Shown here: piece by piece, positions 1-64,000 of the stretch
Numbering within the stretch: position 1 is the first letter of the stretch
How the letters are laid out: the number at the start of each line of letters is the position of its first letter
Assembly: GCA_944390005.1 (NCBI GenBank)
Contig: CALXOJ010000003.1
Coordinates: forward strand, 175,329-239,328
Length of the DNA stretch: 64,000 nucleotides
Direction of reading: 5' to 3'
DNA from: an uncultured Spirochaetota bacterium
GTDB lineage: Bacteria; Spirochaetota; Spirochaetia; JAFGXN01
Notes under the pieces: generated by a model
What the model was told of the DNA's origin: nothing
Seen by the model: the letters and a program-made list of their open reading frames with translations, nothing else
Database searches by the model: none
Made by a program: the position numbers and the translations under genes

Positions 1-587
1 TGAGCGAACTTTACTACTCTTACGGCAACATCACTGCCGCTCCCGACCTGAAAGCGGAAAAAGCAGTCTCCGTCGATGCGGCATTTTTTTTCGACATTCT
101 TGACTCAATGGAGCTGACCGCCGGCACTTTTTGGCGGCGCGAGATCGACGCTGTTTGGTTTGATAACTCCACCTTTCGCAACCTGCCGGCAGCCGACTTT
201 ACCGGCGCCGAGCTCTCATTTCTCGGAGCCTGGCTCTTCGGACGCTATTCGGCCCTCGACCTGACGCTCAACTACGAACTCAATTACGGCCGTTACAGCG
301 ACGGCACTCCGTTTGATCTCAATCACCGTCACATTTTCCGTTCCGCTGTCTCCTATCGCTGCGGAGAATGGTTCGGATTTTATCTAAACGCCGACGTTTA
401 CTCCGGTTTTGCCGATATTCGTCCTTTCGTTGACCTGCGCGGCGGCGTTAAAGGTTCATACAAAGGATTCTTCATCGAACTCGGTGTCAAAAACCTCGCC
501 GACATGGAGCTGCGCTACCACAACTACACCTCCGTTGTTCCCCGTTCGTGGAGCTGCGCCGTCGGCTGGCGGGCTGAACGTTTTTGA
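1..587 (+). CDS. outer-membrane beta-barrel protein, C-terminal portion (5' end lies outside window)
   Basis: Reading frame 3 is open from nt 3 to the stop at 585-587, so the listed M at 108 is internal. Amphipathic alternation and the aromatic C-terminus ...GWRAERF are typical of OM barrel terminal strands. Confidence 0.4.
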   Translation, partial: SELYYSYGNITAAPDLKAEKAVSVDAAFFFDILDSMELTAGTFWRREIDAVWFDNSTFRNLPAADFTGAELSFLGAWLFGRYSALDLTLNYELNYGRYSDGTPFDLNHRHIFRSAVSYRCGEWFGFYLNADVYSGFADIRPFVDLRGGVKGSYKGFFIELGVKNLADMELRYHNYTSVVPRSWSCAVGWRAERF

Positions 588-772
588 GTTTGGGCGCGCG
601 CCCCTACGGGGCGCCGCGTCGACGGCGGGCACGGTCTGCCTTACGGCAGACTGCCTGCGGCACCCGCCGTGCCGCTCGCGCCTTCGCAATCCGTTGAGAT
701 CTTCGGTGAATCAAATTTCCGAAAAGAGAGAGTGCTCGTTCGTAGATTTTCGAAAAACGAGGCAGCGGCCTT

Positions 773-1384
773 TCATATGCGGCAGTCTCGGCCGGCAAAT
801 TCCCACAGATAAAACGAAGCAACGGTAGCGTACGGTGCAAATCGTTGGCGGAAGCCGTCAAAATCGCGGCGGGAGAGGTTTTTGCGGTCGCAGAGACGGC
901 AAAGCGCTGTTCGGATACCGCGGTCGCCGGAAATGAGGACGTTTTTCCGTTCGAAGCAGAAAATCAGCATCATCTCAGCCATCCATTTGCCGATTCCGTC
1001 GAGCATTTGCAGCCGAGCGCAGATTTCGGCGTCCGAAAGCGGCTGAAGGCTCTCTTTGGTCAATCCGTCTTCTGCCGCTTGGGCGATGCCGCGGATGTAA
1101 TTCAGTTTTCGCTGTGAAATTCCGCAGCAGATGAGTACTTCCGGATTTTCTGTTAAAAAGAGACGCGGTGATGGTTCGCCGAAACGGTTTATGACCCGAC
1201 TCCAAACGGTGCGCATAGCTTTAGTTGAAATTTGCTGACTGATAACCGCTTGCGCTAAAGCTGTAAACAAATCGGGCGTGGTTTCCCGCTTAATCATACC
1301 GAAGCGGTCGATGAAAACACTTAATTCGGGAGCTTGCCGGCGAAGTGCCGACAGCTCCGTCTCTCCGTATTCGAAAAAAGGCAT
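773..1384 (-). CDS. HhH-GPD superfamily DNA glycosylase (3-methyladenine DNA glycosylase II / AlkA-like)
   Basis: The translation shows a helix-hairpin-helix Gly/Pro-rich loop (LDGIGKWMAEMMLIF) followed by an Asp-containing segment. The ~200-aa size matches AlkA/Mag-type glycosylases. The gene ends 4 nt before cdr, suggesting co-transcription. Confidence 0.65.
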   Translation of the reverse strand: MPFFEYGETELSALRRQAPELSVFIDRFGMIKRETTPDLFTALAQAVISQQISTKAMRTVWSRVINRFGEPSPRLFLTENPEVLICCGISQRKLNYIRGIAQAAEDGLTKESLQPLSDAEICARLQMLDGIGKWMAEMMLIFCFERKNVLISGDRGIRTALCRLCDRKNLSRRDFDGFRQRFAPYATVASFYLWEFAGRDCRI

Positions 1385-1387
1385 CTC

Positions 1388-3109
1388 TCAGCGAAGCGGT
1401 GCGCCGCATTCTCCGCACAGACGATCGGCGTACTCCGTATTGCCCTCCATCGCCGATTTGTAAAAACGGTAGCCGCCGCTCAAATGCGAACAGTTCCATC
1501 CGAGCGAAGAGAGAATTCGGCAAGCAATATAACTGCGCAGCGCGCTTTGACAGATGACGTAGAGGTTTTTTCCCTTCGGAATTTCGCTCAGGCGGTCGCG
1601 CAGCGAGTCGACGGGAATATTAATGCTTCCTTTGATGCATCCGGCGGCGTATTCTCCCGGAGTGCGCACATCCAGGAAAAATCCGTTTTCGTCTTTTTGC
1701 AGACGGGGAACATCGTACCAATGAAACTGACTGACAGCACCGTTTAACACATTCGTTATCACGTAACCGGCGATGTTGACGGGATCTTTGGCAGAAGAGT
1801 ACGGCGGTGCGTAGGCGAATTCCCAATCGGTCAAATCGTCGGCGACGGCTTTGCAGCGAACAGCGGCAGCCAACACGTCGATTCGTTTGTCGACTCCCGC
1901 CGTTCCGGCAATTTGCGCTCCGAGGATTTGACCTTTTTTAAAGCGATCAGTCGCTTTCGGTGAAAAAAGTACCTTTACTGTCATATTTCCGGCGCCCGGG
2001 TAGTAGGTGGCGTGAGACGGAGAGAAGGTGACAGTCTTGTCAAATTCGATGCCGGCGCTGCGGGCGGCGGTTTCATTGAGTCCGGTCGCTGCAAAGGTCA
2101 TTTCAAACAGTTTCAAAATTGACGAACCCTGCGCGCCTTTAAACGTGCTGCTGCCTCCGCAGATGTTGTCGGCGGCAATACGGCCCTGTTTGTTGGCAGG
2201 CCCCGCCAGCGGAACCAATGCCGGAGCTTCGGTTACAAAGTTTCGGATCTCCGTCGCGTCTCCGACCGCGTAAATGTCGGGAACCGAAGTTTCCATTTTT
2301 TCGTTGACTTGAATGGCGCCTTTGGTTCCGGTCTTCAATCCGGCTGACTCTGCCAACGCGTTATCGGGCGCCACACCGACGGCCATGATGACTAAATCGG
2401 CAAACAGCGGCTCTTTCCCGCTGATTTGTACTTCCACTGAACCGTCAGCAGCGGTCGAGAATCCCGAAACACCTGCACCGAGAATCAGGTTTATGCCGTT
2501 GCGCTTCAATGTATCGTGTACAAACGACGCCATGTCGTAATCAAACGGAACAAAAACCTGCGGCAGAAGTTCGACCAGCGAAACCGACAACCCTCTGCGT
2601 TTGAGGTTTTCCGCTGTTTCCAATCCGATGAAACCGCCTCCGATAACGACAGCCCGTTTCGGTCGGTTTTCTTTAATAAATTCATCGATGGCAAAGGTAT
2701 TTTCGACGTTGCGCAGTGTAAAGATGCGCGGATCGTCTTTGCCCGGCAGCGGCGGAACAATCGGTTTAGATCCGGGAGAAAGCAGAAGCTTGTCGTAGCT
2801 CTCTTCAAAGGTTTCGTTTGTTTGCAGATTGACCACCGTGACGGTTTTTTGCTTCGCATCGACGGCAGTGACTTTGTGGTGAACTCGAGCCTGAATCCGA
2901 TATCGATTGAAAAACTGCTGCGGCGTCTGCAGTGTCAGAGCTGTGCGTTCGGTGATTTCTCCGCCGATAAAATACGGCAGTCCGCAGTTGGCGTAAGAGA
3001 TATAACCGCTTTGTTCAAAAATGATGATTTCCGCTTTTTCATCCAAGCGGCGAATGCGGGCTGCGGCCGTTGCGCCTCCGGCAACTCCGCCGACAATAAC
3101 GACTTTCAT
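1388..3109 (-). CDS. cdr: CoA-disulfide reductase with C-terminal rhodanese domain (CoADR-RHD)
   Basis: The N-terminus MKVVIVGGVAGGATAA carries an FAD-binding GxGxxG. A pyridine-nucleotide-disulfide oxidoreductase core has the redox Cys in SYANCGLPY. The C-terminal rhodanese fold has the active Cys in YVICQSALRS. ATG confirmed at 3107-3109 (cat on + strand). Confidence 0.85.
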   Translation of the reverse strand: MKVVIVGGVAGGATAAARIRRLDEKAEIIIFEQSGYISYANCGLPYFIGGEITERTALTLQTPQQFFNRYRIQARVHHKVTAVDAKQKTVTVVNLQTNETFEESYDKLLLSPGSKPIVPPLPGKDDPRIFTLRNVENTFAIDEFIKENRPKRAVVIGGGFIGLETAENLKRRGLSVSLVELLPQVFVPFDYDMASFVHDTLKRNGINLILGAGVSGFSTAADGSVEVQISGKEPLFADLVIMAVGVAPDNALAESAGLKTGTKGAIQVNEKMETSVPDIYAVGDATEIRNFVTEAPALVPLAGPANKQGRIAADNICGGSSTFKGAQGSSILKLFEMTFAATGLNETAARSAGIEFDKTVTFSPSHATYYPGAGNMTVKVLFSPKATDRFKKGQILGAQIAGTAGVDKRIDVLAAAVRCKAVADDLTDWEFAYAPPYSSAKDPVNIAGYVITNVLNGAVSQFHWYDVPRLQKDENGFFLDVRTPGEYAAGCIKGSINIPVDSLRDRLSEIPKGKNLYVICQSALRSYIACRILSSLGWNCSHLSGGYRFYKSAMEGNTEYADRLCGECGAPLR

Positions 3110-3135
3110 TGAGTCCCTCCGATGATTGATTGAGT

Positions 3136-4290
3136 TTAGTTAATATTAATATATTTTGTTAGCGGGTCAAAGTCAAACTTTTTCTTTGTTTTAAACGGAT
3201 AAAATTTCGGATGTACGGATTTCCCGGGGGTGACAAGCGGCGGTTTTTCGAGGAGAATGACTTTCACGGGGCGTTGTTCCTGCATGAAAATGAGCCGGTC
3301 GCCTCTCCGTTCAATGGAGACGGCGCCGATTGCTGTCTTTTCCAACGTGACGACGGTTTCGGATGGATGCATCGGTGTGCCGTCGGCATCGAAAAACGGA
3401 GGAAAGATGAACCGGTAATCGGCGAAGGTTGAAAATGCGTGTGAAAGCAGCGCTGTTCCGTCGACCGTTCGTTTTCGGCTGCGGCGGTTTCCGTCTTCGT
3501 CGCGGATTCCGGTTAAAACGGCGGCGAAGCGGGTGCCGTCACGCTCTGCCGTCAAAGCGACATTGTTGCCGGAAGCGTCAATGTATCCGGTTTTCAAGCC
3601 GACGGCGCCGGAAAACGCACCGATGATTTCGTTGTGGTTGATCTGTCGAACGAAGCCGTAAACGGCGGCTGTTCCGTTGAGGTTATGCGGCTGCGGATAC
3701 GTAAAAGAGGGGAGTGAAGCCGTTTCCGCAATAACGGGATATTTTTGAATCAGTTCGATGCAGAAAAACGCGAATTCCCGCGGAGAGATTCGGTTTTGCG
3801 GCGAATAACCGGAGGCGTCGGCAAACTGACAGTTGCCGAATCCGAGACTTTCCATTGTTCGATTCATTTCGAGAACAAACGCTTCCACCGAACCTACCGT
3901 CAGCAGTGCGACGGCAACAGCGGCATCGTTCCCGGACGGAACCATCAATCCGCAAAGCAACTCTTTCAGTGAAACAATTTGTCCCGCTTGCAGAAACATC
4001 AACGACGAATGCGGCGGTGCGGCGCGAAAGTCGGCTGCCGGCGGCACAAGAAAACGGCGGTCTAAATCCCATTCTCGGTTTTCCCACAACCGCATCGCCG
4101 TGTAAGCGGTAACCAGCTTTGTCATAGAGGCCGGAGGACAAATTCGTTCACCGTTTTTTTCAAACAAAACTTGTTTTGAATCGATGCCGACGAGAACGGC
4201 AGATTCGGCATTCAAGAGGAGTGTTTCTTCCTGTGCGAAAATCGGAGAGAGGAAAATCAACAACAGCGGAAGAACGGTTGCTCGTTTCAT
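3136..4290 (-). CDS. D-alanyl-D-alanine carboxypeptidase (peptidase S11, PBP5-like) with signal peptide
   Basis: SxxK (PASMTK), SGN and KTG motifs sit in the correct order. The start is re-placed at ATG 4288-4290 (MKRATVLPLLLIFLSPIFAQ signal peptide). The upstream extension to 4440 would overlap the hlyIII coding region. Confidence 0.8.
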   Translation of the reverse strand: MKRATVLPLLLIFLSPIFAQEETLLLNAESAVLVGIDSKQVLFEKNGERICPPASMTKLVTAYTAMRLWENREWDLDRRFLVPPAADFRAAPPHSSLMFLQAGQIVSLKELLCGLMVPSGNDAAVAVALLTVGSVEAFVLEMNRTMESLGFGNCQFADASGYSPQNRISPREFAFFCIELIQKYPVIAETASLPSFTYPQPHNLNGTAAVYGFVRQINHNEIIGAFSGAVGLKTGYIDASGNNVALTAERDGTRFAAVLTGIRDEDGNRRSRKRTVDGTALLSHAFSTFADYRFIFPPFFDADGTPMHPSETVVTLEKTAIGAVSIERRGDRLIFMQEQRPVKVILLEKPPLVTPGKSVHPKFYPFKTKKKFDFDPLTKYININ

Positions 4291-4297
4291 GATCGGA

Positions 4298-4954
4298 TTA
4301 TGCGGTCGGAAGGATAACGTAAAATAAAACCGCGAAATACTGCAAAACGGTTCCGGCAAGGACCCAAAAGTGCCAGATTCCGTGGTTGCAGGGAATCTTT
4401 TCGGATTTATAGAAGATAACGCCGACAGAGTAAGCCACACCTCCCGCCGCCGTCAATATCAATCCGACGGGATCAATCGATTCAATAAAAGGTTTGATAG
4501 CGATGATGATGCACCAACCCATTGCCAAGTACAGAAGAAGCGACAGTAAGCCCAATTTGTGTTTAAAGCAGATTTTGATAACGGTTCCGGCAAGAGTCAC
4601 TCCCCAGACAACTCCGAAAAGCGACCATCCCCACGGACCGCGTAACGTCACCAGTACGAACGGAGTGTAAGTTCCCGCAATCAGATAAAAAATCGAAATG
4701 TGGTCGATTAAATTCATGATATGGCGGACTTTTTCGTTTTTTGAGCCGTGGTAGAGAGCCGACGCCGAGTAGAGCAGTATCATCGATGCTCCAAAAACGG
4801 CAGACGAGACGATTTTCCATGGATCCCGCTGCAAAGCGGAGAAGACAATCAAAATGACCGTTCCGGCAACAGCAAAAAGAGCGCCGGCGGCATGGGTTGC
4901 AATATTAACTAACTCTTCTCCGCGTTGGTAGCGGTAAATTTTCAGTTTTTCCAT
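4298..4954 (-). CDS. hemolysin III / PAQR family 7-TM membrane protein
   Basis: 218 aa with 7 predicted TM helices. Conserved His motifs (ATHAAGA near the N-terminus, HGIWHFWV near the C-terminus) are characteristic of the HlyIII/YqfA family. Confidence 0.8.
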   Translation of the reverse strand: MEKLKIYRYQRGEELVNIATHAAGALFAVAGTVILIVFSALQRDPWKIVSSAVFGASMILLYSASALYHGSKNEKVRHIMNLIDHISIFYLIAGTYTPFVLVTLRGPWGWSLFGVVWGVTLAGTVIKICFKHKLGLLSLLLYLAMGWCIIIAIKPFIESIDPVGLILTAAGGVAYSVGVIFYKSEKIPCNHGIWHFWVLAGTVLQYFAVLFYVILPTA

Positions 4955-5092
4955 AGTCGATTCAGTATATCGAATGAAGAAAAAAGAATCAATCGAAAGT
5001 TAATTCGGTTTACCTCGTAAAATTTCGGATTCAAAAAGAGTCAGAGCGGCGGCAATGGCTCCCGATTTTTGTTTTACGACGCACTCTTTCAC

Positions 5093-7051
5093 TTATTTTG
5101 TCTCCAAAGCGGCGGCGTTTTCTCCTGCCTGAGCGGAGGCGAGACGGTTTTCCGTTTCTTCCCATTCGTCGGTCAGTTTTGCAATTTCGTCTTCGGTTTG
5201 TCTGACGGCTTCAGCGGCGGCTGCCGACTTTTGAGGATCGCTGTAGCACTCTTCACGGCTCCATTCGGCGTGCAGCTGCCTCAAACGCTCTTCAGCTGTT
5301 TCGATTGCCGACAGCAGCCTCTGCGACTCCTTTTGCAAGCGGTTGATCAGGTTGCGCGTCTCTTTTTGCCGTTTGTGATCGTTGTTGGCGGTCGTTTTTT
5401 CGATAGTGTGTTCGGGGGCTGCCGTACTTCGAGTTTCTGTTTGTGCGTCGGTTTGGGATTTTTTCCATAGAAAATAATCATAATCTCCGCCGTAAAAGCG
5501 GGCTCCGTTTTCCGTCAGATCGAGAACAGAATCGGCTAAATCTCGGATGAAAGCGCGGTCATGTGAAACAAAAATCACCGTTCCCGTATAGTTTTTTAAT
5601 GCCTCCAAAAGCACATCCTTTGAATGAAGATCGAGATGGTTTGTCGGTTCGTCGAGAATGAGAAGGTTGGACGGCTGCATCATCAGCTTCAGAAGGGTCA
5701 GACGATTTTTTTCGCCGCCGCTTAAAACGGAAATCGGTTTTTCGATGTCTCTATCGGAGAAGAGAAAGGCCCCAAGGAGATTGTTGACTTTCGGACGCAG
5801 TTCGGCCGGTGCGGCAGCGTCGGCTTCTTCTTTAACCGTCATTGAAGCGTGCAGATCGTGTTCGTAATCCTGCGCAAAATAGCCGATGCGGACGCCGCTT
5901 CCGAGTTTGACAGTGCCGGAGGTCGGAGTGTCCCGTCCGGATAAAATCCGCAGAAGTGTGGATTTTCCCGCTCCGTTGACACCTGTTACGGCAGTTTTTT
6001 GCCCCGCCCGGAAGGTCAGAGACAATTCGCGCAGGACTTCATGTGTTCCGTAGCTTTTTTTGAGATCTGTCAGCGTTAACGCATCTTTGCCGCAGCGGGG
6101 CGCCGGCGGAAAACGGAAATGAATTTTTTTGAGGTTTTCCGGAATTTCGATCGGCGTCATCTTTTCCAGCATCCGTTCGCGGCTTTTGACGGAGGCAGCC
6201 TTTGTCGCTTTTGCCCGAAACCGTTCAATGTACTGTTTGCTGCGTTCGATTTCTTCCTGTTGGATTTTCGCCTGTCGGATCAGTAAATCGATTTCTTCTT
6301 TACGCTGCTTTTCATATGCCGAATAATTGCCCTTGTACCGTTTCAGCCGGCCGTTAAAAAGTTCGTAAGTTTCGCCGACAGTTTCATCTAAAAACCATCG
6401 GTCATGTGAAATGAGTAAAATGCCGCCGTCGTATTTTTCAAGAAAACGGGCAAGCCATTCGCGGCTTTCAATGTCGAGATAGTTTGTCGGTTCATCCAAG
6501 AGGAGAATTTGCGGCTGCATCAGCAGGATACGCGCCAATGCAATACGCATCTGCCAGCCGCCGGAAAAGGAGGAGGAAGATTTTTCGAGATCAGAAGTTT
6601 TGAATCCGAGCCCTTTCAGTACTCGGTCGATGCGATCGCGTCGGTGGTGGTAGCCGCAGGCAAGAAGAATCTCTTCGATTTCGTGAATGCGGTGAGCTTT
6701 TTCTTCCCAGCCGGCGTCGTGTCCGTTCATCTGTGCTGCCAAACGCGTTTTTTCATCTTCAAGCAGTCGGAAGCGGTCAAAGGCATCTTCGACCTCTTCC
6801 GGAGGCGTTTTGCTGCCGAAAGAGATACCGGTTTGCGGCAGATATGCGGCGAGCGTGCCTTCGGATTTCGAAACGGTTCCGGTATCCGGCTGAATTTCTC
6901 CGACAAGGATTTTCATAAGCGTCGATTTGCCGCAGCCGTTAACGCCGGCTAAAGCGGCGCGCGTTTTGCCGTCAATTTGAAGAGAGACGTTATTGAGCAA
7001 ATCCCGGTCACCGTAGGCAAGACAGATGTGCGAAGCTTGCAGAAGAGCCAC
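5093..7051 (-). CDS. ABC-F family ATPase (two tandem ABC domains, C-terminal coiled-coil; Uup/EttA-like)
   Basis: Two Walker A motifs (GVNGCGKST; GVNGAGKST) and two ABC signatures (LSGGWQMR; LSGGEKNR). There are no TM segments. The acidic/basic coiled-coil tail is typical of Uup-type ABC-F proteins. Confidence 0.85.
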   Translation of the reverse strand: MALLQASHICLAYGDRDLLNNVSLQIDGKTRAALAGVNGCGKSTLMKILVGEIQPDTGTVSKSEGTLAAYLPQTGISFGSKTPPEEVEDAFDRFRLLEDEKTRLAAQMNGHDAGWEEKAHRIHEIEEILLACGYHHRRDRIDRVLKGLGFKTSDLEKSSSSFSGGWQMRIALARILLMQPQILLLDEPTNYLDIESREWLARFLEKYDGGILLISHDRWFLDETVGETYELFNGRLKRYKGNYSAYEKQRKEEIDLLIRQAKIQQEEIERSKQYIERFRAKATKAASVKSRERMLEKMTPIEIPENLKKIHFRFPPAPRCGKDALTLTDLKKSYGTHEVLRELSLTFRAGQKTAVTGVNGAGKSTLLRILSGRDTPTSGTVKLGSGVRIGYFAQDYEHDLHASMTVKEEADAAAPAELRPKVNNLLGAFLFSDRDIEKPISVLSGGEKNRLTLLKLMMQPSNLLILDEPTNHLDLHSKDVLLEALKNYTGTVIFVSHDRAFIRDLADSVLDLTENGARFYGGDYDYFLWKKSQTDAQTETRSTAAPEHTIEKTTANNDHKRQKETRNLINRLQKESQRLLSAIETAEERLRQLHAEWSREECYSDPQKSAAAAEAVRQTEDEIAKLTDEWEETENRLASAQAGENAAALETK

Positions 7052-7053
7052 AG

Positions 7054-8304
7054 TTACCTCGATAGGTAAAGTTTCAGCGGAGCGTTCGGTTGTCGGATAA
7101 CGGTGTTTTTTTCCACCAAATAATCGGGAATCATTGTCAATTCAAGGTTATTTTCGTCAGCGTTATACAGTGCGTAAACGGTCTTTCCCTGTGAAAACCG
7201 AAAAACAAGTCCGCCGGTGTAAGAGTCGCTCAAATCCGGACTTATGAACAAGTTGAACGAAACGGTTCCTTCGGTAAAATCGGGACTTGGAATGTAATCG
7301 GGTATCAGAATGCGGTTGCGGGTCCAAACGAATTTTTTGTCTTCGGTAATCGTCAGCCGTCCCGAACTGATGCTCGAAAACGAGTTTCCGTAAGCGATTA
7401 AATTTTCGAACAGTTCGTTTTGCCGATTTTGTTCGGCTTCGATAATTTTCGTCAGATCGGGAATTGGTGAGAAAAACTGTCCGTAATCGTTTTTCAGCGA
7501 AGTGTTGATGATAAGAATTTCGTTGGAATTCGGAAGGTTGACTTGAATCGGCGTGTCGGTGAACGAAACGGTTCTGCGGTCGCCTTCGATTCCCGAATAC
7601 GAAAAAACGCCTGAATAAAGTTTTGAGCGGATGGTGAGCACTTTTTTTTGCGGATCGACTTTGAAAAAGTAGTTTTTGGCAAACAGTTCCAAATCATAAA
7701 TTTCGTTGGCAATGTATTCTTTGTACTCCGACGGATAAAAAACTGTCGAAGTCAGGCGGTCGGCAGCCGCCTGGTACGGGTCCCGCTTTTCCGCTTCGGA
7801 AGCTCGGAATAATTCGAGGTTATGACCGTAGGACCAACCGGCGGTTCCCGTTTCCGTTAAAATGCGGTACCAATAATTTTGCGTCGATCCGATAGTGTCC
7901 ATCTCGTCTGATCGTTCGATGATTTTGATTTCCTCACCTTCTTTCAGTGTGTACAAAACCGATCCGAACGCATCGGCTGTCGCTCTGACAGCGTGGCGGT
8001 CGCGTTTGGCCGTTGCAAATGTATCGATAAACGGCAGATAGGATTCGCGAAAATTCTCCGCATCTCGTTTGCGTTTTTCGAAATGAAGCTGCCACTTTTC
8101 GTATTCAATACGGTTCCCGTCGATTTGAACGATGTATTTGTTGCGAAGTTTTGACTCCTGCTTGATTTTTACAAGCAGTCCGTTGTTTTGAGGGATTTGA
8201 AAATCCCAAAGTACAACTCCGTACCCGATTCGTTCCGGTATGATCAGAAGGATGAAGCTGATGAGAACGCACGATACAAGCAATCCGATGACAATTTTTT
8301 TCAT
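7054..8304 (-). CDS. hypothetical membrane-anchored protein with SH3b-like segment
   Basis: N-terminal TM helix MKKIVIGLLVSCVLISFILLII. The region ...YWYRILTETGTAGWSYGHNLEL resembles a bacterial SH3 domain. The rest has no recognisable family. Stop/start junctions with neighbours suggest an operon. Confidence 0.5.
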   Translation of the reverse strand: MKKIVIGLLVSCVLISFILLIIPERIGYGVVLWDFQIPQNNGLLVKIKQESKLRNKYIVQIDGNRIEYEKWQLHFEKRKRDAENFRESYLPFIDTFATAKRDRHAVRATADAFGSVLYTLKEGEEIKIIERSDEMDTIGSTQNYWYRILTETGTAGWSYGHNLELFRASEAEKRDPYQAAADRLTSTVFYPSEYKEYIANEIYDLELFAKNYFFKVDPQKKVLTIRSKLYSGVFSYSGIEGDRRTVSFTDTPIQVNLPNSNEILIINTSLKNDYGQFFSPIPDLTKIIEAEQNRQNELFENLIAYGNSFSSISSGRLTITEDKKFVWTRNRILIPDYIPSPDFTEGTVSFNLFISPDLSDSYTGGLVFRFSQGKTVYALYNADENNLELTMIPDYLVEKNTVIRQPNAPLKLYLSR

Positions 8305-8305
8305 T

Positions 8306-9184
8306 TTATTTTTCTAACGGCGCGGTTAAAGTCAGATTTAAATTTTCACTGTCACAGAGAATGTGAATTTTCCCGGTTTTCAACAATTCGATATTAGCGG
8401 TACGGCTCAGCAGTTTTTTCGCATCGTCGTTGCGAATGACAAGATCGGTGTGAAGTTCTCCGAATACAGCCGCCGCTAAAATCCGCAGCGGCCGCGTTCC
8501 GATTTCATGTTCGGTCAGTTCCGTGTCAGCAGGGTAGTAGGTCACATAACCGCGTTCGGTCAAAACAGCCGGATCGATATTTTCCTGCGACAGCAGCGTC
8601 TCCCCCGAATCGCTCAGCAGCTTTGGAAAAAGCGCCGGCTGCAAAGCGGCTGCCTCCGATTTTCCGAATACCGGCAGCAGTCCCGTTGCCACAATCACAA
8701 CGGCGCTGTAGTCATCTGCAGCAATATACCCCAAATGCGGACGGATGGGAATCGGCGTGTCATGCGTGACAAAAATTTTCGTAAAGTCGGAGTAGAGATG
8801 TACATTGTATTCACTGATTAATACATCAAGATTTTCGGAAAGGTAGAAATTTTCCTGAAATGCATTTTGACTCAACGATTCAATGACATTTAGATATGTC
8901 AAATCCGTTGAAATTAAGTCTTTTACCGTTTCTTTCGAATTAACGACAATCGGTTCGAGAGCCATTCGCAAAATGCGCGGAAATGCTTTTTCAATTTCCC
9001 GTTCAGCCTGCAATTTTGCCTCTTGAATAACAAAAATTTCAGGATTCAGAGCGTTTTCAACCCGAATTCGAAGGAGATCGCGTTCCCAACGAATATCGGT
9101 TTTAACTTCAAAAGTGTCGACTTGTGCCGGTATCATAACGGTACAAATGGTCAGCAGTAAAAAAACGATCGTCTTTTTTTTCAT
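8306..9184 (-). CDS. hypothetical secreted protein
   Basis: N-terminal signal peptide MKKKTIVFLLLTICTVMIPAQ. No recognisable motifs. Tightly packed between the MltD-like gene and the SH3b-like gene. Confidence 0.5.
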   Translation of the reverse strand: MKKKTIVFLLLTICTVMIPAQVDTFEVKTDIRWERDLLRIRVENALNPEIFVIQEAKLQAEREIEKAFPRILRMALEPIVVNSKETVKDLISTDLTYLNVIESLSQNAFQENFYLSENLDVLISEYNVHLYSDFTKIFVTHDTPIPIRPHLGYIAADDYSAVVIVATGLLPVFGKSEAAALQPALFPKLLSDSGETLLSQENIDPAVLTERGYVTYYPADTELTEHEIGTRPLRILAAAVFGELHTDLVIRNDDAKKLLSRTANIELLKTGKIHILCDSENLNLTLTAPLEK

Positions 9185-9195
9185 ATTTTCTCCGC

Positions 9196-10497
9196 TTAAG
9201 GAACATTTATGACAGTTCCCGTTTTCAGTATATCACGGTTTCCCATTTTATTAAAGTATTTTAATTCATCGACGGATACACCGTACTTTCGAGCCAGACC
9301 CCAAAGCGTGTCGCCTGCTTGAACGGTGTAGGTGCGGTTGAAATCCTTCCCTGAAAATTCGTCGGGAACCGTCGGATTTGATTTCGCTTTCGGCGGGGCA
9401 ACGTCCTTAAATGCAGGGATCATCAGTTTTTGTCCGATTTGAAGCGCTTGCGGTTTGACATTCGGATTGAATTGCAGAATGATGTCGATGGATACGCCGT
9501 AGTGAGCGCTGAGTGCGTAAAGAGTATCTCCCTGACGAATATTGTAAATATAGTAATTTAAAAATTCAGAATCATCGTTTTCCAGTGCGTCGATAATTTG
9601 TTCGGTGTACTGAGCCGGAAATTTCAGGTAATAGTTGTTTTTCGGCGGAGTAACGCGGTAGTTAAGTTCGGCGTTGGCTGCTTTTAACTCCGCAAATGGA
9701 ACGCCGGCTTTGGATGCCAGCAAAGAAATGTCGATCGGTTTTTCGATTTTGATCATATTCCATTCGGGCGGAGGGTTCCACGAGACATTGAGTCCGAAAT
9801 CTCGCTTGTTGGAACAGGCGTAGGCAACGGCAAAACACTTCGGAACATAATGAACGGTTTGCGATGGCAGAAGATGACGGCGAGCCATCGGCCAAAAATC
9901 ATTGAGACCGTAGGTTTTCATGGTGCGCGTTACGCGTCCCAATCCGCAGTTGTAGGCGGCCATCGCCAGCGCCCAGTCGCCGGTTTTTTCGTAGTTGTAG
10001 CTGAGTTTGTGGAGCGCGGCGTCAGTTGACTTCATGAAATCAAACCGTTCATCCGCCCATTCGGAAATCGAAATGTCGTAACCGCCGATGCTGTTCCTCA
10101 TAAACTGCCAGATTCCGTATGCGCCCGATCGTGAAACGGCGCGCGGTTTGAATTCCGACTCAATAAACGCGATGTAAAAAAGTTCCTGAGGAAGGTTCGC
10201 TTCGTTGATTTTTTCACGGATATATCCGATGTACGGTTGAGCAGCGTTCAATGTGCGGTTAATAGCTTCGCGAGAAAAGCGGTTTTTGTATTGAGCGAGC
10301 AGTTTTTCTGTTTCGGGTGCTATTTCCGGGTGGAGCGGCAGTTTGTTCTGAATAACCGGTTCGAGAAGATCGGGCAGAGCTTCGGATATTTCCGTTTTTT
10401 GTTGGCGGACGGCGTATCCGGTGAGCGTTTCGGTTGAAAACGCAAACCCTAAAAAAGAAACCGGAATAAGAACAAAAACCGAAAAAATCCGTTTCAT
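9196..10497 (-). CDS. mltD: membrane-bound lytic murein transglycosylase D-like protein (SLT domain + 2 LysM domains)
   Basis: The SLT catalytic motif is present (IAFIESEFKPRAVSRSGAYGIWQFM, with the catalytic Glu in ESE). Two C-terminal LysM repeats are present (YNIRQGDTLYALSAHYGVS...; YTVQAGDTLWGLARKYGVS...). A signal peptide is present. Confidence 0.8.
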   Translation of the reverse strand: MKRIFSVFVLIPVSFLGFAFSTETLTGYAVRQQKTEISEALPDLLEPVIQNKLPLHPEIAPETEKLLAQYKNRFSREAINRTLNAAQPYIGYIREKINEANLPQELFYIAFIESEFKPRAVSRSGAYGIWQFMRNSIGGYDISISEWADERFDFMKSTDAALHKLSYNYEKTGDWALAMAAYNCGLGRVTRTMKTYGLNDFWPMARRHLLPSQTVHYVPKCFAVAYACSNKRDFGLNVSWNPPPEWNMIKIEKPIDISLLASKAGVPFAELKAANAELNYRVTPPKNNYYLKFPAQYTEQIIDALENDDSEFLNYYIYNIRQGDTLYALSAHYGVSIDIILQFNPNVKPQALQIGQKLMIPAFKDVAPPKAKSNPTVPDEFSGKDFNRTYTVQAGDTLWGLARKYGVSVDELKYFNKMGNRDILKTGTVINVP

Positions 10498-11567
10498 GAA
10501 GCGTCTGCCGTCGATTCAAAGTGTTTGTCGCCAAAGTAAATTCCTGCCCACTCCCACTTTCCGTTCAGTTCGGGATCGGCCGGGTAATCGATTTTTGAAA
10601 AATAAAAGTACCACTTTCCGACTTGATACTGCCAGTTCCACGTTTCCAAATAGGCTTCCCGTTCGTTGGAAATCGGATCCAATTCGGCGTTGTAGCGGAT
10701 AGTCTGTCTTTGGAGGATGGTTCCCATTCCGAACTGAAAACTGTTTTCTGCTTCCACTTCGTCCTGAGCCCATGAATTGGCAAAAAACAAGGCCTGCGAT
10801 TGGCAACGCTGCAGCAGCCGTGAGTTTCGTGTTCGGATGGCGTATTTTATATCTGCTACAAGTTGATCCAAATTCTCATACGCCCAATCGACTCGGTTGA
10901 ATTTACTTAAACCGACTTTTTTAGCGGCGGATGAATAAGCGTTTGTGTCGTCATGAATCACAACATGCGGCGATTCAAGGAATTTTTCGTAGGCTTCCAA
11001 CGCAGCCTGCCACTCTTTTTTCTCTTCATAAGCTTTCGCCAGGCGGTAGTACAATTCGCTTCGGTCTTCGGGAACTTGGATGCGGGAAAGCGCCGTTTGG
11101 TATAAATCAATTCGGGCGTCGGCTCCGCCCGTCAGCGCCAAACACCGCTCCAACGCTCGATCGAAAAGGGACAATCCCTCCAACGTCAATTCAGGATATT
11201 CTTTTAAAATCCTCATATAGTGAATTTGCGCCGCCCCGTGGTTCTTTAAAGTTTCGCAGTTTTGAGCTCTCAGAAACAGATAATAAGCGTTAAACGGATC
11301 ATTCGGGTAGAGAAATGAAACGTGCTGCAAAAAGAGATCGAGAGCGATTCGGTTCTCGTTTCGTAAAATCTGTGCGATTCGGTTAATTAGAATGAAGCGG
11401 CCTTCCGCGGTTTCCGTATCGTTTAATGTCTCTCGGAGAATTTTGAGGTTTCTATCGACCTCCGGCTGCCCTGTCGTGAAAAGCGAAAAAGATCCGGATG
11501 CATTCCGGCATCCAAGGAGCGAAAGGGCGACGAATATCAAAATCCGATGGCGAGCTTTCATACGCAA
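10494..11567 (-). CDS. hypothetical TPR-like lipoprotein, first gene of the MltD operon
   Basis: Lipoprotein-like signal MRMKARHRILIFVALSLLGC. Helical TPR-like repeats (WQAALEAYEKFLE). Trp-rich C-terminal region. Overlaps the mltD start by 4 nt. Confidence 0.5.
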   Translation of the reverse strand: MRMKARHRILIFVALSLLGCRNASGSFSLFTTGQPEVDRNLKILRETLNDTETAEGRFILINRIAQILRNENRIALDLFLQHVSFLYPNDPFNAYYLFLRAQNCETLKNHGAAQIHYMRILKEYPELTLEGLSLFDRALERCLALTGGADARIDLYQTALSRIQVPEDRSELYYRLAKAYEEKKEWQAALEAYEKFLESPHVVIHDDTNAYSSAAKKVGLSKFNRVDWAYENLDQLVADIKYAIRTRNSRLLQRCQSQALFFANSWAQDEVEAENSFQFGMGTILQRQTIRYNAELDPISNEREAYLETWNWQYQVGKWYFYFSKIDYPADPELNGKWEWAGIYFGDKHFESTADAS

Positions 11568-11636
11568 CAGTCTATCACAGTTAAATATAAAAAAAAAGGG
11601 CTTGCCGTTTTATTTCAAAAAAATTATCATAATAAT

Positions 11637-11942
11637 ATGAAGTTGCTTGATCAGAATTCGTCCTCCCGTCGGAAAAAACCGACAGTACAGCAACCGCATC
11701 TTTATCACATTGTATGGATTCATTCGCTTGACGTCGACAGCCGCGATGCAGCGGAGTTGCTGAGGCTTTCGTTTCGCTTTCGAGAGGCGGATATCGATAA
11801 ATTAATAAAAAAAAGTCGGGATGGGGAGCGTACCGTTATCGGGACTTACTCGTTTGATGTAGCTCGATCCAAAATGGCAGCGGTCCGCGATACGGCGGCG
11901 GCGCTTCGCCTTTCGTTCCCTTTTTTAATGGAGAGAGAATAG
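11637..11942 (+). CDS. clpS: ATP-dependent Clp protease adaptor ClpS
   Basis: The 101-aa product matches the ClpS fold pattern (PHLYHIVWIHSLDVDS...ERTVIGTYSFDVARSKMAAV). It sits immediately upstream of, and abuts, clpA. The start is re-placed at ATG 11637. The longer ORF from 11547 would run into the divergent upstream gene's start. Confidence 0.7.
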   Translation: MKLLDQNSSSRRKKPTVQQPHLYHIVWIHSLDVDSRDAAELLRLSFRFREADIDKLIKKSRDGERTVIGTYSFDVARSKMAAVRDTAAALRLSFPFLMERE

Positions 11943-14269
11943 TGGATATTTCCGATGAACTGCAGCTGGCTTTAAACCGCTCTTACCGGATAGCAAAAAA
12001 AAATCGGCACGAATTTGTCACTCCGGAGCATATTCTTTTAGCGCTTTTGGAATACGATACGATCGGACGGCTGTTCGAGATTATGGACATTTCTGTTGAA
12101 GGTTTTGCGTGGGAGTTGGAGACGTATCTGGATGCAACAATGCCGACGGTTGACGGTGAAAATCCCACGGAGAGTATCGGTTTTAAAGAAATTCTGGAAG
12201 ACGCAATTCATTTTGCCCGTTATGCCGATGCGGAAGCTGTTGATATCGGCGATGTGTTAATGGCGATGATGGAGCAGGAAGAGTCATTCGCTGCGTATTT
12301 ACTCAGCCGCAACGGAATTACCGACCGTGCGTTTGCCGACGCCGTTGCCGCAGCGGATCGATTCGGATCCGGCAGCGTTTTCGGTGAAGGGTGGCCCTCT
12401 GATTTTTCGGATGAAGAAGACGGCGGATGGGAGCGTAAAGATGACAACGAAATTTTATCTGAGCTGACCGTCGACTTAACTGCTGCAGCTGCCGAACGCA
12501 AACTGCCGCCGTTTATTGGCCGAGAAGAACTGCTGCAAACGGTGCAGTCGATTTTACTTCGCAGCCGGAAGTGCAATCCGCTGTTAATCGGTGATCCCGG
12601 CGTCGGAAAAACGGCACTGGCGGAAGGGCTTGCGCAGCGCATCGTTCGGAAAAAAGTGCCGCCGTTTTTGCTCGGACGGAAACTCCTTTCCCTTGACGTC
12701 GGCTCCCTGGTTGCCGGGACAAAATACCGCGGTGAATTCGAAATGCGGATGAAACGGCTGCTCTCTGTGCTGGAGAAAGATGATTCAATTATTCTGTTTA
12801 TTGATGAAATTCATACGCTGATGGGGGCCGGTGCCGGTGAAACCAACAAACTCGATGCGGCCAATATGCTGAAAGCCAAATTAACCGGCAGCCGCCTGAT
12901 TTGTATCGGTGCGACGACTTTCGAAGAATTTAAAAAGAAGATTGAACCGGAAAAGGCATTCCTGAGACGGTTTCAGGTTGTCGAAATACCGGAACCGACA
13001 GCCGGCGAAACCGAAGAGATTGTAAGGCATATACGGACGCGTTTTGAACGGTTTCACGACGTACGCATTCCGATGAAAACCGCCCGCCGAGCTGTCGGGT
13101 TGACGGATCGGTGGCTTAAAGAGCGCAAACAGCCGGATAAAACCATTGATTTACTGGATACGGTGTGCGCTGACGTTCGTTTCAACGGGTACAAAAACGG
13201 CAAAAACGACGGTCTGATCGTTACGGATGTCGATTTGGAGCAGACGGTTGCCAAAATGGCAGGATTGCCGCCGGAAAAACTCGGAGAGTCGGACGAGCAG
13301 CGGCTGATGAAGTTGGAAACGGTCTTGAAAGCGTCGGTTTTCGGACAGGACGCCGCCGTGGAGACGGTTGCATCCGCTGTTAAACGGGCTTATGTCGGCT
13401 TCCGAAAGGAAAATTTGCCGATCGCCTCCCTGCTGTTTATCGGACCGACCGGCGTCGGCAAAACGGAGCTGTCGAAACAGTTGGCGTCGGCGCTCGGAAT
13501 CGATTTGATTCGATTCGATATGAGCGAATACCAGGAGAAGAGCTCTGTCGCCCGCTTTATCGGTGCGCCTCCGGGGTACGTCGGTTATCAGGAGGGAGGC
13601 GTTCTCATCGATGCGGTACGGCGTAAACCGAATGCGGTACTGCTTTTGGACGAAATCGAAAAAGCGTGTCCCGATATTTTCAACATGCTTCTGCAAGTGA
13701 TGGACTACGCCGTTTTAACCGATTCGCTCGGAAGAAAAGCCGATTTCAGCCGAATTGTGTTGATTATGACCGGTAATATCGGATCCGGTGATTGGGAGAA
13801 AAATGCCATCGGTTTTGAAAGCACCGCGGGAAACCGCACTGCCGAATCGTTGAAAGAAGTTTTTTCTCCCGAATTCCGCAATCGTCTCGATGGAGTCGTT
13901 CGATTCAATAAACTGACTGAAGAGCAAGTGCGGAAAATCATCCTCAGAGAGATTGACCTCTTTTCCGCTCAGCTGAAAAAACGCAGCGTTTCGCTCTCGC
14001 TCGGTAACGGCGTTGTCGATTGGCTGACAAAAAAAGGTTTCAGCAGGGAGTTCGGCGCCCGTCCGGCGGTTGGCGTTGTTGAAACCGAATTGAAGGCGCT
14101 GTTTCCCGACGAGATGTTGTTTGGCTTTCTGAAAAAAGGCGGACGCGCGCGTGTGGAAATGGAAAACGGCCGGCTGCGGATCAAGCCGCCCTCCGAAAAA
14201 TTCGATCTTTCACGGCTTTTAAAAGGAAAGAAAAATGACAAAGGGAGAGAAGGCGAAAGCGCGGTTTAA
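11942..14269 (+). CDS. clpA: ATP-dependent Clp protease ATP-binding subunit ClpA
   Basis: A ClpA N-domain precedes two AAA+ modules with Walker A motifs GDPGVGKT and GPTGVGKT. A ClpS gene lies directly upstream. 775 aa. Confidence 0.9.
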   Translation: MDISDELQLALNRSYRIAKKNRHEFVTPEHILLALLEYDTIGRLFEIMDISVEGFAWELETYLDATMPTVDGENPTESIGFKEILEDAIHFARYADAEAVDIGDVLMAMMEQEESFAAYLLSRNGITDRAFADAVAAADRFGSGSVFGEGWPSDFSDEEDGGWERKDDNEILSELTVDLTAAAAERKLPPFIGREELLQTVQSILLRSRKCNPLLIGDPGVGKTALAEGLAQRIVRKKVPPFLLGRKLLSLDVGSLVAGTKYRGEFEMRMKRLLSVLEKDDSIILFIDEIHTLMGAGAGETNKLDAANMLKAKLTGSRLICIGATTFEEFKKKIEPEKAFLRRFQVVEIPEPTAGETEEIVRHIRTRFERFHDVRIPMKTARRAVGLTDRWLKERKQPDKTIDLLDTVCADVRFNGYKNGKNDGLIVTDVDLEQTVAKMAGLPPEKLGESDEQRLMKLETVLKASVFGQDAAVETVASAVKRAYVGFRKENLPIASLLFIGPTGVGKTELSKQLASALGIDLIRFDMSEYQEKSSVARFIGAPPGYVGYQEGGVLIDAVRRKPNAVLLLDEIEKACPDIFNMLLQVMDYAVLTDSLGRKADFSRIVLIMTGNIGSGDWEKNAIGFESTAGNRTAESLKEVFSPEFRNRLDGVVRFNKLTEEQVRKIILREIDLFSAQLKKRSVSLSLGNGVVDWLTKKGFSREFGARPAVGVVETELKALFPDEMLFGFLKKGGRARVEMENGRLRIKPPSEKFDLSRLLKGKKNDKGREGESAV

Positions 14270-14702
14270 AGAGGGTTATAACTGTGCTCAGTCGGTTGTT
14301 GCGGCGTTCGCTCCGGAGATTTCTTTGGGTACCGGTCTGGATTCACAACGGTTGACGGCTGCCGTCAGCGGTTTCGGCGGCGGTATGGGGCGGATGCGTG
14401 AAGTGTGCGGCGCTGTCTCCGGAGCTGTTGCCGTTCTCGGCTTTTTGACCGGATATTCGGATCCGAACGATTCCGCTGCCAAAAAAGAGATGTACGGTCG
14501 GGTCCGCGAATTGATGAATGCCTTCAAAGATCGCAATGGTTCGTGCATTTGCCGCGAGTTGTTAGCCGGAACGAATGCCGACGACGGTTGCGTTCCGGAG
14601 GAGAGAACTGCCGAATACTACAGAAAGCGTCCGTGTGCCGATTTGGTTGAAACGGCGGCCGATCTTTGTGCGGAAATTTTACAAAAATACAACCGTTCTT
14701 AA
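14235..14702 (+). CDS. C_GCAxxG_C_C family putative redox-active protein
   Basis: The family's three signature elements appear in order: N-terminal GYNCAQSV, central CGAVSGA (C-G-A-x-x-G), C-terminal CICRE (C-x-C). It overlaps the clpA 3' end by 35 nt. Confidence 0.65.
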   Translation: MTKGEKAKARFKEGYNCAQSVVAAFAPEISLGTGLDSQRLTAAVSGFGGGMGRMREVCGAVSGAVAVLGFLTGYSDPNDSAAKKEMYGRVRELMNAFKDRNGSCICRELLAGTNADDGCVPEERTAEYYRKRPCADLVETAADLCAEILQKYNRS

Positions 14703-14767
14703 TAAAAAAGACTTTACTTTTCAAGTAACGGGGTATAAATTTACCTATCTGTCTCAAAGGAGCGATT

Positions 14768-16660
14768 ATGTCTCAATCCAAAAAAGTCGGCTTCTGGAAT
14801 TATGTTGCCTACGGAGCCGGAGATTTGTACGGCGGCGGGGCTTTTTTTATTGTCACCACTTTTGCCATGTATTATTTTGTTAATGTTGTCGGAATGCATC
14901 CGGTTCTGGCGGGTTTGATTCCCGCTATCGGAAAGATTTGGGATGCGATTTCCGATCCGATGATGGGATACATTTCCGATCATACTCCGCAGAACCGTTT
15001 CGGGAAACGGCGCGTTTGGTTTCTTGTCTCCATCGTTCCGATTGCTGTCTCTTTTGCTTTGATTTGGTTTCCGACATCCATTGCTACCCAAGCCGGAAAA
15101 TTCGCTTTTTACACTTTTGCTTACATTTTTTTCTTTACAGTTGCCACTATTTCTTATGTTCCGTACGCGGCCCTCAGCGCCGAAATGACGCGCGATTCCA
15201 AAGAGCGCAACTTTCTGAACGGAACCAGAATTCTTTTTTCATTCATTTCTACGCTGCTGGCGGGAGTGATTGCCAAACCGGTTATCGGACTGTTTGCGGA
15301 CGAAAAAACCGGATATTTCGTTATGGGAATCATCTTCAGTTTGATTTTTGCTCTTCCGTGGATCACGCTTTACTTGGGAACGTGGGAGTTGCCCGAGCTG
15401 CAGCGGCAGGCGAAAAAGAAAAGATCATTTTTTGCTAACTTTTTTTCGCTGTTCCGCAACCGTTCCTGCCGTATTCATATTTTAATGTATGTCGGTTCTT
15501 ACGGAACGCTTGACATTTTAATGTCGTGGTTCATGTTTTATTTGGTCGATTATCTCAATCGGGAAGCATGGTTTGTTATCGCTCAGGGCGCTCTTCTGCT
15601 GACAATGATCGGTATGTTGCCGGTATACGTTAAAATTGCCAATAAAAAAGGTCACGCCGTCGCCTACTTGATCGGATTGTCGCTCTTTGTCGCCGGAATG
15701 ATTTTTATGTCGTTTCAGACGCCGCAGACTCCCGTCGGTTTCTTAATTGCCAACGTGATTCTGCTTGGCTCCGGAATTTCTGCCGGCTGTTTAATTCCGC
15801 ATGCTCTGCTGCCGTTTGTTGCCGACATTGACCGGTTGATTTCGGGGGAAGAGCGTGCAGGAACGTATTCCGCTGCAATGACTTTGACCCGCAAGCTGTT
15901 TCTCGGTTTGATCATCATGACCGGATTGGGCGTACTGCTGGCGCAAATCGGTTACCGCAACCCGGTTCCTTACGAATTACCGGAAATACAGTACTCCGAA
16001 GTGTTTACCGAAATTCAAAATCGCACAAACGCTGTCGATACCGCTTACGTGTTTGACGAGGCCGCGCAAACCTATCGGTTGGATGTTCATCATAAAAACG
16101 CTGCGGTCGCCGAAGAAGCGGTGAAAAGCGGGGCTGCTCTTTCCGGTCGGGAGCTTGAAGATTGGAGAAATATTGCAGCCGACGACTTTAACGCATTTTC
16201 CGCTGCTGTCGAAAATGACTTAAAGGCCTGCGGGGAGAGAATTGCTGCTTCATACCGGTATTTACCCGAAACTCAGTCTTATCGGTTGATTTTGGCGGAA
16301 GGCGATATAACACCCGAAGCGCAGGCGGCTCAGGATGAGCGGCTGCGGACGCTCCGCGAAGATTTGGATTCTCTCGATTTTCAATACATCGGTTACGGAA
16401 ATCCTGTCAAGCCGAAGCAGACGGAATCAACTTTGGCTCAGCTGAAATTCTTTTTCATTCTGCTGCCGACTCTGATGTCTGTTATCGGGTTAATTGCGGC
16501 TTCCTTCTTTAGGGTGACGCCGAAAAACCACGGTATTATTCGGAAAGAACTGGATCGATTGGCAGGCGGCGGTTCCAAAGCCGATGTTGATCCCGAAGTC
16601 AAACAGGTTTGTGAAAAACTGACCGGATTGCCTTACGAGTCGCTCTATCCGGACGCATAG
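14768..16660 (+). CDS. MFS transporter of the glycoside-pentoside-hexuronide (GPH):cation symporter family, with a large soluble insertion
   Basis: The N-terminus KKVGFWNYVAYGAGDLYGGGAFFIVTTFAMYYF...GKIWDAISDPMMGYISDHT is the classical MelB/GPH signature. About 12 TM segments. A ~170-aa hydrophilic insert (aa ~400-560) lies between TM bundles. RBS AGGAG 7 nt upstream. Confidence 0.75.
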   Translation: MSQSKKVGFWNYVAYGAGDLYGGGAFFIVTTFAMYYFVNVVGMHPVLAGLIPAIGKIWDAISDPMMGYISDHTPQNRFGKRRVWFLVSIVPIAVSFALIWFPTSIATQAGKFAFYTFAYIFFFTVATISYVPYAALSAEMTRDSKERNFLNGTRILFSFISTLLAGVIAKPVIGLFADEKTGYFVMGIIFSLIFALPWITLYLGTWELPELQRQAKKKRSFFANFFSLFRNRSCRIHILMYVGSYGTLDILMSWFMFYLVDYLNREAWFVIAQGALLLTMIGMLPVYVKIANKKGHAVAYLIGLSLFVAGMIFMSFQTPQTPVGFLIANVILLGSGISAGCLIPHALLPFVADIDRLISGEERAGTYSAAMTLTRKLFLGLIIMTGLGVLLAQIGYRNPVPYELPEIQYSEVFTEIQNRTNAVDTAYVFDEAAQTYRLDVHHKNAAVAEEAVKSGAALSGRELEDWRNIAADDFNAFSAAVENDLKACGERIAASYRYLPETQSYRLILAEGDITPEAQAAQDERLRTLREDLDSLDFQYIGYGNPVKPKQTESTLAQLKFFFILLPTLMSVIGLIAASFFRVTPKNHGIIRKELDRLAGGGSKADVDPEVKQVCEKLTGLPYESLYPDA

Positions 16661-16669
16661 TGTAAAATC

Positions 16670-16698
16670 TTGACCTCTCTTCGGTTTTGGAGTAAACT
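16670..16698 (+). promoter_or_regulatory. putative sigma70 promoter of trkAH (TTGACC-17-TAAACT)
   Basis: TTGACC at 16670-16675, a 17-nt spacer, TAAACT at 16693-16698, 16 nt before the trkA ATG. Confidence 0.35.
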
Positions 16699-16714
16699 GA
16701 AAAGCAGGTTTTTT

Positions 16715-18064
16715 ATGAAGATTATTATTTTCGGATCCGGTGAAATCGGCGGACAGATTGCCGAAGCTTTTTTTGAGGAACATGATATTACCGTTATTGA
16801 CCGCGCCGAACGGTTGTTGGTAAATGTCAACAAGTTGGATCTCTCTGTCATCGCCGGGAATGCTGCCGATATTCGTGTTTTGGAAGAGGCCGGAATTAAA
16901 AACGCCGACCTCTTCATCGCTTGTTCTCACTCCGACGAAGCCAATATTATCGCGGCTCTGACAGCCAAGTTAATCAGCAACGTCAAAACAATGTGCTTTA
17001 TCAGCAATAAAGAGTATTACGAAAGCCTGAAAATGGCCAAAGAGAGTGAATACGAGGCGTTCAACATTGATAAAGTGGTGTGGCTTCAAGAGCTGCTGAC
17101 GCAGGATATTGTCCGCGTTCTGACAGTGCCGATTGCCATTGATGTGGAAGTTTTCCTTGACGGACGCGCCAATCTGATGGAGTACAAAATTGAAGAAAAC
17201 TCCGCGCTTTGCCGCAAAGTGATTCGCAACTGTCAGTTTCCGCCGGAAGTTCTGATTCTCGGAATCACCCGCAACAACTCCCTTTTTATTCCTAACGGAA
17301 ACACCGAACTGCAGCCGGAAGACCGTGTCATTTTTATGGGAAAAACCGGTTCTTTGGAGGCGTTGATCAATAAATTTTTTCGGAAAGCGGCCGCTAAAGT
17401 CCGCTCGGTTTTGATTCTGGGGGGCGGAACGATGGGGTACCTGCTGGCGAAAGCGTTGGAGGATATCGGGCTTCACGCGAAACTGATTGAAGCCGACGAG
17501 GAACGGTGCCGTTTTCTGGCAGCCGATTTGACTTCGACGCTGGTGATTTGCGGCGACGGCACTGATTTGAAACTTTTGCAGGAAGAGGAGGCGGGGTACT
17601 GCGACGTAGCGGTGTGTCTCACAGACAGCGATGAAAAAAATCTGCTCTGTTCGCTCTTTTCCAAAAAACTCGGAGTGGAAAAAGTCATTGCCCGTGCACT
17701 GAAATCGACCAACATTGACACGTTTGAACGCGCCGGTGTCGATATCGTGATTTCCCCGCGCGATGCGGTTTTGAATTCCGTGCGCAACGGTTTTCTGAAT
17801 CAGGACGGCAGTATTCTGCTCTCCGTCGGCAAGGGGCAGGGGGAAATTCTTCGTCTGAAAGTTCCGGCGGCGCTTGCCGGAGAGCCGATTAAAAATCTGC
17901 GGATTCCGGGAAACGGATTGATTGCGGCCGTCGAACATCGGAAAAAAGCGGTGATTCCCAACGGCGAAACCAAACTCTCAAAAGGAGATTCCGTTATCGT
18001 CTTTTCTATGCGGGAAAACAGCGACGCCGTACTCGATTATTTCAGCGAGGCTGCTGACGTATGA
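16715..18064 (+). CDS. trkA: Trk potassium uptake system NAD-binding subunit TrkA (two RCK domains)
   Basis: MKIIIFGSGEIGGQIA Rossmann motif. A second RCK_N domain (VLILGGGTMGYLLA) and RCK_C domains. Start placed at ATG 16715; the listed 16670 is a TTG. Confidence 0.85.
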   Translation: MKIIIFGSGEIGGQIAEAFFEEHDITVIDRAERLLVNVNKLDLSVIAGNAADIRVLEEAGIKNADLFIACSHSDEANIIAALTAKLISNVKTMCFISNKEYYESLKMAKESEYEAFNIDKVVWLQELLTQDIVRVLTVPIAIDVEVFLDGRANLMEYKIEENSALCRKVIRNCQFPPEVLILGITRNNSLFIPNGNTELQPEDRVIFMGKTGSLEALINKFFRKAAAKVRSVLILGGGTMGYLLAKALEDIGLHAKLIEADEERCRFLAADLTSTLVICGDGTDLKLLQEEEAGYCDVAVCLTDSDEKNLLCSLFSKKLGVEKVIARALKSTNIDTFERAGVDIVISPRDAVLNSVRNGFLNQDGSILLSVGKGQGEILRLKVPAALAGEPIKNLRIPGNGLIAAVEHRKKAVIPNGETKLSKGDSVIVFSMRENSDAVLDYFSEAADV

Positions 18065-19566
18065 GAATCCTCTATCTGCTGAAATCGCTCGGCTACATTT
18101 TGCGGTTGTTGTCGGCAGCGCTGTTTGTCGGATGTCTGGTTCCGCTGCTCTCCCGCGATTACGCCGGTATCGTTCCGTATCTGACCGCTTCTCTGCTCTG
18201 TTTGGCGTGCGCACTGCTGTTCCTTTTGATTACCCGCCGTGTAAAAACTCTTGATGACATTCGCAAAGTTGAATCGTTGTCGGTTGTCGCTCTCATTTGG
18301 ATTCTCTACGGTCTGTTTTGCGCGGTTCCGTTTCTTTTTTTTGAATTTTCGTTTTTGGATGCGTTTTTTGAATCGATTTCCGGATTGACGACGACCGGAG
18401 CTTCCGTTATCGTTGATTACAACGCCTATCCGCATTCGATTTTCTTTTGGCGAGCCTATCTCCATTGGCTGGGCGGAATCGGAATCGTGGTTCTGTTTGT
18501 CGGCGTTTTGCCTCAGTTCTCGGTTGCCGGACGGCAGCTTTTTTTCGCCGAATCGTCTGGTCCGACAGAAGAAAAGCTGACGCCGCGGATTCGGCAGACG
18601 GCGACGCTGATTTTTTTTGTTTACGGGTTTCTGACGGTACTTCAAATTTTTCTGTTGTTGATTTGCGGCGTGCCGCTTTTCGATGCTGTTTGCACATCAT
18701 TTTCGACCATGGGAACAGGCGGGTTTTCCATTTACGCTGACGGTCTGAGACCGTATAATTCGGTCGCCGTTGTCTGGATTGTCATCGTTTTTATGTTTGT
18801 CGCTGGTTGTAATCTTTCCCTGGTTTACCGACTGCTTTTTGGAAAACGGCACCGTTTTGCGATTTTTAAAAACGGGGAATTTCGTCTTTATGCGGCAATT
18901 GTATTGATTTTGTCCGCCGGACTGTTTGTTTCGCTGACAGTCAATCAAAAAATGTCTTCCGGTACAGCTCTGACCGAATCGGTTTTTCATATCGTCACAT
19001 TGATGACGACAACCGGATTTACGTATTCAAATTTCGAATTGTGGGACGCAGCTTCGAAAATCTTTTTGATTTTGGCAATGATGACCGGCGCTTGTGCGGG
19101 ATCGACAGCCGGCGGAATCAAAATTATCCGCATTCTCTACGCTTTCAAGCTGATTGCCCGTGAACTGAAACAGATGGTTCATCCGAATGCGGTGCTTCCG
19201 ATCAAAGTTGACGGAAAACCGCTTCCCGACGCGACGGCGCGGCAGGCGGCCTCTTTTCTTCTGCTTTATTTCATGTTGTTTCTTTTCGGCGCCATCGTCA
19301 TGACCGTCGTAGAGGGGAATTTGACGGTCGGATTGACAGGTTCGCTGACAACTCTTGGCAACGTCGGTCCCGGTTTCGGCATCATCGGTCCGTACGGTTC
19401 CTACGCCGAGCTGCACGCCGTTTCAAAAGCGGTCGCCATTTTCAATATGCTGATGGGGCGTTTAGAGCTGATTCCTTTTATGATTCTCTTTTATCCGAGA
19501 TTCCGTCTCCGTGGTAAAAACGCCGATTGGAGACGGCACCTAAAAAAAACCGCGACGGAAATTTAA
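18061..19566 (+). CDS. trkH: Trk/Ktr potassium transporter membrane subunit TrkH
   Basis: About 10-12 TM segments. Selectivity-filter-like glycine motifs repeat (TTTGAS, TMGTGGFS, TTTGFT, LGNVGPGF). Overlaps the trkA stop by 4 nt. Confidence 0.85.
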   Translation: MRILYLLKSLGYILRLLSAALFVGCLVPLLSRDYAGIVPYLTASLLCLACALLFLLITRRVKTLDDIRKVESLSVVALIWILYGLFCAVPFLFFEFSFLDAFFESISGLTTTGASVIVDYNAYPHSIFFWRAYLHWLGGIGIVVLFVGVLPQFSVAGRQLFFAESSGPTEEKLTPRIRQTATLIFFVYGFLTVLQIFLLLICGVPLFDAVCTSFSTMGTGGFSIYADGLRPYNSVAVVWIVIVFMFVAGCNLSLVYRLLFGKRHRFAIFKNGEFRLYAAIVLILSAGLFVSLTVNQKMSSGTALTESVFHIVTLMTTTGFTYSNFELWDAASKIFLILAMMTGACAGSTAGGIKIIRILYAFKLIARELKQMVHPNAVLPIKVDGKPLPDATARQAASFLLLYFMLFLFGAIVMTVVEGNLTVGLTGSLTTLGNVGPGFGIIGPYGSYAELHAVSKAVAIFNMLMGRLELIPFMILFYPRFRLRGKNADWRRHLKKTATEI

Positions 19567-19583
19567 TTTCCGTCGCGGTCCGC
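19541..19583 (-). terminator. Rho-independent terminator of gltX (hairpin shared with trkH 3' end)
   Basis: A perfect palindrome CCGCGACGGAAATT-TAA-TTTCCGTCGCGG at 19547-19583 contains both convergent stop codons. It is preceded by A8 on the + strand, which gives a U-run for the minus-strand transcript. Confidence 0.45.
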
Positions 19584-21062
19584 CGCGTTCAGCAGATCGG
19601 CGGCGGCTTTCACACGCGCACACACCGGTTCCGCTCCCAGCAGCCGCATTGTTTCAAATATCGGAGGAGAAACCGCTGTTCCCGTTACGGCTACGCGCAG
19701 CGGATGGAGTAAATCGCCGATTTTTACACCGCGCCGCTCCGCCTCTTCCCGCAGCGCCGCTTCGTTTTCTTCATCACTGCGGCCGAAAAACGCCTGCGTA
19801 AAACGATAAAGCCATTGCAGTGCTCCGGCTGTTGCTTCAACCGAACCGTTTTTCGGAATCAGCGAGGCGCTGTTGTTCAGATGAACGCCTTCAAACAGAA
19901 AGCGAATCATTTCAGGCGCATCGGCGAGCTTTTTCAGCCGTTCGCGGATTAAAGGAACGGCACCGGTTAGAATTTCATTTTCCTTTGCTGTCGGCGGATC
20001 GGAGCAAAGCTTCGCTTTTTGCAGAAACGGCAGCAGTCTGCGGCGGAGTTCTTCCGGCTGCAGTTTGCGTATGTACTGTCCGTTAAACCAATCCAGTTTT
20101 TTGTAGTCAAAAACGCCGGGAGCTTTGTTGATTTTTTCCAACGAAAAGACCTTCTTTAATTCGTCTTTTGTGAAAAATTCGGTTTTGTCGTCATAGGACC
20201 AACCGATCATCGTTACATAGTTGATAATCGCTTCGGGGAGATAACCGTTTTCACGAAATTCCCGCGCGGAGGTCGAACCGTGGCGTTTGGAGAGCTTTTG
20301 GCCGTCTTTTCCCATGACCATCGGTAAGTGGCAGTATTTCGGCACTTCCCAACCGAAGGCGTTATAAAGAAGAATATGCAGAGGTCCTGTCGGAATCCAC
20401 TCCTGCGCCCGCAGAATGTGGGTGATCTCCATCAGATGATCGTCAATGACATTGGCCAAATGATAGGTTGGAAATCCGTCGCTTTTCAGCAAAACCGGAT
20501 CCGGAGAAATGTCGCTGTTTTTGCGGGTGATCTTCCCGAAAAGCAAATCCTCCATGACGGTTGAACCGCTCAGCGGAACTTTAAATCGAATCACCGGGTT
20601 TTTTCCGGAGGCGCGAAATTCTTCCCGTTTGCGTTCCCGTTCTTCGGGAGAGAGGTCGCGGCAATGGCGGTCGTAGCCTTGGTGGCTGCTCTTTCCTGAT
20701 TTCTGTTCTTCCCGCAGCGACTCCAGCCGTTCTTCGGTACAGAAGCATTCGTACGCAAAGCCTTTTTCCACCAGTTCGCGCGCATATTTTTGATAAATGT
20801 CAAACCGCTGCGATTGAATGTAAGGCGCGTAAGGACCGCCTTTTTCCGGACCCTCATCCCAATCCAGCCCGAGCCAATCCATCGTATCGAAAAGATCTTG
20901 CAGGGATTCGTCGCTGTAACGTTCTCTGTCGGTATCTTCTATGCGGAGAATGAATTTTCCGCCTGTTGATTTTGCAAAAAACCAGTTGAAAAGCGCCGTT
21001 CTAACGCCGCCGATGTGCTGTAAACCGGTCGGCGATGGCGCATAGCGCACGCGTGTTGTCAT
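19563..21062 (-). CDS. gltX: glutamyl-tRNA synthetase
   Basis: The HIGH-type motif is in MTTRVRYAPSPTGLQHIGGVRTALFNW. The KMSKS-type motif is KLSKRHG. 499 aa. Confidence 0.9.
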   Translation of the reverse strand: MTTRVRYAPSPTGLQHIGGVRTALFNWFFAKSTGGKFILRIEDTDRERYSDESLQDLFDTMDWLGLDWDEGPEKGGPYAPYIQSQRFDIYQKYARELVEKGFAYECFCTEERLESLREEQKSGKSSHQGYDRHCRDLSPEERERKREEFRASGKNPVIRFKVPLSGSTVMEDLLFGKITRKNSDISPDPVLLKSDGFPTYHLANVIDDHLMEITHILRAQEWIPTGPLHILLYNAFGWEVPKYCHLPMVMGKDGQKLSKRHGSTSAREFRENGYLPEAIINYVTMIGWSYDDKTEFFTKDELKKVFSLEKINKAPGVFDYKKLDWFNGQYIRKLQPEELRRRLLPFLQKAKLCSDPPTAKENEILTGAVPLIRERLKKLADAPEMIRFLFEGVHLNNSASLIPKNGSVEATAGALQWLYRFTQAFFGRSDEENEAALREEAERRGVKIGDLLHPLRVAVTGTAVSPPIFETMRLLGAEPVCARVKAAADLLNAADRDGN

Positions 21063-21153
21063 TCGGAGACTCCTCTTTCTTCGGATTATATACTCAAATT
21101 ATATAAAAAACAAGTCGATAATAAAGAGAGAAGGCAGAATACCGAAAGATAAT

Positions 21154-22308
21154 ATGCATAAAGTTCCGATCGCTCAATTAAAAATCAATACTTATTACAC
21201 ATCTCCTCTCTTTTGGGATGGGTATATTATTTTATATCCCAATTTGCCGATTACCGAAGATCTGCTTAATCGGTTAAATCAGTGGCATTGTACAGAAGTC
21301 GAAACTTCCGGGTGGCCGTCCGAATCGATTCCGAGTTTAAAAATGGATCCGTTTTTGGAATCCGTTGTCGACAGCAGAGGGAAAGTTTTCAAGAAAGAAG
21401 GCGACGGACTTCGTTCAATTGAATCGGTGCTTTCACGTGTTTACTCTGTTTGCCGAGGAACAGAGAAGATTGACGTCAATGCCTTCTTCGAATTTGCCAA
21501 GGATTTCAGAGCGATGATAGCCGGTGATCTTTCTGTGTATCTGACGGTTCCGGTCTCCGATTTTGCGGAGAGTGACTATTTGATTGCGCAGTCTGTTCGA
21601 ACGGCTGTGCTTTCATTTGCCGTCAGCGAAGCACTGAAAATTCCTTTATACCGACAGCTGGAGTTGATTACGGCCGCTTTGCTGCATAAAATCGGAATGG
21701 TGAAAATTCCGAAGATCGTTTACTTGAAAGAAGGCACATTGAGCGAAAAAGAAACAGAATTAATTCGTTTTTATCCGGTTTTGGGTGCACGGATTTTGAA
21801 AGCGAACGGCTTTAGTAATGAAGTCATTCAAGGCGTTTTGGAGCATCAGGAAGCGTATGACGGTTCGGGATATCCGCAGCACTTGGTGGGAGAGGGAATT
21901 TCTCTTTTTGGTCGAATTTTGAATGTTGCTTCTTCGTTTTGCGCCATGACGGCATTTCGTCCGTATCGAAGCGAGATTAAAAACGAAAGCAGCAGTATTT
22001 TAAAAATTCTTCAAGGAGCCAAAAAAGAGTACGATCCGAACATTTGCCGCACTTTGTTGGGAATTCTTTCGCTCTATCCTATCGGAACGATGGTTTTATT
22101 GGCAAATAATTCTGTTGCGGTCGCCGTGAAAGTCAACCCCGATAATCCCAAAGCTCCTTATGTCAAACTGCTGACCGATTCATCGGGAAAACCTGTGATG
22201 AATGAGCAAATATTCGATACACAACGGGATGATTTTCAAATTATCCGCGTATTGACCGATGATGAAGCGCAAAATGTCAAAAATTTATTTGCGGAAAAGC
22301 GCAAATGA
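21154..22308 (+). CDS. HD-GYP domain protein with degenerate metal-binding motif (HK in place of HD), N-terminal domain of unknown function
   Basis: The C-terminal half matches HD-GYP (AYDGSGYPQHL...RILNVASSFCAMTAFRPYR). The canonical HD dipeptide reads HK (ALLHKIGM). The HHE triad reads EHQE. Confidence 0.7.
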   Translation: MHKVPIAQLKINTYYTSPLFWDGYIILYPNLPITEDLLNRLNQWHCTEVETSGWPSESIPSLKMDPFLESVVDSRGKVFKKEGDGLRSIESVLSRVYSVCRGTEKIDVNAFFEFAKDFRAMIAGDLSVYLTVPVSDFAESDYLIAQSVRTAVLSFAVSEALKIPLYRQLELITAALLHKIGMVKIPKIVYLKEGTLSEKETELIRFYPVLGARILKANGFSNEVIQGVLEHQEAYDGSGYPQHLVGEGISLFGRILNVASSFCAMTAFRPYRSEIKNESSSILKILQGAKKEYDPNICRTLLGILSLYPIGTMVLLANNSVAVAVKVNPDNPKAPYVKLLTDSSGKPVMNEQIFDTQRDDFQIIRVLTDDEAQNVKNLFAEKRK

Positions 22309-23939
22309 CTTTTTCTGTTGAATTCGAAAATCGAAGCGAAACGCTTTCCTCCATCGTCACTGCCGACGAATATTTGAAAACGAAGGGTGTTGAACAACCG
22401 CTTGCCGTTAAAATCAACGGCGTTTTGCAGCCTTTATCGGCGCCGCTTAACCGAAACTGTCGGCTGGAAACCGTTGCGCCGCCGTCGGCCGAAGCGGCAG
22501 CCGTGCTTCGGCACACGCTGAGTTTTTTGACGGCAGCGGTCTTTAAACGGCTTTTTCCCAAATCGAAAGCGGTGATTCAACGGTCGGTGCCGCTTGGTTA
22601 CGCGTATACGGTTGACGGCGAATGGAGCCGGGCGATGGCCGAATGTCTGTATCGTCGTTTGGATGAGGCAAGACGCAGCGGTGAACCGATTTCCGAAAAA
22701 ATACTTTCCTATGCCGATGCTGAGCGTCTCTTTGCCGACGGCAGCCTTGACGAATCAAGCCGCAAACTTTTTTCTTTTATTCCGTCCGACGAAATTGTTC
22801 TTCATGAATGGAACGGCATTCTTTTGTACTCGTTTCACGTTTTGGCGGCGAATGCGGCTTTTCTGCCCGACTTTGAGGTGATTTTTGAAGAGGGCGGCTG
22901 TGCGGTGCGTTTTTGCGCCGATCCTGAAACGGGGCGGCCGCTGCCTTATCAAGCCGGCAGCACTTTGGCCCGCGTTTACGGTTTGGGAAAACGGTGGTGC
23001 GCCGTTTCCGGCGTGAGCACCGTCGGCGACTTAAACGAATGCGTTCGCCGTAACCGCGTCGGCGATTTTATCCGCATTAATGAAACGCTGCAGGAGAACG
23101 CGTTGGCAGCTGCGGCGGCACAAATCCGGGAACGGGGTGAAATCAAAGCGGTTCTGTTAGCCGGCCCTTCGTCATCCGGAAAGACCACAACGCTGAAACG
23201 GCTTTGCACTCAGTTGGAGGTTCTCGGTTATCACACCGTGCCGCTGTCGCTCGACAATTATTACAAAAATCGCGAAGAAATTCCGAAAGACGAAAACGGA
23301 CAGTACGACTTCGAATGTCTTGAATCGATTGACGTCGGTTTGATTCGCCGTCATTTGACCGATTTCTTTGACGGCAAAACGATTGTACCGCCGGTCTTCG
23401 ATTTTGTTTTGGGAAAAAGCCGTCCCGGAAAACCGATTGAACCCCGTTCCGACTCGCTTGTTGTCATTGAGGGGATTCACGGCCTCAATCCGCAGCTTTT
23501 GCCGGAAACGGCGGCGGATCGGGTTTTTAAGGTCTACCTGTCGGCGCTGACGCAAATCCGCATTGATGACGCCAACCGCATATCGACAACCGATAATCGT
23601 CTGCTGCGCCGTCTGGTTCGCGACGCCAAATACCGCGGCACTTCCGCCGAACGGACCTTTTCAATGTGGCCGAAGGTGGTTGCCGGAGAGCGTCAATACA
23701 TCTTTCCGTATCAAAACGAAGCCGACGTCGCTTTCAACTCTTCTCTCGATTATGAAATTTCTGTCTTAAAAGTGTATGCCGAACCGCTTTTGAGATCAAT
23801 TCAGCCTGATAGTCCGTATTTCGATGCGGCAGGGCGGCTTTTGAAGCTGCTTTCACTCTTTTTGTCGATTCCGGCGCAGGACGTACCTCCCTTTTCACTT
23901 CTGCGGGAATTCATCGGAAACAGCGGTTTTTCCTATTAA
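22305..23939 (+). CDS. TGS-domain protein fused to a uridine kinase/phosphoribulokinase-family P-loop NTP kinase
   Basis: The N-terminal ~60 aa resemble a ThrRS-like TGS domain (AVKINGVLQPLSAPLNRNCRLETV). The C-terminal part has a P-loop GPSSSGKTT and PRK/uridine-kinase-like segments (DNYYKNREEIP...FDF). It overlaps the HD-GYP gene stop by 4 nt. Confidence 0.65.
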   Translation: MTFSVEFENRSETLSSIVTADEYLKTKGVEQPLAVKINGVLQPLSAPLNRNCRLETVAPPSAEAAAVLRHTLSFLTAAVFKRLFPKSKAVIQRSVPLGYAYTVDGEWSRAMAECLYRRLDEARRSGEPISEKILSYADAERLFADGSLDESSRKLFSFIPSDEIVLHEWNGILLYSFHVLAANAAFLPDFEVIFEEGGCAVRFCADPETGRPLPYQAGSTLARVYGLGKRWCAVSGVSTVGDLNECVRRNRVGDFIRINETLQENALAAAAAQIRERGEIKAVLLAGPSSSGKTTTLKRLCTQLEVLGYHTVPLSLDNYYKNREEIPKDENGQYDFECLESIDVGLIRRHLTDFFDGKTIVPPVFDFVLGKSRPGKPIEPRSDSLVVIEGIHGLNPQLLPETAADRVFKVYLSALTQIRIDDANRISTTDNRLLRRLVRDAKYRGTSAERTFSMWPKVVAGERQYIFPYQNEADVAFNSSLDYEISVLKVYAEPLLRSIQPDSPYFDAAGRLLKLLSLFLSIPAQDVPPFSLLREFIGNSGFSY

Positions 23940-24008
23940 AACGGGATCATTTTTCCGATTTTTTCACACGGACTTTCCCTGATTCGGGTTTTCTGATATG
24001 ATGAGTTT

Positions 24009-25361
24009 ATGAAACGGGAATACGATACGGAAGACGATATTGCCGCATTGGCAACGCCGCGGGCGGTCGGCGCGATAGCCGTAATCCGCACGTCGGGGAA
24101 ACGGTGTTTGGAAAAAGCGGCCCGCTGTTTTTCGCGGCCGAAAGCGTTGAAGGCGGTCGAAGGCGGCACTTTTCTTTATGGGAAAATTCTCCATCCGACA
24201 ACAAAAGAGCCGATTGACGACGTTATTGTTTCCGTTTCGCGCGCGCCGCGCAGTTATACCGGCGGCGACTGCTTGGAAATCAGCTGTCACGGAGGGATTC
24301 CCGGCGTCGATGCGGTTTTGGCGGCGTTGAGAGAGGTTGGTTTCCGCGATGCGGAACCGGGTGAGTTTACCATGCGCGCCTTTATCAACGGCAAACTCGA
24401 TTTGACTCAAGCGGAAGCGGTCGCTTCTCTCATAGATGCAAAAACGAAAGCGATGCATACGGCTTCTCTCCGAACGTTGGACGGCGCTGTTTCCCGTGAA
24501 TTGTCGGAAATACGGCGAATTTTGATTGATGTTTCGGCAGCGGTCGAGGTGCAGCTCGATTACGCCGAAGACGATTTGGACGACGCGGTTGTTGTTCCGG
24601 CTGCGGAGCTGGAAGAAGCGGCTCTCCGTTTAAGGCGGTTGTCAGATTCGTACAAAGTCGGCCGTCTGATGAGAGAAGGTGTAAAAATTGCGTTGGCGGG
24701 ACGAACAAATTCGGGAAAATCCTCGCTTTTCAATCGACTGCTCAACGAAGAGCGTTCCATCGTCTCCGATATTCACGGTACGACTCGCGATTATTTGGAA
24801 GAGAGTGTGACGATTGCCGGATTCCCCGTTGTATTATATGATACCGCCGGATTGAGGCGTTCCGATGATCGGATTGAGGCGGAGGGAATCGAACGTGCGC
24901 ACAGAATTCTTGACGCCTGCGATTTGGTTTTGTATGTTGTCAACGCTGTCGACGGTGAAACCGACGAAGACTGCCGCCGGTTGGAGCGAATTCGGACGCC
25001 GATTCTGAAAGTGATTAATAAAATCGATTTGAAAGCGCCGCCGGCCGGGTTTAACGGTATTCCCGTCAGCGCGGCAACCGGCGAAGGCCTTTCCGGTTTG
25101 ATCGAAGCCCTCGCCGACCGGCTGAAATCGGAGGCGGGAACGTCAGAGCCACCGTTTGCCGTCAATGAACGGCAGTCGCAGCTTGTGCGGCAAGCGCTGA
25201 CCGCGGTCGAAGCGGCATTGACTGACAACGGCGGCGCTGTCCTCGACGGCATTGCCATCGAACTTAAAGAAGCGCTTGATGCCGTCGGCGAGCTGACCGG
25301 CGAAACCGCCTCGCCCGACATCCTCGACGCCGTCTTTTCCCGTTTCTGTGTGGGAAAATAA
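24009..25361 (+). CDS. mnmE: tRNA uridine-5-carboxymethylaminomethyl modification GTPase MnmE
   Basis: N-terminal DDIAALATPRAVGAIAVIRTSG. G-domain motifs GRTNSGKSS, DTAGLR and NKID. C-terminal CVGK tetrapeptide, the MnmE hallmark. Confidence 0.9.
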   Translation: MKREYDTEDDIAALATPRAVGAIAVIRTSGKRCLEKAARCFSRPKALKAVEGGTFLYGKILHPTTKEPIDDVIVSVSRAPRSYTGGDCLEISCHGGIPGVDAVLAALREVGFRDAEPGEFTMRAFINGKLDLTQAEAVASLIDAKTKAMHTASLRTLDGAVSRELSEIRRILIDVSAAVEVQLDYAEDDLDDAVVVPAAELEEAALRLRRLSDSYKVGRLMREGVKIALAGRTNSGKSSLFNRLLNEERSIVSDIHGTTRDYLEESVTIAGFPVVLYDTAGLRRSDDRIEAEGIERAHRILDACDLVLYVVNAVDGETDEDCRRLERIRTPILKVINKIDLKAPPAGFNGIPVSAATGEGLSGLIEALADRLKSEAGTSEPPFAVNERQSQLVRQALTAVEAALTDNGGAVLDGIAIELKEALDAVGELTGETASPDILDAVFSRFCVGK

Positions 25362-25424
25362 ACCGTTAAAAACACGGCTGCCGCTAATTTATACAAAATA
25401 AAACATTTTTTCATTTAATTCTCT

Positions 25425-25451
25425 TGACTTCTCATTAATCTGTGTTATGAT
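25425..25451 (+). promoter_or_regulatory. putative promoter of the astacin-like gene (TTGACT + extended -10 TGTTATGAT)
   Basis: TTGACT at 25425-25430. TGn-TATGAT at 25443-25451. RBS AGGGGGAG 4 nt before ATG 25472. Confidence 0.4.
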
Positions 25452-25471
25452 TTCAAATACAGGGGGAGAAA

Positions 25472-28400
25472 ATGATTCGAAAGTGTTTTTTTGTTGCAGG
25501 AATTCTGTTTTTTATCGGATGTCCGGCCTCGGAAGCTCAATACATTTATTTTGTCAATCAAAGCGGAGTGATTCTGCAGAAAGTTGAAATTCAAAATATG
25601 CAAAATCCCGACGGGAACGGCATCAAATATGAGAATCTCGGTGTAAATGAAAATTTTTCTTTGGAAAAGATGGATCTCGGTTTTTATCAAATCATTGTCC
25701 GCAGTGAAAAGTATGTCGGAACTTACACTGTGCTGCTGTCGGAGCAGCGCCCTTCCGCTACCTGTTGCCTGACTCCCGATTTCCGGTTGACTCATTCCGT
25801 TTCCGATTCCGTGAGGTTTCAGTCGTCGTCAGCTCTGACCCGGTTAAGCGCTCGGATTGATACGGTTTTGGAAGAGAGCCGGCGTGCCTGTGAAGATGCA
25901 AAAAATAAATATGCCGGGTTGATTGCCGGTTACCTTCCCGGAGGAGTGAGGATCTTATTTAACGGAGCGGAACTGAATACAGAGGAAGCTGTATTTGAGA
26001 ATATCGAGCATTTCGGGGAGTTTGAGATAACGTATTCAAATGATATTATTAAAAACGAAATCAATGACGGATTTTCCGTAATTTACCGGGAGTTTTTAAA
26101 CGCCCGTCCGGATCCGTTACAAAATATGCTGGAAATAAACGGTTTGTGCGGCGCTTCCGAGGACGAGGAGTATCTTTATTTTGAAGGGAATGCGGTCAGC
26201 AAACTTAACTTCGGAGCAGCCGCTTTCATTAAAATGTTATGCGGAATTTCAGAGATAGATCCGCCAACCGTAAAAGGATATCGAAACGATGTCTCTCCGA
26301 TTTGGGAGGAGGGTTACCGATATGCGTTTAAAGAAAATTTTTCCGAATCCGAAAAAAACTTTTTCCGCGAACGGTTGGCAGAATGGATGGAGGTTATTGA
26401 TAACCGGAGTTACTCGGCAAGTCAAATTCAATCCGAGTTTGAAATTCCGGCAGGAACACATCAATATAATTTATGGCATATCGGATGCTATTATTTGGGG
26501 ATGATCTATAAAAAGGACAGAAAGGAGGATGATTACTACGACAGCGGAAGCGGATTGTCGGGATTCCCCGGGAAAATGCCTTGGCAATGGATTACTCTTT
26601 ACGGAAAGGGCGTAGAAAGCAAACGTATTGTTTTACACGAAATCGGTCATAATTTGGGATTGATGCACGAACATCAGCGGTGGGACAGCGTAAATCATTT
26701 GCTTGATACGGAGGATTCCGTGCAATGGACACGGCTTCCCGGAAATCAGAAAACCGGTTATGATATTAATTCCGTTATGCATTATACTTCCATTGACTCT
26801 GGGCGAACCTCCGTTCATGATATTCATGGAAATATTGCCGCAAATTCAGGCTATTTGTCCGAGCTCGATAAAATCTTTATCTCCCGCTTATACAACCCCC
26901 ATTATTCCGGAAATCAATACCAATCGCCGGTTCCCGTGGTTGACAGAATTTTAATAAAGGATTCGAACGGGAAAAATCTGGCTATTTTTCATGAGGAAAA
27001 TGTGACCGGAGAATCTTTTGAAATGAGCGAGCCGGCGTCACTGAAAGATGATGTCTGGTTTGAGAGTGACGGCGTGGTTGCTGATAAAAAAAGAATCAAA
27101 TTGATTGAAAAGGGGGCTTTGGAACTCCCCGGAGGAAATGATCAGCCGACTCTGCCAAGAAAAGAGTATAACCGGTACGGTTTTTCTTATCAATCGGGGT
27201 ATGGAGACAAAGTTTATTACGTCGACGCCCGTTATACGAACAAAGTTGATATTTATATCAGGAAATTTGAATGGCAGAAACTGTCAACCCCTTCTCCGTA
27301 CAAACTGTATCACGGCAGCGAGTACAGTATTATGACTGTTCCTTTAACCGAGGCTTTGAACCGGATAGAGATTGTTTCGACAACCGTAAACGGATATTCG
27401 GTCAAATATATTTTCAATATAATAAAGGAAGAACAGTCATTGGAGTCTGTCCGCGCGCAGCTTTCCGGAGAGACGGTTTTTGAAAAAGATTCCGATGAAC
27501 TTCATCTTTCCCGTGTTTTTTACCTGAACTATATTTATAACGGAACTCCGCTTACATTATCCGCAGGGACAAAAACCGGGCAGACTGTGACAGTGAACGG
27601 AGCGGCTCAGACAAGTTGCTCCCTCAATTTAGAAAAAAATGAGTCCCGTCGGATTGATATCGAAGTCGGCTCTCTTTTTTCGGAACAAAAAACAACCTAC
27701 ACTTTTTATATTCAATGTCTTGATGAAGTTGCCGTTCCCGAGTCGGTTAAAATAACGTCGGGAGACGGAACCGTACTGGCGCAGGAGTCCGATGTTTGGA
27801 AATATTTTGATAATACGACGACTGTTGAAATTTTAAAGTCACCGGCAGCGTCTACCGTGAATATTGACTTTACTCTAAAAGAAAATCAGAAGATTTTTTA
27901 CAGTTCCGACAGGCGTGACTATAAAGAAATGAACACAGCTTTTGAAATCAGTCTTCCGCAGGACGATTCCGTTCATGCCTTCCGTGTCGATTATGACTTT
28001 AACGGAATTGACGACTCAAAAATTTTTTATTTAAGGTTTCAGAAATATACATTTTATAATTGCCGTGTGACGGTTCGGCCGGGCGGTGCGGTTAAAATGG
28101 AGGATACGGTAATTACTTCCGGAAGCCGGAGTTTTCAATGTCAGTCAAACCGCGTATATACCGTTCAATGCCGGGGGGCAACGGGATTCCGTCCCGAGGT
28201 TCCGCCTTCTTTGACGGAAACCGTTTATGACGGTATCTACCGGTTTCAGTTTTCCGGCGACAGTAGTGTTACGGTGGATTTTCCGGCTGTTTATCCCAAT
28301 CGTTATGAACATAGCGCGACGCTCAATCCTAAGGGAGAAGAAATCGACTGCCGTACAATTATCGAAGGAAATGATCTGTCGGTCAACGGGAATACAATTT

Positions 28401-28666
28401 ACCTGAAAAGTCCTTCGTCGGGATATAAAGTCAGAATTTACAAAGAAGAAAAAGAAGGCGGATATTTGTATAAAAACGAACTTTGGCTTGAAGATAATTC
28501 CATTGTTTTGGCTAACAAGGGAGGGACCATGTATAACGGATGGGTTGAAAAGGAATTTTCCGGGAATAACGTTTTCCGCAGAAAACTGTACGCATTAAAG
28601 GCCGGTGAAAATTTATGGGATATTTCCGCTCCTGTTTCCGTATTTTACAGCGGTCCGGTTTTTTAA
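25472..28666 (+). CDS. astacin-like (MEROPS M12A-type) zinc metallopeptidase lipoprotein with ~600-aa C-terminal extension of unknown function
   Basis: The zinc site is HEIGHNLGLMHEHQRWD (astacin pattern HExxHxxGxxHE). A Met-turn SVMHY lies 45 aa downstream. An LSELDKIFISRLYNP segment follows, as in astacins. Signal peptide ends with lipobox-like FFIGC. Sampled 60-mers run 37-45% GC against 55-65% in core genes. Confidence 0.75.
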   Translation: MIRKCFFVAGILFFIGCPASEAQYIYFVNQSGVILQKVEIQNMQNPDGNGIKYENLGVNENFSLEKMDLGFYQIIVRSEKYVGTYTVLLSEQRPSATCCLTPDFRLTHSVSDSVRFQSSSALTRLSARIDTVLEESRRACEDAKNKYAGLIAGYLPGGVRILFNGAELNTEEAVFENIEHFGEFEITYSNDIIKNEINDGFSVIYREFLNARPDPLQNMLEINGLCGASEDEEYLYFEGNAVSKLNFGAAAFIKMLCGISEIDPPTVKGYRNDVSPIWEEGYRYAFKENFSESEKNFFRERLAEWMEVIDNRSYSASQIQSEFEIPAGTHQYNLWHIGCYYLGMIYKKDRKEDDYYDSGSGLSGFPGKMPWQWITLYGKGVESKRIVLHEIGHNLGLMHEHQRWDSVNHLLDTEDSVQWTRLPGNQKTGYDINSVMHYTSIDSGRTSVHDIHGNIAANSGYLSELDKIFISRLYNPHYSGNQYQSPVPVVDRILIKDSNGKNLAIFHEENVTGESFEMSEPASLKDDVWFESDGVVADKKRIKLIEKGALELPGGNDQPTLPRKEYNRYGFSYQSGYGDKVYYVDARYTNKVDIYIRKFEWQKLSTPSPYKLYHGSEYSIMTVPLTEALNRIEIVSTTVNGYSVKYIFNIIKEEQSLESVRAQLSGETVFEKDSDELHLSRVFYLNYIYNGTPLTLSAGTKTGQTVTVNGAAQTSCSLNLEKNESRRIDIEVGSLFSEQKTTYTFYIQCLDEVAVPESVKITSGDGTVLAQESDVWKYFDNTTTVEILKSPAASTVNIDFTLKENQKIFYSSDRRDYKEMNTAFEISLPQDDSVHAFRVDYDFNGIDDSKIFYLRFQKYTFYNCRVTVRPGGAVKMEDTVITSGSRSFQCQSNRVYTVQCRGATGFRPEVPPSLTETVYDGIYRFQFSGDSSVTVDFPAVYPNRYEHSATLNPKGEEIDCRTIIEGNDLSVNGNTIYLKSPSSGYKVRIYKEEKEGGYLYKNELWLEDNSIVLANKGGTMYNGWVEKEFSGNNVFRRKLYALKAGENLWDISAPVSVFYSGPVF

Positions 28667-28688
28667 CATACAGGAAAAGGAGGCGGAA

Positions 28689-30311
28689 ATGAAAAATGCG
28701 AATCTTTTATTGATTCTGTTGACTCTTTGCGGTTGCGGTATCCGGGTGGGAACACGGGAATATCTTCGCTACACGGTAGAAACTCAAACGCCGATTTATT
28801 ACTCGTTTAACGATCATCCGGATCGGATAAAATGGAAAGAACTGCCGGCAAACGGAAGTGTCGAATTTCGGGAAACCGGAGAATTGCTGCTGAGCCGCAG
28901 TACTGACAGCAAAGATATTTTTTACACTCTTTTTCTTCCTTTTTTTAATATGAAAGCGCTTGCGGGCGCCGAGAATTTTCTCCTGTCCAGATCGTCCCCG
29001 ACTTCGCCGCAGGAATACTATTACATGGAACGCATTCTCCTGAATAACGGCTGGGCGCGTTCCTATTCCCGGGAATCCGGACTTAATATTTATCGCTACA
29101 AGCTTACGGTCGATAAAGCGATGGCCGAAGGTCCGAGGACGGATGTGGACGATATTTTTTCCGATTATGTCGAACGAATTTCCGGTGAATACAGAAATGC
29201 TGTAGAATCCTGTATTCTGGTTTATATGATGGCCGATAACGATTTGTATCAGAAAGCTGTCGACGATATCAATCGACTGGAGAGTGCGTACAGAGGTGTC
29301 GGCGATATCTTGGTTCATTTTGACGGAGCCGTCGGAACTTTGTATTCGGAAGCGGTTTTGCTGCGTATCAGACACGACAAAACTCCCGAAATAGCAAGCG
29401 ATATTGTTATCCGTTACGGAGAAGCTGACTCCTGCAGTCGGGAGCATCTGAACAGAGTGCTGCGTGAGTCCAATGCGAGGGGACTTGTTCTTTGGGCTCA
29501 CGGAAGCGGATGGCTGCCGGCACTTTTGGAGAGCGAAGAGATGCCGGTGCAGGTGAATCCAACCCTTTCCCGTTCTTTGGGTCCGGATGAAGAAGCCGGA
29601 ACAGAGCTCGATACTTCACACTTTTTTAACGCTGTCGGCGATGTCGGACTGGAGTTTATTTTGTTCGATGCCTGCCGTATGTCCGGTGTTGAAGTTGTTT
29701 CGGAAGTGAATTCTCATACCAATATGATTGCGCCTGTTTTCGATATTCCTCCCGGCAGTTTTCCGTATGAGGAGGAGGCGTTCCTGAAGGCGTTGCTGCT
29801 CTACGATTGCCAGGCGATTGTTGATAAAATTGTCGGATATAATGAACTCGGCGGACGCGAGATTTTTATGACGTGGAAAAAAACGTATCCCGGTGAATTT
29901 TTGCCAACGGTTTTTGAGAATTTCCTGAAGGGCAAAGTGGCTTCCGACGGAACCAAAATTGATCTTTCCGTTATCCGCCCTAATGTCAGACCGGTTGTTG
30001 CGGCGCAAGCCGGTAATGCGGTTCTTTTCTATGATTTTTATGATTTTGTCAGGCAACTCAACGGCGGCGCCGAGGTCGATTCCGTCCGATCCTTTTTGAA
30101 CGAAAATTTTTACATGAAGTCGACTCCGACCGTTTTAAACGGCGAAACTTCTTCTGACTACTGCGGCCTTTCCTGTTATATTCCTTATCATCTGACAGAG
30201 ACCGACAATGCGGATTTACTGCAGCTTAACAGCGATTATCTGCAGACATGGTGGGCAAGAAAATCGAAGATTCAAGAATATATTTTGCCGGTTGTCGGCG
30301 AATCGCCTTAA
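28689..30311 (+). CDS. clostripain-like (peptidase C11 family) cysteine peptidase, secreted
   Basis: A VYMMADNDL strand is followed by a His in LVLWAHGSGW and a catalytic Cys in FILFDACRMSG about 55 aa later. This order and spacing are typical of C11/CD-clan peptidases. Start placed at ATG 28689 with RBS GGAAAAGGAGG. N-terminal signal MKNANLLLILLTLCGCG. Confidence 0.6.
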   Translation: MKNANLLLILLTLCGCGIRVGTREYLRYTVETQTPIYYSFNDHPDRIKWKELPANGSVEFRETGELLLSRSTDSKDIFYTLFLPFFNMKALAGAENFLLSRSSPTSPQEYYYMERILLNNGWARSYSRESGLNIYRYKLTVDKAMAEGPRTDVDDIFSDYVERISGEYRNAVESCILVYMMADNDLYQKAVDDINRLESAYRGVGDILVHFDGAVGTLYSEAVLLRIRHDKTPEIASDIVIRYGEADSCSREHLNRVLRESNARGLVLWAHGSGWLPALLESEEMPVQVNPTLSRSLGPDEEAGTELDTSHFFNAVGDVGLEFILFDACRMSGVEVVSEVNSHTNMIAPVFDIPPGSFPYEEEAFLKALLLYDCQAIVDKIVGYNELGGREIFMTWKKTYPGEFLPTVFENFLKGKVASDGTKIDLSVIRPNVRPVVAAQAGNAVLFYDFYDFVRQLNGGAEVDSVRSFLNENFYMKSTPTVLNGETSSDYCGLSCYIPYHLTETDNADLLQLNSDYLQTWWARKSKIQEYILPVVGESP

Positions 30312-30313
30312 AT

Positions 30314-30347
30314 AAAAGCCGGCGTCCGGTATACCGTTTCGGACGCC
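30314..30347 (-). terminator. putative Rho-independent terminator downstream of the EF-G paralog
   Basis: Hairpin CGGCGTCCG...CGGACGCCG at 30320-30348 is followed on the minus strand by CTTTTATTTA. Confidence 0.4.
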
Positions 30348-30361
30348 GCGACAGTCCCGCG

Positions 30362-32452
30362 TCAGGATTCCTCTTCGTCGGCACTCATGCGCGAACGGCC
30401 TTCTTCGATAACCGTTTCAGCCTGTTTGCCGGAAATTGGACTGTAATGGGAAAAGTCGATTTCGTAAGAGCCGGTTCCCGACGTCAGCGCCTTCAGTTCG
30501 ATGGCGTAACGCTGAATTTCGCTTTGAGGCACTTCAGCGTCGATTTGGGTAATTCCGCCGCCGATTGATTCCTGCCCCTGAATGCGGGCCCGTTTGGACG
30601 ATAGATTGGAGAGGATGTCGCCGATGTACGCTTCATCGGCAAAGACGTGCATCAGCATAATCGGCTCGAGCATCACCGCAGCGCCGTTTTTCATCGCTTC
30701 GCGCAGACAACCGCGCGCGGCCAGCTTAAACGCCATTTCGGAAGAATCGACCGGATGCTCTTTTCCGTCGTAAATTGTTGCCTTCAAATCGACAATCGGA
30801 TAGCCGGCCAAAAATCCCCGTTCCATCGCCTCCAGAAGTCCCTTTTCGATTCCGGGCATATAATTTTTTCCGACGGCGCCGCCTTTGATTTCGTTGACGA
30901 ATTCGAAATTCATTCCCCGTTCCAGCGGTTCGAATCGCATGACAACGCGGGCATACTGACCGTGGCCGCCGGACTGCTTTTTGTGCGTGTATTCGGCTTC
31001 GCACGGCTTGGTAATCGCTTCCCGATAGGCGATTTTCGGAATTTTGGTTTCATAAGCGATTTTGTTTTTATCGAGAGCGTTTTCCAAAATCATATTGAGG
31101 TGCATTTCGTCCATTGCGGAAATCACCGTCTCCTTCGTTTCGGCATTGTAACGCATGGTGAAGGTTAAATCCTGCTGTCCCGCTTTTTGTAGGAATTCGT
31201 TGAGTTTGTCTTCGTCTTTTTTATCTTTTGCGGTGACGGCAACCGAATAGGTCGGATGCGGCAGCCGAAGATTGTGGTAGCGGTACGGAAAACCGGCTTC
31301 AGCCAGCGTGTGATTGGTGGCAATTCCGTCGATTTTCGACAGCGCGCCGATAGCGCCTGCTGAAAGCAGATCCATCTCAATCAGCTTTTTCCCCTGTACG
31401 TTGTAAAGTTTACCGACTTTGATTTTAGCACCGGTATTGAGATCGATCAGCTCCGCATCGGGATGGATGACACCGCTCATCATTTTGATGTAGGAGAGCT
31501 TGCCGGCGAATTTATCGAATTTGGTTTTGATGACCATCAGCGACACCGGAGCGTCGGAGGAAATGGTCAGATCAACTTTTTGTCCTTCGCCGTCGATGCC
31601 TTTTTCACCGACCGCATCGGGAGAAGGTGCGACAATTTCCAAAAAATTCAGGAACGAAGCGATTCCATTATTCAGGACGGCGCTTCCGCACATCACCGGC
31701 ACTACGCGTGTGCTGCGGATGCCGAGTTTCAGTCCCTTGCGGATGTCGTCTTCGCTTAGCGTGCCTTCGTTGAAATATTTTTCAATCAAATCATCGGCGC
31801 CTTCGGCCGCCAATTCGATCATCTGTTCGCGCATTTCGGCGACCAAATCCTTCATTTCTTCGGGAACGGGTGAAGCGACGTCTTTTTTGCTTGGATCGTG
31901 CACTAAGTACGCTTTTTCTTCTATTAAATTAACGATTCCTTTAAAATCCTTTCCGGAGCCGATAGGAATGGTTACCGGAACGAAGTTTTTTTTGAATTTG
32001 GTTCGCAGATCTTCGATGACGGCAAAGTAGTCTGCGTTATCGATGTCCATTTTATTGATGAAAACAGCGCGCGGTTTTTCTCTTTGATTGAGCCGCCGCC
32101 ACAACTTCAGTGTTTCAATCTGGACGCCGCTTTTGGCGTCGATTACGACAAGAGCCGATTCGCATGCTCTTAAACCGACAATCACTTCGCCGACAAAACC
32201 GGCGGCTCCCGGCGTATCGAGAAAATTCATTTTATGCCGGTTCCACATTAAATGTGTAAACGACGTGTAAATCGAAAAGCGATGGTTGATCTCTTCTTCG
32301 GTGAAATCACTCATCGTTTTGCCGCTTTCCACCGATTCGGCCTTTGCGATGACGTCAGCGTTGAACAGCATCTGTTCCAAAAGAGTCGTCTTTCCCGTTC
32401 CGCCGTGGCCGACAATGGCGACATTTCTCAATTCTTTGGTGGCAAATCCCAT
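30362..32452 (-). CDS. elongation factor G paralog (EF-G2-type translational GTPase)
   Basis: G1 motif AIVGHGGTGKTTL, then DTPG, NKMD, and EF-G domains II-V. The N-terminal motif resembles EF-G2 rather than canonical FusA. Start re-placed at ATG 32450-32452 (MGFATKELRNV). Confidence 0.85.
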   Translation of the reverse strand: MGFATKELRNVAIVGHGGTGKTTLLEQMLFNADVIAKAESVESGKTMSDFTEEEINHRFSIYTSFTHLMWNRHKMNFLDTPGAAGFVGEVIVGLRACESALVVIDAKSGVQIETLKLWRRLNQREKPRAVFINKMDIDNADYFAVIEDLRTKFKKNFVPVTIPIGSGKDFKGIVNLIEEKAYLVHDPSKKDVASPVPEEMKDLVAEMREQMIELAAEGADDLIEKYFNEGTLSEDDIRKGLKLGIRSTRVVPVMCGSAVLNNGIASFLNFLEIVAPSPDAVGEKGIDGEGQKVDLTISSDAPVSLMVIKTKFDKFAGKLSYIKMMSGVIHPDAELIDLNTGAKIKVGKLYNVQGKKLIEMDLLSAGAIGALSKIDGIATNHTLAEAGFPYRYHNLRLPHPTYSVAVTAKDKKDEDKLNEFLQKAGQQDLTFTMRYNAETKETVISAMDEMHLNMILENALDKNKIAYETKIPKIAYREAITKPCEAEYTHKKQSGGHGQYARVVMRFEPLERGMNFEFVNEIKGGAVGKNYMPGIEKGLLEAMERGFLAGYPIVDLKATIYDGKEHPVDSSEMAFKLAARGCLREAMKNGAAVMLEPIMLMHVFADEAYIGDILSNLSSKRARIQGQESIGGGITQIDAEVPQSEIQRYAIELKALTSGTGSYEIDFSHYSPISGKQAETVIEEGRSRMSADEEES

Positions 32453-32611
32453 ATTCCGCTCCTTTGCCGCATCGGTCTGAGCGCCCGCTGCAGCTCCACT
32501 ATTTATTTTCAGTCCGACGGAAGCAAAAGTCAAGCGATTTTTTAAAGTCGAAATCTTGATTTTTATCGGAAATTTATATATCTTTAACAAGAAGGAAGAG
32601 TAAAAGATGTG

Positions 32612-32685
32612 CAACTCAACTCAACTCAACTCAACTCAACTCAACTCAACTCAACTCAACTCAACTCAACTCAACTCAACTCAAC
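32612..32685. repeat. pentanucleotide microsatellite (CAACT)14 + CAAC in divergent intergenic region
   Basis: A perfect run of CAACT units spans 32612-32681, plus a partial unit. The listed ORF 32607-32828 (NSTQLNSTQL...) is just its translation. Confidence 0.95.
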
Positions 32686-32840
32686 ATTTTTGTATAGTTC
32701 GATTTACGGACGAAACCGTCGGCGGCAAAATCGAAGACAGTTGCGGCGCGGTATTCGGATTACATAGCGTCGTTTCTGCTCCGTTCCGTGATTGCTGTTC
32801 GGCGATGACAATCTTGAAAAGATGTTAAGAAGGAGGCGTT

Positions 32841-33248
32841 ATGCTGCGGATTTTGCTTTTGTGTTCAATTGTGGTTCTTTCTTTCATCGGTTGTGAAGAA
32901 GTAAATGTCGGGGTGAAGGCAACGCCGGAAACCGCAACTGTTTCCATAGGGGAAGAGGTGACCGTTAAGGCGGAAATCGACAATCCGATGGGACTCAACG
33001 TTTCAGTGTATCGCTGGCGTGTCACTGTTGACGGAGAGAAAAGTGTAACGGTTGTGTTGGATGGAAAAATCGATTTGCAGGATTACGGGATTGATTATCG
33101 ATTTAATGACGATCAAACCGAATTGACAGTCGCCCACTCTCAAACCGGAATTTACCGCTATGAAGTGGAAATTGCCGTTAACGGTTTTGCCCGCAATTAC
33201 GGCATTGCTGACTCTGAAGTGACGGTTGTCGGCGAACAAATCGGTTGA
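32841..33248 (+). CDS. small hypothetical lipoprotein
   Basis: Signal MLRILLLCSIVVLSFIGC with a lipobox. 135 aa with beta-rich composition. RBS AAGGAGG before the ATG. Confidence 0.5.
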   Translation: MLRILLLCSIVVLSFIGCEEVNVGVKATPETATVSIGEEVTVKAEIDNPMGLNVSVYRWRVTVDGEKSVTVVLDGKIDLQDYGIDYRFNDDQTELTVAHSQTGIYRYEVEIAVNGFARNYGIADSEVTVVGEQIG

Positions 33249-33668
33249 TTTGGTTTTACCGACAGTGGTAATTCATACTCTCTTCCGCGCGCAGTTGATT
33301 CGGAGTTAGGCGGCTCTTCTGCGAATTCTTTAGAACGCGCCGTGCAGTAAGCCGCCGGGTTTGTTGCGTTCAGTCAATTTTTTACTGTTTAAAAGAGCTT
33401 ATTGCGGTTCTCGGGGTAGTTGCGTCCGAAATCCTTTGCCGGAAGCCGATCCTGCAAGGCGTGCGCCCCTTTTTCGGATCCGCCGCCTTCAACGCAGTCT
33501 CCTGTGCCTTTTGAACCGCCCACCGCCTCATTTGTTCTATTCTTTTGCTGCCCAAAAACGCATAAAAAAAAGAAAAAGTTTTTTCAAAAAAACCTCTTTT
33601 TTGACATTAATCATGATAGAGCGTATGTAAAAACTTCGCAGCAAAAGCCCCAAATCCGCGGAGGTGTT

Positions 33669-34451
33669 ATGAAAAACTACAGCGAACTGACCCTAACCGA
33701 CGACTACCTGTTCAGCCAAGTAATGAAAGACGAAAGCGTGTGCAAGCCGTTTCTGGAAATGCTTCTGGAAATCAAAATAGCCAAAATTGAGTATTTGCAG
33801 GAACAGAAAGAGTTGAACCTCTTCCCCGACTCCAAAGGCGTAAGGCTGGACGTCTACCTTGAAGGAGACGGAAAGGTGTACAACATCGAAATGCAGGCAG
33901 GACGCGATCAATACCTCATCTGCCGAATGCGCTACTACCGGGCGGCGATCGACATCGACATGATGATGAGAGGCAGCGGGTACCGGGAACTGAAACCCGT
34001 GTATATCATATTTCTCTGCCGATTTGACCCGATAGGGAAGGGATTGGCGAGGTACACGCTGAGGAAATACTGTGAGGAGACGGGAGAAAAAATCGATGAC
34101 GGACAGACGGAAATCGTGTATAATGTGAATGCGTATGAGAGAGCGGGGCGCGGGAAGGTACGGGAGCTTCTGAGGTATTTAGCGACCGGAGAGGCGCAGG
34201 AACCGGAGGTGAAGGAGTTTGCTAAGAAGATAGCCCGTTTTAAAGAGACGCAGCAGTGGAGAAAAGGAAACATGAAATACGAGTTAGATTTACAAGACGC
34301 CCGCATTGAAGGAAAGGAAGAGGGACGCAGTGAGACACTGCTGCTGATTATTGAGAATGGAGTGAAGCAAGGGTTAACGCCCGAGCAGACGGCGGCGCTG
34401 ACGGGGTTAACGGTTGACGAGGTGGAAGCACTGCGGAAGCGGATTCGGTAA
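33669..34451 (+). CDS. Rpn-family PD-(D/E)XK nuclease / 'putative transposase' (TIGR01784-like), copy 1
   Basis: The D...E.Q core is VRLDVYLEGDGKVYNIEMQ. The C-terminal low-complexity E/G repeat tail (EGKEEGRSE) and helix ...GLTPEQTAALTGLTVDEVEAL are typical of this family. The first 214 aa are identical to copy 2. Confidence 0.75.
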   Translation: MKNYSELTLTDDYLFSQVMKDESVCKPFLEMLLEIKIAKIEYLQEQKELNLFPDSKGVRLDVYLEGDGKVYNIEMQAGRDQYLICRMRYYRAAIDIDMMMRGSGYRELKPVYIIFLCRFDPIGKGLARYTLRKYCEETGEKIDDGQTEIVYNVNAYERAGRGKVRELLRYLATGEAQEPEVKEFAKKIARFKETQQWRKGNMKYELDLQDARIEGKEEGRSETLLLIIENGVKQGLTPEQTAALTGLTVDEVEALRKRIR

Positions 34452-34577
34452 AAACGATCGATTTTCAAATAAATCCGTTCTCGAAGCTCAAACCCGCCTT
34501 TACCCGCGCCCGGTTTTCCAAAGGCGTTTCGCTGCCCTAAACGGGAACGAAAGTTGCCTCAAAAGACACAAAACACC

Positions 34578-34860
34578 GCGTTAAAGACGACAGATTCTCA
34601 AACGCAACCCACCGCAGTCGAAGCTTAAAATATTGCGTTAAAATCCACTGATTCGCCAAAGAAACTCACAGCTATCGAAGTTTACCCACTACGTTAAAAT
34701 CCACCGATTCGCCAAAGAAACCCGCCGCAGCCGAAGCTCAAAATATTGCGTTAAAGGCCTCTGATTCGCCAAAGACATCAAACATTGCGAAGTCAAAAAA
34801 TTCCCTTTAAAGGCGGCAGATTCTCAAATAAAACCACAGCGGTATTAAATAAAGACGCAA
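34578..34860. repeat. tandem array of ~5 degenerate 56-57-bp repeats downstream of Rpn copy 1
   Basis: Units start at 34578, 34635, 34691, 34748 and 34804. The consensus is roughly GCGTTAAAATCCACCGATTCGCCAAAGAAACCCACCGCAGCCGAAGCTCAAAATATT. The same family lies at 39601-39815. Confidence 0.7.
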
Positions 34861-35741
34861 ACACGATTGTCTTGGAGTCGAGCGCTGTGACGGAGGGCTC
34901 AAACACGTATACGGCAACTTTATCCGCGTTCGGATACACGAATTTACAGTTGAGTTGGGCGAATGTAGAGATCGACAAAACCGCCCCCTTACAAATTCTT
35001 GGTGTTTCGTTTGATAGGACAGCGGATGGAACCTCTGTCACCGCTAACTGGACCTTGCCGAATGGACATGACATTGCCAAAGTCGTTTTCACTGAATTGG
35101 TCGGCAATGGAAATACTTCTTCAGACAGCGTAAATGCGTCGCACGTTACAGACAAAGAAGGCGGTATCGTTGCAGAATTTTCTATAACAGGGGCAAATGA
35201 AACCAGCGGTGTTATTGATGATTTAACAGCTGACGCCCCCTATTGGTTCATGGTTCACACTGAAGACGCGGCGGGCAACAAAAGCGTGCGCGCAAGGGAT
35301 AGCGTCGCCGGAACTGTTGCGCCGGACGACAACGGCTTCATGGTGCGGTTCACTTCATCTCAACTGGATGAAGAAGCGCCTTACATAACGAATGCAACCG
35401 GTTATTTTGACGGGACGCATTACATTTTTTCATGGGATAATCCGAACGGATACGACGTTAAGATTGCCAAAAAAGGTGCAAATTTGGCACTTGGAGAGAG
35501 CGACGGCAGCTCAGAAGGCATCGTTGAATGGATCACGGATGAAACCGACAGCAACAAGAAAATCGGCGCAAAAGTCAAACTGGGTGAGGTGACAAATTCC
35601 TACAATTTCCGTTTGATGGTTTACGCGACGGATTCAGATACGGCTTCAACCAATACACCTGATACAACCAATGACTTTCAAGCGTTCTGTCTTTTCTATT
35701 TCCCGGAAAATCAGGCCAATGAGGTTACGCCTGCAAATTAA
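34785..35741 (+). pseudogene. 5'-truncated fragment of a fibronectin-type-III-like surface protein gene
   Basis: The ORF starts at a TTG inside the repeat array, and its first ~25 codons are translated repeat sequence. There is no signal peptide. The downstream part shows two FN3-like modules (e.g. DKTAPLQILGVSFDRTADGTSVTANWTLPNGHD) and ends at a strong terminator. Confidence 0.35.
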
Positions 35742-35746
35742 CCATT

Positions 35747-35773
35747 GGCGTCCCTGCGGGGACGCTTTTTTTT
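35747..35773 (+). terminator. Rho-independent terminator
   Basis: Stem-loop GGCGTCCC-TGCG-GGGACGC followed by T8. Confidence 0.7.
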
Positions 35774-35810
35774 CTTTTGTCCCTCTTTTCAAAAAAAAAT
35801 AAAAAAAAAG

Positions 35811-35839
35811 TTGACAAATAGAGGGGGGGGGGGACAATA
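35811..35839 (+). promoter_or_regulatory. putative promoter of the sulfatase gene with the G11 tract in the spacer
   Basis: TTGACA at 35811-35816. A 17-nt spacer (35817-35833) ends in the G11 run. A weak -10-like ACAATA lies at 35834-35839. A9-T-A9 AT-tracts sit upstream (35781-35799). Confidence 0.4.
35823..35833. repeat. homopolymeric G11 tract
   Basis: Eleven consecutive G at 35823-35833, the only long poly-G in the window. Confidence 0.95.
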
Positions 35840-35876
35840 ATAGTAAATAGAAAAAAATTTTAAAAGAGGTATAATT

Positions 35877-38231
35877 ATGAAGAAGCGTAAATCAGCACTT
35901 TCTTTATTATCGGTAACAGCGGCGTTATTGGCGGGCGGCTGCCCCGAAACGCCGCCGATTGAGTCGCAGACGCCTGGAGGGGATACGGAAAATCCCGGAG
36001 GCGGCGGTACAGTGACGCCGTCCGGCCGCATGAATATCATTTTGTTCATGGTTGACGACATGGGGCTTAACGACTCGTCGGTTCAGTTTTTGGAGGGCGG
36101 TTCGAAATTGAACGAATATTACCACACTCCGAATATGGAGCGGTTGGCAGAAAAGGGGGTCCGCTTTACAAGCGCTTACGCCGCGCCCGTATCCTCGCCG
36201 ACGCGCATTAGTTTGATGACAGGTTCCAACGCAGCGCGCCACCGCGTGACCAACTGGACACTGAATCTCAATGACAACACTGATGCCTCGTTTCAAAATA
36301 ATTTGGCAGGACAGCCGTGGAACTGGAACGGTATTTCTCCCGATGTTAACGGTGACGTAACCTCAAACAACATTTATGAAACCACAACATTCCCACAGAT
36401 TTTACAAAAAAACGGGTACCGCACCATCCACCTCGGAAAGGCGCACTGGGGGGCTATCAGCACAAAGGCGGCTGAACCGCTGAACCTCGGTTTTGACGTC
36501 AATATCGGCGGGGCGGCGCCGGGAGGTCCGGATAACTATGCCCTTACTAATGCTTCACAGGAGTACACCGGTTTTCAAATCCCATTTCCGCGTCTCAATG
36601 AATACGCGACAGCCGAAACAAATTACCACATTACCGACGCGATTACCAACGCCGCGCGGTCGGAGATTGACCGCGCCGTCGAGGACGGAACGCCGTTTTA
36701 TATGTACATGTCGCACTACGCCGTCCATTCGCCGTATACTCAGCCAGATGAGCGCTTTTACAAATTCTACGAGGGTAAATCAACAGCTGACCAGACGATT
36801 TACGGAACGAGGAACAAGAACTACGGAACGCTGGTCACCGGTATGGATAAATCCCTCGGCGAGCTGATGGATTACTTGGAAGAAAAAGGGATTGCCGATA
36901 AAACCATCTTGATTTTTATGGCTGACAACGGCGGACACCATGATAACAAAAATACGCCGCTTAGAGGCTCAAAAGGATCGATGTGGGAAGGCGGTATTCA
37001 TGAGCCGATGATGGTTTACTGGCCGGGCGTGACCGATGCTTATGCCGGTCAAAAGAATGATTCGCCTGTCATAATTGAAGATTTTTATCCGACAATTTTG
37101 GAAATGGCAGGCGTCGCTCCCGGAAGTTACGACAGCGAACTGAAGCAGACTGTCGACGGCAAGAGCTTTGTATCTGCGTTAAAAGGCAATAAGCCCATCA
37201 ATACCGATCGCGCACTCTATTTTCATTATCCGAACAAGTGGGGGGAGGCAACTACTCTGAATAGTGATCCCGTCGGTTTTCCGTCAAGCGCCATCATCAA
37301 AGACGGATGGAAGTACATTTATTTCTACGGCACCGGTAAAGAATATCTCTTCAATCTGACAGCAGACGAAATTGAAGAGACAAATTTGGCAGAGACTAAT
37401 GCCGAGAAAAAAGCAGAATTGGCGAAAGATTTGTCCGATTACCTGAAATCGGTCGACGCAACCATGGTTTATGACAGCACTTCGGGAGTGATTACTTATC
37501 CGGACGGCACAACGGATAATGCATTTACATACAAAGTGGGAGACGACAATGTCTTTTACATCGATATCAACGATCAAAACGGATCGGTAGAGAATGAGCC
37601 GTTAGCCGGCCGCGGTGCACACACTGGTGCGGTAACAGAAGAAGACAACTTCACGATTTCTTTTGAAGATGGAACAGAAGTGACCGGTTCGATAGCGTGG
37701 ACCGGCACTGTAAAACCCAACGGTGACAACGGAAGGTTTGCTTCTGTGGAAGAAGCCAATGCGTTCGGCAGCCTGTTCTCCGGTTTCACAAAAGAAGAAA
37801 CTTTAAGCAATGCTCTGCTTCCTGTTTGGGCGGATGCGGTAACGCTGGAGACGGATAGTCCTTCGGCTGTCATTCTATTGGAAGGCCTGCCTGAAGGAAC
37901 ATACGAAATCGGTTTGCTGAGTGTGCGCAATAACAGCTACTACGGAACGAACAACGGCAGTCTGATTAAAAACGCTGTTTACGACATAACCACCGGAACC
38001 GTAAGCGAGGCACAAGCTTTCGGAACCAAGAAAAACGTTGCCGACAGCAATTTGACAGATAAAGCGGTGCTGTCTGAAACCGATAAGTTTACCGTGAATC
38101 AAGACGCCGGTACGGACTCCGAAGTGTGGGGTTTCCGTTTCAGCTGGACAGTGACTCCCGAAAATGAAAGGATTGAAATCACTGTTTCCGGAACCTGCTC
38201 CTTGAATGCGTTGAGAGTCGAAAAACGTTGA
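35877..38231 (+). CDS. Ser-type sulfatase lipoprotein with ~230-aa C-terminal module of unknown function
   Basis: Lipoprotein signal MKKRKSALSLLSVTAALLAGGC. The sulfatase signature S-S-P-T-R-ISLM-TG has Ser at the formylglycine position. The metal-binding DDMG is near the N-terminus. A C-terminal extension from ~aa 553 is homologous to the C-terminus of the 62082-63764 protein. Confidence 0.85.
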   Translation: MKKRKSALSLLSVTAALLAGGCPETPPIESQTPGGDTENPGGGGTVTPSGRMNIILFMVDDMGLNDSSVQFLEGGSKLNEYYHTPNMERLAEKGVRFTSAYAAPVSSPTRISLMTGSNAARHRVTNWTLNLNDNTDASFQNNLAGQPWNWNGISPDVNGDVTSNNIYETTTFPQILQKNGYRTIHLGKAHWGAISTKAAEPLNLGFDVNIGGAAPGGPDNYALTNASQEYTGFQIPFPRLNEYATAETNYHITDAITNAARSEIDRAVEDGTPFYMYMSHYAVHSPYTQPDERFYKFYEGKSTADQTIYGTRNKNYGTLVTGMDKSLGELMDYLEEKGIADKTILIFMADNGGHHDNKNTPLRGSKGSMWEGGIHEPMMVYWPGVTDAYAGQKNDSPVIIEDFYPTILEMAGVAPGSYDSELKQTVDGKSFVSALKGNKPINTDRALYFHYPNKWGEATTLNSDPVGFPSSAIIKDGWKYIYFYGTGKEYLFNLTADEIEETNLAETNAEKKAELAKDLSDYLKSVDATMVYDSTSGVITYPDGTTDNAFTYKVGDDNVFYIDINDQNGSVENEPLAGRGAHTGAVTEEDNFTISFEDGTEVTGSIAWTGTVKPNGDNGRFASVEEANAFGSLFSGFTKEETLSNALLPVWADAVTLETDSPSAVILLEGLPEGTYEIGLLSVRNNSYYGTNNGSLIKNAVYDITTGTVSEAQAFGTKKNVADSNLTDKAVLSETDKFTVNQDAGTDSEVWGFRFSWTVTPENERIEITVSGTCSLNALRVEKR

Positions 38232-38252
38232 CAGCAGCCGATTGGCTCTTTT

Positions 38253-38277
38253 GGCGCCCCTTTTGGGGCGCTTTTTT
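38253..38277 (+). terminator. Rho-independent terminator of sulfatase gene
   Basis: GGCGCCCC-TTTT-GGGGCGC followed by T6. Confidence 0.65.
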
Positions 38278-38643
38278 GTATTTCGGGCGCGTGCGCGCCG
38301 CAAGCGGCGCGCACCGGGCTTTCCGCTGCAATTCGCAGCCTCCCGCGCCTTTACCGAGGCAAAGCTGCCGCTTTGCCCTGCGCCATCTCTCCGTCGGCAG
38401 CTCATTTCCGCTCCAATCCCTCGCGCCTTCGAAAGCGTGCGCCCCTTTTTCGAATCCGCCGCCTCCAACGCAGTATCCTGTGCCTTTTGAGTCTCATACA
38501 GCCTCATTTGTTCTATTCTTTTGCTGCCCAAAAACGCATAAAAAAAAGAAAAAGTTTTTCAAAAAAACCTCTTTTTTGGCATTAATCATGATAGAGCGTG
38601 TGTAAAAACTTCGCAGCAAAAGCCCCAAATCCGCGGAGGTGTT

Positions 38644-39474
38644 ATGAAAAACTACAGCGAACTGACCCTAACCGACGACTACCTGTTCAGCCAAGTAATG
38701 AAAGACGAAAGCGTGTGCAAGCCGTTTCTGGAAATGCTTCTGGAAATCAAAATAGCCAAAATTGAGTATTTGCAGGAACAGAAAGAGTTGAACCTCTTCC
38801 CCGACTCCAAAGGCGTAAGGCTGGACGTCTACCTTGAAGGAGACGGAAAGGTGTACAACATCGAAATGCAGGCAGGACGCGATCAATACCTCATCTGCCG
38901 AATGCGCTACTACCGGGCGGCGATCGACATCGACATGATGATGAGAGGCAGCGGGTACCGGGAACTGAAACCCGTGTATATCATATTTCTCTGCCGATTT
39001 GACCCGATAGGGAAGGGATTGGCGAGGTACACGCTGAGGAAATACTGTGAGGAGACGGGAGAAAAAATCGATGACGGACAGACGGAAATCGTGTATAATG
39101 TGAATGCGTATGAGAGAGCGGGGCGCGGGAAGGTACGGGAGCTTCTGAGGTATTTAGCGACCGGAGAGGCGCAGGAACCGGAGGTGAAGGAGTTTGCTAA
39201 GAAGATAGCCCGCTTTAAAGAGACGCAGCAGTGGAGGAAAGGAAACATGAAATACGAATTAGACTTACAAGACGCCCGTGCGGAAGGCATTGAAATCGGA
39301 CGAAGCGAAGGGCTGGAAGAAGGATTGGAGAAAGGCCATTCCGAGGGACGTTATGAAATGGCTGTCCTTATCACAGAAAATATGATGAAGCAAGGATTAA
39401 CGCCCGAACAGACGGCGGCGCTGACGGGGTTAACGGTTGACGAGGTGGAAGCACTGCGGAGGCGGATGCGGTAA
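38644..39474 (+). CDS. Rpn-family PD-(D/E)XK nuclease / 'putative transposase' (TIGR01784-like), copy 2
   Basis: Identical to copy 1 over the first 214 aa. It has a longer C-terminal E/G-repeat tract (AEGIEIGRSEGLEEGLEKGHSEGRYEMAVLITENMM), 16 aa more than copy 1. Confidence 0.75.
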   Translation: MKNYSELTLTDDYLFSQVMKDESVCKPFLEMLLEIKIAKIEYLQEQKELNLFPDSKGVRLDVYLEGDGKVYNIEMQAGRDQYLICRMRYYRAAIDIDMMMRGSGYRELKPVYIIFLCRFDPIGKGLARYTLRKYCEETGEKIDDGQTEIVYNVNAYERAGRGKVRELLRYLATGEAQEPEVKEFAKKIARFKETQQWRKGNMKYELDLQDARAEGIEIGRSEGLEEGLEKGHSEGRYEMAVLITENMMKQGLTPEQTAALTGLTVDEVEALRRRMR

Positions 39475-39600
39475 AAACGATCGATTTTCAAATAAATCCG
39501 CTCTCGAAGCTCAAACCCGCCTTTACCCGCACCTGATTTTCCGAAGGCGTTTCGTTACCCTAAACGGGAACGAAAGTTGCCTTAAAAGACCCAAAACACC

Positions 39601-39815
39601 GCGTTAAAAGCGACAGATTCTCAAATAAAGCCACAGTTGTCGAAGCTCAAAATATTGCGTTAAAATCCACCGATTCGCCAAAGAAAACCACAGCTGTCGA
39701 AGTTTAACCACTGCGTTAAAAGCGCCCGATTCTCCAAAGAGCCCCACAGCAGTCGAAGCTCAAAATACTGCGTTAAAATCCACCGATTCGCCAAAGAAAC
39801 CCACCGCAGCCGAAG
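39601..39815. repeat. tandem array of ~4 56-57-bp repeats downstream of Rpn copy 2
   Basis: Units start at 39601, 39657, 39713 and 39770. Same family as 34578-34860. Confidence 0.7.
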
Positions 39816-39952
39816 GCGCGAGCGGCACGGCGGGAGCCGCAAGGCTGCCTGCCGTCAGGCAGGCCGAGCCCGCCGTCGACGCGGTGCGCGCTCGGCGCGC
39901 ACGCGCCCAAAAGAAGAGTCTTGGGATCGAAAGGAGGCGAGCCGATTTTTTG

Positions 39953-39981
39953 TTGACAATGCGGCGGTAATAGGCTAAAAT
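39953..39981 (+). promoter_or_regulatory. near-consensus sigma70 promoter of tetR-family gene (TTGACA-17-TAAAAT), predicting a leaderless transcript
   Basis: TTGACA at 39953-39958, a 17-nt spacer, TAAAAT at 39976-39981. The ATG at 39988 lies 7 nt downstream with no room for an RBS. Confidence 0.5.
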
Positions 39982-39987
39982 CGTAGC

Positions 39988-40605
39988 ATGTACGAGGAGA
40001 AAGCCGGCGATTCCCGCAGAAACCTCATTTATAAAGAAGCCGTTCGGATGATTGCCGAGCGCGGATTTGCGGCGACTTCGGTTCGTGATATTTGTAAAGC
40101 GGTCGGAATTAAAGAGAGTTCGTTCTATATCTATTTTTCAAAGAAAGAAGAGATTCTCAGCGAGGTGTTTTCTGAATTCGAGGCGTTGTTTTTGAAAGCT
40201 CCGGTTTCTGACGAACAAATTGCGTCATTAACCGATGAGTTTTCCCCTCGGCGGATTCTGGTTGAAGCGCTTTCGCTTTGTTTCGGCCGGCTGCGTGATG
40301 AGTCGGTGCGGCGGCTTTGGCGTGTGGTGATTGTCGAGCAGTTTTGTGATGAGCGGGCGGCGTGTGCATTGCGCAGTGTCAATCGGCGTTTGGCGGAGAC
40401 GGCAGGCGGTTTGTTTGCACAGTGGCGCAGGCGCGGGTTTCTCGATAATCCTGAAGCGGTGGTTCCGGCTGCAGAGTTTTTTGCTGCTTCTGTGAGAATG
40501 CTTTTTTACGATTGTCTTTCGCGCGGAGGGGGAACGCCGCCGCCGGAGGAGATTGAGAGATTGGCGGCTTTTTTTCTTTCTGTTCTGAAGGTTCGTTTTG
40601 TGTAA
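39988..40605 (+). CDS. TetR/AcrR family transcriptional regulator
   Basis: N-terminal HTH IYKEAVRMIAERGFAATSVRDICKAVGIKESSFYIYF matches the TetR_N signature. 205 aa. Confidence 0.8.
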   Translation: MYEEKAGDSRRNLIYKEAVRMIAERGFAATSVRDICKAVGIKESSFYIYFSKKEEILSEVFSEFEALFLKAPVSDEQIASLTDEFSPRRILVEALSLCFGRLRDESVRRLWRVVIVEQFCDERAACALRSVNRRLAETAGGLFAQWRRRGFLDNPEAVVPAAEFFAASVRMLFYDCLSRGGGTPPPEEIERLAAFFLSVLKVRFV

Positions 40606-40617
40606 ACGGAGGTTTTT

Positions 40618-41331
40618 ATGGGGAAAAATTTGACTGTATTTTTTACAGGGTTGTTTTTGGCTCTCGGTATTGCCGCGGCTGGCGGAGCTGTCTGTTACGG
40701 TTTGATTGCAGGAAAACAGGCTAACCGGACGGTAAGTGTTCGCGGTTTAGCCGAGCGTGAGGTTGATGCCGATCTGGCGGTGTGGCCGTTGAAGTTTACC
40801 GTCGCTGCCGATGATTTGACTTCTTTAAACGAGGCGGTCAAACGCGATTCGGCTATAGTCGAAGCGTATCTGGCGAAAAATAACGTCGGCAAGGCTGATA
40901 TTGTCAAGCAGTCGATCAATGTCGACGATGAAGCGCAGAGAATGTATGCCAATTCTACGCCGCGTCCGTACCGTTACATCGGGGAGGTGACTTTCTTGAT
41001 TCGTTCTGTTAACATTGAAGCGGTTAAAGCGGCCGACCGCAATTTGAGGGATTTGATTGCGCAGGGGGTGCTTTTGTCGAATAATTACGGCGCTTCACAG
41101 GCACAGTTTCTCTTCAACGGATTGAACGACATTAAACCCGATATGATTGCCGAAGCCACTGTCAATGCGCGGGCAGCCGCCGATCAATTTGCTAAAGATT
41201 CAGGCAGCCGTGTCGGACGCATTAAAACGGCGACGCAGGGACTTTTTTCGATCACCGATGTTAACGAAGCGATGCCGGAGAAGAAAATCGTTCGTGTGGT
41301 TAACACCGTTGAATACTTTTTGACGGATTGA
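40618..41331 (+). CDS. SIMPL (DUF541) domain periplasmic protein
   Basis: An N-terminal TM/signal precedes RTVSVRGLAERE, the first beta-strand of the SIMPL fold. The C-terminal pattern A...AAADQFAKDSGSRVGRI fits this family. Confidence 0.5.
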   Translation: MGKNLTVFFTGLFLALGIAAAGGAVCYGLIAGKQANRTVSVRGLAEREVDADLAVWPLKFTVAADDLTSLNEAVKRDSAIVEAYLAKNNVGKADIVKQSINVDDEAQRMYANSTPRPYRYIGEVTFLIRSVNIEAVKAADRNLRDLIAQGVLLSNNYGASQAQFLFNGLNDIKPDMIAEATVNARAAADQFAKDSGSRVGRIKTATQGLFSITDVNEAMPEKKIVRVVNTVEYFLTD

Positions 41332-41342
41332 GGCCCGGAAAG

Positions 41343-42854
41343 ATGAAAAATCAGTTGCTTTTCGGGTTTTCGATTATCACGACGGGAGTGTTTGCTCAGG
41401 CGAATGATCGTCCGAACGTGGTTTTTGTCGTTGGGGATGATGTCGGTTACGGCGATTTGAGTTGTTACGGTGCAGAGAAGATTCAAACTCCGAATTTGGA
41501 TCGGTTAGCGTCGGACGGCTGCCGTTTTACGGCGGCTCACAGCTCGGCGGCAACTTCGACTCCGGCGCGGTATGCGCTGCTTACGGGGACTTACGGATTT
41601 CGTTCGGGAATGGATGTTTTGCCGGGAGATGCGGCGATATCGATTCCCGAGGATAAAATGACGCTTCCGATGGTGTTTCAAAAGGCCGGTTACGAAACGG
41701 CAGTTGTCGGAAAGTGGCACTTGGGTTTGGGACGAGGAAAAATCGATTGGAATCAGCCGATTTCTCCGTCGCCAAATGACGTCGGTTTCGACTACAGTTT
41801 TATTATTCCTGCCACCAACGATCGGGTACCGTGCGTTTATGTACAAAACGGTTCGGTTGTCAATGCGGATCCCGATGATCCGATTACTGTCGATTACAAG
41901 AATCCGATTTTGGGAAGCGAATATCCCGACGGCCGCCGTCAACCGGAGACGATGGCGGAATATCCAAGCAGTCACGGTCACAATATGTCGGTTATTAACG
42001 GAATCGGACGAATCGGTTACATGAAGGGTGGAAAAAAGGCTTTGTGGAACGATGAAACCATTGCCGACACTTTGCTTGGAGAGGCAGTCGATTTTATCGA
42101 AAAACACCGAACGGAACCTTTTTTTCTAATGTTTAACTCCAACGATATTCACGTGCCGCGAGTTCCGCATCCGCGCTTCCGAGGCGTATCGCAGCACGGT
42201 TTGCGCGGCGATGCTATGGTTCAGTTGGACTGGTGTGTCGGTGAGTTGATGAAAACATTGGATCGTTTCGGATTGACGGAAAACACGATTTTCATCTTTA
42301 CTAGTGACAACGGTCCCGTTTACGACGACGGTTACCGGGACGGATCGACCGTTCATCTTTTCAGTAAAGAGAATGACAATGGACATGATGCCAGCGGTCC
42401 GTGGTTTGGTGGAAAATACGATATGCGCGAAGGCGGTACCTGCGTGCCGCTGATTATCCGCTGGCCGAATCGGGTAAAACCTGCTTCCGAATCCGATGCA
42501 TTGGCAGCGCAAATCGATTTCCTTGCAACCTTTGCCGATTGGTTTTCTGTTCCGCTTTCCGATGATGAGGCTTTGGACAGTGTCGCGCGTTTTGATCTCT
42601 TTTTCAACAATGCGCCGGCGAAAGAGCCGCAAGTTTTGATTGAAGAGAGCTATGATCGCCTTTCACTTCGCTGGGGCCAATGGAAGTACATGGAAAAAGG
42701 AAAGAAGCTGTTTGATTTAAACGAATCGCTTGAAGAAAAGAAAAATCTTCGTTTTCAAAACCGAGACGAGTATGAATTTGCCTCCGAGACTTTAAAGACA
42801 TTAAAAAAGATCGGTGTGCGCGAATGGATGAAATCTGTAGAGACTCTTGAATAA
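41343..42854 (+). CDS. Ser-type sulfatase (arylsulfatase family), secreted
   Basis: Signal MKNQLLFGFSIITTGVFAQA. GDDVGYGD metal site. Signature S-T-P-A-R-YALL-TG has Ser at the formylglycine position. Start placed at ATG 41343; the listed 41328 is a TTG. Confidence 0.85.
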   Translation: MKNQLLFGFSIITTGVFAQANDRPNVVFVVGDDVGYGDLSCYGAEKIQTPNLDRLASDGCRFTAAHSSAATSTPARYALLTGTYGFRSGMDVLPGDAAISIPEDKMTLPMVFQKAGYETAVVGKWHLGLGRGKIDWNQPISPSPNDVGFDYSFIIPATNDRVPCVYVQNGSVVNADPDDPITVDYKNPILGSEYPDGRRQPETMAEYPSSHGHNMSVINGIGRIGYMKGGKKALWNDETIADTLLGEAVDFIEKHRTEPFFLMFNSNDIHVPRVPHPRFRGVSQHGLRGDAMVQLDWCVGELMKTLDRFGLTENTIFIFTSDNGPVYDDGYRDGSTVHLFSKENDNGHDASGPWFGGKYDMREGGTCVPLIIRWPNRVKPASESDALAAQIDFLATFADWFSVPLSDDEALDSVARFDLFFNNAPAKEPQVLIEESYDRLSLRWGQWKYMEKGKKLFDLNESLEEKKNLRFQNRDEYEFASETLKTLKKIGVREWMKSVETLE

Positions 42855-42892
42855 TTCCGAAGAAAATTATAAATTCGACTCAGGAGAAACAA

Positions 42893-43123
42893 ATGAAAAA
42901 GCCTTTGATTTCTGTCGAGAAGTGTAAAGGGTGCGGATTGTGTATCGGTGCGTGCCCTAAAAAGATTTTGGAAATGTCTTCGGCTTTCAATAAACAGGGT
43001 GTCAATTATCCGAAGTGCAAAGACGAGCCGTCTTGTATCGGATGTAAATTTTGCGCAATGATTTGTCCCGACTGCGTTATTGAAATTGTCGAAACGGATG
43101 AGCCGGGAGGGAAAAATGGGTGA
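42893..43123 (+). CDS. korD: 2-oxoacid:ferredoxin oxidoreductase delta subunit (2x[4Fe-4S] ferredoxin)
   Basis: Two CxxCxxCxxxCP clusters (CKGCGLCIGACP; CIGCKFCAMICP) in 76 aa. It sits directly upstream of the alpha/beta/gamma subunit genes. Confidence 0.75.
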   Translation: MKKPLISVEKCKGCGLCIGACPKKILEMSSAFNKQGVNYPKCKDEPSCIGCKFCAMICPDCVIEIVETDEPGGKNG

Positions 43124-44165
43124 ACGTGTTTTACTAAAAGGAAACGAAGCGGCCTCCGAAGCGGCGTTGATCGCCGGTTGTACGCACTATTTTGCGTATC
43201 CGATTACGCCTCAGAACGAAATTTCAGCTTATATGGCGAAACGGATGCCGAAACTGAATCGAACGTTTTTGCAGGCGGAGAGTGAAATCGCGGCGTGCAA
43301 TATGGTTTACGGAGCGGCTGCAACGGGCGCTCGGGCGATGACTTCGTCTTCATCACCCGGAATCGCATTAAAACAGGAGTCGTTCGGTTATATTGCCGGA
43401 GCAGAGGTGCCGGCTGTCGTCATCAATATGATGAGGGGCGGTCCCGGATTGGGAAACATCTCCGGTTCTCAAGGCGATTACAATATGTGCGTCAAGGGGG
43501 GCAGCAACGGTGATTTTCACAATCTCGTGTATGCGCCTGCAACGGTTCAGGAGTTGGCTGATTTAACGCTGAAGGCGTTTGATGTGGCGGAGAAGTACCG
43601 CATTCTGACGTTGATTTTGGGCGACGGCTATCTGGCACAGATGTCGGAACCGTGCGTTTTGCCTGAACCGTCGGGATTCAAGGCAGAGAAACCGTGGGCG
43701 CTTACCGGCGCTGAAGGCCGCCCTGCGCAGGTTATCAATTCGTTAAGGTTGGCTGACGGCGTTTTGGAAGTGCACAACCGTCATTTGGAAGAAAAGTACA
43801 AGGCGATTGAGGCGGCTGAAGTGATGTTTGAAAATTTTCATTGTGACGACGCCGATTTTGTATTGGTCGCTTACGGAACGGCTTCCCGCGTCTGCAAGGC
43901 AGCTGTGATGAATTTGCGTAAACAGGGAATCAAGGCCGGTGTTTTCAGACCGATTACGCTGTGGCCGTTTCCTTCCGTTGCGCTTGCCGCGGCGGTTGCC
44001 GGAAAGAAGCAGGTTTTGACGGTGGAGATGAGTTTGGGGCAGATGGTGGCGGATGTCAGACTGGCAGTCAACGGTGCGGTTCCGGTCGATTTTCTCGGTC
44101 GTCCGGGCGGCGCCGTTCCCATGGTGGATGAAGTGACAGAGAGGGTGCTTTCGTATGGCAGATAA
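43116..44165 (+). CDS. korA: 2-oxoacid:ferredoxin oxidoreductase alpha subunit
   Basis: Its start overlaps the korD stop (ATGGGTGA). The translation shows a transketolase-like pyrimidine-binding domain typical of KorA/PorA/VorA. Start placed at ATG 43116; the listed 43080 is a TTG. Confidence 0.85.
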   Translation: MGERVLLKGNEAASEAALIAGCTHYFAYPITPQNEISAYMAKRMPKLNRTFLQAESEIAACNMVYGAAATGARAMTSSSSPGIALKQESFGYIAGAEVPAVVINMMRGGPGLGNISGSQGDYNMCVKGGSNGDFHNLVYAPATVQELADLTLKAFDVAEKYRILTLILGDGYLAQMSEPCVLPEPSGFKAEKPWALTGAEGRPAQVINSLRLADGVLEVHNRHLEEKYKAIEAAEVMFENFHCDDADFVLVAYGTASRVCKAAVMNLRKQGIKAGVFRPITLWPFPSVALAAAVAGKKQVLTVEMSLGQMVADVRLAVNGAVPVDFLGRPGGAVPMVDEVTERVLSYGR

Positions 44166-44922
44166 AATTTTATACACAAGCCCGAAATCGGTTCGGGATG
44201 TTAAAAGTCATTACTGTCCCGGATGCGGACACGGAATCGTTCATAAACTCATCGGCGAATGTCTGGATGAAATGAACTGCCGGGAAAAAACCATTCTGGT
44301 TGCTCCGGTCGGCTGCGCTGTTTTGGCGTACAACTACATTGATGTCGACGGCATTGAAGCTCCGCACGGAAGAGCGCCCGCTGTTGCGACCGGCGTCAAA
44401 CGCGCACAAAAAGATAAGCTGGTTATCAGTTACCAGGGCGACGGCGATTTGCTGGCTATCGGAACAGCCGAAACCATCCATGCTGCCAACCGAGGAGAGA
44501 ACATCACCGTAATTTTCATTAACAACGCGATTTACGGCATGACCGGCGGGCAAATGGCGCCGACGACAATGGAAGGGCAGGTGACAAAAACCACTCCGTA
44601 CGGCCGCGATGTTCACGACGTCGGTTACCCAATTCGCGCCTGTGAACTGCTGAATACGCTGGTGGCGCCGTATTACATTGAGCGGGTGTCGGTTCACGAT
44701 GTGCCGCACATTGTTAAAGCCAAAAAAGCGATTCGCCGCGCGCTGCAGAATCAAATTGACGGAAAAGGGTACTCGTTTATCGAAGTTCTTTCTATGTGTC
44801 CGACTAACTGGGGCGTTGATGCACAGACCGGCGCCGACTGGGTTCGCGACGTTATGCAGCCGTATTACCCGCTGGGGGTTTTTCGCGACAAAGATGCGGA
44901 GGAGGCTTCCCGTGTACAGTGA
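44155..44922 (+). CDS. korB: 2-oxoacid:ferredoxin oxidoreductase beta subunit (TPP-binding)
   Basis: TPP-binding GDGD motif (YQGDGDLLAIG). Conserved Cys near the N-terminus (HYCPGCGHG). Confidence 0.85.
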   Translation: MADKILYTSPKSVRDVKSHYCPGCGHGIVHKLIGECLDEMNCREKTILVAPVGCAVLAYNYIDVDGIEAPHGRAPAVATGVKRAQKDKLVISYQGDGDLLAIGTAETIHAANRGENITVIFINNAIYGMTGGQMAPTTMEGQVTKTTPYGRDVHDVGYPIRACELLNTLVAPYYIERVSVHDVPHIVKAKKAIRRALQNQIDGKGYSFIEVLSMCPTNWGVDAQTGADWVRDVMQPYYPLGVFRDKDAEEASRVQ

Positions 44923-45451
44923 AATTTTATTTGCCGGATTCGGCGGACAGGGTGTTATTTTAGCCGGGAAAATTTTGTGTATTGCCGCTATGCATGACGG
45001 CAAAAACGTTTCTCATATTCCTTCTTACGGGGCGGAGATGAGAGGCGGAACGGCAAACTGCTGCGTCGTTATCTCCGATGGACTGATTGCTTCACCGGTG
45101 ACGCCGAAGTACGATATTGCTGTTGTTATGAACACGCCGTCGTTGCTGAAATTTGAGAGCGCCGTACGGCCGGGTGGAAAATTGTTGGTCAACAGCTCTC
45201 TCATTGACGTTGAACCGACGCGGACCGATATTGAAATCATCAAAGTTGACGCCAACGACATCTCTGAGAAGGCCGGATCTCATAAAGCCGCCAACATGGC
45301 TATGTTGGGGAAACTGATTGCCGTCGAACCGGAGCTTTGTTCGCCCGAATCGCTTTACGCCGCATTGGATGTGGCTATTTCGGAGCGCAACCGGAAGTTC
45401 AATCCCGTCAACATCGCCGTTATGAAAATTGGCGGAGGAATTGACGTTTAA
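44912..45451 (+). CDS. korC: 2-oxoacid:ferredoxin oxidoreductase gamma subunit
   Basis: A GTG start at 44912 is preceded by GGAGGAGG. The N-terminus is M(V)YSEILFAGFGGQGV. The longer ORF from 44678 is an out-of-context extension. Confidence 0.7.
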   Translation: MYSEILFAGFGGQGVILAGKILCIAAMHDGKNVSHIPSYGAEMRGGTANCCVVISDGLIASPVTPKYDIAVVMNTPSLLKFESAVRPGGKLLVNSSLIDVEPTRTDIEIIKVDANDISEKAGSHKAANMAMLGKLIAVEPELCSPESLYAALDVAISERNRKFNPVNIAVMKIGGGIDV

Positions 45452-46035
45452 GGCGAAAGAATGTAGTTTTTAAACGCAATCAGTCGGTTCCGCAGCGACT
45501 GTTCCGTTCGTTTTTTTGAAATGATGCGAATCGGATCGCGGGCCAATCCGAGACACTCGACCGAGAGTCGGGTGTCTTTTTTTTTGATATTCAGAACAAT
45601 CTCCAACGCGCCCTCTGCTGCGGCTTCGATTCCGATAAACCGAATCGGCGTGATGCTCGTCATCTTCATCGAAAGGACGCCGTCTGTACAGATGATTTCT
45701 CCTGCCCATTTCATATCTCCAAAAGAGGCGTCTTTCAGGAAAAGCTCAAACTCATAACGCGGAGCGTAAGCTTCACCGCTGTCAGGCAGCGGCGGTTCGA
45801 TCGAAAGGAGGGCGGCTTCTTCAAACAAAATGCGTTCCTTTTTTCGCCGTTCGGAGTAGTAAGTCATGGTTGTAAACGACGGCACGTCGGTCAGTTTTTC
45901 GATAACGCGGTTCAAATCGGCGGATGACGCAGTCTCTCCTGTTTCTCTGACGGAAAGATACGGCTGTTCGGCGTCTTGAGCGGAGAGTGAAACACCGCAG
46001 AAAACGAGAAAGATTGACAATAACGATTTTCTCAT
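45448..46035 (-). CDS. hypothetical secreted protein
   Basis: Signal peptide MRKSLLSIFLVFCGVSLSAQ. 195 aa with no recognised motifs. Convergent with korC. Confidence 0.5.
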   Translation of the reverse strand: MRKSLLSIFLVFCGVSLSAQDAEQPYLSVRETGETASSADLNRVIEKLTDVPSFTTMTYYSERRKKERILFEEAALLSIEPPLPDSGEAYAPRYEFELFLKDASFGDMKWAGEIICTDGVLSMKMTSITPIRFIGIEAAAEGALEIVLNIKKKDTRLSVECLGLARDPIRIISKKRTEQSLRNRLIAFKNYILSP

Positions 46036-46072
46036 ATAAAATAATTTATATCACAAACGAGGTTCGGTCAAG

Positions 46073-47158
46073 ATGCAAATTGCTTTTACCGGAGGCGGTA
46101 CCGGCGGTCACGTGTTCCCGGGAATTGCCGTCATTAATGCGCTGGAAAACTCCGGTATCGGAAAAGACGCTTTTGTGTGGATTGGTTCAGGTAAGGGAAT
46201 CGAAAAGGAGATTGTTTCCCGTTTCGGTTATCGTTACCGTTCGATTCCGTCGGGTAAATGGCGCCGCTATTTCTCTATCGCTAACTTCTTCGATTTGTTT
46301 AAAATTTTTGCCGGATTTGTTAAAGTCTTTTTTCTGTTTTTATTTCACCGTCCTGTTTTGCTTTTTTCGAAGGGCGGATACGTCTCGGTGCCGCCGGTGT
46401 GGGCGGCGCATCTTCTGCGCATCCCGGTTTTGACGCACGAGTCGGATTTGACGCCCGGTTTGGCGACGCGGCTGAACGCCCGTTTTTCCGATAAGATTTT
46501 TGTTCCTTATGAAGAGACAAAAAATGCTCTGAAAAAATACGGAGCGAAAGTGGTCGTTTCGGGAAATCCGGTGAGGCCGGAGATTTTCCGCGGAGACGCT
46601 GCCAAAGGACGGAAAATCTCCGGTGCGCCCGACGGCGTACCGCTGATCTTGGTTTCCGGCGGCAGTCAGGGGGCGGCCGTTATCAACGCGGCTGTCGTCA
46701 ACGCTCTCGACAGGTTGTGTGCGCAGGCGTTTGTCGTTCATCAAACCGGTTCTTCGGGAGAGGAGATTGCGCATTCGAATTATTTCTCTCGTCCTTTTTT
46801 TCACGAAGAATTTCCTCATTTGCTGGCAGCCGCCGATGTTACCGTTTGCCGCGCCGGAGCCGGAACATTGTGGGAGAACGGAGTGACCGGAACTCCGGCG
46901 GTACTGATTCCGCTGGGGCACGGTACGAGAGGCGATCAAGCCGTTAATGCGCGTCTTTTTGAACAGCACGGCGCGGCGGTTGTCGTAACTGAAGATGAGC
47001 TTTCTAATCCGGAGTGGGTGAAAGCCGTCGAATCGCTTCTTTTGTCGCCGAATTTAAAAGAAAATATGAGCCGTGCCGCCCGCGAGCTTTGCCGTCCCGA
47101 TGCGGCGGAGTTTTTGGCTGCCGAGATTCAATCGGTTCTGAAAAGGAGAAAAAAATGA
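46073..47158 (+). CDS. murG: UDP-N-acetylglucosamine--N-acetylmuramyl-(pentapeptide) pyrophosphoryl-undecaprenol N-acetylglucosamine transferase MurG
   Basis: MQIAFTGGGTGGHVFPGIAVINAL G-loop 1, and the GT-B C-terminal motif (VSGGSQGA...). Confidence 0.9.
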   Translation: MQIAFTGGGTGGHVFPGIAVINALENSGIGKDAFVWIGSGKGIEKEIVSRFGYRYRSIPSGKWRRYFSIANFFDLFKIFAGFVKVFFLFLFHRPVLLFSKGGYVSVPPVWAAHLLRIPVLTHESDLTPGLATRLNARFSDKIFVPYEETKNALKKYGAKVVVSGNPVRPEIFRGDAAKGRKISGAPDGVPLILVSGGSQGAAVINAAVVNALDRLCAQAFVVHQTGSSGEEIAHSNYFSRPFFHEEFPHLLAAADVTVCRAGAGTLWENGVTGTPAVLIPLGHGTRGDQAVNARLFEQHGAAVVVTEDELSNPEWVKAVESLLLSPNLKENMSRAARELCRPDAAEFLAAEIQSVLKRRKK

Positions 47159-47688
47159 CAGGATTCAATCTTCTCGATATTGTATTTGCGGTTCTTCTTT
47201 GCGTTTTTATTTTCCGCGGCATCCGTAACGGAATCATCAAAGAGGTCGGAATGATCGCGGCTCTGGTTTTGGGGCTGCTGTGCGCCTATCTTTTTTTTCA
47301 GCCGGTGGCGCAGCTGTTCATTTCATGGGGATTGAAATTTGCCGCTCCCGTGGCGGCGTTCGCCGCCGTATTTGCCGCGACTTACTTGGTGGTTACGATA
47401 GCGGCTCATTTTCTGAAAACGCTTGTTGACAAAATTCAGTTGGGATCTTTGGATCATATTTTCGGCGGCGCTCTCGGATTTCTGGAAGGATTTATCATTG
47501 TTTACGTTTTCATGGTTCTGATTACCCTTCAGCCTCTTCAGGGGCTGAAAGAAATGCTGGACGCTTCGTTTTCAAAAAACATTGTCGACAATAACCTCTA
47601 CAGCCTGACAGCCTATCTGGATGAGGTTTACCGCCGTCTTGTCGAAACGGTTTCGGATGCGGTTGCGGAGAAACCGGCCGATGTTTGA
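47155..47688 (+). CDS. cvpA: CvpA family membrane protein
   Basis: Start ATG 47155 overlaps the murG stop (ATGA). About 4 TM helices (MTGFNLLDIVFAVLLCVFIFRGIRNGIIKEVG...), typical of CvpA. Confidence 0.7.
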   Translation: MTGFNLLDIVFAVLLCVFIFRGIRNGIIKEVGMIAALVLGLLCAYLFFQPVAQLFISWGLKFAAPVAAFAAVFAATYLVVTIAAHFLKTLVDKIQLGSLDHIFGGALGFLEGFIIVYVFMVLITLQPLQGLKEMLDASFSKNIVDNNLYSLTAYLDEVYRRLVETVSDAVAEKPADV

Positions 47689-48874
47689 GAACATCATCGG
47701 CAATCGATCGATTGCTGCGCGGCTCGAACGGGAAATTCGGACAGGAACGCCTGCGCATGCTATGCTCTTTGTCGGAAACGATTTCTCCGGAAAAATATCG
47801 TGTGCATTAGAAACAGCACGGGCGTTAAACTGCTCGGAGGGCGGCGAATGGAACTGCGGCTGCCGTTCCTGTGTTCAATCCCGTTTTTTGAAAAATCCAT
47901 ATCTATTTTTAACCGGTCCGTACTCCGATTTTTACGAAATTCGCCTGACTGCCGAACTCCTGAAAAACCGCGGCGATCTTTCTTCGCTGATTAAATTCGT
48001 CCGCGCTCTGCGGAAGCTGGCAATGCGGTTCGATAGCCGTATTTTAACCGAAGAAGATGCGAAAAAAATCGATAAAGAAGCGTTGCTGTCTATCGGAACG
48101 GGAGCGGAACGGTTGATTGTCGGTGATTTTTCTTCCGAAGAGCAGCGGCTTTTGCAAATCGATGAAGCGGTTACGGCGGCGGAGAGACTTGCTTCGCAGG
48201 CGCCTGCTTCCTTTTCCGTTCATGCGGTACGCAATCTGATTTCCGAATCGTACATCGGCACAGAGGGAAAGAAGATTATTATTATCGAAGCGGCCGATAC
48301 GCTCTCGGTCGCCTCTTCGAATGCGCTGTTGAAAATTTTGGAAGAACCGCCGGTCGATACGTATTTCATTTTGACGGCGGTTCGTCAAAGCGCCGTTTTG
48401 CCGACGGTGCTGTCGCGGCTGCGTATTTATGCCTTTTCCGACCGCAGTCGGGAAGAGGATCGGCTGCTGCTTAAACTCTTTTTCGGATACGAAGGCGAAC
48501 TTTCCCTTGGTGATTTTATCTTGAAACATTCAGGAACGAATTTGGAGGAGATCAATGCGGCGGTTGACGATTTTTTTGCGGCGTTGATTGACGAAAACGG
48601 ATGGAAGCGTTTTTACTCTGTTGCGCTGTTTAAAACTTCAGATCGACGGCTGTTTACGCTTTTCTGGCGGCGGTTGTCGCAAACCGCCGCTTCCCGTTTT
48701 GCGGCAGAGATAAAAACGGATCCTGTGAGGCAGATGCTATACGCCCGAATTCAGCGTGTCCTGAATGAGGGATTGACAGCGCTGACGGAGGCGCATCAAT
48801 CGCCCGAAGCGGTCGCCGAAACCTCCTTTATCAAAATTAAAAAAATTCTTTCGGATCGGGAGTCGTCGGCATGA
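47681..48874 (+). CDS. holB: DNA polymerase III delta' subunit-like clamp-loader protein
   Basis: AAA+ degenerate P-loop (HAMLFVGNDFSGK). Zinc-module Cys cluster (CSEGGEWNCGCRSC). Arginine-finger SRL region (LPTVLSRL). Overlaps cvpA stop. Confidence 0.7.
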   Translation: MFENIIGNRSIAARLEREIRTGTPAHAMLFVGNDFSGKISCALETARALNCSEGGEWNCGCRSCVQSRFLKNPYLFLTGPYSDFYEIRLTAELLKNRGDLSSLIKFVRALRKLAMRFDSRILTEEDAKKIDKEALLSIGTGAERLIVGDFSSEEQRLLQIDEAVTAAERLASQAPASFSVHAVRNLISESYIGTEGKKIIIIEAADTLSVASSNALLKILEEPPVDTYFILTAVRQSAVLPTVLSRLRIYAFSDRSREEDRLLLKLFFGYEGELSLGDFILKHSGTNLEEINAAVDDFFAALIDENGWKRFYSVALFKTSDRRLFTLFWRRLSQTAASRFAAEIKTDPVRQMLYARIQRVLNEGLTALTEAHQSPEAVAETSFIKIKKILSDRESSA

Positions 48875-50031
48875 GTTCGTTTTATCAAAAAGCCCTTGGA
48901 AAGGCGGAGCAGTCGCCCGAAAAGCTGATGACGGTGGCCCGTTCAATGCTTGACCGCTGTCGGCTGGCAGGGACGGTTTTCGCTTCGCTTTCGACAGCGT
49001 TGATTGTTTTTGATAAAGATGGTTCGATAGTTGATTTTAATCGGCAGGCTCAACGATTTTTTCCTGCACTGAAAACAAGAGTAAAAAGTATGGAGACCGT
49101 TTTTACGCTCTCTGATTTGGCAAAGTTTTTCAAAGAGACTCTTTCCGGAGAGCTCAGTTATCAGTGCCGTTCATTCTCCGTCCGCAGGGAAGGGGAGACT
49201 CCCGTCGTTTTGGAAGTGCTGTGTGATCCTTGGATCGAAGACGGAAAGATTCTCGGCATGGTGGCGCAAATCCGCGATATTTCTGAGCGGGAGTCGGAAC
49301 AGAAAAAAAACGACGTCACTGAGCGCCTCAATTCGTTGGTCTCCATGACGGCGGCAGTTGCACATGAAATCAAAAATCCGTTGGGAGCCATGTCGCTTTA
49401 CGTCGATATTCTCAAAAAACGGATGAACAAGCTTTCTCTTGACGATGAAAAACTGAAGGAGTGCTCTGACGTTCTTTCTGAAGAGATTGAGCGGCTGAAC
49501 GCAGTTGTCTCTTCGTTTCTGATGACGCTGCGGCCGCTGGATTTATCCTCAGAACCTGTTTCTCTGTCCGTCGTGGCGGAAGATGTGCTTCGTCTGGTTC
49601 GTTACGATTTGGAGAAGCACCGCATCGAGGCGGTTTTAAAAAAAGAGGATGATGTTCCCGCAGTCATCATCGATGTCAATAAAATGAAACAGGTGCTGCT
49701 GAATTTGATTAATAATTCGATGCACGCTATGCCGGACGGAGGCCGTTTAACGCTGTCGTTAGCGGTCCGCGACGATCGGGTTGCCTTGTCGGTGGCTGAT
49801 ACGGGCAAAGGAATTCCGGAACGGTTGCTGCCGCGGGTTTTCGATCCCTATTTTACGACGTCGGCATCGGGAACGGGTTTGGGGCTGACAATCGTTTATC
49901 AAATCATGAAGAGTCACGGCGGAGGCATCGCTGTTGACTCCGAAGAGGGGCGCGGAACTGTCTTTACGCTTTTCTTCCCGATTCCGCAGAAAGAAATTTC
50001 GCTGATTCCCGGAGAGTGCTCATGCCGGTGA
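48871..50031 (+). CDS. sensor histidine kinase (PAS-like sensor + HisKA + HATPase_c), NtrB/AtoS-type
   Basis: H-box MTAAVAHEIKNPL, N-box LLNLINNSMHAM and G-boxes (DTGKGIP; GTGLGL). No TM segments, so cytoplasmic. Overlaps holB stop by 4 nt. Confidence 0.8.
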   Translation: MSSFYQKALGKAEQSPEKLMTVARSMLDRCRLAGTVFASLSTALIVFDKDGSIVDFNRQAQRFFPALKTRVKSMETVFTLSDLAKFFKETLSGELSYQCRSFSVRREGETPVVLEVLCDPWIEDGKILGMVAQIRDISERESEQKKNDVTERLNSLVSMTAAVAHEIKNPLGAMSLYVDILKKRMNKLSLDDEKLKECSDVLSEEIERLNAVVSSFLMTLRPLDLSSEPVSLSVVAEDVLRLVRYDLEKHRIEAVLKKEDDVPAVIIDVNKMKQVLLNLINNSMHAMPDGGRLTLSLAVRDDRVALSVADTGKGIPERLLPRVFDPYFTTSASGTGLGLTIVYQIMKSHGGGIAVDSEEGRGTVFTLFFPIPQKEISLIPGECSCR

Positions 50032-51389
50032 TTTTGATTGTTGACGACGAAAAAAACATCCGTTCGGGATTACGTTCTCTGTTGGAGGATGAAAATTACG
50101 ATGTGCTTGAGGCGGCTGACGGCGAAACGGGACTGAAAATTTTAAAAACGACCCCCGTCGACGCTGTTATCAGCGATTTGCGATTGCCCGGTATCGGCGG
50201 CGAACAGGTTGTCGAGACCGTACATAAGATGTATCCGGCGATTCCGGTGATTGTACTGACCGGGCACGGCAGCGTCGACGCTGCCGTCGACTGCATGCGC
50301 AAAGGAGCTTACGATTTTTTAACCAAGCCTTTGAACTTTGACCGCCTGCTGCTTTTAATTGAGCGGAGTTTGGATAACCGCCGGCTTTTGACCAAACAGG
50401 CAGAGCTGACGAAAGAGTTGGAGCGGTTCAGGAAGCAGAACCGTTTTGAAAAATTAATCGGTCAAAGCGCGCCGATGCGTCATATCATGGAAATAATCGA
50501 ACAGGTGGCGCCGACCAAAGCGTCGGTACTGATTACCGGCGAAAGCGGCGTCGGGAAAGAGCTGGTCGCACAGGCGATACACGCTCTTTCCGATCGCAGC
50601 CGAAAAGAGATGATTTCGGTTCACTGCGCGGCTTTAAGTGAATCGCTGTTGGAAAGCGAGCTTTTCGGTCACGAAGAGGGCGCTTTCACCGGGGCGGTCT
50701 CCAAACGGAAAGGGCGGTTTGAGTTGGCTGACGGCGGTACTCTTTTTCTTGATGAAATCGGCGAAATCAACCAAAGCATTCAAATTAAGATTCTGCGGGT
50801 TCTTCAGGAACGATCGTTTGAGCGCGTCGGAGGAGAGAAGACGATTCACACCGATGTTCGGCTCATCGCCGCCACCAACCGCGATCTGCCGGAAGAAATC
50901 AAAAAAGGGAATTTCCGTGAAGATCTTTACTACCGGCTCAATGTGGTTTCGATTCATGTTCCGCCGCTTCGTGAACGCGCGGATGATATTCCTTTATTGG
51001 CGCTTTCGTTTTTGCGGGAGCTGAGCCGCGAAAACGGTAAAAAAATTGACGGATTCGATAAAAAAGCGCTGTCGGCGTTGTGCCGCTATCGGTGGCCGGG
51101 TAACGTGCGCGAACTTCGAAATGCGGTTGAAAGCGCCGTCGTTTTCTGCAAAGGTGCAGCGGTGAGTCTATCCGATTTGCCGCCGCAGATTCAGGGAGAG
51201 TCAGCGGGCGAAAGCGGAGTGGTGATTCCGCCGGGAACCTCGCTGTCCGACGCTGAAAAAGAGGTGATTCTGTATACGCTGTCGCAGTGCGGAGGCAACA
51301 AATCGAAAGCGGCGGAGGTGCTTCGAATCGGACGAAAAACCCTCCACCGTAAACTGACCGAATACGGAATCGGCGGCGCGGAAACCTAA
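50022..51389 (+). CDS. sigma-54-dependent Fis-family response regulator (REC + AAA+ sigma54 activator + HTH)
   Basis: REC domain (ILIVDDE...D at ISDLRLPG). Walker [15 protein letters not shown] motif and [16 protein letters not shown]-terminal Fis-type HTH. Confidence 0.85.
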
Positions 51390-52723
51390 CCGAAAAACGC
51401 TTTGTGGAGCGAAATAATCGCTTCGTTTAATTTTCCGTTTGGAACCAATGCGCTTAGATTGGTATCCGAAGCGCCGAGCGAAATCATCCGAATATTGGTG
51501 CCTTCCAAAGCGGCAAACGCCTTGGTAACGTTGCGCGAATCTTTCCAGATCCCTTTGCCGACCAGACAAACGATTGCTTTATCGGCCTCGACCGAAACCG
51601 AACCCAGTTTTTCCAGATCGGCGGTAATTTCCGCCAGTTTATCGGTTTTATTAATGGTCATTGAGACGGAAACTTCGCTGGTGGAAACCAAATCGACCGA
51701 TGTGTTGTGTTCGCGGAAAATCTCGAAAAGATTCGCTAAAAAGCCGACTGCGTTCATCATTCGTGACGAAACGACGGTCAGAAGCGTTACGTTTTTCTTT
51801 CCCGAAATTGCTTTCAACCCTTCGTAAGCGGTTTTCTCCGAGATGCGGGTAAAAATTCCCTCCGGATCGCGGGTATTGAGAACGGTAACAGGAATTTTTT
51901 TCGCGACGGCCGGCTGAATCGTTGCCGGATGGACGACTTTTGCTCCGAAAAATGCCAGCTCGGCGGCTTCTTCGTAGGAGATCTCGTTAACGGTCTTTGC
52001 TTCGGGGACCAATCGCGGATCGGTCGTCATAATACCGTTTACGTCCGTCCAGATTTGAATCTCCTCCGCATTAAGGATTGAACCGAAAACGGCGGCTGTA
52101 TAATCGGAACCGCCGCGGCCGAGGGTCGTTGTCAGTGAATTTGCATCGCTGCCGATGAACCCCTGTGCAATAAAGAGTTTGCCGGCGGCGGGAGTGACCG
52201 CTTTGCGGATGGCAGTCTCCGTTGCTTTAAAATCAACTGCCGCTTCTCCGTAAGTGCTGTCGGTTTTGATCAATTCACGGGAATCGAGCCAAACGGCATC
52301 AATTTTCCGCTCCCTTGCCCGCGCATGAAGCAAAACGGTTGAAAGAAGTTCCCCGCAGGAGACGACTGCATCGCAGCTTTGCGGTGTACATTCTTTCAAG
52401 TAGACGCAGCCGCGCAGAATCGAACGCAGTTCCGTCATGATTTCGTTAATGCGGGTAACGGCATAGTTGAGGTTTTGTCCTTTCAGAAATTCGTAAGCGC
52501 ATTTGATGTGACGTTCTTTAACGGCGTCAAGCAAAGAGGCAACCGCTTCGCCGTCTCCGGCAACTGCCGCATCAGCGGCGGCAATTAACGAATCGGTAAT
52601 CTTTGCCATTGCCGAAGAGATTAAAACCGGTGAACGTTCCAATCGCTCAAATGTGATGTCAAGAGCCCGATCCATGGCGGCGCTGTCCTGAACGGAGGTG
52701 CCGCCGAATTTCAGCACAATCAT
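51386..52723 (-). CDS. lysC: aspartate kinase
   Basis: N-terminal MIVLKFGGTSV. Amino-acid kinase fold. C-terminal ACT domains. Confidence 0.85.
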   Translation of the reverse strand: MIVLKFGGTSVQDSAAMDRALDITFERLERSPVLISSAMAKITDSLIAAADAAVAGDGEAVASLLDAVKERHIKCAYEFLKGQNLNYAVTRINEIMTELRSILRGCVYLKECTPQSCDAVVSCGELLSTVLLHARARERKIDAVWLDSRELIKTDSTYGEAAVDFKATETAIRKAVTPAAGKLFIAQGFIGSDANSLTTTLGRGGSDYTAAVFGSILNAEEIQIWTDVNGIMTTDPRLVPEAKTVNEISYEEAAELAFFGAKVVHPATIQPAVAKKIPVTVLNTRDPEGIFTRISEKTAYEGLKAISGKKNVTLLTVVSSRMMNAVGFLANLFEIFREHNTSVDLVSTSEVSVSMTINKTDKLAEITADLEKLGSVSVEADKAIVCLVGKGIWKDSRNVTKAFAALEGTNIRMISLGASDTNLSALVPNGKLNEAIISLHKAFFG

Positions 52724-53772
52724 TTTGCCTTCCCCTCATTCAAATAACCAAGCGCCACCAACGTCTCGGCATTCAGGATGGCGGCTCCGGCGGCGCCGCG
52801 TACCGTATTGTGCCCCATCACCGTCATCTTAATGTCGAAAAGCGGACACTGTCGGATACGACCGACACAGGCAGACATACCGTTTTCCTTCCACGCGTCG
52901 CGCGCCGGCTGCGGCCGATTCTCTTCCTCAAACACAAGAATCGGTTGTTTCGGTGCGAACGGCAGCTGTTTCTCCTGAGGAATCCCTTTAAACGCGCGCA
53001 GCGTCTCTTTAACCCGGTCAACCGTCGGCTTATTTTTGAATAAGATCGAAACCGATTCGGTGTGACCGTCAAATACAGGCACACGGTTGCAGTGAGCGCT
53101 GATAACAAACGGAGCGGGAATCAGTTCGCCGTCCTTCATTTCGGCAAGAATCTTTTGCGCCTCGCACTCCATCTTTGCCTCTTCGCCGCCGATGAAAGGA
53201 ATGACGTTTCCCAGAATATCCATGGAAGCGACACCGGGGTAACCGGCGCCCGAAACTGCCTGCATCGTCGTCACAAAAACCTTTTCGACGCCGAATGCCT
53301 TGTGAAGCGGCGCCAGCACCATTGCCAGAAACATGGTTGAGCAGTTGGAGTTGGTGATAATCGCGCCTTTGTACGGCTGCGCCTTGATCATTTCAAAGTG
53401 GTCGGAATTGACTTCCGGAATAATAATCGGGACGGTTTTGTCCATACGGTGGTTTTTTGAGTTGCTGATGACAAAGTGTCCCCGTTCGGCATACGCTTCT
53501 TCCGCCGGACCGGCAACCTCGGCGTCCATACCGGAAAAGAGAATACGGCTCTCCAATTTATCATCCGTTGTTTTAACAATCAAGTCTCCGACCGTTTCGG
53601 GAATAAACCGATCCTGTTTCCAGCTGACGGCTTCCCTGTACGGTTTTCCCGCACTGCGCAATGAAGCAACAAGTTCCCGCACTTCGAAAAATGGATGATT
53701 CTCCAATAAAGTGATGAATTTTTGACCGACCGTTCCGGTGGCGCCCAATACGGCAACCGAAATCTTTTCCAT
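52720..53772 (-). CDS. asd: aspartate-semialdehyde dehydrogenase
   Basis: MEKISVAVLGATGTVGQ NAD-binding motif. Catalytic Cys in SNCSTM. Overlaps lysC start, giving an asd-lysC operon. Start at ATG 53770-53772. Confidence 0.85.
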   Translation of the reverse strand: MEKISVAVLGATGTVGQKFITLLENHPFFEVRELVASLRSAGKPYREAVSWKQDRFIPETVGDLIVKTTDDKLESRILFSGMDAEVAGPAEEAYAERGHFVISNSKNHRMDKTVPIIIPEVNSDHFEMIKAQPYKGAIITNSNCSTMFLAMVLAPLHKAFGVEKVFVTTMQAVSGAGYPGVASMDILGNVIPFIGGEEAKMECEAQKILAEMKDGELIPAPFVISAHCNRVPVFDGHTESVSILFKNKPTVDRVKETLRAFKGIPQEKQLPFAPKQPILVFEEENRPQPARDAWKENGMSACVGRIRQCPLFDIKMTVMGHNTVRGAAGAAILNAETLVALGYLNEGKAK

Positions 53773-53794
53773 AGACTGCCTCCATTTTGTCTTT

Positions 53795-53822
53795 ATTGTA
53801 GCGAAAAAACGGAAAAAGTCAA
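53795..53822 (-). promoter_or_regulatory. putative promoter of asd-lysC (TTGACT-16-TACAAT on minus strand)
   Basis: Reverse complement shows TTGACT (53817-53822) and TACAAT (53795-53800), about 22 nt upstream of the asd ATG. Confidence 0.4.
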
Positions 53823-53850
53823 TCAACCGTTCTTTCGCGCTCGAAGATAC

Positions 53851-53880
53851 AAAAAAGGCTGCCGCAAACCGCGACAGCCG
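53851..53880 (-). terminator. putative terminator following tRNA-Pro(CGG)
   Basis: An imperfect GC hairpin is followed by U6 on the minus strand (A6 at 53851-53856 on +). Confidence 0.35.
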
Positions 53881-53883
53881 CTG

Positions 53884-53955
53884 TCGGAGTGGCGAGACTT
53901 GAACCCGCGACTTCTGCGTCCCGAACGCAGCGCGCTACCACTGCGCTACACCCCG
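53884..53955 (-). tRNA. tRNA-Pro (anticodon CGG)
   Basis: Hand-folded cloverleaf. Acceptor CGGGGUG/CACUCCG (one G-U). D-stem GCGC. Anticodon stem CTGCG/CGCAG with loop TTCGGGA. T-loop TTCAAGT. 72 nt, no encoded CCA. Confidence 0.8.
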
Positions 53956-54142
53956 AAATCATCGCCATTATATCCGAAACCGCGCTTTTAATCAAGCGGT
54001 TCAATGAAATTTTTATTTTTGGGCGTCCCGGCTTCGCCGTCGGCGCCCTCCGAGCTCGGTCTGCCCGCGCCTGCCGGCGGGCAGACGGCCTGCGGCCCTC
54101 TGCGGGCGCCTGACGCGCTTACGGCTGCGCTGCGCCCTCTTC

Positions 54143-54171
54143 TTGACAGAGATTCTTTCCTCACGTATAAT
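54143..54171 (+). promoter_or_regulatory. consensus sigma70 promoter (TTGACA-17-TATAAT) of FGE-like gene copy 1; identical copy at 55830-55858
   Basis: Perfect -35 and -10 hexamers with a 17-nt spacer. A ~150-nt leader follows, containing a UUCCCC-AA-GGGGAA hairpin and a U-run before the RBS GGAGG. Confidence 0.55.
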
Positions 54172-54328
54172 AAAATTATGAACGACGACAGAAGCAAGCA
54201 AGCAGTATCTTTATGTAACAAATCAGAAAAGTCCTCATTCGGTAACAAAGGGCGGTGTTTTCCCCAAGGGGAAATGCCGTCTTTTTTTATATTCCCACAA
54301 ATTTATTAAAAAGATGGAGGAAAGAACG

Positions 54329-62081: not shown

Positions 62082-63764
62082 ATGGCGCGCCGTTTTTTCG
62101 TTTCCTTTTTGATTTTGATTTTTTTTACCGGATGTCAGACGATCCGCATTTCCCGGGCGCAGTACGCGTCGGTTTACTTCAATTTGGCTAACGCTTACCG
62201 TGAACTGGAAAAGACGGATGATGCGTTAAAGGCGTACTATGAAGCACTGCGGGTGGATCCGTCACTGACACGAAATTCCTTCAATTTTTCAAAGCTTTTA
62301 ATCGAAAAAAAACGTTACGACGAAGCGCTGAAACTTCTGATTCCGATGCATGACGCCTCTCCTCAAAACACAATGATCCTCGAAGTTTTGGCTTATGTCT
62401 ACTATTTGAAAGGCGACTACACCGAGGCGGCCTCCTGTTATAAAACGATTCTGACCATCGATCCCCGTCACGAAAACGCACTCTTCAATTCGGCATTGCT
62501 TTACGAGGCGTTGGATATGCCGCGCGAGGCTTACGAGCGGTTGATCGAAACGCTTCCGTTTTTGGAAGATACGACCGACGCGCTGAAGAAAATCGCGCTG
62601 CTTGCCTATGATATCGGAGAATACGAGGATGCGCTGAAGTACATGAACGACTATTTGGCGAAGAAGAGCGACGATACGTCGATTGAATGGGAGTATGCGC
62701 GTATTTTGGCGAAGAACAAAGATTTTGAAAAGGCAGCCGAAATTTACGATAAATTGGATACAGACGCCAATACAAATGCCGAATTGACATTCGAACGAGC
62801 GGAGGTATATCTGCTCGGAATGGAGTCGTTTGAAAAAGGAAAAGAGATTTTAGCGAGGGCGATTGAAAACGGATTTTGGGAGACAGATCGGCTGTACGCG
62901 CTGGCGACAGCGCCCGATTTTCTCTATGGCGAGGAAATTACTGCTTATTTAAAAGAAGAAAATCTCTTTTTCAATCCGGAGAAAGAACGGTTGGCGGCGG
63001 CGCGTGCTGTTGAACGGCGCCGCGCGGCCGCGGAAGAGGCGAAGAAGGAAGCCGAAGCGGAAGAGGCCGGCGAAAGTGCGGGCGCTTCTTACGAAATCGG
63101 CGATGACAACGTTTTCTATGTCGATTTTAACGATCAAAAGGGAACTGTCGAAGACGAACCGGTTGTCGCGAGCGGCGGAAATGCGGATGCGCTTTCGGCC
63201 AGTGAGTCTTTTATTGCGATTTTTGACGGCGGAGATGAGGCGCTTGTTTCCGTTTCGTATTCAGGAACGGTGAAGCCTTCTTCTTCCGGAGGACTGTTCA
63301 ACAGCGTTTCGGATGCCGAGTCGTTCGGCAGCCTTTTCGGCGGATTTATGCGTGAAGATCCTCTGTCGAAAGACGGTTTGCCGATTTGGAGCGATTCCGT
63401 TTCGCTGGAATCGGAGTCATCGTCGGTCGTTCTCCGTCTCGAAAATCTGCCCGCCGGCACATACGAAATCGGTTTGCTGAGCGTCCGAAACGATACCTCC
63501 GTCGAAACGGATGCAGTCTTTGATGTGACCGTCGGCACGGTCAGCGGTGAACCGTCGGCAGTCGGTTTTACGGAAGACGGCGGCAGCGCTCCCGACGACG
63601 CCGTCCTGTCGGAAACGGACAAGTTTACCGTTTCCCGCAGCAGCGGCTCCGAAGCCCGCGGTTACGCGTTCATCTGGACGGTTGAGCCGGAAGACGGCGT
63701 TGCGGAGATTACCGTTTCCGGTACCTGTGCTTTGAACGCCGTTCGCGTTGAAAAGACCAATTAA
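62082..63764 (+). CDS. TPR-repeat lipoprotein with the same ~230-aa C-terminal module as the 35877 sulfatase
   Basis: Signal/lipobox MARRFFVSFLILIFFTGC. About 8 TPR repeats, then an A/E-rich linker. From GDDNVFYVDFNDQKG (nt ~63099) to the end it is homologous to sulfatase aa ~553-784. Confidence 0.65.
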   Translation: MARRFFVSFLILIFFTGCQTIRISRAQYASVYFNLANAYRELEKTDDALKAYYEALRVDPSLTRNSFNFSKLLIEKKRYDEALKLLIPMHDASPQNTMILEVLAYVYYLKGDYTEAASCYKTILTIDPRHENALFNSALLYEALDMPREAYERLIETLPFLEDTTDALKKIALLAYDIGEYEDALKYMNDYLAKKSDDTSIEWEYARILAKNKDFEKAAEIYDKLDTDANTNAELTFERAEVYLLGMESFEKGKEILARAIENGFWETDRLYALATAPDFLYGEEITAYLKEENLFFNPEKERLAAARAVERRRAAAEEAKKEAEAEEAGESAGASYEIGDDNVFYVDFNDQKGTVEDEPVVASGGNADALSASESFIAIFDGGDEALVSVSYSGTVKPSSSGGLFNSVSDAESFGSLFGGFMREDPLSKDGLPIWSDSVSLESESSSVVLRLENLPAGTYEIGLLSVRNDTSVETDAVFDVTVGTVSGEPSAVGFTEDGGSAPDDAVLSETDKFTVSRSSGSEARGYAFIWTVEPEDGVAEITVSGTCALNAVRVEKTN

Positions 63765-63780
63765 ACCGTTCGGCAATCCG

Positions 63781-64000
63781 ATGAAGAGGCGAAAAAATCA
63801 AGCAGCAACATTCGGTGAATCCGCAATGCGGTTCTTAAAACGCCGATTTCTTCTTGTTGCGGCGCTGACAGCGGCGATTCTCTCCTCGTTTTTTGTAAAG
63901 CCTTCAATGCAGCAGCTTTTTGAAGCGGTTGATTTTCGCGTTTTGGGGCTGCTGTTTGCGCTGATGGCGGTCATTCAGGGGTTCCGCAGCGCTTCTGTTA
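63781..64000 (+). CDS. membrane permease, N-terminal fragment (3' end outside window)
   Basis: An open frame runs from ATG 63781 (or ATG 63826) to the window end. The hydrophobic TM-like segments RFLLVAALTAAILSSFFV and AVDFRVLGLLFALMAVIQGF resemble the N-termini of ArsB/NhaD-superfamily permeases. This is a weak call. Confidence 0.3.
   Translation, partial: MKRRKNQAATFGESAMRFLKRRFLLVAALTAAILSSFFVKPSMQQLFEAVDFRVLGLLFALMAVIQGFRSASV

Follow-up and report, generated by a model that had tools for sequence, protein, structure and literature searches.

Background

In astacins, the Tyr of the SxMHY Met-turn is a fifth zinc ligand and the disulfide bonds of the catalytic domain are conserved. The family-specific Glu is expected, from astacin structures, to pair with the freshly cut N-terminus. 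A 2023 review counted more than 25,000 holozoan astacin sequences and fewer than 400 elsewhere (PMC9848320); this agrees with the initial annotation of the present locus, which called bacterial astacins rare. Metagenomic data contain many more non-holozoan astacins. According to the same review, astacin pro-segments follow an FXGDI rule in which the Asp replaces the catalytic water (the aspartate switch; PMC9848320).

A lipoprotein pro-metzincin and its activating peptidase have been described in another system. Fragipain, a C11 peptidase, strips the N-terminal pro-domain from the predicted lipoprotein pro-BFT (precursor of BFT, the B. fragilis toxin or fragilysin) between R211 and A212 and thereby frees the toxin (PMC8406203). 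C11 enzymes cut after Lys or Arg; a proposal holds that, after membrane insertion as lipoproteins, they mature themselves in trans (10.1101/522870). In this family, the S1 preference for Arg/Lys is set by the Asp located two residues ahead of the catalytic Cys (Asp177-x-Cys179; PMC4850288).

The locus described here lies in a 64,000-nucleotide stretch of DNA (the window) from an uncultured Treponema-like member of the Spirochaetia. It encodes an astacin followed by a C11 peptidase. It is somewhat probable that the astacin is a lipid-anchored zymogen which is cut, activated and released by its operon partner. The initial annotation overlooked the conserved C11 gene, the structured pro-domain and the domain make-up of the C-terminus.

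The astacin gene and its lipoprotein signal

The following features define the start of the gene:

25424-25451, + strand: candidate sigma-70-like promoter, TTGACT-16 nt-TATGAT with extended -10 TG (consensus scan)
25462-25468, + strand: ribosome binding site GGGGGAG of the astacin gene (read from the sequence)
25472-28666, + strand: pro-astacin lipoprotein gene, 1064 aa (ORF listing, variants, homologues)
25472-25522, + strand: lipoprotein signal peptide MIRKCFFVAGILFFIGC, lipobox FIG-C with Cys17
25538-25801, + strand: N-terminal beta-rich domain, residues 23-110 (AF2 full-length model, alignment)

The reading frame of the 1064-aa product is real and intact. Six homologue clusters span the full length, and in 12 distinct natural full-length variants every key residue is fixed, including K268 and G269. 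The promoter candidate was identified by pattern; it has 10 of 12 consensus matches and its 3' end is 20 nt before the ATG.

The signal consists of MIRK, a hydrophobic core and F-I-G-C17. None of the six family members deviates at Cys17, and the lipoprotein-type signal noted in the initial annotation is supported. Judged by reading the pattern directly, as was also done for the C11 partner, the protein is a bacterial lipoprotein (lipobox with an invariant Cys, SPase II substrate). Cys17 and C960 are the only invariant cysteines across the family alignment. Residues 23-110 form eight strands in the AF2 full-length model (pLDDT 64-84); in the alignment, the shorter homologue P0006 does not contain this domain.

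The astacin catalytic domain

Three features make up the predicted active region:

26276-26899, + strand: astacin (M12A) catalytic domain, residues 269-476 (Pfam, profiles, Foldseek)
26636-26686, + strand: zinc site HEIGHNLGLMHEHQRWD, residues 389-405, invariant in the family
26771-26785, + strand: Met-turn SVMHY, residues 434-438, with M436 and Y438 (family alignment)

An astacin-type metallopeptidase had been proposed from the zinc motif, the SVMHY turn and the segment GYLSELDKIFISRLY (residues 460-474). All three are present, and across the six family members they vary little or not at all. H389-E-I-G-H393-N-L-G-L-M-H399-E400 is invariant in this family; H389, H393 and H399 are assigned as ligands, E390 as general base and E400 as the family-specific Glu. 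E400 is also invariant in the 27 sequences of a broader alignment. S434, M436, H437 and Y438 are invariant and align with SIMHY of TLL1, BMP1 and myroilysin. The catalytic residues are all present (H389, E390, H393, H399, E400, M436 and Y438) and the active site is intact; the protein is predicted to be a zinc-dependent endopeptidase.

Two consensus elements vary. Firstly, the tail HEHxRxDRD, which is a consensus feature and no requirement for astacin membership, reads HEHQRWDSV in the window protein; R403 and D405 are kept and the final R-D is replaced. The same R-D is replaced in P0002-P0004, while RxDRD is kept in P0005, P0006 and a group of ~390-aa relatives. Secondly, the window catalytic domain has one Cys only, at 339, and the canonical astacin disulfide cysteines are not conserved in the six-member family alignment.

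Similarity to astacins extends well beyond the zinc motif. In the profile search suggested initially, the Pfam model Astacin (PF01400) reaches 34.2 bits, above its gathering cut-off of 22.5, in a match limited to profile positions 73-152. A profile made from relatives outside the family alone matches residues 273-475 over positions 4-204 of 204 with 97 bits, and this sequence similarity is far above chance. When the full-length family profile was compared with the PDB, all 20 matches with E below 0.05 were astacins; the first non-astacin was a serralysin (E = 0.47). The catalytic-domain profile can be aligned over its full length with TLL1 (1e-41), astacin (1e-33) and myroilysin (1e-18), and likewise with BMP1, hatching enzymes and meprins. 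MMPs, serralysins and ADAMs score much below astacins; with this profile MMPs and serralysins reach E values of at least 1e-5 only.

Structure prediction, also suggested initially, gave a confident AF2 model of residues 119-490 (pLDDT 86, pTM 0.88). In Foldseek, its best 29 PDB hits consist entirely of astacins (for 1ast, the TM-score normalised by target is 0.66); the hit that follows is MMP-13, with E = 0.025. The domain falls in no other zincin family and its alignment is not limited to the short motif, because the profile and Foldseek matches are astacins over the whole domain. By profile and modelled fold, residues ~269-476 are an astacin catalytic domain over its whole ~200 aa.

Pro-domain and predicted maturation site

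Two features precede the catalytic domain:

25826-26257, + strand: helical/mixed pro-domain, residues 119-262 (AF2 model, alignment)
26264-26290, + strand: exposed linker DPPTVKGYR between pro-domain and catalytic domain, residues 265-273, with the predicted site between K268 and G269

The initial annotation placed about 380 aa before the zinc site. This is close to the ~388 residues that precede the first zinc-binding His, but ~120 of them (269-388) are part of the catalytic domain; the remainder comprises the beta domain (23-110) and the helical pro-domain (119-262).

The pro-domain is modelled mostly above pLDDT 90. It contains an acidic motif, G227-x-x-E230-D231-E232, and a hairpin, Y234-LYF-EG-NAVS243, with F237-E-G-N-A241. 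G227, E230, D231, E232 and Y236 are invariant in the six-member alignment, and the motif region aligns with I-G-(G/D)-D-I of the ~390-aa relatives. The FXGDI aspartate switch is absent from the window protein, which has F237-E-G-N240-A; P0002-P0004 likewise have Asn. P0005, P0006 and the ~390-aa relatives have an Asp at a neighbouring position. No conserved Cys is found in the pro-region among the six family members. E230, D231, E232 and E238 are candidates for a zinc-blocking residue. The replacement of the FXGDI Asp by Asn (FEGNA) counts against a zymogen-convertase model.

The linker (pLDDT below 50) is the sole low-confidence stretch near the domain boundary of the 119-490 model. In the deposited TLL1 catalytic chain, Trp occupies position 10; the expected N-terminus is therefore Trp minus 9, which is G269. 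G269 lies nine residues ahead of Trp278, just as the TLL1 chain begins nine residues ahead of its Trp10. Counted back from this Trp, Lys or Arg occupies -10 in 30% of 138 astacin domains, compared with 4-13% at most neighbouring positions, and -10 is the upstream position most enriched in these residues. In the family and its nearest relatives, Lys or Arg is at -10 in 9 of 13 sequences and at -11 in 3 of 13. P0003 and P0004 have the basic residue at -11, not -10, which also counts against the model. From the linker, the spacing and the basic residue, maturation cleavage is predicted between K268 and G269.

The C-terminal tail

The tail contains the following predicted features:

26927-28663, + strand: C-terminal beta-sandwich chain, residues ~486-1064 (AF2, Foldseek)
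27329-27889, + strand: divergent cadherin-like beta-sandwich domains of PF12733 type, residues ~620-806 (family-profile positions)

The C-terminus was first described as ~600 aa with no recognisable domains. The length holds, with about 590 residues after the catalytic domain, but the region is predicted to consist of tandem beta-sandwich domains, some of them cadherin-like. The tail is all-beta in the AF2 model (pLDDT 80-90), residues 580-1043 being the best-modelled part, and in Foldseek it matches arrays of cadherin, Ig/FN3, macroglobulin and S-layer domains. Three proteins of 11-14 PF12733 repeats, P0143, P0184 and P0263, are matched by family-profile positions 622-806 (E 5e-17 to 2e-9); the residue range ~620-806 is taken from these positions, which are close to window numbering. 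The window protein alone gives only a weak Pfam match, at 701-747.

Taken together, the predicted domain order is the Cys17 signal, the beta domain, a pro-domain of ~150 residues, the linker, the catalytic domain and a beta-sandwich tail of ~580 residues.

The C11 partner gene

The region downstream of the astacin gene contains three features:

28677-28683, + strand: ribosome binding site AAGGAGG of the C11 gene (read from the sequence)
28689-30311, + strand: C11 (clostripain-family) cysteine peptidase lipoprotein, 540 aa (Pfam, PDB profile)
30320-30348, no strand assigned: GC-rich hairpin CGGCGTCCG...CGGACGCCG (read directly from the sequence)

The C11 gene starts 22 nt past the astacin stop codon. 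The terminator scan reported no terminator-like site in this 22-nt gap, and the two genes are predicted to be co-transcribed from the astacin promoter. The hairpin is located between the convergent C11 and EF-G-like genes, with its T-tract on the minus-strand side; it is not among the sites reported by the scan.

The Pfam model Peptidase_C11 (PF03415) scores 63.4 bits against a cut-off of 25.8. The partner-family profile matches the C11 zymogen 6mzo (1e-26), fragipain 5dyn (9e-17) and PmC11 4yec (1.6e-14). The lipobox reads L-C-G-C, and its Cys is present in all five proteins compared. The His in WxHGxxW is invariant, as is F-D-A-C, with an Asp two before the Cys. With the His/Cys dyad, the S1 Asp and the profile match all present in its sequence, the partner is a member of the C11 family. 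Between its catalytic His and Cys, the C11 protein of the window carries a long insert.

A C11 gene is found on the same strand 9-46 nt downstream of the astacin gene in each of the five loci examined, all from one narrow clade (the window, L001, two copies in L002, L003 and L007). The flanking genes differ among loci; the adjacency of astacin and C11 is strict regardless. Between the window and L001, identity is 49% for the astacin and 48% for the C11 protein, compared with 64-93% for neighbouring genes; by this measure the two genes have diverged equally fast, and faster than their neighbours. P0136 was the nearest ~390-aa relative available for examination; it carries a basic residue at -10, but its locus contains no C11 neighbour. 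A C11 partner is therefore no general requirement for this type of astacin.

Operon linkage, known here from five loci of a single clade, equally fits two independent digestive enzymes, and co-regulation explains it as well as a cascade does. The two proteins may be anchored or secreted proteases co-expressed for protein foraging, with C11 cutting after basic residues and the astacin, like many of its family, preferring acidic P1'; an acidic prime-side preference is stated in the title of PMC3186203. The astacin would then be activated by itself or by another protease and C11 would not be its convertase, much as host proteases can activate pro-BFT when fragipain is missing (PMC8406203). C11 enzymes also self-activate and have broad roles, and P0136 manages without such a neighbour. 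This explanation is a serious contender but rather unlikely. Adjacency in 5/5 loci at gaps of 9-46 nt despite differing flanks and the equal acceleration of the two genes speak against it. So do the disordered linker, in which a conserved basic residue coincides with the maturation position of astacins, and the Arg/Lys-specific S1 Asp of the partner; both argue for cleavage of the astacin by C11.

Base composition and ancestry

The initial annotation contrasted the low GC of the gene with that of clpA and proposed horizontal acquisition. The dip is real: GC is 0.429 and GC3 0.438, compared with means of 0.502 and 0.546 for 44 window ORFs, which gives a z of about -2.7, the second lowest of the 44. 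The contrast was overstated, as clpA (11942-14269) has a GC of 0.512 and not 0.55-0.65.

The 49%-identical orthologue has the same neighbourhood, gltX-HD-PRK-mnmE-[astacin-C11]-EF-G, and shows the dip too (0.392 vs 0.539 in its flanks). The gene is therefore older than that split, and the proposal does not hold for a recent acquisition; these data leave room for a transfer in ancient times. In low-GC relatives, the GC of the astacin gene matches its own flanks. Outside the family, the nearest relatives are lipoproteins of bacteria, found in MAGs of Fusobacteriota and Paludibacteraceae; a frog astacin reaches a similar score.

These observations make it improbable that the protein is a recently acquired, animal-derived astacin serving as a virulence factor that degrades host extracellular matrix. 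GC and GC3 about 2.7 SD under the window mean, a sulfatase gene nearby and the overwhelmingly holozoan distribution of astacins, whose bacterial members have been proposed as xenologues in animal-associated bacteria (PMC9848320), would fit such an import. However, the locus and dip are common to the 49% orthologue, between neighbours that are 64-93% identical, and low-GC relatives have no dip. In addition, the frog astacin is no better a match than bacterial lipoproteins, and neither the canonical disulfide cysteines nor the animal FXGDI Asp is conserved.

Proposed activation and release

In the favoured reading, activation of the zymogen by C11, both proteins would be lipid-anchored in the same membrane. 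The C11 peptidase would mature itself and next cleave the exposed linker after K268. Cleavage would create a new N-terminus at G269, nine residues ahead of Trp278 as in mature astacins, which could tuck against Glu400. A single cut would both activate the enzyme and free a ~796-residue (~88 kDa) protease, because the lipid anchor sits on the pro-domain side. The beta-sandwich tail of the freed protease probably attaches it to substrates or surfaces. Most likely, the enzyme breaks down proteins outside the cell or in the periplasm, either to obtain nutrients or to remodel surfaces.

A large, structured pro-domain, confidently packed on the catalytic domain (pTM 0.88), could also be a permanent regulatory domain of an enzyme that works lipid-anchored and uncut; animal pro-segments are short and unstructured by contrast (PMC9848320). 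Alternatively, the direction may be reversed and the astacin may process or activate C11, whose long His-Cys insert would be in keeping with this. Both versions are very improbable, given that self-maturation after Lys/Arg is known for C11 enzymes, that Glu400, the expected partner of a freshly cut N-terminus, is invariant, and that the disordered linker carries a conserved basic residue.

A broader proposal is more tentative than activation by C11 itself. The two genes may form a co-inherited two-protease module, with C11 as a dedicated convertase and release factor, a large folded pro-domain that blocks the zinc through neither aspartate nor cysteine, and a ~88-kDa enzyme targeted by its tail. 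If true, a zymogen-convertase pair would be described for a bacterial astacin, and a functional astacin system for spirochaetes, for the first time.

Comparison with known systems

Myroilysin of Myroides profundi (5zjk, 5gwd, 5czw) is likewise a bacterial M12A astacin fold made as a zymogen. It is the top PDB match of the full-length family profile (2.6e-9), and the alignment reaches the C-terminal LS..DK.FI..LY; with the catalytic-domain profile it ranks below the animal tolloids (1e-18 vs 1e-41). Myroilysin, at about 250 aa, is small and secreted, whereas the window protein is a 1064-aa lipoprotein with a structured pro-domain of ~150 aa and a beta-sandwich tail of ~580 aa. Myroilysin uses a cysteine switch and lacks FXGDI (PMC9848320); the window pro-region has no conserved Cys.

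Animal astacins (1ast, 3lq0; BMP1/TLL1 3edh, 3edi; hatching enzymes; meprins) align over the entire catalytic domain. They share with the window protein HExxHxxGxxHE, SxMHY with its Tyr, the family Glu and the Trp nine residues past the maturation site. The basic P1 residue of the window protein resembles that of furin- or trypsin-activated animal astacins. FEG(N)A stands where crayfish astacin has FEGDI, the Asp of the aspartate switch being replaced by Asn. Unlike animal astacins, the window lineage has a degenerate RxDRD tail (RWDSV) and its family does not conserve the disulfide-forming cysteines. The window protein has no CUB, EGF, MAM or TRAF domains; what it carries instead is a lipoprotein anchor and a cadherin-like tail of bacterial type.

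LegP (a Legionella Dot/Icm effector) and flavastacin are also bacterial astacin-domain proteins. The NCBIfam LegP model matches the window protein weakly (19 bits vs a cut-off of 300), and among the matches of the catalytic-domain search is a LegP homologue. LegP is a type IV secretion effector of ~265 aa and flavastacin is secreted and O-glycosylated; neither has the window architecture.

The uncharacterised ~390-aa lipoprotein astacins of Fusobacteriota and Paludibacteraceae MAGs (P0134, P0136, P0139, P0144, P0145 and P0153) rank as the nearest relatives beyond the family (70-93 bits). What they have in common with the window protein is the lipobox, a part of the pro-region that begins at profile position ~140-190, the catalytic domain, the acidic motif plus I-G-D-D-I, and the basic residue at -10. 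They differ in stopping directly after the catalytic domain, with neither beta-sandwich tail nor N-terminal beta domain, in retaining the canonical RxDRD and, at the one locus examined, in lacking a C11 neighbour.

BFT and fragipain differ from the present pair in two respects. Firstly, BFT is a fragilysin/adamalysin-like metzincin and the window protein is an astacin. Secondly, fpn is not part of the bft pathogenicity island, while astacin and C11 are adjacent in every locus here. The link between C11 and metzincin is experimentally proven for BFT; for the present pair, we infer it. Both systems combine a lipoprotein pro-metzincin carrying an N-terminal pro-domain with an Arg/Lys-specific C11 lipoprotein peptidase, and the partner-family profile matches the fragipain structure 5dyn. 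In both, the cut falls between a basic and a small residue (R211 and A212 in BFT; K268 and G269 predicted here); it activates and releases BFT, and would do so for the present astacin.

Astacin gene and its family

The pro-astacin lipoprotein gene and the main segments of its product are as follows.

25472-28666, + strand: pro-astacin lipoprotein gene, 1064-aa ORF
Residues 1-17: signal peptide and lipobox, ending FIGC (Cys17)
Residues 389-405: zinc site HEIGHNLGLMHEHQRWD, read from the translated ORF
Residues 434-438: Met-turn SVMHY, read from the translated ORF
Residues 460-474: C-terminal LY segment GYLSELDKIFISRLY, read from the translated ORF

Among 5.8 billion proteins searched, only six clusters have full-length similarity to this product (99, 49, 38, 38, 29 and 30% identity). 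Pfam Astacin is present in 6/6 of these, and one cluster member carries the name 'M12 family metallopeptidase [Spirochaetia bacterium]'. The lipobox Cys, the entire zinc motif, the Met-turn and the LY segment are invariant across the family alignment; the lipoprotein-type signal, astacin zinc signature, Met-turn and LY segment read by the initial annotation are all borne out. The family alignment is conserved from end to end of the protein. In 12 distinct natural variants of the window astacin the length is always 1064 aa and no key residue is changed; consequently, this is a genuine, intact gene under constraint. By exact look-up of housekeeping proteins, the organism is common in metagenomes. 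It is placed in the Spirochaetia by the NCBI name of that cluster member, which belongs to the 49%-identity cluster, by synteny with that lineage, and by Treponema-type transposase and flagellar-collar matches.

Assignment to the astacins

The Pfam Astacin HMM match passes the gathering threshold (34.2 vs 22.5 bits) and spans profile positions 73-152 only. Longer comparisons cover the whole catalytic domain. In a single-sequence PDB search the top 14 matches are all astacins, each with E < 0.1 (TLL1, myroilysin, astacin, BMP1 and hatching enzymes); with the full-length family profile, 20 astacin matches rank ahead of the first serralysin (E = 0.47). A catalytic-domain profile of about 204 positions was scanned exhaustively against 1.84 billion representatives; among the matches listed, 59 proteins align with it end to end. 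A profile of outside relatives alone aligns window residues 273-475 over positions 4-204 of 204 (97 bits). The combined profile gives end-to-end alignments with TLL1 (1e-41), BMP1 (4e-39), astacin (1e-33), ZHE1, HCE1 and the meprins (~1e-29) and myroilysin (1e-18); among MMPs and serralysins the best match is at E >= 1e-5. A mixed-alignment homologue search at E <= 1e-5 returned three proteins only.

An AlphaFold2 model of the full-length protein on six sequences gives a catalytic-domain pLDDT of 25-45; a deeper alignment resolves that domain. The model of residues 119-490, built on a 49-sequence alignment, has a pLDDT of 86 and a pTM of 0.88. Its top 29 Foldseek matches in the PDB are all astacins (1ast TM 0.66), followed by MMP-13 (E = 0.025) and ADAMTS-5 (0.14). 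Serralysin, matrixin and reprolysin identities were considered and rejected: their Pfam matches are sub-threshold and restricted to the zinc helix, and they score far under astacins by profile and by fold.

On this profile and fold evidence, no other zincin family fits better and the alignment to astacins extends well beyond the short motif. The core call of the initial annotation, a bacterial astacin-type lipoprotein, is correct; standard annotation would also produce it automatically.

Relatives outside the family

Outside the family, the closest sequences are lipoproteins of about 390 aa from MAGs of Fusobacteriota and Paludibacteraceae, and a frog astacin reaches similar scores. The next-best non-family matches are two large multidomain astacin-like proteins from metagenomes, P0133 (977 aa) and P0141 (1185 aa), at ~82-103 bits with three matched stretches apiece. 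An ancient holozoan origin of bacterial astacins is a literature hypothesis (PMC9848320); the data here speak neither for nor against it. A literature search for spirochaete astacins gave nothing relevant. Pallilysin, an HEXXH protease, is unrelated.

Domain layout and departures from animal astacins

The domains, delimited by AF2 models and alignments, are listed below.

Residues 23-110: beta domain, missing from family member P0006
Residues 119-262: pro-domain, helical/mixed
Residues 265-273: linker DPPTVKGYR, low model confidence
Residues 269-476: catalytic domain
Up to residue 1064: all-beta C-terminal region, modelled at pLDDT 80-90

Some 380 residues had been counted before the zinc site; about 120 of these belong to the catalytic domain. 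The C-terminus had been described as without recognisable domains. It is predicted to be all-beta, and family-profile positions ~620-806 match proteins built of 11-14 PF12733 cadherin-like repeats; its other matches are all generic, to chains of Ig-like, cadherin, macroglobulin and S-layer domains. Phage_tube_2 and superantigen matches in the C-terminus are weak and were dismissed as noise.

The family differs from animal astacins at several points. No cysteine of the catalytic domain is conserved, and the window lineage has RWDSV in place of the RxDRD tail, which family members P0005 and P0006 keep. In the pro-domain, the acidic motif G227-x-x-E-D-E232 is invariant and a hairpin bears FEGNA. 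Within residues 227-241 (window 26150-26194), the E-D-E triplet upstream of FEGNA is invariant in the family, and the Asn of FEGNA, found in the window lineage, replaces the Asp of the animal FXGDI aspartate switch (FEGDI in the crayfish astacin pro-segment). The ~390-aa bacterial relatives have I-G-(G/D)-D-I, which is similar to the animal motif. Taken together, these sequence differences suggest a shift within the clade in the residue that blocks the zinc.

C11 partner and operon

A second lipoprotein gene directly follows the astacin gene.

28689-30311, + strand: C11 partner gene, 540-aa ORF; ATG at 28689, 22 nt past the astacin stop codon, with a strong RBS
Just upstream of the astacin gene: sigma-70-like promoter
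Between the C11 gene and the convergent EF-G-like gene: GC-rich hairpin

The partner has a Peptidase_C11 match (63.4 bits, Pfam) and its own lipobox. Its family profile matches solved C11 structures, including fragipain, the C11 peptidase that cuts the B. fragilis toxin (BFT) precursor, and PmC11. The lipobox Cys, the His of WxHGxxW and F-D-A-C are invariant; an Asp two residues ahead of the catalytic Cys is the conserved C11 S1 determinant for Arg/Lys (PMC4850288).

In all loci with enough sequence (5/5), the astacin gene has a C11 homologue directly downstream on its own strand. Flanking genes vary among the loci, apart from the window and L001, the locus of the 49%-identity orthologue. Between these two, the C11 and astacin proteins have diverged to a similar degree (48 and 49% identity) and the neighbouring genes much more slowly.

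Gap between the astacin and C11 genes in the five loci
Window locus: 22 nt
L001: 19 nt
L002: 12 nt; two tandem C11 copies
L003: 9 nt
L007: 46 nt; C11 32% identical to the window C11 (E = 3e-79)

The tandem paralogues of L002, a 38%-identity lineage, lie at 11292-14475 of that locus. The first copy scores just below the Pfam threshold (23.5 vs 25.8 bits), yet keeps WSHGTSW and FDACHM; the sole C11 copy of L007 is of this divergent type. The locus of P0136, one of the ~390-aa relatives, has no C11 neighbour.

Proposed activation

Mature crayfish astacin has a conserved Trp at residue 10, and its N-terminus, once freed, forms a pair with the family-specific Glu. In the deposited TLL1 catalytic-domain chain this Trp is likewise residue 10. 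In the window astacin, Trp278 minus nine gives G269, directly preceded by K268; both lie inside the sole disordered stretch at a domain boundary of the 119-490 model. The family-specific Glu400 is invariant in 27/27 aligned sequences. Across 138 astacin domains, K/R enrichment upstream of the Trp peaks at -10 (30%) and position -9 is mainly Gly, Ser or Ala; in the family and its nearest relatives a basic residue is found at -10 in 9/13 and at -11 in 3/13.

C11 enzymes cleave after Lys/Arg and mature themselves in trans, a step proposed to take place once they are inserted in the membrane as lipoproteins (10.1101/522870). There is also a precedent: pro-BFT is a predicted lipoprotein, and fragipain removes its N-terminal pro-domain between R211 and A212, releasing the active metzincin (PMC8406203). 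From the position of the predicted maturation site, C11 specificity and this precedent, we propose that the C11 partner cleaves the window astacin between K268 and G269. Such cleavage would both switch the astacin on and release a 796-residue enzyme from the lipid-anchored pro-domain. The main rival explanation is that two foraging proteases are simply co-expressed. With a C11-to-astacin cascade as the preferred reading, the architecture, pro-domain and C11 partner together make a testable zymogen-convertase hypothesis.

Base composition and age of the gene

The astacin gene has a GC of 0.429 and a GC3 of 0.438, against means of 0.502 and 0.546 for the 44 window ORFs (z ~ -2.7); its GC is the second lowest. 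The dip described by the initial annotation is therefore real; its size was overstated, since the ClpA gene (NCBIfam-confirmed) is at 0.512 rather than 0.55-0.65. The lowest GC is that of an HD-domain (HD_5) gene at 21154-22308 (+ strand; GC 0.428, GC3 0.431), so low GC in the window is not astacin-specific. The HD_5 gene belongs to a conserved syntenic block, and its L001 orthologue (0.468) is also under its neighbours.

L001 has the same neighbourhood as the window (gltX-HD-PRK-mnmE-[astacin-C11]-EF-G), with flanking proteins 64-93% identical, and its astacin gene shows a still stronger dip (0.392 vs 0.539 in flanks). This indicates that the gene was at the locus, already AT-rich, before a deep split; the horizontal acquisition initially suggested does not fit as a recent event. 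In the low-GC relatives L002, L003 and L007, the GC of the astacin gene equals that of its surroundings or is slightly under it. Two explanations fit: the ancestor of the window and L001 lineages received the cassette long ago from a spirochaete of low GC, or a persistent gene-specific composition bias explains the AT-richness. Because the dip is common to a distant syntenic orthologue, this case urges caution in taking a local GC dip for recent gene transfer.

Other features of the window

Synteny with L001 ends directly after the EF-G-like gene; the region 33420-39474 differs and holds the following genes.

33420-34451: PDDEXK_2 transposase-like gene
34785-35741: fn3-like 318-aa ORF
35877-38231: 784-aa sulfatase/SGSH-like gene
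38644-39474: Rpn-family 'T_den_put_tspse' nuclease/transposase

In L001 the matching position is taken up by a response-regulator-HD gene and an Hpt gene. The window region may be a transposase-flanked insertion with a glycan sulfatase.

Neighbouring paralogues at 54314-55666 and 56001-57563 (both +) have Listeria/Bacteroides-type repeats (TIGR02543) and a C-terminal domain like GldK/PorK and FGE-sulfatase-like lipoproteins. Five tRNA genes, including two adjacent pairs, are found at 53884-53955, 58003-58157 and 61856-62004; Rfam across the entire window gives nothing besides tRNA at the gathering threshold. A TPR protein at 62082-63764 (+) weakly matches the C-terminal domain of FlcA, the periplasmic flagellar collar protein of spirochaetes, which is consistent with a spirochaetal origin of the window.

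Comparison with known systems

Few bacterial astacins have been studied so far (flavastacin, myroilysin and LegP), and their origin and activation are questions still asked in the field (PMC9848320). The clade-restricted architecture, atypical pro-domain and strictly conserved C11 partner lift this case above routine: the clade offers an astacin of unusual architecture together with a candidate activator to which it is genetically linked. Unless the organism turns out to be host-associated, the practical importance is modest. The clade's putative latency motif differs from both the animal Asp switch and the myroilysin Cys switch. Under the fragipain/BFT principle, a lipoprotein metzincin is switched on and set free by a clan CD cysteine peptidase. 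If the C11-to-astacin cascade is true, this principle would reach another metzincin family and another phylum, and could be studied in a simple two-gene system.

Follow-up and report, generated by a model that had tools for sequence, protein, structure and literature searches.

The window analysed here is a 64-kb stretch of DNA from an uncultured Spirochaetota bacterium. It contains a CAACT microsatellite at 32612–32685 (plus strand), which is composed of 14 perfect units and a partial one, (CAACT)14 + CAAC. Tandem Repeats Finder returned this interval with a period of 5, 14.8 copies, 100% matches, 0 indels and a length of 74 bp, and direct reading gave the same result. The tract is intergenic. 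The ATG of a minus-strand EF-G-family gene is 159 bp from it, and that of a plus-strand lipoprotein gene is 155 bp from it; the strand that reads CAACT is the sense strand for the lipoprotein. A perfect CAACT run between divergent genes had been proposed in a previous reading of the letters alone, and the run, its coordinates, its distances to both genes and the divergent arrangement were all borne out.

The uniqueness of the tract was examined with a 20-nt probe, (CAACT)4, allowing at most 2 mismatches. Only the tract was matched (12 overlapping matches, versus 0.00 expected from 100 shuffles). No further perfect repeats with units of 2–9 nt and longer than 12 nt were found within the 64-kb window, nor was a second copy of the intergenic flanks, so that the CAACT tract is the sole long microsatellite of the window. 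Two features of contingency loci are visible in this one sequence, namely a long and pure tandem repeat with a unit of 1–9 nt (14.8 perfect units over 74 bp), and an intergenic position on the 5′ side of a gene, where such repeats lie in the coding region, the promoter or the leader.

The EF-G-family gene (30362–32452, minus strand; identified with Pfam and NCBIfam) is regarded here as a bystander. All five EF-G domains were present in the profile search, and the protein passed the NCBIfam EF-G subfamily model NF009381 (804 bits versus a cut-off of 583). The sequence-only reading called this gene EF-G2-type. It is indeed an EF-G paralog, but the EF-G2 label did not hold, as the scores fell below both curated EF-G2 equivalog models (525 versus 890 for NF009377, and 567 versus 1000 for NF058620). 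The nearest named homologues were EF-G proteins of Spirochaetota with 53–57% identity. Longer EF-G ORFs of 723 or 750 aa, which were called in some assemblies, were rejected as artefacts of a frame that is open up to the repeat, and the profile match begins at the ATG at 32452.

A consensus scan placed a promoter of the EF-G paralog, TTGACT-17-GAAAAT, at 32505–32533 on the minus strand. It is a neighbour of the repeat system and not part of it. Three groups of relatives carry the EF-G gene next to different upstream genes: L142–149 (84% nucleotide identity in the EF-G gene, with an HD-GYP response regulator upstream), L163, which is the nearest (about 91%, with another EF-G-like gene upstream), and L164 (74%, with PGI upstream). 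Neither the repeat nor the lipoprotein gene was present in any of them. The promoter core TCGCTTGACTTTTG...CTGAAAATAAA (also written CGCTTGACTTTT ... CTGAAAATAAA) was kept in L142–149 and L163 while the surrounding sequence diverged, and L164 still keeps the TTGACT of the −35 element. Coming from the EF-G gene, the similarity between L163 and the window extends as far as 32543, some 10 bp past the EF-G −35 in the upstream direction. The minus-strand −35/−10 pair noticed earlier is thus a genuine candidate, matched by the scan and kept as a core in two relatives and as TTGACT in the third. As a side observation, the next gene upstream of the EF-G paralog in L163 (L163:1–300) ends in an EF-G-type C-terminus (...LRSLTQGRGTFGMEFSHYRKRP), and therefore two EF-G-family genes stand in tandem in that lineage.

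It had been suggested that the tract tunes the EF-G paralog through promoter geometry, by moving an activator or UP-like site upstream of the EF-G promoter in half-turn steps of 5 bp. The tract does start 79 bp upstream of the −35 of this conserved promoter, and PMC2791445 describes a comparable case, in which TAAA repeats upstream of the core promoter of Neisseria meningitidis nadA change the spacing of distal elements (NadR) and so regulate the gene from a distance. A repeat upstream of a core promoter is the common point, and nadA is the model behind the earlier idea. In contrast to nadA, which needs regulator operators in the flanks, operators were not detectable here, and the EF-G promoter is kept where the repeat is missing. 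The idea was not sustained by the comparison of relatives, because the −35 or the whole core is kept in three lineages whose upstream DNA is unrelated and repeat-free, with L163 losing similarity just above the −35. A conserved translation GTPase is also not the usual type of gene under stochastic control. Judged from these alignments, the EF-G promoter does not appear to depend on the tract, and we consider control of the EF-G paralog by the repeat very improbable. Since the EF-G −35 or core is kept next to different neighbours and without the repeat, the repeat belongs to the module of the lipoprotein.

The lipoprotein gene (32841–33248, plus strand), which is the likely target of the repeat, encodes an orphan predicted lipoprotein of 135 aa. 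The ORF is preceded by a ribosome-binding site, GAAGGAGG, at 32829–32836, which was located by direct reading and frame analysis, and a TAA at 32826–32828 stands immediately before this site. The N-terminus is of the lipoprotein type, MLRILLLCSIVVLSFIGC, with a predicted signal peptide and Cys18. Pfam and NCBIfam gave no matches to the protein, and a search of 5.8 billion proteins returned homologues from the same species only. The 15 variants were 97–99% identical, and with such conservation among strains diversifying selection is not evident. The AlphaFold model (pLDDT 65, with 75–88 in the beta core) has an all-beta, Ig-like domain after the signal peptide and found weak Ig-fold matches in a PDB library. 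With medium confidence, the model is read as an Ig-like beta sandwich.

The lipoprotein gene is part of a lineage-specific module of about 0.9 kb (32544–33461, plus strand). Its left edge is the point at which the similarity to L163 stops (32543). Its right edge is a synteny edge: same-species synteny is lost at 33461–33465, and the genes beyond differ by strain. The module contains an A/T-rich promoter region, the repeat, a 155-nt leader, the lipoprotein gene and some 215 nt beyond its 3′ end. From these edges and from the restriction of the lipoprotein to one species, it follows that the tract goes with the lipoprotein and that the EF-G promoter is independent; to judge by these comparisons, the tract appears to have arrived with the lipoprotein module.

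Directly downstream of the lipoprotein gene, the region 33456–39815 resembles a recombination hot spot. Two PDDEXK_2/Rpn transposase-like genes (33663–34451 and 38644–39474) are each followed by a tandem array with units of 56/57/113 bp (34578–34835 and 39592–39815), and together they bracket a 318-aa ORF and a sulfatase gene. At this place other strains carry a DUF362/4Fe-4S gene or HSP90 instead. An element of about 150 bp occurs twice, at 38281–38438 and at 57801–57955. Two tandem paralogous genes with List_Bact_rpt repeats (54314–55666 and 56001–57563, within 54192–57563) were also observed in the window. They gave weak partial matches of the GldK and TIGR02171 type, and their 5′ ends are identical, with the 13-bp unit AAAGAAAAATGCA at 54321 and 56008. 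An (AAGC)3 stretch lies about 120 nt upstream of each, at 54192 and 55879.

The leader of the lipoprotein gene was then inspected for promoters. By eye, a candidate promoter TTGATT-17-TATCTT (8/12) was recognised at 32556–32584 on the plus strand, back to back with the EF-G promoter. It scores below the threshold of the consensus scan. We regard it as the most plausible candidate for the lipoprotein promoter, the argument for it being the analogy with six other spirochaete loci that are described below. If this promoter is used, the transcript would start near 32591, the repeat would begin about 20 nt into it, and the leader would be about 250 nt long.

An alternative −10-like element, TATAGT, was seen by eye at 32693–32698 (plus strand), directly after the repeat. 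If the lipoprotein promoter used this element, the tract would be a variable DNA spacer that separates it from a regulator site or from the A/T-rich region to the left of the tract, as with the TAAA repeats of nadA or the GAA repeats of Mycoplasma gallisepticum vlhA. Five of the six bases of TATAGT agree with the −10 consensus, the element directly adjoins the tract, the sequence to the left of the tract is A/T-rich, and the module argument fits such a spacing switch equally well. On the other hand, TATAGT has no acceptable −35, because this would fall inside the CAACT repeats, and the site was not reported by the scan. One assembly (L018) has lost most of TATAGT while its lipoprotein gene is intact, and in the six other spirochaete loci the sigma-70-like sites are upstream and not downstream of the tract. 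This spacing switch is therefore highly doubtful.

A switch in which the repeat forms the spacer between −35 and −10 is known from the TA repeats of hif and the poly-G tracts of porA and of Treponema pallidum tp0126. It was rejected for this locus, as the tract is 74 bp long versus a spacer of 16–18 bp, and no promoter straddles it.

The tract is also traversed by an upstream ORF. At 14 units this ORF encodes 73 aa (32607–32828, plus strand; from the ORF list and a frame simulation), and an AAGGAAG (32592–32598), a good ribosome-binding site, lies 8 nt before its ATG at 32607. Each change by one unit shifts the reading frame because the unit has 5 nt. In the simulation, the ORF stopped 12, 73 or 143 nt before the lipoprotein ATG, depending on the unit number modulo 3. 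With 8, 11, 14 or 17 units it ended at the TAA at 32826–32828, directly before the ribosome-binding site of the lipoprotein gene. Gene callers had annotated the upstream ORF in the in-frame alleles L002, L013, L015, L019 and L161.

The layout recalls the pentanucleotide CTCTT repeats of Neisseria opa, which reportedly act as a translational frame switch. In both cases a pentanucleotide repeat that is stop-free in all frames starts just after an ATG and shifts the frame with each unit. The opa repeat lies in the signal-peptide coding region of the regulated gene itself; unlike this, the repeat ORF here is separated from the lipoprotein by the in-frame TAA at 32826–32828, and the frame shift is therefore confined to the upstream ORF. 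An opa-type in-frame switch was thus rejected, since the repeat ORF stops at this TAA and fuses with the lipoprotein in no frame. Coupling of the lipoprotein to the upstream ORF is an attractive possibility. However, the other spirochaete CAACT loci inspected did not share the upstream ORF, and an open stretch of 47 codons in one of the three frames would be no great surprise as a chance event (about 0.1 per frame).

RNA folding was calculated for the leader at 0–27 units. The repeat was predicted to be 80–90% unpaired, and the minimum free energy was −60.0 kcal/mol, identical at 5–27 units. As the energy is independent of the unit number, a structural consequence of length is not predicted. 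The adhesin genes hmw1A and hmw2A of Haemophilus influenzae have ATCTTTC repeats in the leader whose length sets expression, and these repeats pair with a G-rich region into a long 5′-UTR hairpin that is cut by RNase III (PMC12721329). Both repeats are intergenic, and transcription of the leader, which is established for hmw, is proposed for CAACT. In contrast to hmw, the CAACT repeat is predicted to be largely unpaired and its energy does not change with length, so that the defining RNA structure is absent; a hairpin of the hmw1A type was rejected on these grounds.

No Rfam family was found in 31500–35000 at E values up to 1, and the leaders of five other repeat-bearing spirochaete loci gave tRNAs and chance matches alone. 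The window leader showed weak similarity to the repeat-bearing leader of L108 (E about 0.03 in a tiny search space), and the motif common to the two was not extendable. A search of the JGI metagenomes for TAACAAGAAGKAAGAG-N2-30-(CAACT)3 gave no match in that collection, which does not include the locus of this species.

To see the tract in natural samples, more than 30 independent metagenome contigs were gathered by exact-protein look-up of the lipoprotein or EF-G. The tract was at the same site in all of these more than 30 assemblies, with near-identical flanks. Its alleles had 9.8, 11.8, 14.8, 15.8, 16.8, 19.8 and about 27 or more units; interrupted forms were also present, and two alleles had deletions at the junctions. 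In L014, GTAAAAGATGTGCA was missing on the left side of the tract and the ATG of the upstream ORF was gone with it. In L018, ATTTTTGTATA was missing on the right side, at the cost of the TATAGT discussed above. The lipoprotein ORF was intact in both.

The exact unit counts are unreliable, because the lengths from short reads are partly artefactual: several are probably k-mer-limited, and others are N-gapped or taken from contigs that end in the tract. Alleles of 59 bp (11.8 units) and 79 bp (15.8 units) recurred within single pipelines, and these are the smallest in-phase lengths that reach k = 55 and k = 77, respectively. A gap of 100 N exactly inside the tract was seen in L005, L010, L011, L017, L020, L150, L151, L154, L155, L157 and L160, and such gaps were found in many ONAT22 scaffolds; contigs of L006, L021, L156, L158 and L162 start or end in the tract. 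The repeat thus systematically degrades assembly and annotation at this locus. The breaks and gaps are compatible with high-frequency variation within populations but are not proof of it.

One pipeline (ERZ16268*) gave six different tract lengths in seven samples, which disfavours a pure k-mer artefact. Together with the coexistence of 49-bp alleles and alleles of at least 74 bp, these six lengths make real variation between samples the best reading of the data. The length polymorphism that slippage predicts was therefore borne out across natural samples (9.8 to at least 27 units with near-identical flanks). A third feature of contingency loci, a unit number that differs between strains, is present with the same range, in which the exact counts are unreliable.

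The occurrence of CAACT tracts in other genomes was surveyed by scanning 185,579 genomes, one per species, for (CAACT)6, which gave at least 120 loci from many phyla. Among the matches listed, the longest tract had up to 65 units (L060), and 13 were spirochaete loci with 6–19 units (L024, L026, L045, L047, L080, L083, L092, L102, L103, L108, L115, L127 and L140), 10 of the 13 from Treponema or Treponemataceae. No similarity to the window sequence was found for any of the 13.

Six of these loci share one layout, in which a sigma-70-like site is followed by the tract 0–71 nt downstream, a leader of 73–126 nt, a ribosome-binding site and the gene. The genes encode a Big_2 lipoprotein (L080, site score 9/12), an orphan lipoprotein (L083, 12/12), an Fn3/DUF4959 lipoprotein (L102, 9/12), a CHB_HEX_C/Flg_new lipoprotein (L108, 11/12), a BspA-type LRR protein (L103, 10/12) and a YidC-like protein (L024, 11/12). 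The leaders of L080 and L083 both contain the segment GCGGKCTTTTTGTATTT at equal distance from the tract. Four loci have a second layout, with a ribosome-binding site, an ATG, a few codons and then the tract in frame with the gene, which is an acyltransferase-3 gene in L047 and L092 and an HTH_11 regulator in L026 and L127; the L092 acyltransferase and the L026 HTH gene are thus laid out like opa. At L045, L115 and L140 the sequence ends at the tract.

All 10 readable spirochaete loci agree with the window in having the downstream gene on the CAACT strand. By sequence logic, (CAACT)n is stop-free in every frame and offers no ATG, GTG or TTG start, and its complement (AGTTG)n has a TGA in all three frames, which accounts for the gene being on the CAACT strand. 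If the EF-G paralog were the target of the tract, the repeat would read AGTTG, unlike all of the spirochaete loci inspected. A crude ORF survey of the 120 loci listed gave about 50 same-strand versus about 8 divergent-only cases, and no ORF was found on the complementary AGTTG strand among these 120 loci. A general orientation rule was nevertheless rejected, as in several loci of Lactobacillaceae and Faecalicatena a strong promoter-like site points into the other strand, and the rule is therefore limited to the spirochaete loci that were inspected one by one. The site in question, TTGACA-16-nATAAT, lies 4–5 nt from the tract in five Limosilactobacillus, Ligilactobacillus and Faecalicatena loci (L027, L036, L114, L128 and L138), and it reads into the AGTTG strand, opposite to the spirochaete orientation.

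The recurrence of the CAACT unit before spirochaete surface genes is a modest new lead. Descriptions of CAACT tracts, or of switching by pentanucleotide repeats in Treponema, were not found in the literature, which was covered incompletely, and this is weak evidence of novelty. A partly similar case is that of the TAACTGA heptamer arrays of Beggiatoaceae and cyanobacteria, which occur in many 5′ intergenic regions with a proposed post-transcriptional role (PMC4679880). Both are direct repeats of a short unit that recur in 5′ intergenic regions. The heptamers differ in the unit, in the organisms and in their hundreds of arrays per genome, and their function is likewise unproven.

Whether the tract has any function was also weighed. 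It might be a neutral microsatellite that originated by chance in a non-essential intergenic spacer, is prone to slippage and affects neither gene. RNA folding without length-dependent structure and a lipoprotein that is not diversifying are in line with neutrality. Moreover, tracts of at least six CAACT units are present in more than 120 genomes of many phyla, and the unit may therefore simply be prone to expansion. Against this stand the persistence of a long (at least 9.8 units) and mostly pure tract in all of the more than 30 assemblies, and the recurrence of CAACT in the same orientation at the 5′ ends of spirochaete genes for surface proteins and surface-modifying enzymes. To our knowledge, long perfect repeats are also rare in bacterial genomes outside contingency loci. 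We consider a neutral tract unlikely.

The explanation we favour, with moderate confidence, is that the tract is a slippage-prone contingency element (phase- or level-variable) which acts for the orphan lipoprotein in its transcribed leader, and not for the EF-G paralog. Slipped-strand mispairing at replication would add or remove CAACT units. Lying between the candidate promoter at 32556–32584 and the start codon at 32841, the tract would appear in the RNA as a (CAACU)n stretch without structure, close to the 5′ end of the leader. The unit number would alter the length of the leader, and it would alter the frame of the upstream ORF, whose stop would come 12 nt before the lipoprotein ATG in one of the three frames. 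Leader length or upstream-ORF frame may then set the amount of lipoprotein, giving cells that differ in their surface make-up. That the tract is transcribed and that its length changes expression is what we infer from this arrangement. The possible mechanisms are separable by their dependence on the unit number, which would be monotonic for leader length, of period 3 for the upstream ORF and of period 2 for helical phase.

The closest precedent for such a leader element is uspA2 of Moraxella catarrhalis. According to the summary in PMC4679880 (citing Attia and Hansen 2006), AGAT repeats in its 5′ untranslated region vary from 6 to 23 copies by strain, and expression peaks at 18. In both systems a multi-unit repeat stands before a start codon, that of a surface-protein gene in uspA2 and that of a predicted lipoprotein gene here; in uspA2, as that text has it, the repeat lies after the transcription start, as would be the case here. 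Unlike the CAACT tract, uspA2 has a tetranucleotide repeat in a gammaproteobacterium, and the same text gives its transcription and its effect on expression as demonstrated, which for CAACT are proposed.

A wider form of this explanation would make (CAACU)n leaders a recurrent RNA-level device in spirochaetes, and possibly in other phyla, in which the unit number sets the expression of surface lipoproteins, with a three-state upstream-ORF switch at the present locus. If so, a 5′ stretch that is stop-free, start-free and unstructured would either couple and uncouple lipoprotein translation or serve as a length-graded standby platform for ribosomes. We regard this wider form as decidedly unlikely.

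A second repeat was noticed 3 kb from the CAACT module. A G11 homopolymer (35823–35833, in the region 35811–35876) occupies the spacer between a perfect TTGACA (35811–35816) and an AATAAT, 44 nt before the sulfatase gene (ATG at 35877). L001 has G12 at this place and L006 has G13, and G9 would give the optimal spacer of 17 nt. By analogy with tp0126 and tpr of T. pallidum, the G11–13 tract is a second candidate phase-variable promoter. As a second variable repeat (G11/G12/G13) nearby, it makes repeat-based switching in this organism plausible.

In T. pallidum, poly-G tracts in the promoters of tpr, tp0126 and tprL vary in length within isolates (PMC7864442). The CAACT tract resembles them in being a repeat at a spirochaete gene, whose product is an outer-membrane or surface protein there and a putative surface protein here, with phase variation that is known there and proposed here. 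It differs in that the T. pallidum homopolymers are in or next to the −35/−10 spacer, which a 74-bp tract cannot be; closer to them is the G11–13 tract upstream of the sulfatase gene.

Surface-protein switching driven by repeats is well studied in a few pathogens, and in spirochaetes mainly for the poly-G tracts of T. pallidum. The present locus also carries a warning, because assemblies of such genomes break or are mis-sized exactly at the repeat sites. The window locus, the 13 other spirochaete loci and the variable poly-G tract 3 kb away suggest that uncultured spirochaetes have such switches for lipoproteins and surface-modifying enzymes. If this is confirmed, the repeats would make variable surface genes easy to recognise by sequence in metagenome-assembled genomes.

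What the first reader, a model, noticed from the sequence alone, without database searches (positions are those of the whole stretch)
33455..39908. Two direct copies of the Rpn element bracket a poly-G-controlled sulfatase gene and a gene fragment (composite, recombination-prone arrangement)
Copy 1 (33455-34860) and copy 2 (38435-39815) are about 1.4 kb of near-identical DNA in the same orientation. They flank a 3.5-kb segment that holds a 5'-truncated FN3-like gene and the sulfatase lipoprotein gene. Copy 1 lacks both terminal repeats, so it is a decayed or truncated copy. Direct repeats of this size can loop out or amplify the intervening sulfatase by homologous recombination. Together with the poly-G promoter this marks the locus as a variable surface-enzyme cassette. 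The two Rpn ORFs are identical for 214 aa, then differ by a 16-aa indel inside the E/G-rich repeat tract, consistent with slippage or recombination within that tract.
Basis: partly seen in the sequence, partly recalled or inferred. Interest (0 to 1): 0.6.

Follow-up and report, generated by a model that had tools for sequence, protein, structure and literature searches.

The report
Paired Rpn genes flanking a sulfatase
Two copies of a known toxin-antitoxin nuclease gene (Rpn) sit in the same orientation on either side of a sulfatase gene with a slippery poly-G promoter in what is probably a gut spirochaete; the repeat is real and the neighbourhood differs between strains, but every working part matches things already described.

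Summary
Two direct Rpn copies (33456-34839 and 38432-39815) bracket a 5'-truncated lipoprotein gene and a lipoprotein sulfatase gene with G11 in its promoter spacer.

The copies are not uniformly near-identical. A 612-nt block is identical, and its flanks are 83-92% identical.

They are not transposons. They are Rpn genes (TIGR01784) of the RpnL toxin / intragenic RpnS antitoxin type. The 16-aa indel equals four of the 4-aa repeats that are known to vary in this family.

Metagenome assemblies of the same species show at least five Rpn loci. The nuclease part is homogenised (gene-conversion signature) and the RpnS part is shuffled.

Each window copy is followed by a 56/57-nt minisatellite with 2-13 units depending on strain. 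Some modules sit between inverted GC-rich elements. Copy 1 lost its left element and its neighbour's 5' half through two microhomology deletions.

The locus is structurally variable. Some strains lack the whole block, and poly-G runs from 9 to 13. The predicted loop-out or amplification product was not seen. Sulfatase relatives as divergent as 82% identity (only a few read for context) sit almost all on 2.4-6.3 kb contigs, as expected if repeat-flanked.

Verdict: real, partly reinterpreted, moderately interesting.

The parts
32841..33248 (+). 135-aa gene of unknown function. It is the left anchor of the variable region.
   Evidence: There are no family hits. Its right-hand neighbour differs between strains: Rpn copy 1 (window, L067, L068), htpG (L059) or a DUF362/Fe-S gene (L060-L066).
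33456..33668 (+). Leader and promoter region of Rpn copy 1. Homology to copy 2 starts here.
   Evidence: The left junction at 33459-33461 ('GCG') is a microhomology deletion junction relative to L060-L064. Those loci carry a solo GC element, DUF362 and a left GC element before the leader. The reading TTGACA-17-TATGTA at 33604-33632 comes from the sequence and was not called by the scan.
33669..34451 (+). rpn copy 1, encoding RpnL-1 (260 aa), a PD-(D/E)XK nuclease
   Evidence: TIGR01784 scores 108.4 bits (cut-off 52.1) and PF12784 scores 46.1 bits (cut-off 27.4). R59, D61, E74 and Q76 are invariant in a 56-sequence alignment. The AF2 N-terminal domain has pLDDT of about 90.
34272..34451 (+). 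Predicted intragenic antitoxin ORF RpnS-1 (59 aa, starting at M202)
   Evidence: M202 is at least 90% conserved. GGAGAAAAGGA lies just upstream of the ATG. A promoter-like site ATGACG-17-TATAAT lies at 34096-34124. Free-standing duplicates of exactly this unit exist in L054. The model comes from PMC10400941.
34452..34839 (+). 3' tail of copy 1: a pre-array segment followed by a 56/57-nt minisatellite (34578-34839, about 5 units of two alternating subtypes)
   Evidence: TRF finds periods of 57 and 113. There are 61 distinct units across loci, with invariant GATTC...TCGAAG...TTAAA motifs and no consensus fold.
34832..35741 (+). 3' remnant (about 300 codons) of a lipoprotein gene, a pseudogene fragment
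   Evidence: Full-length versions of 603-649 aa, with a lipoprotein signal and Flg_new, are in L074, L076 and L077. L053 carries a frameshifted version called as 557 aa. Homology to them starts at window positions 34828-34832. The junction shows 5-nt microhomology (ACAGC) between an array unit and the gene interior. A terminator lies at 35747-35766.
35811..35838 (+). Sulfatase promoter-like site with G11 (35823-35833) in the spacer
   Evidence: The scan gives TTGACA-16-GACAAT. The tract length is 9, 11, 12 or 13 in contigs where it lies well inside the contig. L019 is otherwise 100% identical over 8.6 kb but has G13.
35877..38231 (+). Lipoprotein sulfatase gene (784 aa)
   Evidence: PF00884 scores 159 bits and PF16347 also hits. 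The signal peptide ending LLAGGC and the Ser-type SSPTR motif were read from the translation. A terminator lies at 38253-38272.
38281..38432 (-). Left GC-rich repeat element (long type) flanking copy 2
   Evidence: It shares its inner end (CGAAGGCGCGAG) and its outer hairpin end (GGCGCGCACGCGCCC) with 39810-39923, 57800-57955 and 589-687. The same element precedes Rpn at three other loci.
38432..38643 (+). Leader of Rpn copy 2
   Evidence: The -35 and -10 hexamers differ from copy 1 (TTGGCA and TGTGTA), as read from the sequence.
38644..39474 (+). rpn copy 2, encoding RpnL-2 (276 aa), with predicted RpnS-2 at 39247-39474 (75 aa)
   Evidence: TIGR01784 scores 122.3 bits. It has four more 4-aa repeats than copy 1 and a different helix 2. 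A promoter-like site lies at 39071-39099.
39475..39815 (+). 3' tail of copy 2: a pre-array segment followed by a 56/57-nt minisatellite (39592-39815, 4 units)
   Evidence: At this site the unit number varies between strains, with 3, 4, 5, 7, 9 and 13 units seen.
39810..39923 (+). Right GC-rich repeat element (short type), in inverted orientation relative to 38281-38432
   Evidence: It is strongly structured (z = -5.0). The same element ends the Rpn module at the rseP-ispG locus.
39988..40605 (+). TetR-family regulator gene, the right anchor of the variable region
   Evidence: PF00440 hits. The promoter-like site TTGACA-17-TAAAAT lies at 39953-39981. In L020 and L021 homology to the window begins at 39901 or 39947 and the upstream genes are unrelated.

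Best explanation
The two repeats are paralogous copies of an Rpn gene module, not a transposon.

What each copy encodes. Each copy encodes a PD-(D/E)XK nuclease, RpnL. By inference it also encodes, from an internal start at Met202, a small C-terminal protein, RpnS, that neutralises its own RpnL. This is the genes-within-genes toxin-antitoxin and antiphage arrangement shown for E. coli Rpn proteins.

The family. The species, probably a gut Treponema-like spirochaete, carries this family at five or more loci across strains. The nuclease-coding part and part of the leader are kept almost identical between copies by gene conversion. The RpnS part is diversified by gain and loss of 12-nt (4-aa) repeats and by allele shuffling. 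The two window copies differ by four repeats and in helix 2, so they should form non-cross-reacting pairs.

The flanks. Both window copies carry a 56/57-nt minisatellite after the stop codon. Its function is unknown. It behaves as an unstructured variable-number tandem repeat. Modules at some loci lie between inverted copies of a dispersed GC-rich hairpin element.

The bracketed segment. It is an older chromosomal pair of surface-protein genes: a lipoprotein gene and a lipoprotein sulfatase gene. Each has its own simple-repeat switch. The lipoprotein gene has (GA)n in its signal-peptide codons, and the sulfatase gene has poly-G in its promoter spacer.

History in the window's lineage. Two microhomology deletions abutting copy 1 removed its left GC element together with a DUF362 gene, and removed the 5' half of the lipoprotein gene.

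Consequence. The direct repeats do recombine, but what can be seen is non-reciprocal exchange plus rearrangements and deletions at their edges. Loop-out or amplification of the sulfatase gene is not seen.

Shown here: anatomy, family membership, repeat variation, mosaic identity, and strain-level structural variants. Inferred: RpnS expression, toxicity, defence role, effect of poly-G length on transcription, and gene conversion as the mechanism.
For: Family membership:
- TIGR01784 and PF12784 score above their cut-offs.
- D61, E74 and Q76 are invariant and M202 is nearly invariant in 56 homologs.
- The AF2 nuclease domain is confident, and the weak top Foldseek hits are PD-(D/E)XK nucleases such as McrC and cap-snatching endonucleases.

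RpnS:
- A Shine-Dalgarno-like sequence precedes the ATG at 34272 and 39247.
- An internal promoter-like site is present in both copies.
- L054 carries a free-standing duplicate that starts 30 nt upstream of that ATG. PMC10400941 describes the same kind of duplicate as rpnSs.

Four-aa repeats:
- The 90%-identity cluster has members of 260, 272, 276, 280, 284 and 288 aa.
- The repeats begin 11 residues after M202, within the 8-20 range given in PMC10400941.
- That paper shows that one extra repeat abolishes neutralisation.
- Sample BRZ_IQ holds a strain 100% identical to the window over 8.6 kb. It carries further copies of 280 aa and probably 288 aa at other loci at equal coverage. The paralogs therefore all differ in repeat number.

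Concerted evolution:
- There is a 612-nt identical block.
- Only 24 variable sites occur in 605 nt across 17 copies from several loci.
- L001 copies 1 and 2 share strain-specific variants.
- The L014 leader is a copy-1/copy-2 mosaic.

Decay of copy 1: deletion junctions are seen against L060-L064 and against L053.

Phase-variable tracts:
- Poly-G is 9-13, with a precedent in T. pallidum promoters (PMC7864442).
- (GA)5 is in frame and (GA)6 is frameshifted.

Not a transposon:
- Module ends differ between loci. The Big_2 locus copy ends at the stop codon.
- No target-site duplication was seen.
- Distant homologs have no flanking inverted repeats.
- The literature reaches the same conclusion.
Against: - Nothing about expression, toxicity or defence was tested or can be tested here.
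- PADLOC gives no hit. Its 2023 library may simply lack Rpn models.
- RpnS alone does not hit PF14261/DUF4351 or the PDB by sequence.
- There is no obvious defence-island context around the copies.
- All comparative evidence comes from short-read metagenome assemblies. These break or can mis-join exactly at these repeats, so shared SNPs between copies and some synteny differences could be assembly effects.
- The source organism was not identified directly. The genome-contig scan found only homologs of 43% identity or less.
- The minisatellite has no explanation in this model.
Confidence: 0.75

Rival explanations
1. Active recombination cassette. Homologous recombination between the two direct copies frequently loops out or tandemly amplifies the 3.6-kb sulfatase segment, so that sulfatase copy number varies within populations.
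For: The copies share 612 nt of perfect identity and about 800 nt at 99% or more, in direct orientation. That is ample for RecA-dependent exchange. The copies demonstrably exchange sequence. Some strains lack the sulfatase altogether (L020, L021, L059).
Against: No contig has the predicted 135aa-Rpn-TetR junction among the contigs read for either anchor gene. All contigs that span a copy show the two-copy arrangement. Strains without the block have different genes on both sides (htpG, DUF362, hemN-like), not a single hybrid Rpn. The one coverage pair gives 10.3x against 9.1x. Sulfatase relatives down to 82% identity lie almost all on 2.4-6.3 kb contigs, as expected if repeats flank them; the few read for context keep an Rpn module or its remnant on each side. 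This implies long persistence. Short-read assemblies could hide minority variants.
Confidence: 0.12
2. Composite transposon. Rpn is the transposase of an IS-like element with terminal inverted repeats, and two copies mobilise the sulfatase gene as cargo.
For: Rpn is widely annotated as a 'putative transposase'. Copy 2, and the copy at the rseP-ispG locus, are bounded by inverted GC-rich elements that share both ends. The family is multi-copy.
Against: PMC10400941 finds no inverted terminal repeats, no target-site duplications and no transposition for rpn genes, and no autonomous transposase is known with this fold. In the window, copy 1 has no flanks and the Big_2 locus copy has only the left one. 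No target-site duplication is visible at either complete module. The GC elements also occur alone and at Rpn-less sites (L020, L059, and L074 at the copy-1 position). The 'cargo' begins with a gene truncated by deletion, not with an element end.
Confidence: 0.05
3. Assembly artefact. The second copy, or the identical block, was created by mis-assembly of a repeat.
For: The window's provenance is unknown and may be a metagenome-assembled genome. Many assemblies break at these repeats (27 of 35 index blocks hold the sulfatase only on 2-5 kb contigs).
Against: The copies have different flanks, different leaders, different RpnS alleles and different arrays. The full arrangement was recovered independently in several samples from two projects (L001, L019, L002, L022, L003).
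Confidence: 0.03

Closest known systems
E. coli RpnA-E and plasmid RpnP2: the RpnL toxin with intragenic RpnS antitoxin and antiphage system (Zhong et al. 2023, PMC10400941)
   Same: Same protein family by HMM. A conserved internal Met with a ribosome-binding site lies ahead of a small helical, HTH-like C-terminal domain. The 4-aa repeats (one hydrophobic residue plus charged residues or Gly) begin 11 residues after that Met and vary in number within the species. Duplicated rpn genes and free-standing downstream RpnS copies occur. Module ends vary between loci.
   Different: Identity to characterised members is low, and nothing here has been tested functionally. Most copies carry a 56/57-nt minisatellite after the stop codon, and many lie next to or between GC-rich hairpin repeats. 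Neither feature is mentioned in that paper. There are four or more paralogs per genome, with near-identical nuclease parts.
Poly-G promoter phase variation in Treponema pallidum (tprE/F/I/J, tp0126, tprL; PMC7864442)
   Same: A homopolymeric G tract lies inside a sigma-70-type promoter upstream of a surface-protein gene in a spirochaete. Tract length differs between otherwise identical strains.
   Different: The gene is a sulfatase lipoprotein in an uncultured gut spirochaete. The effect of tract length on transcription has not been measured, and the transcription start is not mapped.
Composite transposons and IS-flanked cassettes
   Same: Two same-orientation copies of a multi-copy 1.4-kb sequence bracket accessory genes.
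   Different: There is no known transposase, no defined element ends at copy 1 and no target-site duplications. The bracketed genes look like old residents, because the arrangement is conserved across relatives only 82-96% identical.
REP/REPIN elements with RAYT genes
   Same: A dispersed family of GC-rich hairpin elements also flanks, in inverted orientation, a multi-copy nuclease-family gene.
   Different: The flanked gene is a PD-(D/E)XK Rpn, not a Y1 (IS200/IS605-like) RAYT. The association may simply reflect duplication of a segment that included the flanks, and it is absent in distant Rpn homologs.

Membership tests
Rpn family (TIGR01784 / PF12784 PDDEXK_2) | Match to the family HMM above the curated cut-off over the full length | tested here: met
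   TIGR01784 scores 108.4 and 122.3 bits against a cut-off of 52.1, covering model positions 1-272 of 273. PF12784 scores 46.1 and 45.7 bits against a cut-off of 27.4.
Rpn family (TIGR01784 / PF12784 PDDEXK_2) | Conserved PD-(D/E)XK-type catalytic residues | tested here: met
   R59, D61, E74 and Q76 are invariant in a 56-sequence alignment. Both window copies are identical through residue 212. The mapping onto the catalytic residues of RpnA was not checked residue by residue.
RpnL/RpnS genes-within-genes toxin-antitoxin | Internal translation start giving a small C-terminal protein | tested here: inconclusive
   The sequence evidence is positive. M202 is at least 90% conserved. A Shine-Dalgarno-like GGAGAAAAGGA lies upstream. 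An internal promoter-like site is present. A free-standing duplicate of exactly this unit exists in L054. Expression cannot be tested here.
RpnL/RpnS genes-within-genes toxin-antitoxin | Four-amino-acid repeats that start 8-20 residues after the RpnS Met and vary in number within a species | tested here: met
   The repeats start at residue 12 of RpnS. Cluster members are 260, 272, 276, 280, 284 and 288 aa long. The criterion comes from PMC10400941.
RpnL/RpnS genes-within-genes toxin-antitoxin | RpnL toxicity, neutralisation by the cognate RpnS, and phage defence | not testable with these tools
   Experiments are needed. PADLOC gives no hit. RpnS alone gives no PF14261 hit.
Insertion sequence / composite transposon | Defined terminal inverted repeats on each copy | tested here: not met
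   Copy 2 has inverted GC-rich flanks. Copy 1 has none. The Big_2 locus copy has only the left flank. The flanks also occur alone.
Insertion sequence / composite transposon | Target-site duplications and precise empty sites | tested here: not met
   No direct repeat is visible at the ends of 38281-39923 or at the ends of the rseP-ispG module. Strains without the block differ in synteny rather than showing an empty site.
Promoter phase variation by homopolymer length | Tract located between -35 and -10, and length polymorphic among near-identical strains | tested here: met
   The promoter-like site reads TTGACA-G11-containing spacer-GACAAT. Tract lengths of 9, 11, 12 and 13 are seen, and L019 is identical apart from the tract.
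Promoter phase variation by homopolymer length | Tract length changes transcription | not testable with these tools
   This needs a reporter assay or RNA data. The precedent is PMC7864442.
Formylglycine-dependent sulfatase (S1) | Sulfatase domain and a (C/S)xPxR active-site motif | tested here: met
   PF00884 scores 159 bits. The SSPTR motif and the lipoprotein signal ending LLAGGC were read from the translation.
CRISPR array (considered for the 56/57-nt repeats) | Conserved repeats separated by unique spacers | tested here: not met
   All 61 distinct units align over their whole length and there are no unique spacers. There is no Rfam hit.
REP/RAYT system (considered for the GC-rich flanks) | Flanked gene encodes a Y1 HUH transposase (RAYT) | tested here: not met
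   The flanked gene is an Rpn PD-(D/E)XK protein.

The most novel reading that the evidence does not exclude
In this spirochaete lineage the Rpn gene may be part of a defined cassette: GC-rich hairpin element, leader, rpn with rpnS, a 56/57-nt minisatellite, and an inverted GC-rich element. Its non-coding parts may be functional partners of the nuclease. For example, the dispersed GC elements or the GATTC...TCGAAG...TTAAA units could be Rpn/RpnS binding or cleavage sites that target recombination. That would make Rpn a driver of the rearrangements, deletions and gene conversion seen at its own borders, analogous to RAYT with REPINs. This would contradict the published view that rpn genes lack defined ends or associated repeats.
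Probability: 0.1. Interest if true: 0.6.

Novelty: new member of a known kind. Interest (0 to 1): 0.35.

Why it matters
The locus is a natural example of several Rpn paralogs coexisting in one genome. Their nuclease domains are homogenised and their antitoxin specificity regions are kept distinct. The repeat numbers all differ (260, 276 and 280 aa, and probably 288 aa). This is what the published 'repeat number sets toxin-antitoxin pairing' result predicts for coexisting paralogs, and it could be tested directly.

It also shows a gut-spirochaete surface-enzyme locus with stacked simple-repeat switches: poly-G, (GA)n and (CAACT)n. These sit next to recombining repeats, which is relevant to how uncultured Treponema vary sulfatase and lipoprotein expression in the host.

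For genome annotation, it warns against reading 'Rpn/putative transposase' pairs as composite transposons.

Tried and rejected
1. The genome-contig scan with Rpn-2 did not find the source species.
2. TRF and inverted-repeat scans on 23 distant Rpn loci found the coding 12-nt repeats everywhere. In the TRF output that could be read (it was cut off at L043) and in the nine loci scanned for inverted repeats, no 56-nt arrays or flanking inverted repeats appeared. Those features therefore look lineage-specific.
3. The array-unit pattern was scanned against JGI metagenome contigs and IMG/VR and gave 0 matches.
4. Rfam on 32500-40100 gave nothing relevant. Alifold on 61 units and single-strand folds of unit dimers show no structure, with z of about 0. 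A structured-RNA reading of the array was dropped.
5. A CRISPR-like reading of the array was rejected because there are no spacers.
6. PADLOC, Pfam on RpnS alone and a PDB sequence search (which gave only an HTH-like designed repeat) gave no direct support for RpnS or a defence role. Foldseek of the full-length model gave only weak PD-(D/E)XK hits.
8. The search for the predicted 135aa-Rpn-TetR deletion junction through look-ups of both anchor proteins found none.
9. L058 was first read as an alternative left context of copy 1. This was dropped. It is more likely a separate locus (pyrimidine-nucleoside phosphorylase side), because its 288-aa protein also occurs on the long BRZ_IQ contig.

Full report
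OBSERVATION

The repeat finder and a pairwise alignment confirm two same-orientation copies, at 33456 to about 34839 and at 38432-39815, spaced 4975-5023 nt apart. Identity between them is mosaic:
- 91.9% over the first 124 nt;
- 99.4% over 33581-34271, including a perfect 612-nt block (33626-34237 = 38601-39212);
- 83% over the next 36 nt;
- a 48-nt indel;
- 89.6% over the following 413 nt.

The proteins (260 and 276 aa) are identical for 212 residues. The same arrangement was recovered in independent metagenome assemblies at 99.5-100% identity (L001, L019), and other contigs cover one copy with its flanks (L003/L013, L002, L022, L011). It is therefore real.

WHAT THE PARTS ARE

Both ORFs are Rpn-family proteins. 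TIGR01784 scores 108 and 122 bits against a cut-off of 52, and PF12784 is also above its cut-off. In an alignment of 56 homologs, R59, D61, E74 and Q76 are invariant and Met202 is at least 90% conserved. An AlphaFold model has a confident N-terminal nuclease domain. Its C-terminus is helical, with a long first helix that holds the repeat tract. Foldseek gives only weak matches, and the best are PD-(D/E)XK nucleases.

The ORF at 34785-35741 is a genuine 5'-truncated gene. Related assemblies carry full-length lipoprotein genes of 603-649 aa, with a signal peptide and the Flg_new domain, directly upstream of the sulfatase gene (L074, L076, L077). L053 has a frameshifted version called as 557 aa. 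Homology to the window starts at 34828-34832. The junction has 5 nt of microhomology (ACAGC) between a minisatellite unit and the gene interior.

The sulfatase (784 aa) hits PF00884 at 159 bits. Its translation shows a lipoprotein signal and a Ser-type SSPTR motif. Its promoter-like site, TTGACA-16-GACAAT, contains G11 in the spacer.

RPN BIOLOGY EXPLAINS THE 'E/G TRACT'

Zhong et al. (PMC10400941) showed the following for rpn genes:
- They encode a toxic nuclease, RpnL, and from an internal start a small antitoxin, RpnS.
- A tract of four-amino-acid repeats beginning 8-20 residues after the RpnS Met varies in number within species.
- A single extra repeat abolishes neutralisation.
- rpn genes have no terminal inverted repeats or target-site duplications and are not transposases.
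- Duplicated rpn genes and free-standing downstream RpnS copies occur.

All the sequence-level features are present here:
- A Shine-Dalgarno-like sequence and ATG lie at 34272 and 39247.
- An internal promoter-like site is present in both copies.
- The repeats start 11 residues after Met202.
- The 90%-identity cluster has members of 260, 272, 276, 280, 284 and 288 aa.
- L054 carries a free-standing RpnS duplicate.

The 16-aa indel is therefore four repeats. Together with a different helix 2, it predicts that the two window copies are non-cross-neutralising pairs. This is an inference.

A MULTI-COPY FAMILY UNDER CONCERTED EVOLUTION

The same family (at least 90% protein identity) occurs at further loci:
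- between rseP-like and ispG-like genes (L054-L057);
- next to a pyrimidine-nucleoside phosphorylase gene (L058);
- after a Big_2 surface-protein gene (L079, L080).

Sample BRZ_IQ holds a strain 100% identical to the window over 8.6 kb. It carries the Big_2-locus copy (280 aa) on a contig of equal coverage (19.2x against 19.3x) and probably also the 288-aa copy. One genome would then hold paralogs of 260, 276, 280 and 288 aa.

Across 17 copies the 605-nt nuclease part has only 24 variable sites. L001 copies 1 and 2 share strain-specific variants that the window copies lack. The L014 leader switches from copy-1 type to copy-2 type. RpnS alleles are distributed across loci without respect to position. 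This is the signature of gene conversion.

One caveat applies. Short-read assemblers can homogenise repeats.

NON-CODING COMPANIONS

A 56/57-nt minisatellite with two alternating subtypes follows the stop codon of both window copies. Unit number varies from 2 to 13 between strains at the same site. The 61 distinct units share invariant GATTC, TCGAAG and TTAAA motifs but have no consensus fold and no fold stability (z of about 0). They have no Rfam match and no match in JGI or IMG/VR contigs. Their function is unexplained.

Copy 2 is bounded by inverted relatives of a GC-rich hairpin element, at 38281-38432 (-) and 39810-39923 (+). These share both ends. The full module 38281-39923 recurs at the rseP-ispG locus. 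However:
- The Big_2-locus copy ends at its stop codon.
- The elements occur alone at 589-687 and 57800-57955.
- They also occur at Rpn-less sites (L020, L059, L074 at the copy-1 position, L079 at 4965-5151).
- Distant Rpn homologs have no such flanks.

Copy 1 lacks both elements. Compared with L060-L064, the window has lost a solo GC element, a DUF362 gene and the left GC element, at a 'GCG' junction.

HOW VARIABLE IS THE LOCUS?

It is very variable, but not in the predicted way.
- L020 and L021 lack the whole block and also the second sulfatase gene (41334-42841). They have unrelated genes upstream of the TetR gene.
- The 135-aa gene is followed by Rpn-1, htpG or DUF362 in different strains.
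- L074 keeps a left GC element, a leader remnant and a degenerate array at the copy-1 position but has no rpn ORF there. It has a divergent Rpn paralog (from the clade about 50% identical) at the copy-2 position.
- Poly-G is 9, 11, 12 or 13 where the tract is well inside a contig. L019 differs from the window essentially only there.
- (GA)5 against (GA)6 in the lipoprotein signal-peptide codons correlates with intact against frameshifted gene calls.

By contrast, no contig shows a single hybrid Rpn joining the 135-aa gene to the TetR gene, and none shows a tandem duplication. One coverage pair gives about 1:1. Sulfatase relatives at 82-96% identity lie almost exclusively on 2.4-6.3 kb contigs, as expected if repeats flank them in most lineages; only a few were read for context. 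The arrangement therefore looks old and persistent.

COMPARISON AND VERDICT

- The Rpn genes are new members of the RpnL/RpnS kind.
- The poly-G promoter matches the Treponema pallidum precedent (PMC7864442).
- The direct-repeat geometry is generically recombinogenic.
- The composite-transposon reading fails on defined ends, target-site duplications and transposase identity.
- The organism is inferred to be a Treponema-like gut spirochaete, from the nearest named homologs (Spirochaetia and Treponemataceae MAGs).
- The most novel reading that remains open is that the minisatellite and GC elements are functional partners of Rpn. I put this at about 10%.

Noticed in passing
window 32612-32685: A (CAACT)14 pentanucleotide repeat lies between the divergently oriented EF-G-like gene and the 135-aa gene. 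Copy number ranges from about 8 to 19 across assemblies, and the called length of the EF-G-like protein changes with it (696, 723 or 750 aa). It may be another phase-variable switch.
   Followed up: partly
window 41328-42854: A second sulfatase gene (508 aa, Ser-type STPAR motif) is a clean presence/absence polymorphism. L020 and L021 have 46 unrelated nt in place of 41334-42841. Both sulfatase genes are absent together in those strains.
   Followed up: partly
window 54005-57657: Tandem paralogous lipoprotein genes (450 and 520 aa; GldK/FGE-sulfatase-like domain plus Listeria-Bacteroides repeats) sit within 1.7-1.9 kb direct repeats that are 86-100% identical. A 69-nt GC-rich sequence is present three times.
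   Followed up: no
window 589-687 (-) and 57800-57955 (+): Solo copies of the two subtypes of the GC-rich hairpin element that flank Rpn copy 2. The second lies next to tRNA-Arg and tRNA-Pro genes.
   Followed up: partly
L053 1669-1700; L074 5981-6012; L076 1144; L077 32: A (GA)n tract lies in the signal-peptide codons of the intact lipoprotein gene. With n = 5 the gene is in frame (628 or 649 aa). With n = 6 it is frameshifted and the gene is called from an internal Met. A C10 tract lies about 270 nt upstream in L053.
   Followed up: partly
L054 8929-9204; L039 3707-4221; L030 3588-4170: There are tandem duplications of just the RpnS-coding module downstream of rpn genes. L054 has a 79-aa free-standing RpnS. 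In a Bacillota MAG, a 243-nt unit is repeated 2.1 times. These match the 'rpnSs' copies described in PMC10400941.
   Followed up: partly
L074 5341-5780 and 10418-10950: At the copy-1 position this strain has a GC element, a leader remnant and a degenerate array but no rpn ORF. At the copy-2 position it has a divergent Rpn paralog (MIPWKDLKLTDDYLF...) behind the same GC element and a leader containing repeated CTCACTGAGAAAT motifs.
   Followed up: partly
L060 9622-11151 (also L061-L064): A DUF362/4Fe-4S gene is bracketed by inverted GC-rich elements of about 155 nt, and the whole unit is flanked by a 3-nt direct repeat (GCG). The unit is exactly absent from the window. It is either a palindrome-mediated deletion or an insertion of an IR-bounded cassette.
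   Followed up: no
L069-L073: A 46%-identical Rpn paralog (274 aa) sits at a conserved site upstream of MazG and RelA/SpoT-like genes in the same sample sets. It has no minisatellite and no GC elements.
   Followed up: partly

Follow-up and report, generated by a model that had tools for sequence, protein, structure and literature searches.

A hypervariable G tract in the predicted promoter of a sulfatase gene from an uncultured gut-type spirochaete

A tract of eleven G residues lies in the spacer of the putative sigma-70-type promoter of a sulfatase gene in the window, the term used here for the whole 64-kb stretch of DNA that was analyzed. The length of this tract differs among metagenome contigs which are otherwise identical or nearly so over about 4 kb. 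The observed lengths bracket the predicted 17-nt spacing optimum, with the common ones centred there, and the tract probably functions as a spacer-length switch or rheostat at the sulfatase promoter.

The G tract and the predicted promoter

The first-pass annotation had singled out G11 (35823-35833) as the only long homopolymeric tract of the window, and both its coordinates and its standing as the longest run were confirmed, the runners-up being A9 and T9 runs. It is the sole G or C run of at least 7 nt in the 64 kb (C runs of this length are absent), against an expectation, for independent bases at 49.7% GC, of approximately 6 runs of at least 7 nt and 0.027 runs of at least 11 nt. Runs of 7-9 A or T residues are common, totalling 70 in the 64 kb. 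G/C runs of at least 7 nt were also absent from approximately 6 kb past the window end, and a search for further tracts revealed none of at least 8 nt in any of the spirochaete loci fetched. Since a single G run of at least 7 nt was observed where about six were expected, G/C homopolymers appear, on the basis of the window counts, to be selected against genome-wide, and G11 stands out. When the exact DNA pattern GTTGACAAATAGAGGGGGGGGG was searched against the JGI metagenome contigs, no matches were obtained.

The features between the upstream gene and the sulfatase gene are as follows.

Ending at 35741: stop codon of the upstream ORF
35747-35773, + strand: intrinsic terminator of the upstream gene, a GC-rich 8-bp stem (35747-35766) followed by T8 (terminator scan, RNA fold)
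35791-35809, + strand: A9-T-A9 tract on the immediate 5' side of the -35 box, spanning roughly -55 to -37, a candidate UP-like element (sequence)
35811-35816, + strand: putative -35 box TTGACA, perfect consensus, invariant in an alignment of 11 representatives
35817-35822: AATAGA
35817-35832, + strand: putative promoter spacer, 16 nt here, consisting of AATAGA and the first 10 G (promoter scan, alleles)
35823-35833, + strand: G11 homopolymer, the hypervariable element, present as G9, G11, G12 or G13 in clean copies from other samples (sequence, contig comparison)
35833-35838, + strand: putative -10 box GACAAT (4/6 against TATAAT), its first base being the last G of the tract (promoter scan, conservation)
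From 35834: sequence immediately 3' of G11, beginning ACAATAATAG
35836-35841, + strand: second, allele-specific -10 candidate AATAAT, 5/6 (sequence, allele alignment)
35845-35847, + strand: predicted transcription start, an A 7-9 nt past the -10 box; the 5' UTR would then be some 30 nt long (from promoter geometry)
35864-35869, + strand: ribosome-binding site AAGAGG, 7 nt 5' of the ATG (sequence; invariant in the alignment)
35877: sulfatase ATG

The terminator folds as RNA at -16.3 kcal/mol (z -3.87), and none of 200 shuffles was as stable; the sulfatase gene therefore needs a promoter of its own. Based on a consensus promoter scan, TTGACA-16-GACAAT (10/12 matches) was identified in the 135-nt intergenic gap, between the terminator and the ribosome-binding site. 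TTGACA by itself is no rarity, 48 copies being present on the two strands of the window where about 31 are expected, and the evidence for a promoter here is the combination of an intergenic box after a terminator, an A-tract on its 5' side, a ribosome-binding site on its 3' side and conservation among alleles. In the window allele the -10 box, GACAAT, is a weak one, with 4/6 matches and no extended TG; in all related alleles the hexamer is GATAAT (5/6), likewise starting at the last G of the tract.

The tract had been described as lying 38-54 nt upstream of the sulfatase ATG, which is correct, within a 17-nt spacer between a perfect TTGACA and a -10-like hexamer. The TTGACA stands. The hexamer proposed (ACAATA, 35834-35839) agrees with TATAAT at only 1/6 positions and is out of register by one base, and since GACAAT starts at the last G of the tract the spacer is 16 nt here, not 17, while G12 would give 17. 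Spacer length equals tract length plus 5, so that G9, G11, G12 and G13 correspond to 14, 16, 17 and 18 nt. The AATAAT hexamer, 3 nt beyond GACAAT, would have a spacer of 19 nt at G11, shortened to 17 nt at G9. Because the P0003/P0004 and P0049/P0065/P0067 alleles do not conserve it, this hexamer was rejected as the main -10 box and is kept only as an allele-specific second register.

An UP element is an A/T-rich block at about -40 to -60 which is contacted by the C-terminal domain of the alpha subunit. The A9-T-A9 tract, for which this role had been proposed, has a fitting location and is conserved: the form A6-10-T-A8-9 is kept in all alleles, including those of contigs L062 and L063, which have unrelated sequence farther upstream. 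The tract is regarded as a candidate UP element.

The other intergenic promoters of the window, at 39953, 46014, 54143 and 55830, read TTGACA-17-TATAAT or TTGACA-17-TAAAAT, and the organism therefore appears to use E. coli-like sigma-70 geometry with a 17-nt optimum. A further consensus match, TAGAAA-16-TATAAT (35848-35875), was rejected as a promoter of the sulfatase gene. Its -10 box (35870-35875) falls between the ribosome-binding site and the ATG, and a transcript from it would begin inside the ORF, lacking the ribosome-binding site and the signal peptide, so no translatable full-length message would result. The predicted promoter that holds the tract is the sole credible one between the terminator and the ribosome-binding site. 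An invertible promoter was likewise rejected: convincing flanking inverted repeats were lacking, the matches being short, mostly A/T-rich and in one case partly pairing with the ribosome-binding site region, and the orientation of the promoter was identical in all contigs. None of the Rfam families came near its gathering score on 35600-36000, i.e. no known leader RNA was detected there.

A pyrimidine tract, TTGTCCCTCTTTTC (35777-35790), is complementary, G-U pairs included, to the G-tract region 35821-35837. In a hypothetical read-through RNA the two would pair at -19.2 kcal/mol, marginally better than shuffles (z -1.96). The divergent L062 allele has a different yet pyrimidine-rich stretch at the same position. 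The complementarity may be due to chance.

Tract length among metagenome contigs

Fifty-one contigs, drawn from two assembly sets, were found to encode either the exact protein or one of seven close alleles (82-96% identical to it, or members of the 90% cluster to which it belongs). Copies were accepted as clean when they had an intact A-tract followed by GTTGACAAATAGA, Gn and A(C/T)AAT, which left 26 (25 contigs and the window). The tract was G9 in one of these, G11 in nine, G12 in ten and G13 in six. The modal length, G12, corresponds to a 17-nt spacer, and 25 of the 26 copies have spacers of 16-18 nt. The length heterogeneity which the first-pass annotation had proposed to look for was accordingly found, between samples.

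Length also differed within groups of identical protein: 9, 11 and 12 for the window allele, 11, 12 and 13 for P0003, and 12 and 13 for P0065. Contigs L006 and L008 align with the window over 4198 and 3872 bp, respectively, with no mismatches and one 1-nt gap each, and L005 over 5481 bp with one mismatch and one gap. Contigs L051 to L055, which together with L050 come from six different samples, each match L050 over approximately 4000 bp with no mismatches and only a gap of 1-2 nt. In every contig pair compared the gap size equalled the tabulated difference in G-tract length. As an internal control, the two flanking A8-10 runs and the T8 run were constant within every protein-identical allele. 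Since the G-tract gap is the sole or near-sole difference over about 4 kb, the tract is by far the most changeable site of the locus.

Alleles hardly differ in the promoter itself, A-tract through ATG, and even those with only 82% protein identity retain an uninterrupted tract; promoters with such a tract were found in two separate assembly sets. In L062 and L063 the terminator and the end of the upstream gene are replaced by different sequence, while the promoter is retained. No G tract was found upstream of the nearest homolog outside the clade (L011, from a Spirochaetia MAG, 59% identity) or upstream of L081 to L085 (other Spirochaetia homologs, about 60% identity). Only the clade of alleles with at least 82% identity thus possesses the tract.

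All of these lengths are consensus calls from short-read assemblies, in which poly-G is error-prone. Eighteen of the 51 contigs have their first base no more than 160 nt 5' of the ATG, in several cases within the tract itself, and some others have garbled A-rich sequence upstream of it. The tract is thus a recurrent breakpoint in short-read assemblies of this organism, which accounts for the short length (2.4-6 kb) of most contigs carrying the gene. Breaks and garbling at the tract fit within-sample heterogeneity and, equally, poly-G sequencing trouble. L054 (G12) and L055 (G13) may, by accession-number arithmetic, come from one sample, in which case their one-base difference could be either within-sample heterogeneity or a one-base call error.

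It could accordingly be argued that the tract has one stable length (about G12) at a constitutive promoter and that the differences are Illumina or assembler poly-G errors. We consider this unlikely. Most of the differences are indeed merely +/-1 nt, and broken contigs or low-quality A-rich upstream sequence (L004, L009, L010, L037, L040, L041, L043-45, and likewise L066, L068, L070-72) are what it would lead one to expect, but frequent breaks would also follow from true heterogeneity within samples. The consensus differs by up to 2-3 nt among contigs at approximately 8-24x coverage, as in L050 (G11 at 23.6x), L052 and L053 (G13 at 9-11x) and L002 (G9), while the neighbouring A9, A9 and T8 runs never vary. 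Lengths from the second assembly set agree as well, the ENA and Logan calls being 11/11, 12/12 and {12,13}/{12,13}.

A second explanation, to which we give little credence, is that the tract truly varies without acting through spacing, as a regulator binding site or DNA-structure element, or neutrally, with transcription starting elsewhere. The homopolymers in the opc and tprL promoters need not act by spacing (PMC7864442), and the pyrimidine tract complementary to the G tract and the second consensus match at 35848-35875 could be cited in its support. The fold of the former is, however, marginal against shuffles, the latter would give a transcript starting within the ORF, and a strong terminator stands upstream. 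Moreover, the lengths cluster on spacers of 16-18 nt, as is predicted by the spacing model and not by a binding-site model.

That the lengths are fixed strain markers of a slowly mutating tract, with no switching device, is highly improbable, for although the data are between-sample comparisons and similarly named sample groups share alleles, contigs otherwise identical over about 4 kb (samples BRZ_SG, SH, SK, SL and others) show 11, 12 and 13 G, so that no other site comes near the tract in its rate of change. Differences between samples are no proof of reversible switching at high frequency inside one population.

The sulfatase and its genomic neighbourhood

The main features of the sulfatase gene and its product are listed below.

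35877-38231, + strand: sulfatase gene, 784 aa (Pfam PF00884)
35940-35942: codon for Cys22 of the putative signal peptide, with the lipobox-like LLAGGC
36192-36206: Ser-type formylglycine motif SSPTR (S106-S-P-T-R110), which aligns with the BT3796 motif
Residues ~49-531: S1_16-like catalytic domain

The gene downstream of the tract had been called a sulfatase lipoprotein gene. The first part is borne out by a match to Pfam Sulfatase PF00884 (E 2e-46). As to the second, the N-terminus (MKKRKSALSLLSVTAALLAGGC; MKKRKSALSLLSVTAALLAGG-C22) resembles a spirochaetal lipoprotein signal, with a basic n-region, a hydrophobic core and Cys22, but the lipobox has Ala, not Leu, Val or Ile, at position -3. 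Ala at this position is accepted by relaxed spirochaetal lipobox rules, and the product is probably a lipoprotein.

The best PDB matches were 7OZA (BT3796, S1_16; E 1e-114), 7OZ9 (BT3057, S1_16) and 9FO1 (kappa-carrageenan sulfatase, S1_16), and by its closest characterized relatives, rather than by formal SulfAtlas classification, the enzyme is S1_16-like. Residues 49-529 align with BT3796, the S1_16 4S-Gal/GalNAc sulfatase of Bacteroides thetaiotaomicron. Common to both proteins are the Ser-type SxPxR motif and HRVTNW, whose Trp may correspond to the residue reported to stack against the sugar in BT3796. The window protein differs in its spirochaetal lipoprotein signal and in an extra C-terminal region of approximately 250 aa, for which no Pfam match was obtained; the BT3796 gene belongs to a polysaccharide utilisation locus. 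One radical-SAM gene was noted in the window (60491-61798); it also has a UPF0004 domain and is not annotated as a sulfatase maturase.

Compared with L038, L050, L060 and L062 the sulfatase gene is mosaic. The promoter and first 300 nt are 95-100% identical, and nt 600-1500, inside the catalytic domain, show 69-83% DNA identity between alleles. This pattern suggests recombination or diversifying selection on the central part.

For the EF-G encoded in the window (30362-32614, minus strand), identities of 86-99% were obtained solely with metagenome proteins, and the EF-G proteins of Marispirochaeta, Sediminispirochaeta and Spirochaetales MAGs reached 55-58%. Judged by this protein, the organism is an uncultured member of the Spirochaetia, neither a Treponema nor a known pathogen. 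MAGs from the samples in which it occurs include Prevotellaceae and Bacteroidales, suggestive of a gut habitat.

Direct repeats of approximately 1.3 kb (33456-34775 and 38432-39797; 85-98% identical), each with a PDDEXK_2 "transposase"-family gene, flank a cassette made up of a 318-aa ORF and the sulfatase gene, and many assemblies break there. Deletion, duplication or exchange of the cassette could result from this arrangement. The 318-aa ORF (34785-35741) has a TTG start, no signal peptide and no Pfam match. At the same position in other strains (L050, L062, L076) a larger Flg_new-repeat surface protein of 565-649 aa is found; the ORF looks like a 3' remnant of such a protein, probably truncated by the PDDEXK_2 repeat.

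Two tandem paralogues (54314-55666 and 56001-57563) carry Flg_new and FGE-sulfatase (PF03781) domains, each preceded by an identical perfect TTGACA-17-TATAAT (54143 and 55830, respectively). A second sulfatase of 508 aa (41328-42854) is encoded in an apparent TetR-SIMPL-sulfatase operon (39953-42854) behind TTGACA-17-TAAAAT, which suggests conventional repressor control, unlike that of the poly-G promoter 4 kb upstream.

Proposed mechanism and comparison with known systems

We propose that the G tract acts as a hypermutable simple-sequence repeat in the spacer of a sigma-70-type promoter with the layout A-tract, TTGACA, AATAGA plus Gn, and GA(C/T)AAT. Slipped-strand mispairing during replication would add or remove G residues, and the altered G number would change the use of the promoter by RNA polymerase. 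G12 would give the optimal 17 nt and G11 and G13 would give 16 and 18 nt, while shorter or longer tracts should silence the promoter. Cells would as a result differ, heritably yet reversibly, in how much they make of a probably surface-anchored lipoprotein, the S1_16-like carbohydrate sulfatase, and these differences could be graded or on/off. The placement of the tract in the promoter spacer and the slippage-switch interpretation, both put forward by the first-pass annotation, are supported at the level of sequence comparison. The transcription start, the dependence of transcription on tract length, the reversibility and rate of switching, surface exposure and the substrate are inferred.

A rheostat is at least as likely as an on/off switch because lengths of 11-13 all give probably permissive spacers. 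A clear OFF length is undocumented among the 26 copies, since the 25 with spacers of 16-18 nt are probably all permissive and the lone G9 copy (L002) places the allele-specific AATAAT at 17 nt.

The closest precedents are two promoters with the tract in the spacer. In tp0126 of T. pallidum, which encodes an OmpW homolog (Giacani et al. 2015), a poly-G lies in the spacer and transcription is best at 17 nt, according to the summary in PMC7864442. The two cases share a spirochaete host, a poly-G between the -35 and -10 boxes of a sigma-70-type promoter, and a target which is an envelope protein with a signal peptide. They differ in that the organism here is an uncultured non-Treponema member of the Spirochaetia from gut-type metagenomes, the target is a carbohydrate sulfatase, probably a lipoprotein, and not a porin-like outer-membrane protein, and the last G of the tract belongs to the putative -10 box; the present case is, moreover, known from sequence rather than from fragment-length or reporter data. 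In porA of N. meningitidis a G tract of about 9-11 nt in the -35/-10 spacer sets graded expression, with transcription best at 17-nt spacing and lost when the spacing drops below the optimum (PMC7864442). That system belongs to another phylum and another gene class, and its variation has been established by experiment, whereas here it is deduced from sequence and between-sample polymorphism. With porA and tp0126 the present locus, at a predicted promoter, has in common the spacer position, polymorphism (between samples) and bracketing of 17 nt.

The tpr genes of T. pallidum, with which the tract had originally been compared, have a poly-G that coincides with or overlies the -10 box or else is close to the transcription start, and in tprE/G/J no more than 8 G permits transcription, a CRP homolog being involved (PMC7864442). 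The analogy is sound insofar as tprE/G/J and tprL, too, have a hypervariable poly-G at the promoter of an envelope-protein gene in a spirochaete. The geometry is nearer to porA and tp0126: here the tract fills the spacer, all lengths are at least 9, the gene encodes a sulfatase and the organism is not Treponema-like, and the locus falls outside tpr-type poly-G regulation.

Promoter-spacer slippage switches are textbook devices for the surface antigens of pathogens. A literature search found no report of homopolymer control of a sulfatase gene. The mechanism is already known from porA and tp0126, and what is unusual here is the target, a glycan sulfatase which is probably a lipoprotein, and the host, an uncultured gut-type spirochaete.

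We tentatively suggest, as a possibility somewhat short of probable, that in a commensal, uncultured gut-type spirochaete a pathogen-style contingency locus tunes host-glycan foraging, its target being not an adhesin, porin or LPS gene but that of an S1_16-like Gal/GalNAc-sulfate sulfatase which is probably anchored at the surface. The mosaic, highly divergent centre of the same gene and its place between two repeats with recombination-nuclease-like genes would, taken together, make it a hotspot at which selection, through immune, phage or public-good pressure, diversifies glycan desulfation. If the slippage switch is real, the ability of a gut spirochaete to reach sulfated glycans of host or diet would vary stochastically and heritably within its population, and G-tract length would be a simple marker, readable from metagenomes, which could be correlated with host, diet and inflammation.

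Follow-up and report, generated by a model that had tools for sequence, protein, structure and literature searches.

Two putative lipoproteins encoded in a 64-kb stretch of DNA from an uncultured spirochete (the window, by which the whole of the stretch analysed is meant), a sulfatase and a TPR protein, end in closely similar sequences, which raises the question of what this shared region is and what it does for two otherwise unrelated proteins. The comparisons below point to an autonomous ~225-residue domain with a predicted β-jelly-roll fold. We favour a role as a non-catalytic carbohydrate-binding (lectin/CBM-like) module, a reading to which we give about an even chance of being right.

Two putative lipoproteins share a C-terminal module

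The first host protein contains a Pfam Sulfatase domain at residues 53-413 (PF00884; E-value: 2.2e-46), an SGSH_C subdomain at residues 366-525 (PF16347; E-value: 7.2e-12) and a Ser-type FGly motif, SSPTR, at residues 106-110. With both the catalytic domain and the (C/S)-x-P-x-R motif present, the product is predicted to be an S1 formylglycine-dependent sulfatase. Its signal peptide, MKKRKSALSLLSVTAALLAGGC, ends in a lipobox-like …LLAGGC, as judged by eye from the translation. A second sulfatase, which does not carry the module, and two proteins combining Flg_new and FGE-sulfatase domains are encoded further along the window (Table 1). The window also codes for an astacin-like protein and a C11 peptidase, and this set of genes is consistent with a lifestyle of breaking down host or dietary macromolecules.

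The second host protein starts with MARRFFVSFLILIFFTGC, likewise read by eye as a signal peptide with the lipobox …FFTGC. Matches to TPR_1, TPR_2, TPR_19 and related Pfam families cover residues ~25-260, and an Ala/Glu/Arg-rich charged linker (…AAARAVERRRAAAEEAKKEAEAEEAGE) precedes the module. The neighbouring genes code for a bactofilin, a second TPR protein, a radical-SAM MiaB-like enzyme, a CitMHS transporter and FeoB.

Table 1. Coordinates of the module copies, their host genes and related features. Positions refer to the window, except in the last row, where they refer to the locus encoding the distant GH95 protein (L006).
Feature	Position	Strand	Description
Sulfatase lipoprotein ORF	35877-38231	+	784 aa
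Sulfatase N-terminal part	35877..37526	+	Signal peptide, Gly/Pro-rich linker, S1 catalytic domain, SGSH_C, short linker to module (predicted)
Module copy 1	37527..38231	+	C-terminal 234 residues (551-784) of the sulfatase lipoprotein and stop codon
Second sulfatase	41328-42854		Without module
Flg_new + FGE-sulfatase-domain protein	54314-55666		
Flg_new + FGE-sulfatase-domain protein	56001-57563		
TPR lipoprotein ORF	62082-63764	+	560 aa
TPR lipoprotein N-terminal part	62082..63086	+	Signal peptide, TPR array, charged linker ahead of module
Module copy 2	63087..63764	+	C-terminal 225 residues (336-560) of the TPR lipoprotein and stop codon
Gene directly upstream of the GH95 gene (L006)	170-967		Hydrophobic leader, ~215-residue module-like region, PEP-CTERM

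BLASTP aligns residues 552-783 of the sulfatase with residues 337-558 of the TPR protein at 51% amino acid identity (70% positives; 12 gaps in 233 columns; E-value: 7e-62) and reports no significant alignment between the two proteins outside of the module. This bears out the sequence-only reading, which had proposed a shared C-terminal module of ~230 residues, 45-50% identical, on unrelated N-terminal parts. All of the conserved blocks that it listed, namely FGSLF(S/G)GF, LP(E/A)GTYEIGLLSVRN, AVLSETDKFTV and SGTC(S/A)LNA(L/V)RVEK, could be found, and the span that it gave, 37539-38231, is correct, with the alignable region beginning three to four codons upstream, at 37527/37530. Exactly two copies of the module are detected in the window by tblastn. 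At the DNA level their similarity is reduced to short patches of 74-84% identity, and the two are therefore old paralogs, derived from an old duplication or transfer rather than from a recent duplication. The same patches speak against a recent gene fusion of paralogs, the explanation by which the earlier reading had proposed that its claim might fail.

A small family outside of the catalogued domains

The isolated module matches none of the families in Pfam-A 2025 and NCBIfam r20 at E≤1, and the six family members show no consistent match in Pfam at E≤10; the CBM and Malectin models of Pfam do not match the module. Comparison against PHROGs v4 returned noise only (E-values: 0.02-0.05), and the family profile has no match at E≤10 among 177,635 distinct PDB sequences. 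The claim that the module was previously unrecognised is upheld by these searches. Sequence comparison thus gives no ground for placing the module in an existing family, and this holds for CBM6, CBM35, CBM36, CBM57, CBM61 and CBM86 as well.

A word-indexed search of 5.8 billion proteins with the module retrieved three fragments, all of the same lineage. An exhaustive HMMER search of 1.84 billion representatives of 50%-identity clusters gave two strong matches, both clusters of this lineage, and one remote match, to a 1255-aa protein (P0006). Word-indexed searches with the N-terminus of the latter protein or with a six-sequence profile added nothing to the three fragments. The exhaustively searched library is collapsed at 50% identity, and the window's own TPR protein, although part of the collection, was missing from the matches, so that these family counts are lower bounds. 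Two scans of JGI metagenome contigs, one querying the family alignment and the other the N-terminus of P0006, gave no match. Among 185,579 species-representative genomes a single species has one, "uncultured Spirochaetes bacterium BRZ_BB bin28" (L002), in which the TPR protein and its flanks share 96-99% identity with the window. Identical copies of the sulfatase and of the TPR protein recur in at least 36 and at least 26 assembly blocks, respectively (samples BRZ_* and ONAT22-1_*); the organism is thus common in these cohorts, and the intact fusions prevail there.

The two strong matches comprise a 787-aa ortholog of the sulfatase (P0004) and a 631-aa lipoprotein (P0005) with Flg_new (Listeria-Bacteroides repeat) and leucine-rich repeats (LRR) ahead of a C-terminal module. 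Judged by eye from the translations, all three spirochete proteins carry lipoprotein signal peptides. In P0006 the module-like region lies at residues ~25-255, immediately after a hydrophobic N-terminal leader of signal-peptide type (library-wide E-value: 1.2e-9), and is followed by a Pro/Asp/Glu-rich linker, the N-terminal, catalytic and C-terminal domains of GH95, and BACON. Alignment of the spirochete family profile with the P0006 N-terminus by hhalign supports the relationship over 126 columns (probability: 98%; E-value: 1.5e-13), and in MAFFT the alignment extends to the last strand of the module. The gene directly upstream of the P0006 gene in L006 encodes another protein with a leader of this type, whose module-like region aligns end to end with the module (local hmmsearch E-value: 6e-4; hhalign probability: 70.7%; hhalign E-value: 3.8e-5) and is followed by a PEP-CTERM (PF07589; E-value: 1.2e-5). 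This protein is probably, though not certainly, a stand-alone module with a PEP-CTERM, so that the module appears to occur in four or five architectures.

Four further candidates were rejected. A 4596-aa Prevotellaceae repeat protein shares 30% identity over 79 Gly/Thr/Val-rich repeat residues, a compositional resemblance. Proteins with choline-binding-type (P0007) and VCBS-like (P0008) repeats matched the profile in the exhaustive search in 6 and 14 short stretches, respectively, each spanning 30-36 profile positions, and represent repeat-driven noise. A 658-nt scaffold, in which a DUF378 N-terminus is joined to the final 145 residues of the TPR-linked module, is a probable assembly chimera and was not counted as a fourth architecture.

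The occurrence of the module with Flg_new and LRR in P0005 and, as a remote N-terminal copy, on the GH95 fucosidase P0006 confirms the earlier description of it as mobile. The proposed restriction to one lineage very nearly holds: the genome, metagenome and protein searches place the module in this spirochete lineage and in one remote, PEP-CTERM-using bacterium. In public data the family thus appears to be very small and previously unclassified.

Selection and variation at the sulfatase locus

The two copies of the module differ in their recent histories. Compared with the L002 ortholog, the TPR-linked module is under purifying selection (dN/dS: 0.20); the N-terminal part of the same protein has a dN/dS of 0.04. 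In the sulfatase, dN/dS against the ~89%-identical strain L001 is 0.54 in the catalytic part and rises to about 1.0 in the module, and comparison with L005 likewise gives about 1.0 for the module, these module values being drawn from small counts of 15-22 nonsynonymous against 4-7 synonymous differences. The L001 module is furthermore interrupted by a frame-shifting 116-bp deletion (window positions 37860-37975), and in L005, whose contig has 2.2x coverage, the gene calls are interrupted between catalytic domain and module. A 56-nt deletion, recognised by comparison with the intact L007 and P0005 versions, splits the Flg_new-LRR-module gene upstream in L001. The breaks in L001 and L005 may be assembly errors or real decay. 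Taken together, the dN/dS of about 1 and the interruption in two metagenomic variants suggest that the sulfatase-linked copy may be dispensable or fast-evolving, and of the two host genes that of the TPR protein seems to be the more stable.

The sulfatase gene and the 318-aa ORF upstream of it are flanked by two direct repeats of ~1.2 kb, 92% identical, each encoding a PD-(D/E)XK "PDDEXK_2" transposase-like protein. The gene directly upstream of the sulfatase varies, being an ORF with a sub-threshold FN3 match in the window and the Flg_new-LRR-module gene in L001 and L007, and synteny with the latter two resumes exactly at window position 35739. This repeat-flanked locus is a plausible setting for module shuffling.

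A predicted β-jelly-roll fold

Structure prediction had been proposed as a check for a β-sandwich or CBM-like fold. A single-sequence AF2 model was too poor (pLDDT: 49.6) and was left out of the fold searches. The model built with an alignment of six sequences, which amount in effect to about four distinct ones, reached a pLDDT of 81.4 and a pTM of 0.84. It is nearly all β, with 13 strands; at model residues 74-101 lie three short helices, which cover the conserved FGSLFxGF…LPxW segment and form a short insertion around FGSLFxGF…PxWxD. The best Foldseek match in the PDB is TmCBM61 (E-value: 7.6e-6), at TM-scores below 0.3. The structural matches include a long series of classified CBMs, among them CBM61, CBM86, CBM35, CBM36, CBM29 and a porphyran-binding CBM, as well as a xanthan-lyase chain and the binding modules of sialidase and hyaluronate lyase; identities in the structural alignments are 4-18%. 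A viral fold library returned generic jelly rolls of capsids and tail fibres (TM≤0.45). The module is accordingly predicted to be a β-jelly-roll domain whose fold matches are dominated by CBMs, in agreement with the fold that had been anticipated and, as a prediction, with the discrete non-catalytic β-sandwich by which CBMs are generally recognized.

The same residue is found in all of the spirochete copies, in P0006 and in its PEP-CTERM neighbour at twelve positions (in sulfatase numbering D563, G619, F621, W651, D653, Y676, L681, S682, R684, T739, P761 and G772). Y676, L681 and S682, in the central strand YEIGLLSVR, are probably core residues. D563, W651, D653 and R684 are placed by the AF2 model at strand ends or in loops. 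Loop-site CBMs make their ligand or Ca2+ contacts at strand ends and loops, and these four residues may form a candidate binding or Ca2+ site.

Proposed carbohydrate binding and its alternatives

We infer glycan binding by the module from the fold class, from its sulfatase and GH95/BACON partners, from the adhesin-like Flg_new/LRR partner and from the precedent of the Akkermansia muciniphila sulfatase Amuc0953 discussed below. Through a flexible linker, the module would be joined to an exported protein and would hold the attached part on a glycan, thereby raising its local concentration on a polymeric target. The parts so tethered would be the S1 sulfatase, the TPR scaffold and the adhesin-like LRR/Flg_new array, and in the distant relative the GH95 fucosidase. 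Given a sulfatase and a fucosidase among the partners, our guess at the likeliest ligand is a host or dietary glycan of the mucin type, sulfated and/or fucosylated. A carbohydrate-active catalytic module adjoins the module in the sulfatase and in P0006, but not in the TPR and Flg_new/LRR proteins, and a TPR lipoprotein is an unusual partner for a CBM.

A glycan ligand need not be a nutrient. The lectin-like fold might instead bind a polymer of the cell's own envelope, either peptidoglycan or a surface or periplasmic glycan, and so gather the three lipoproteins at one envelope site rather than target them to a substrate. We consider this unlikely, though it is the most serious of the alternatives. 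The remote relative of the module sits on a secreted GH95-BACON fucosidase, a context in which CBMs normally target substrate, and other spirochetes, whose envelopes have this chemistry in common, lack the family, its matches being confined to one species among the 185,579 genomes and two lineage clusters among the 1.84 billion representatives. A further and somewhat less likely reading sees in the module, instead of a nutrient-targeting CBM, an "address tag" peculiar to the lineage, by which an enzyme, a TPR scaffold and an LRR adhesin would be directed to a common receptor on the envelope or host surface. The tag would be exchanged among genes for surface proteins at the recombination-prone locus with its PD-(D/E)XK repeats, and the sulfatase-linked copy would be under diversifying selection or being lost in some strains.

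The jelly roll also serves protein-protein recognition, and the module could bind a common protein partner or itself, joining the sulfatase, TPR and LRR proteins in a single complex. The Foldseek matches include protein-binding jelly rolls, namely Eph receptor ligand-binding domains (E-values: 3e-5 to 1e-4), the TNF-family ligand 4-1BBL and MAM, and the TPR and LRR partners are themselves protein-binding scaffolds. On balance, protein recognition or oligomerisation seems improbable to us.

The sequence-only reading had put forward three functions, of which carbohydrate binding is favoured by the fold and its CBM matches; of the others, sorting or anchoring through the C-terminus fares worst. 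A signal read by an export or surface-anchoring machine, in the manner of T9SS, would account for the C-terminal position of the module in all three spirochete proteins and for the conservation of its last strand, SGTCxLNAxR(V/I)EK. In P0006, however, the domain is N-terminal, with the linker and catalytic domains after it, and the conserved terminus coincides with the predicted last β-strand of the fold. In the L006 neighbour a separate, genuine PEP-CTERM follows the module. Furthermore, ~225 residues far exceeds the length of sorting domains known so far, none of the models for such domains in NCBIfam or Pfam gives a match, and the proteins already carry lipoprotein signals. This reading is very improbable and can be regarded as effectively refuted. 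The module might itself be catalytic, as a small jelly-roll enzyme like those of GH16, GH11/12 or PL7, and the proteins would then be bifunctional. This is compatible with the size of ~225 residues and the β-jelly-roll class, but it finds no support in the fold lists and is scarcely to be expected.

Were carbohydrate binding to be confirmed, the module would be the first of a new CBM family, which so far has been seen only in uncultured spirochetes, through many metagenome assemblies, and in a single distant bacterium that uses PEP-CTERM. The identity of the ligand would then point to the glycan on which the spirochete sulfatase works, and CAZyme and sulfatase annotation pipelines, which now leave ~230 residues of these proteins blank, would gain a new domain. 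The annotation gap is a real one; no new type of biological system is revealed.

Comparison with known systems

It is common for secreted enzymes and adhesins to bear accessory modules of a lectin-like kind. The module would function in the manner of the β-jelly-roll CBMs (CBM61, CBM35/36/6, CBM86 and the porphyran-binding 8xmz), of which it is probably a distant structural relative. It differs from these in its size (~225 residues with a helical insertion, against 110-150 residues), in having no detectable sequence similarity to them and in being found on TPR and LRR proteins also. Domains of the Malectin/CBM57 type are likewise among the closest known systems, namely the C-terminal module of Bacteroides GH2 glucuronidases (6ed1/6d50) and the malectin-like domain of FERONIA (6a5e). 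Sorting domains of the T9SS CTD type are obligatorily located at the extreme C-terminus and are ~70-100 residues long. The module resembles these and the PEP-CTERM in its C-terminal location on diverse exported spirochete proteins, but is about three times the size of such signals.

Among sulfatases, the module-bearing protein resembles Amuc0953 of A. muciniphila, in which an S1 sulfatase core is also combined with an added non-catalytic domain, an extra N-terminal domain that binds colonic mucin (PMC13524802). The accessory domain of Amuc0953 is, however, an N-terminal parallel β-helix, differing from the module in both fold and position, and the C-terminal domain of Amuc0953 resembles the T9SS CTD, which the module does not. 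We therefore regard the module as a candidate for a new CBM family, very narrow in its distribution, rather than as a new kind of system.

Repeats and strain variation around the sulfatase gene

The module-bearing sulfatase gene and the ORF directly upstream of it are flanked by two direct repeats of ~1.2 kb, which share 92% identity across 1193 bp. Each harbors a gene coding for a PD-(D/E)XK nuclease-family 'transposase', and the non-coding segment upstream of this gene is likewise common to both copies. Many of the sulfatase-bearing metagenomic contigs are short or end close to these repeats, and in 27 blocks the sulfatase contigs are solely 2-5 kb long.

Strains differ in which gene directly precedes the sulfatase. 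In the window this position is occupied by an ORF whose translated product lacks a signal peptide and gives only a weak, below-threshold FN3 match, whereas in the ~89%-identical strain it harbors P0005, a lipoprotein combining Flg_new, LRR and module regions (L001 1-1283; intact version in contig L007, 353-2248). Nucleotide synteny with this strain picks up again exactly at position 35739 of the window. Directly downstream of the sulfatase lies a non-coding element which shares 83-87% identity with a second, inverted copy, as determined through the L001 and L002 comparisons. The comparison with L002, a contig of the species-level MAG BRZ_BB bin28, also revealed internal nucleotide repeats (80-100% identity) at 54-57.7 kb of the window. 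Two large proteins of exported appearance are encoded next to each other at 25472-30311.

Features of the window and of L006, the contig encoding the remote GH95 homolog
Feature	Location	Remarks
Astacin-like (M12A) protein	window, within 25472-30311	1064 aa; astacin-like segment
Clostripain-family (C11) peptidase	window, within 25472-30311	568 aa
Direct repeats	window 33456-34600; 38432-39623	~1.2 kb each
'Transposase' genes	window 33669-34451; 38644-39474	PF12784; one per repeat
Upstream ORF	window 34785-35741	318 aa
Non-coding element	window 38282-38431	~150 nt; follows sulfatase stop codon
Inverted copy	window 57801-57955	~150 nt; downstream of 56001-57563 gene
Second S1 sulfatase	window 41328-42854	508 aa; without module
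Paralogous Flg_new-repeat proteins	window 54314-55666; 56001-57563	FGE-sulfatase domain (PF03781)
PEP-CTERM proteins	L006 170-967; 13211-14002	~265 aa each; without Pfam domains

Interrupted copies of the module, a probable chimera and a probable remote copy

Genes carrying the module were found broken in divergent metagenomic variants. The sulfatase module of L001 has a 116-bp deletion (L001 3385-3390; window 37860-37975 absent), and a loss of 56 nt at ~505-545 of the same contig cuts the LRR region off from the module. In variant contig L005 (2.2x coverage), the catalytic domain of the sulfatase and its module fall into separate gene calls (614-627). These interruptions may reflect real decay or assembly error. 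The dN/dS of the sulfatase-linked module is ~1. P0003, encoded at 98-622 of the 658-nt scaffold L004, fuses a 29-residue stretch of DUF378 (PF04070) N-terminal sequence with the final 145 residues of the TPR protein's module, with the junction falling at a GSLFGG motif common to both, and is probably an assembly chimera.

When the two L006 PEP-CTERM proteins were compared with the module, one gave no alignment and the other, which adjoins the GH95 gene, aligned weakly but from end to end.
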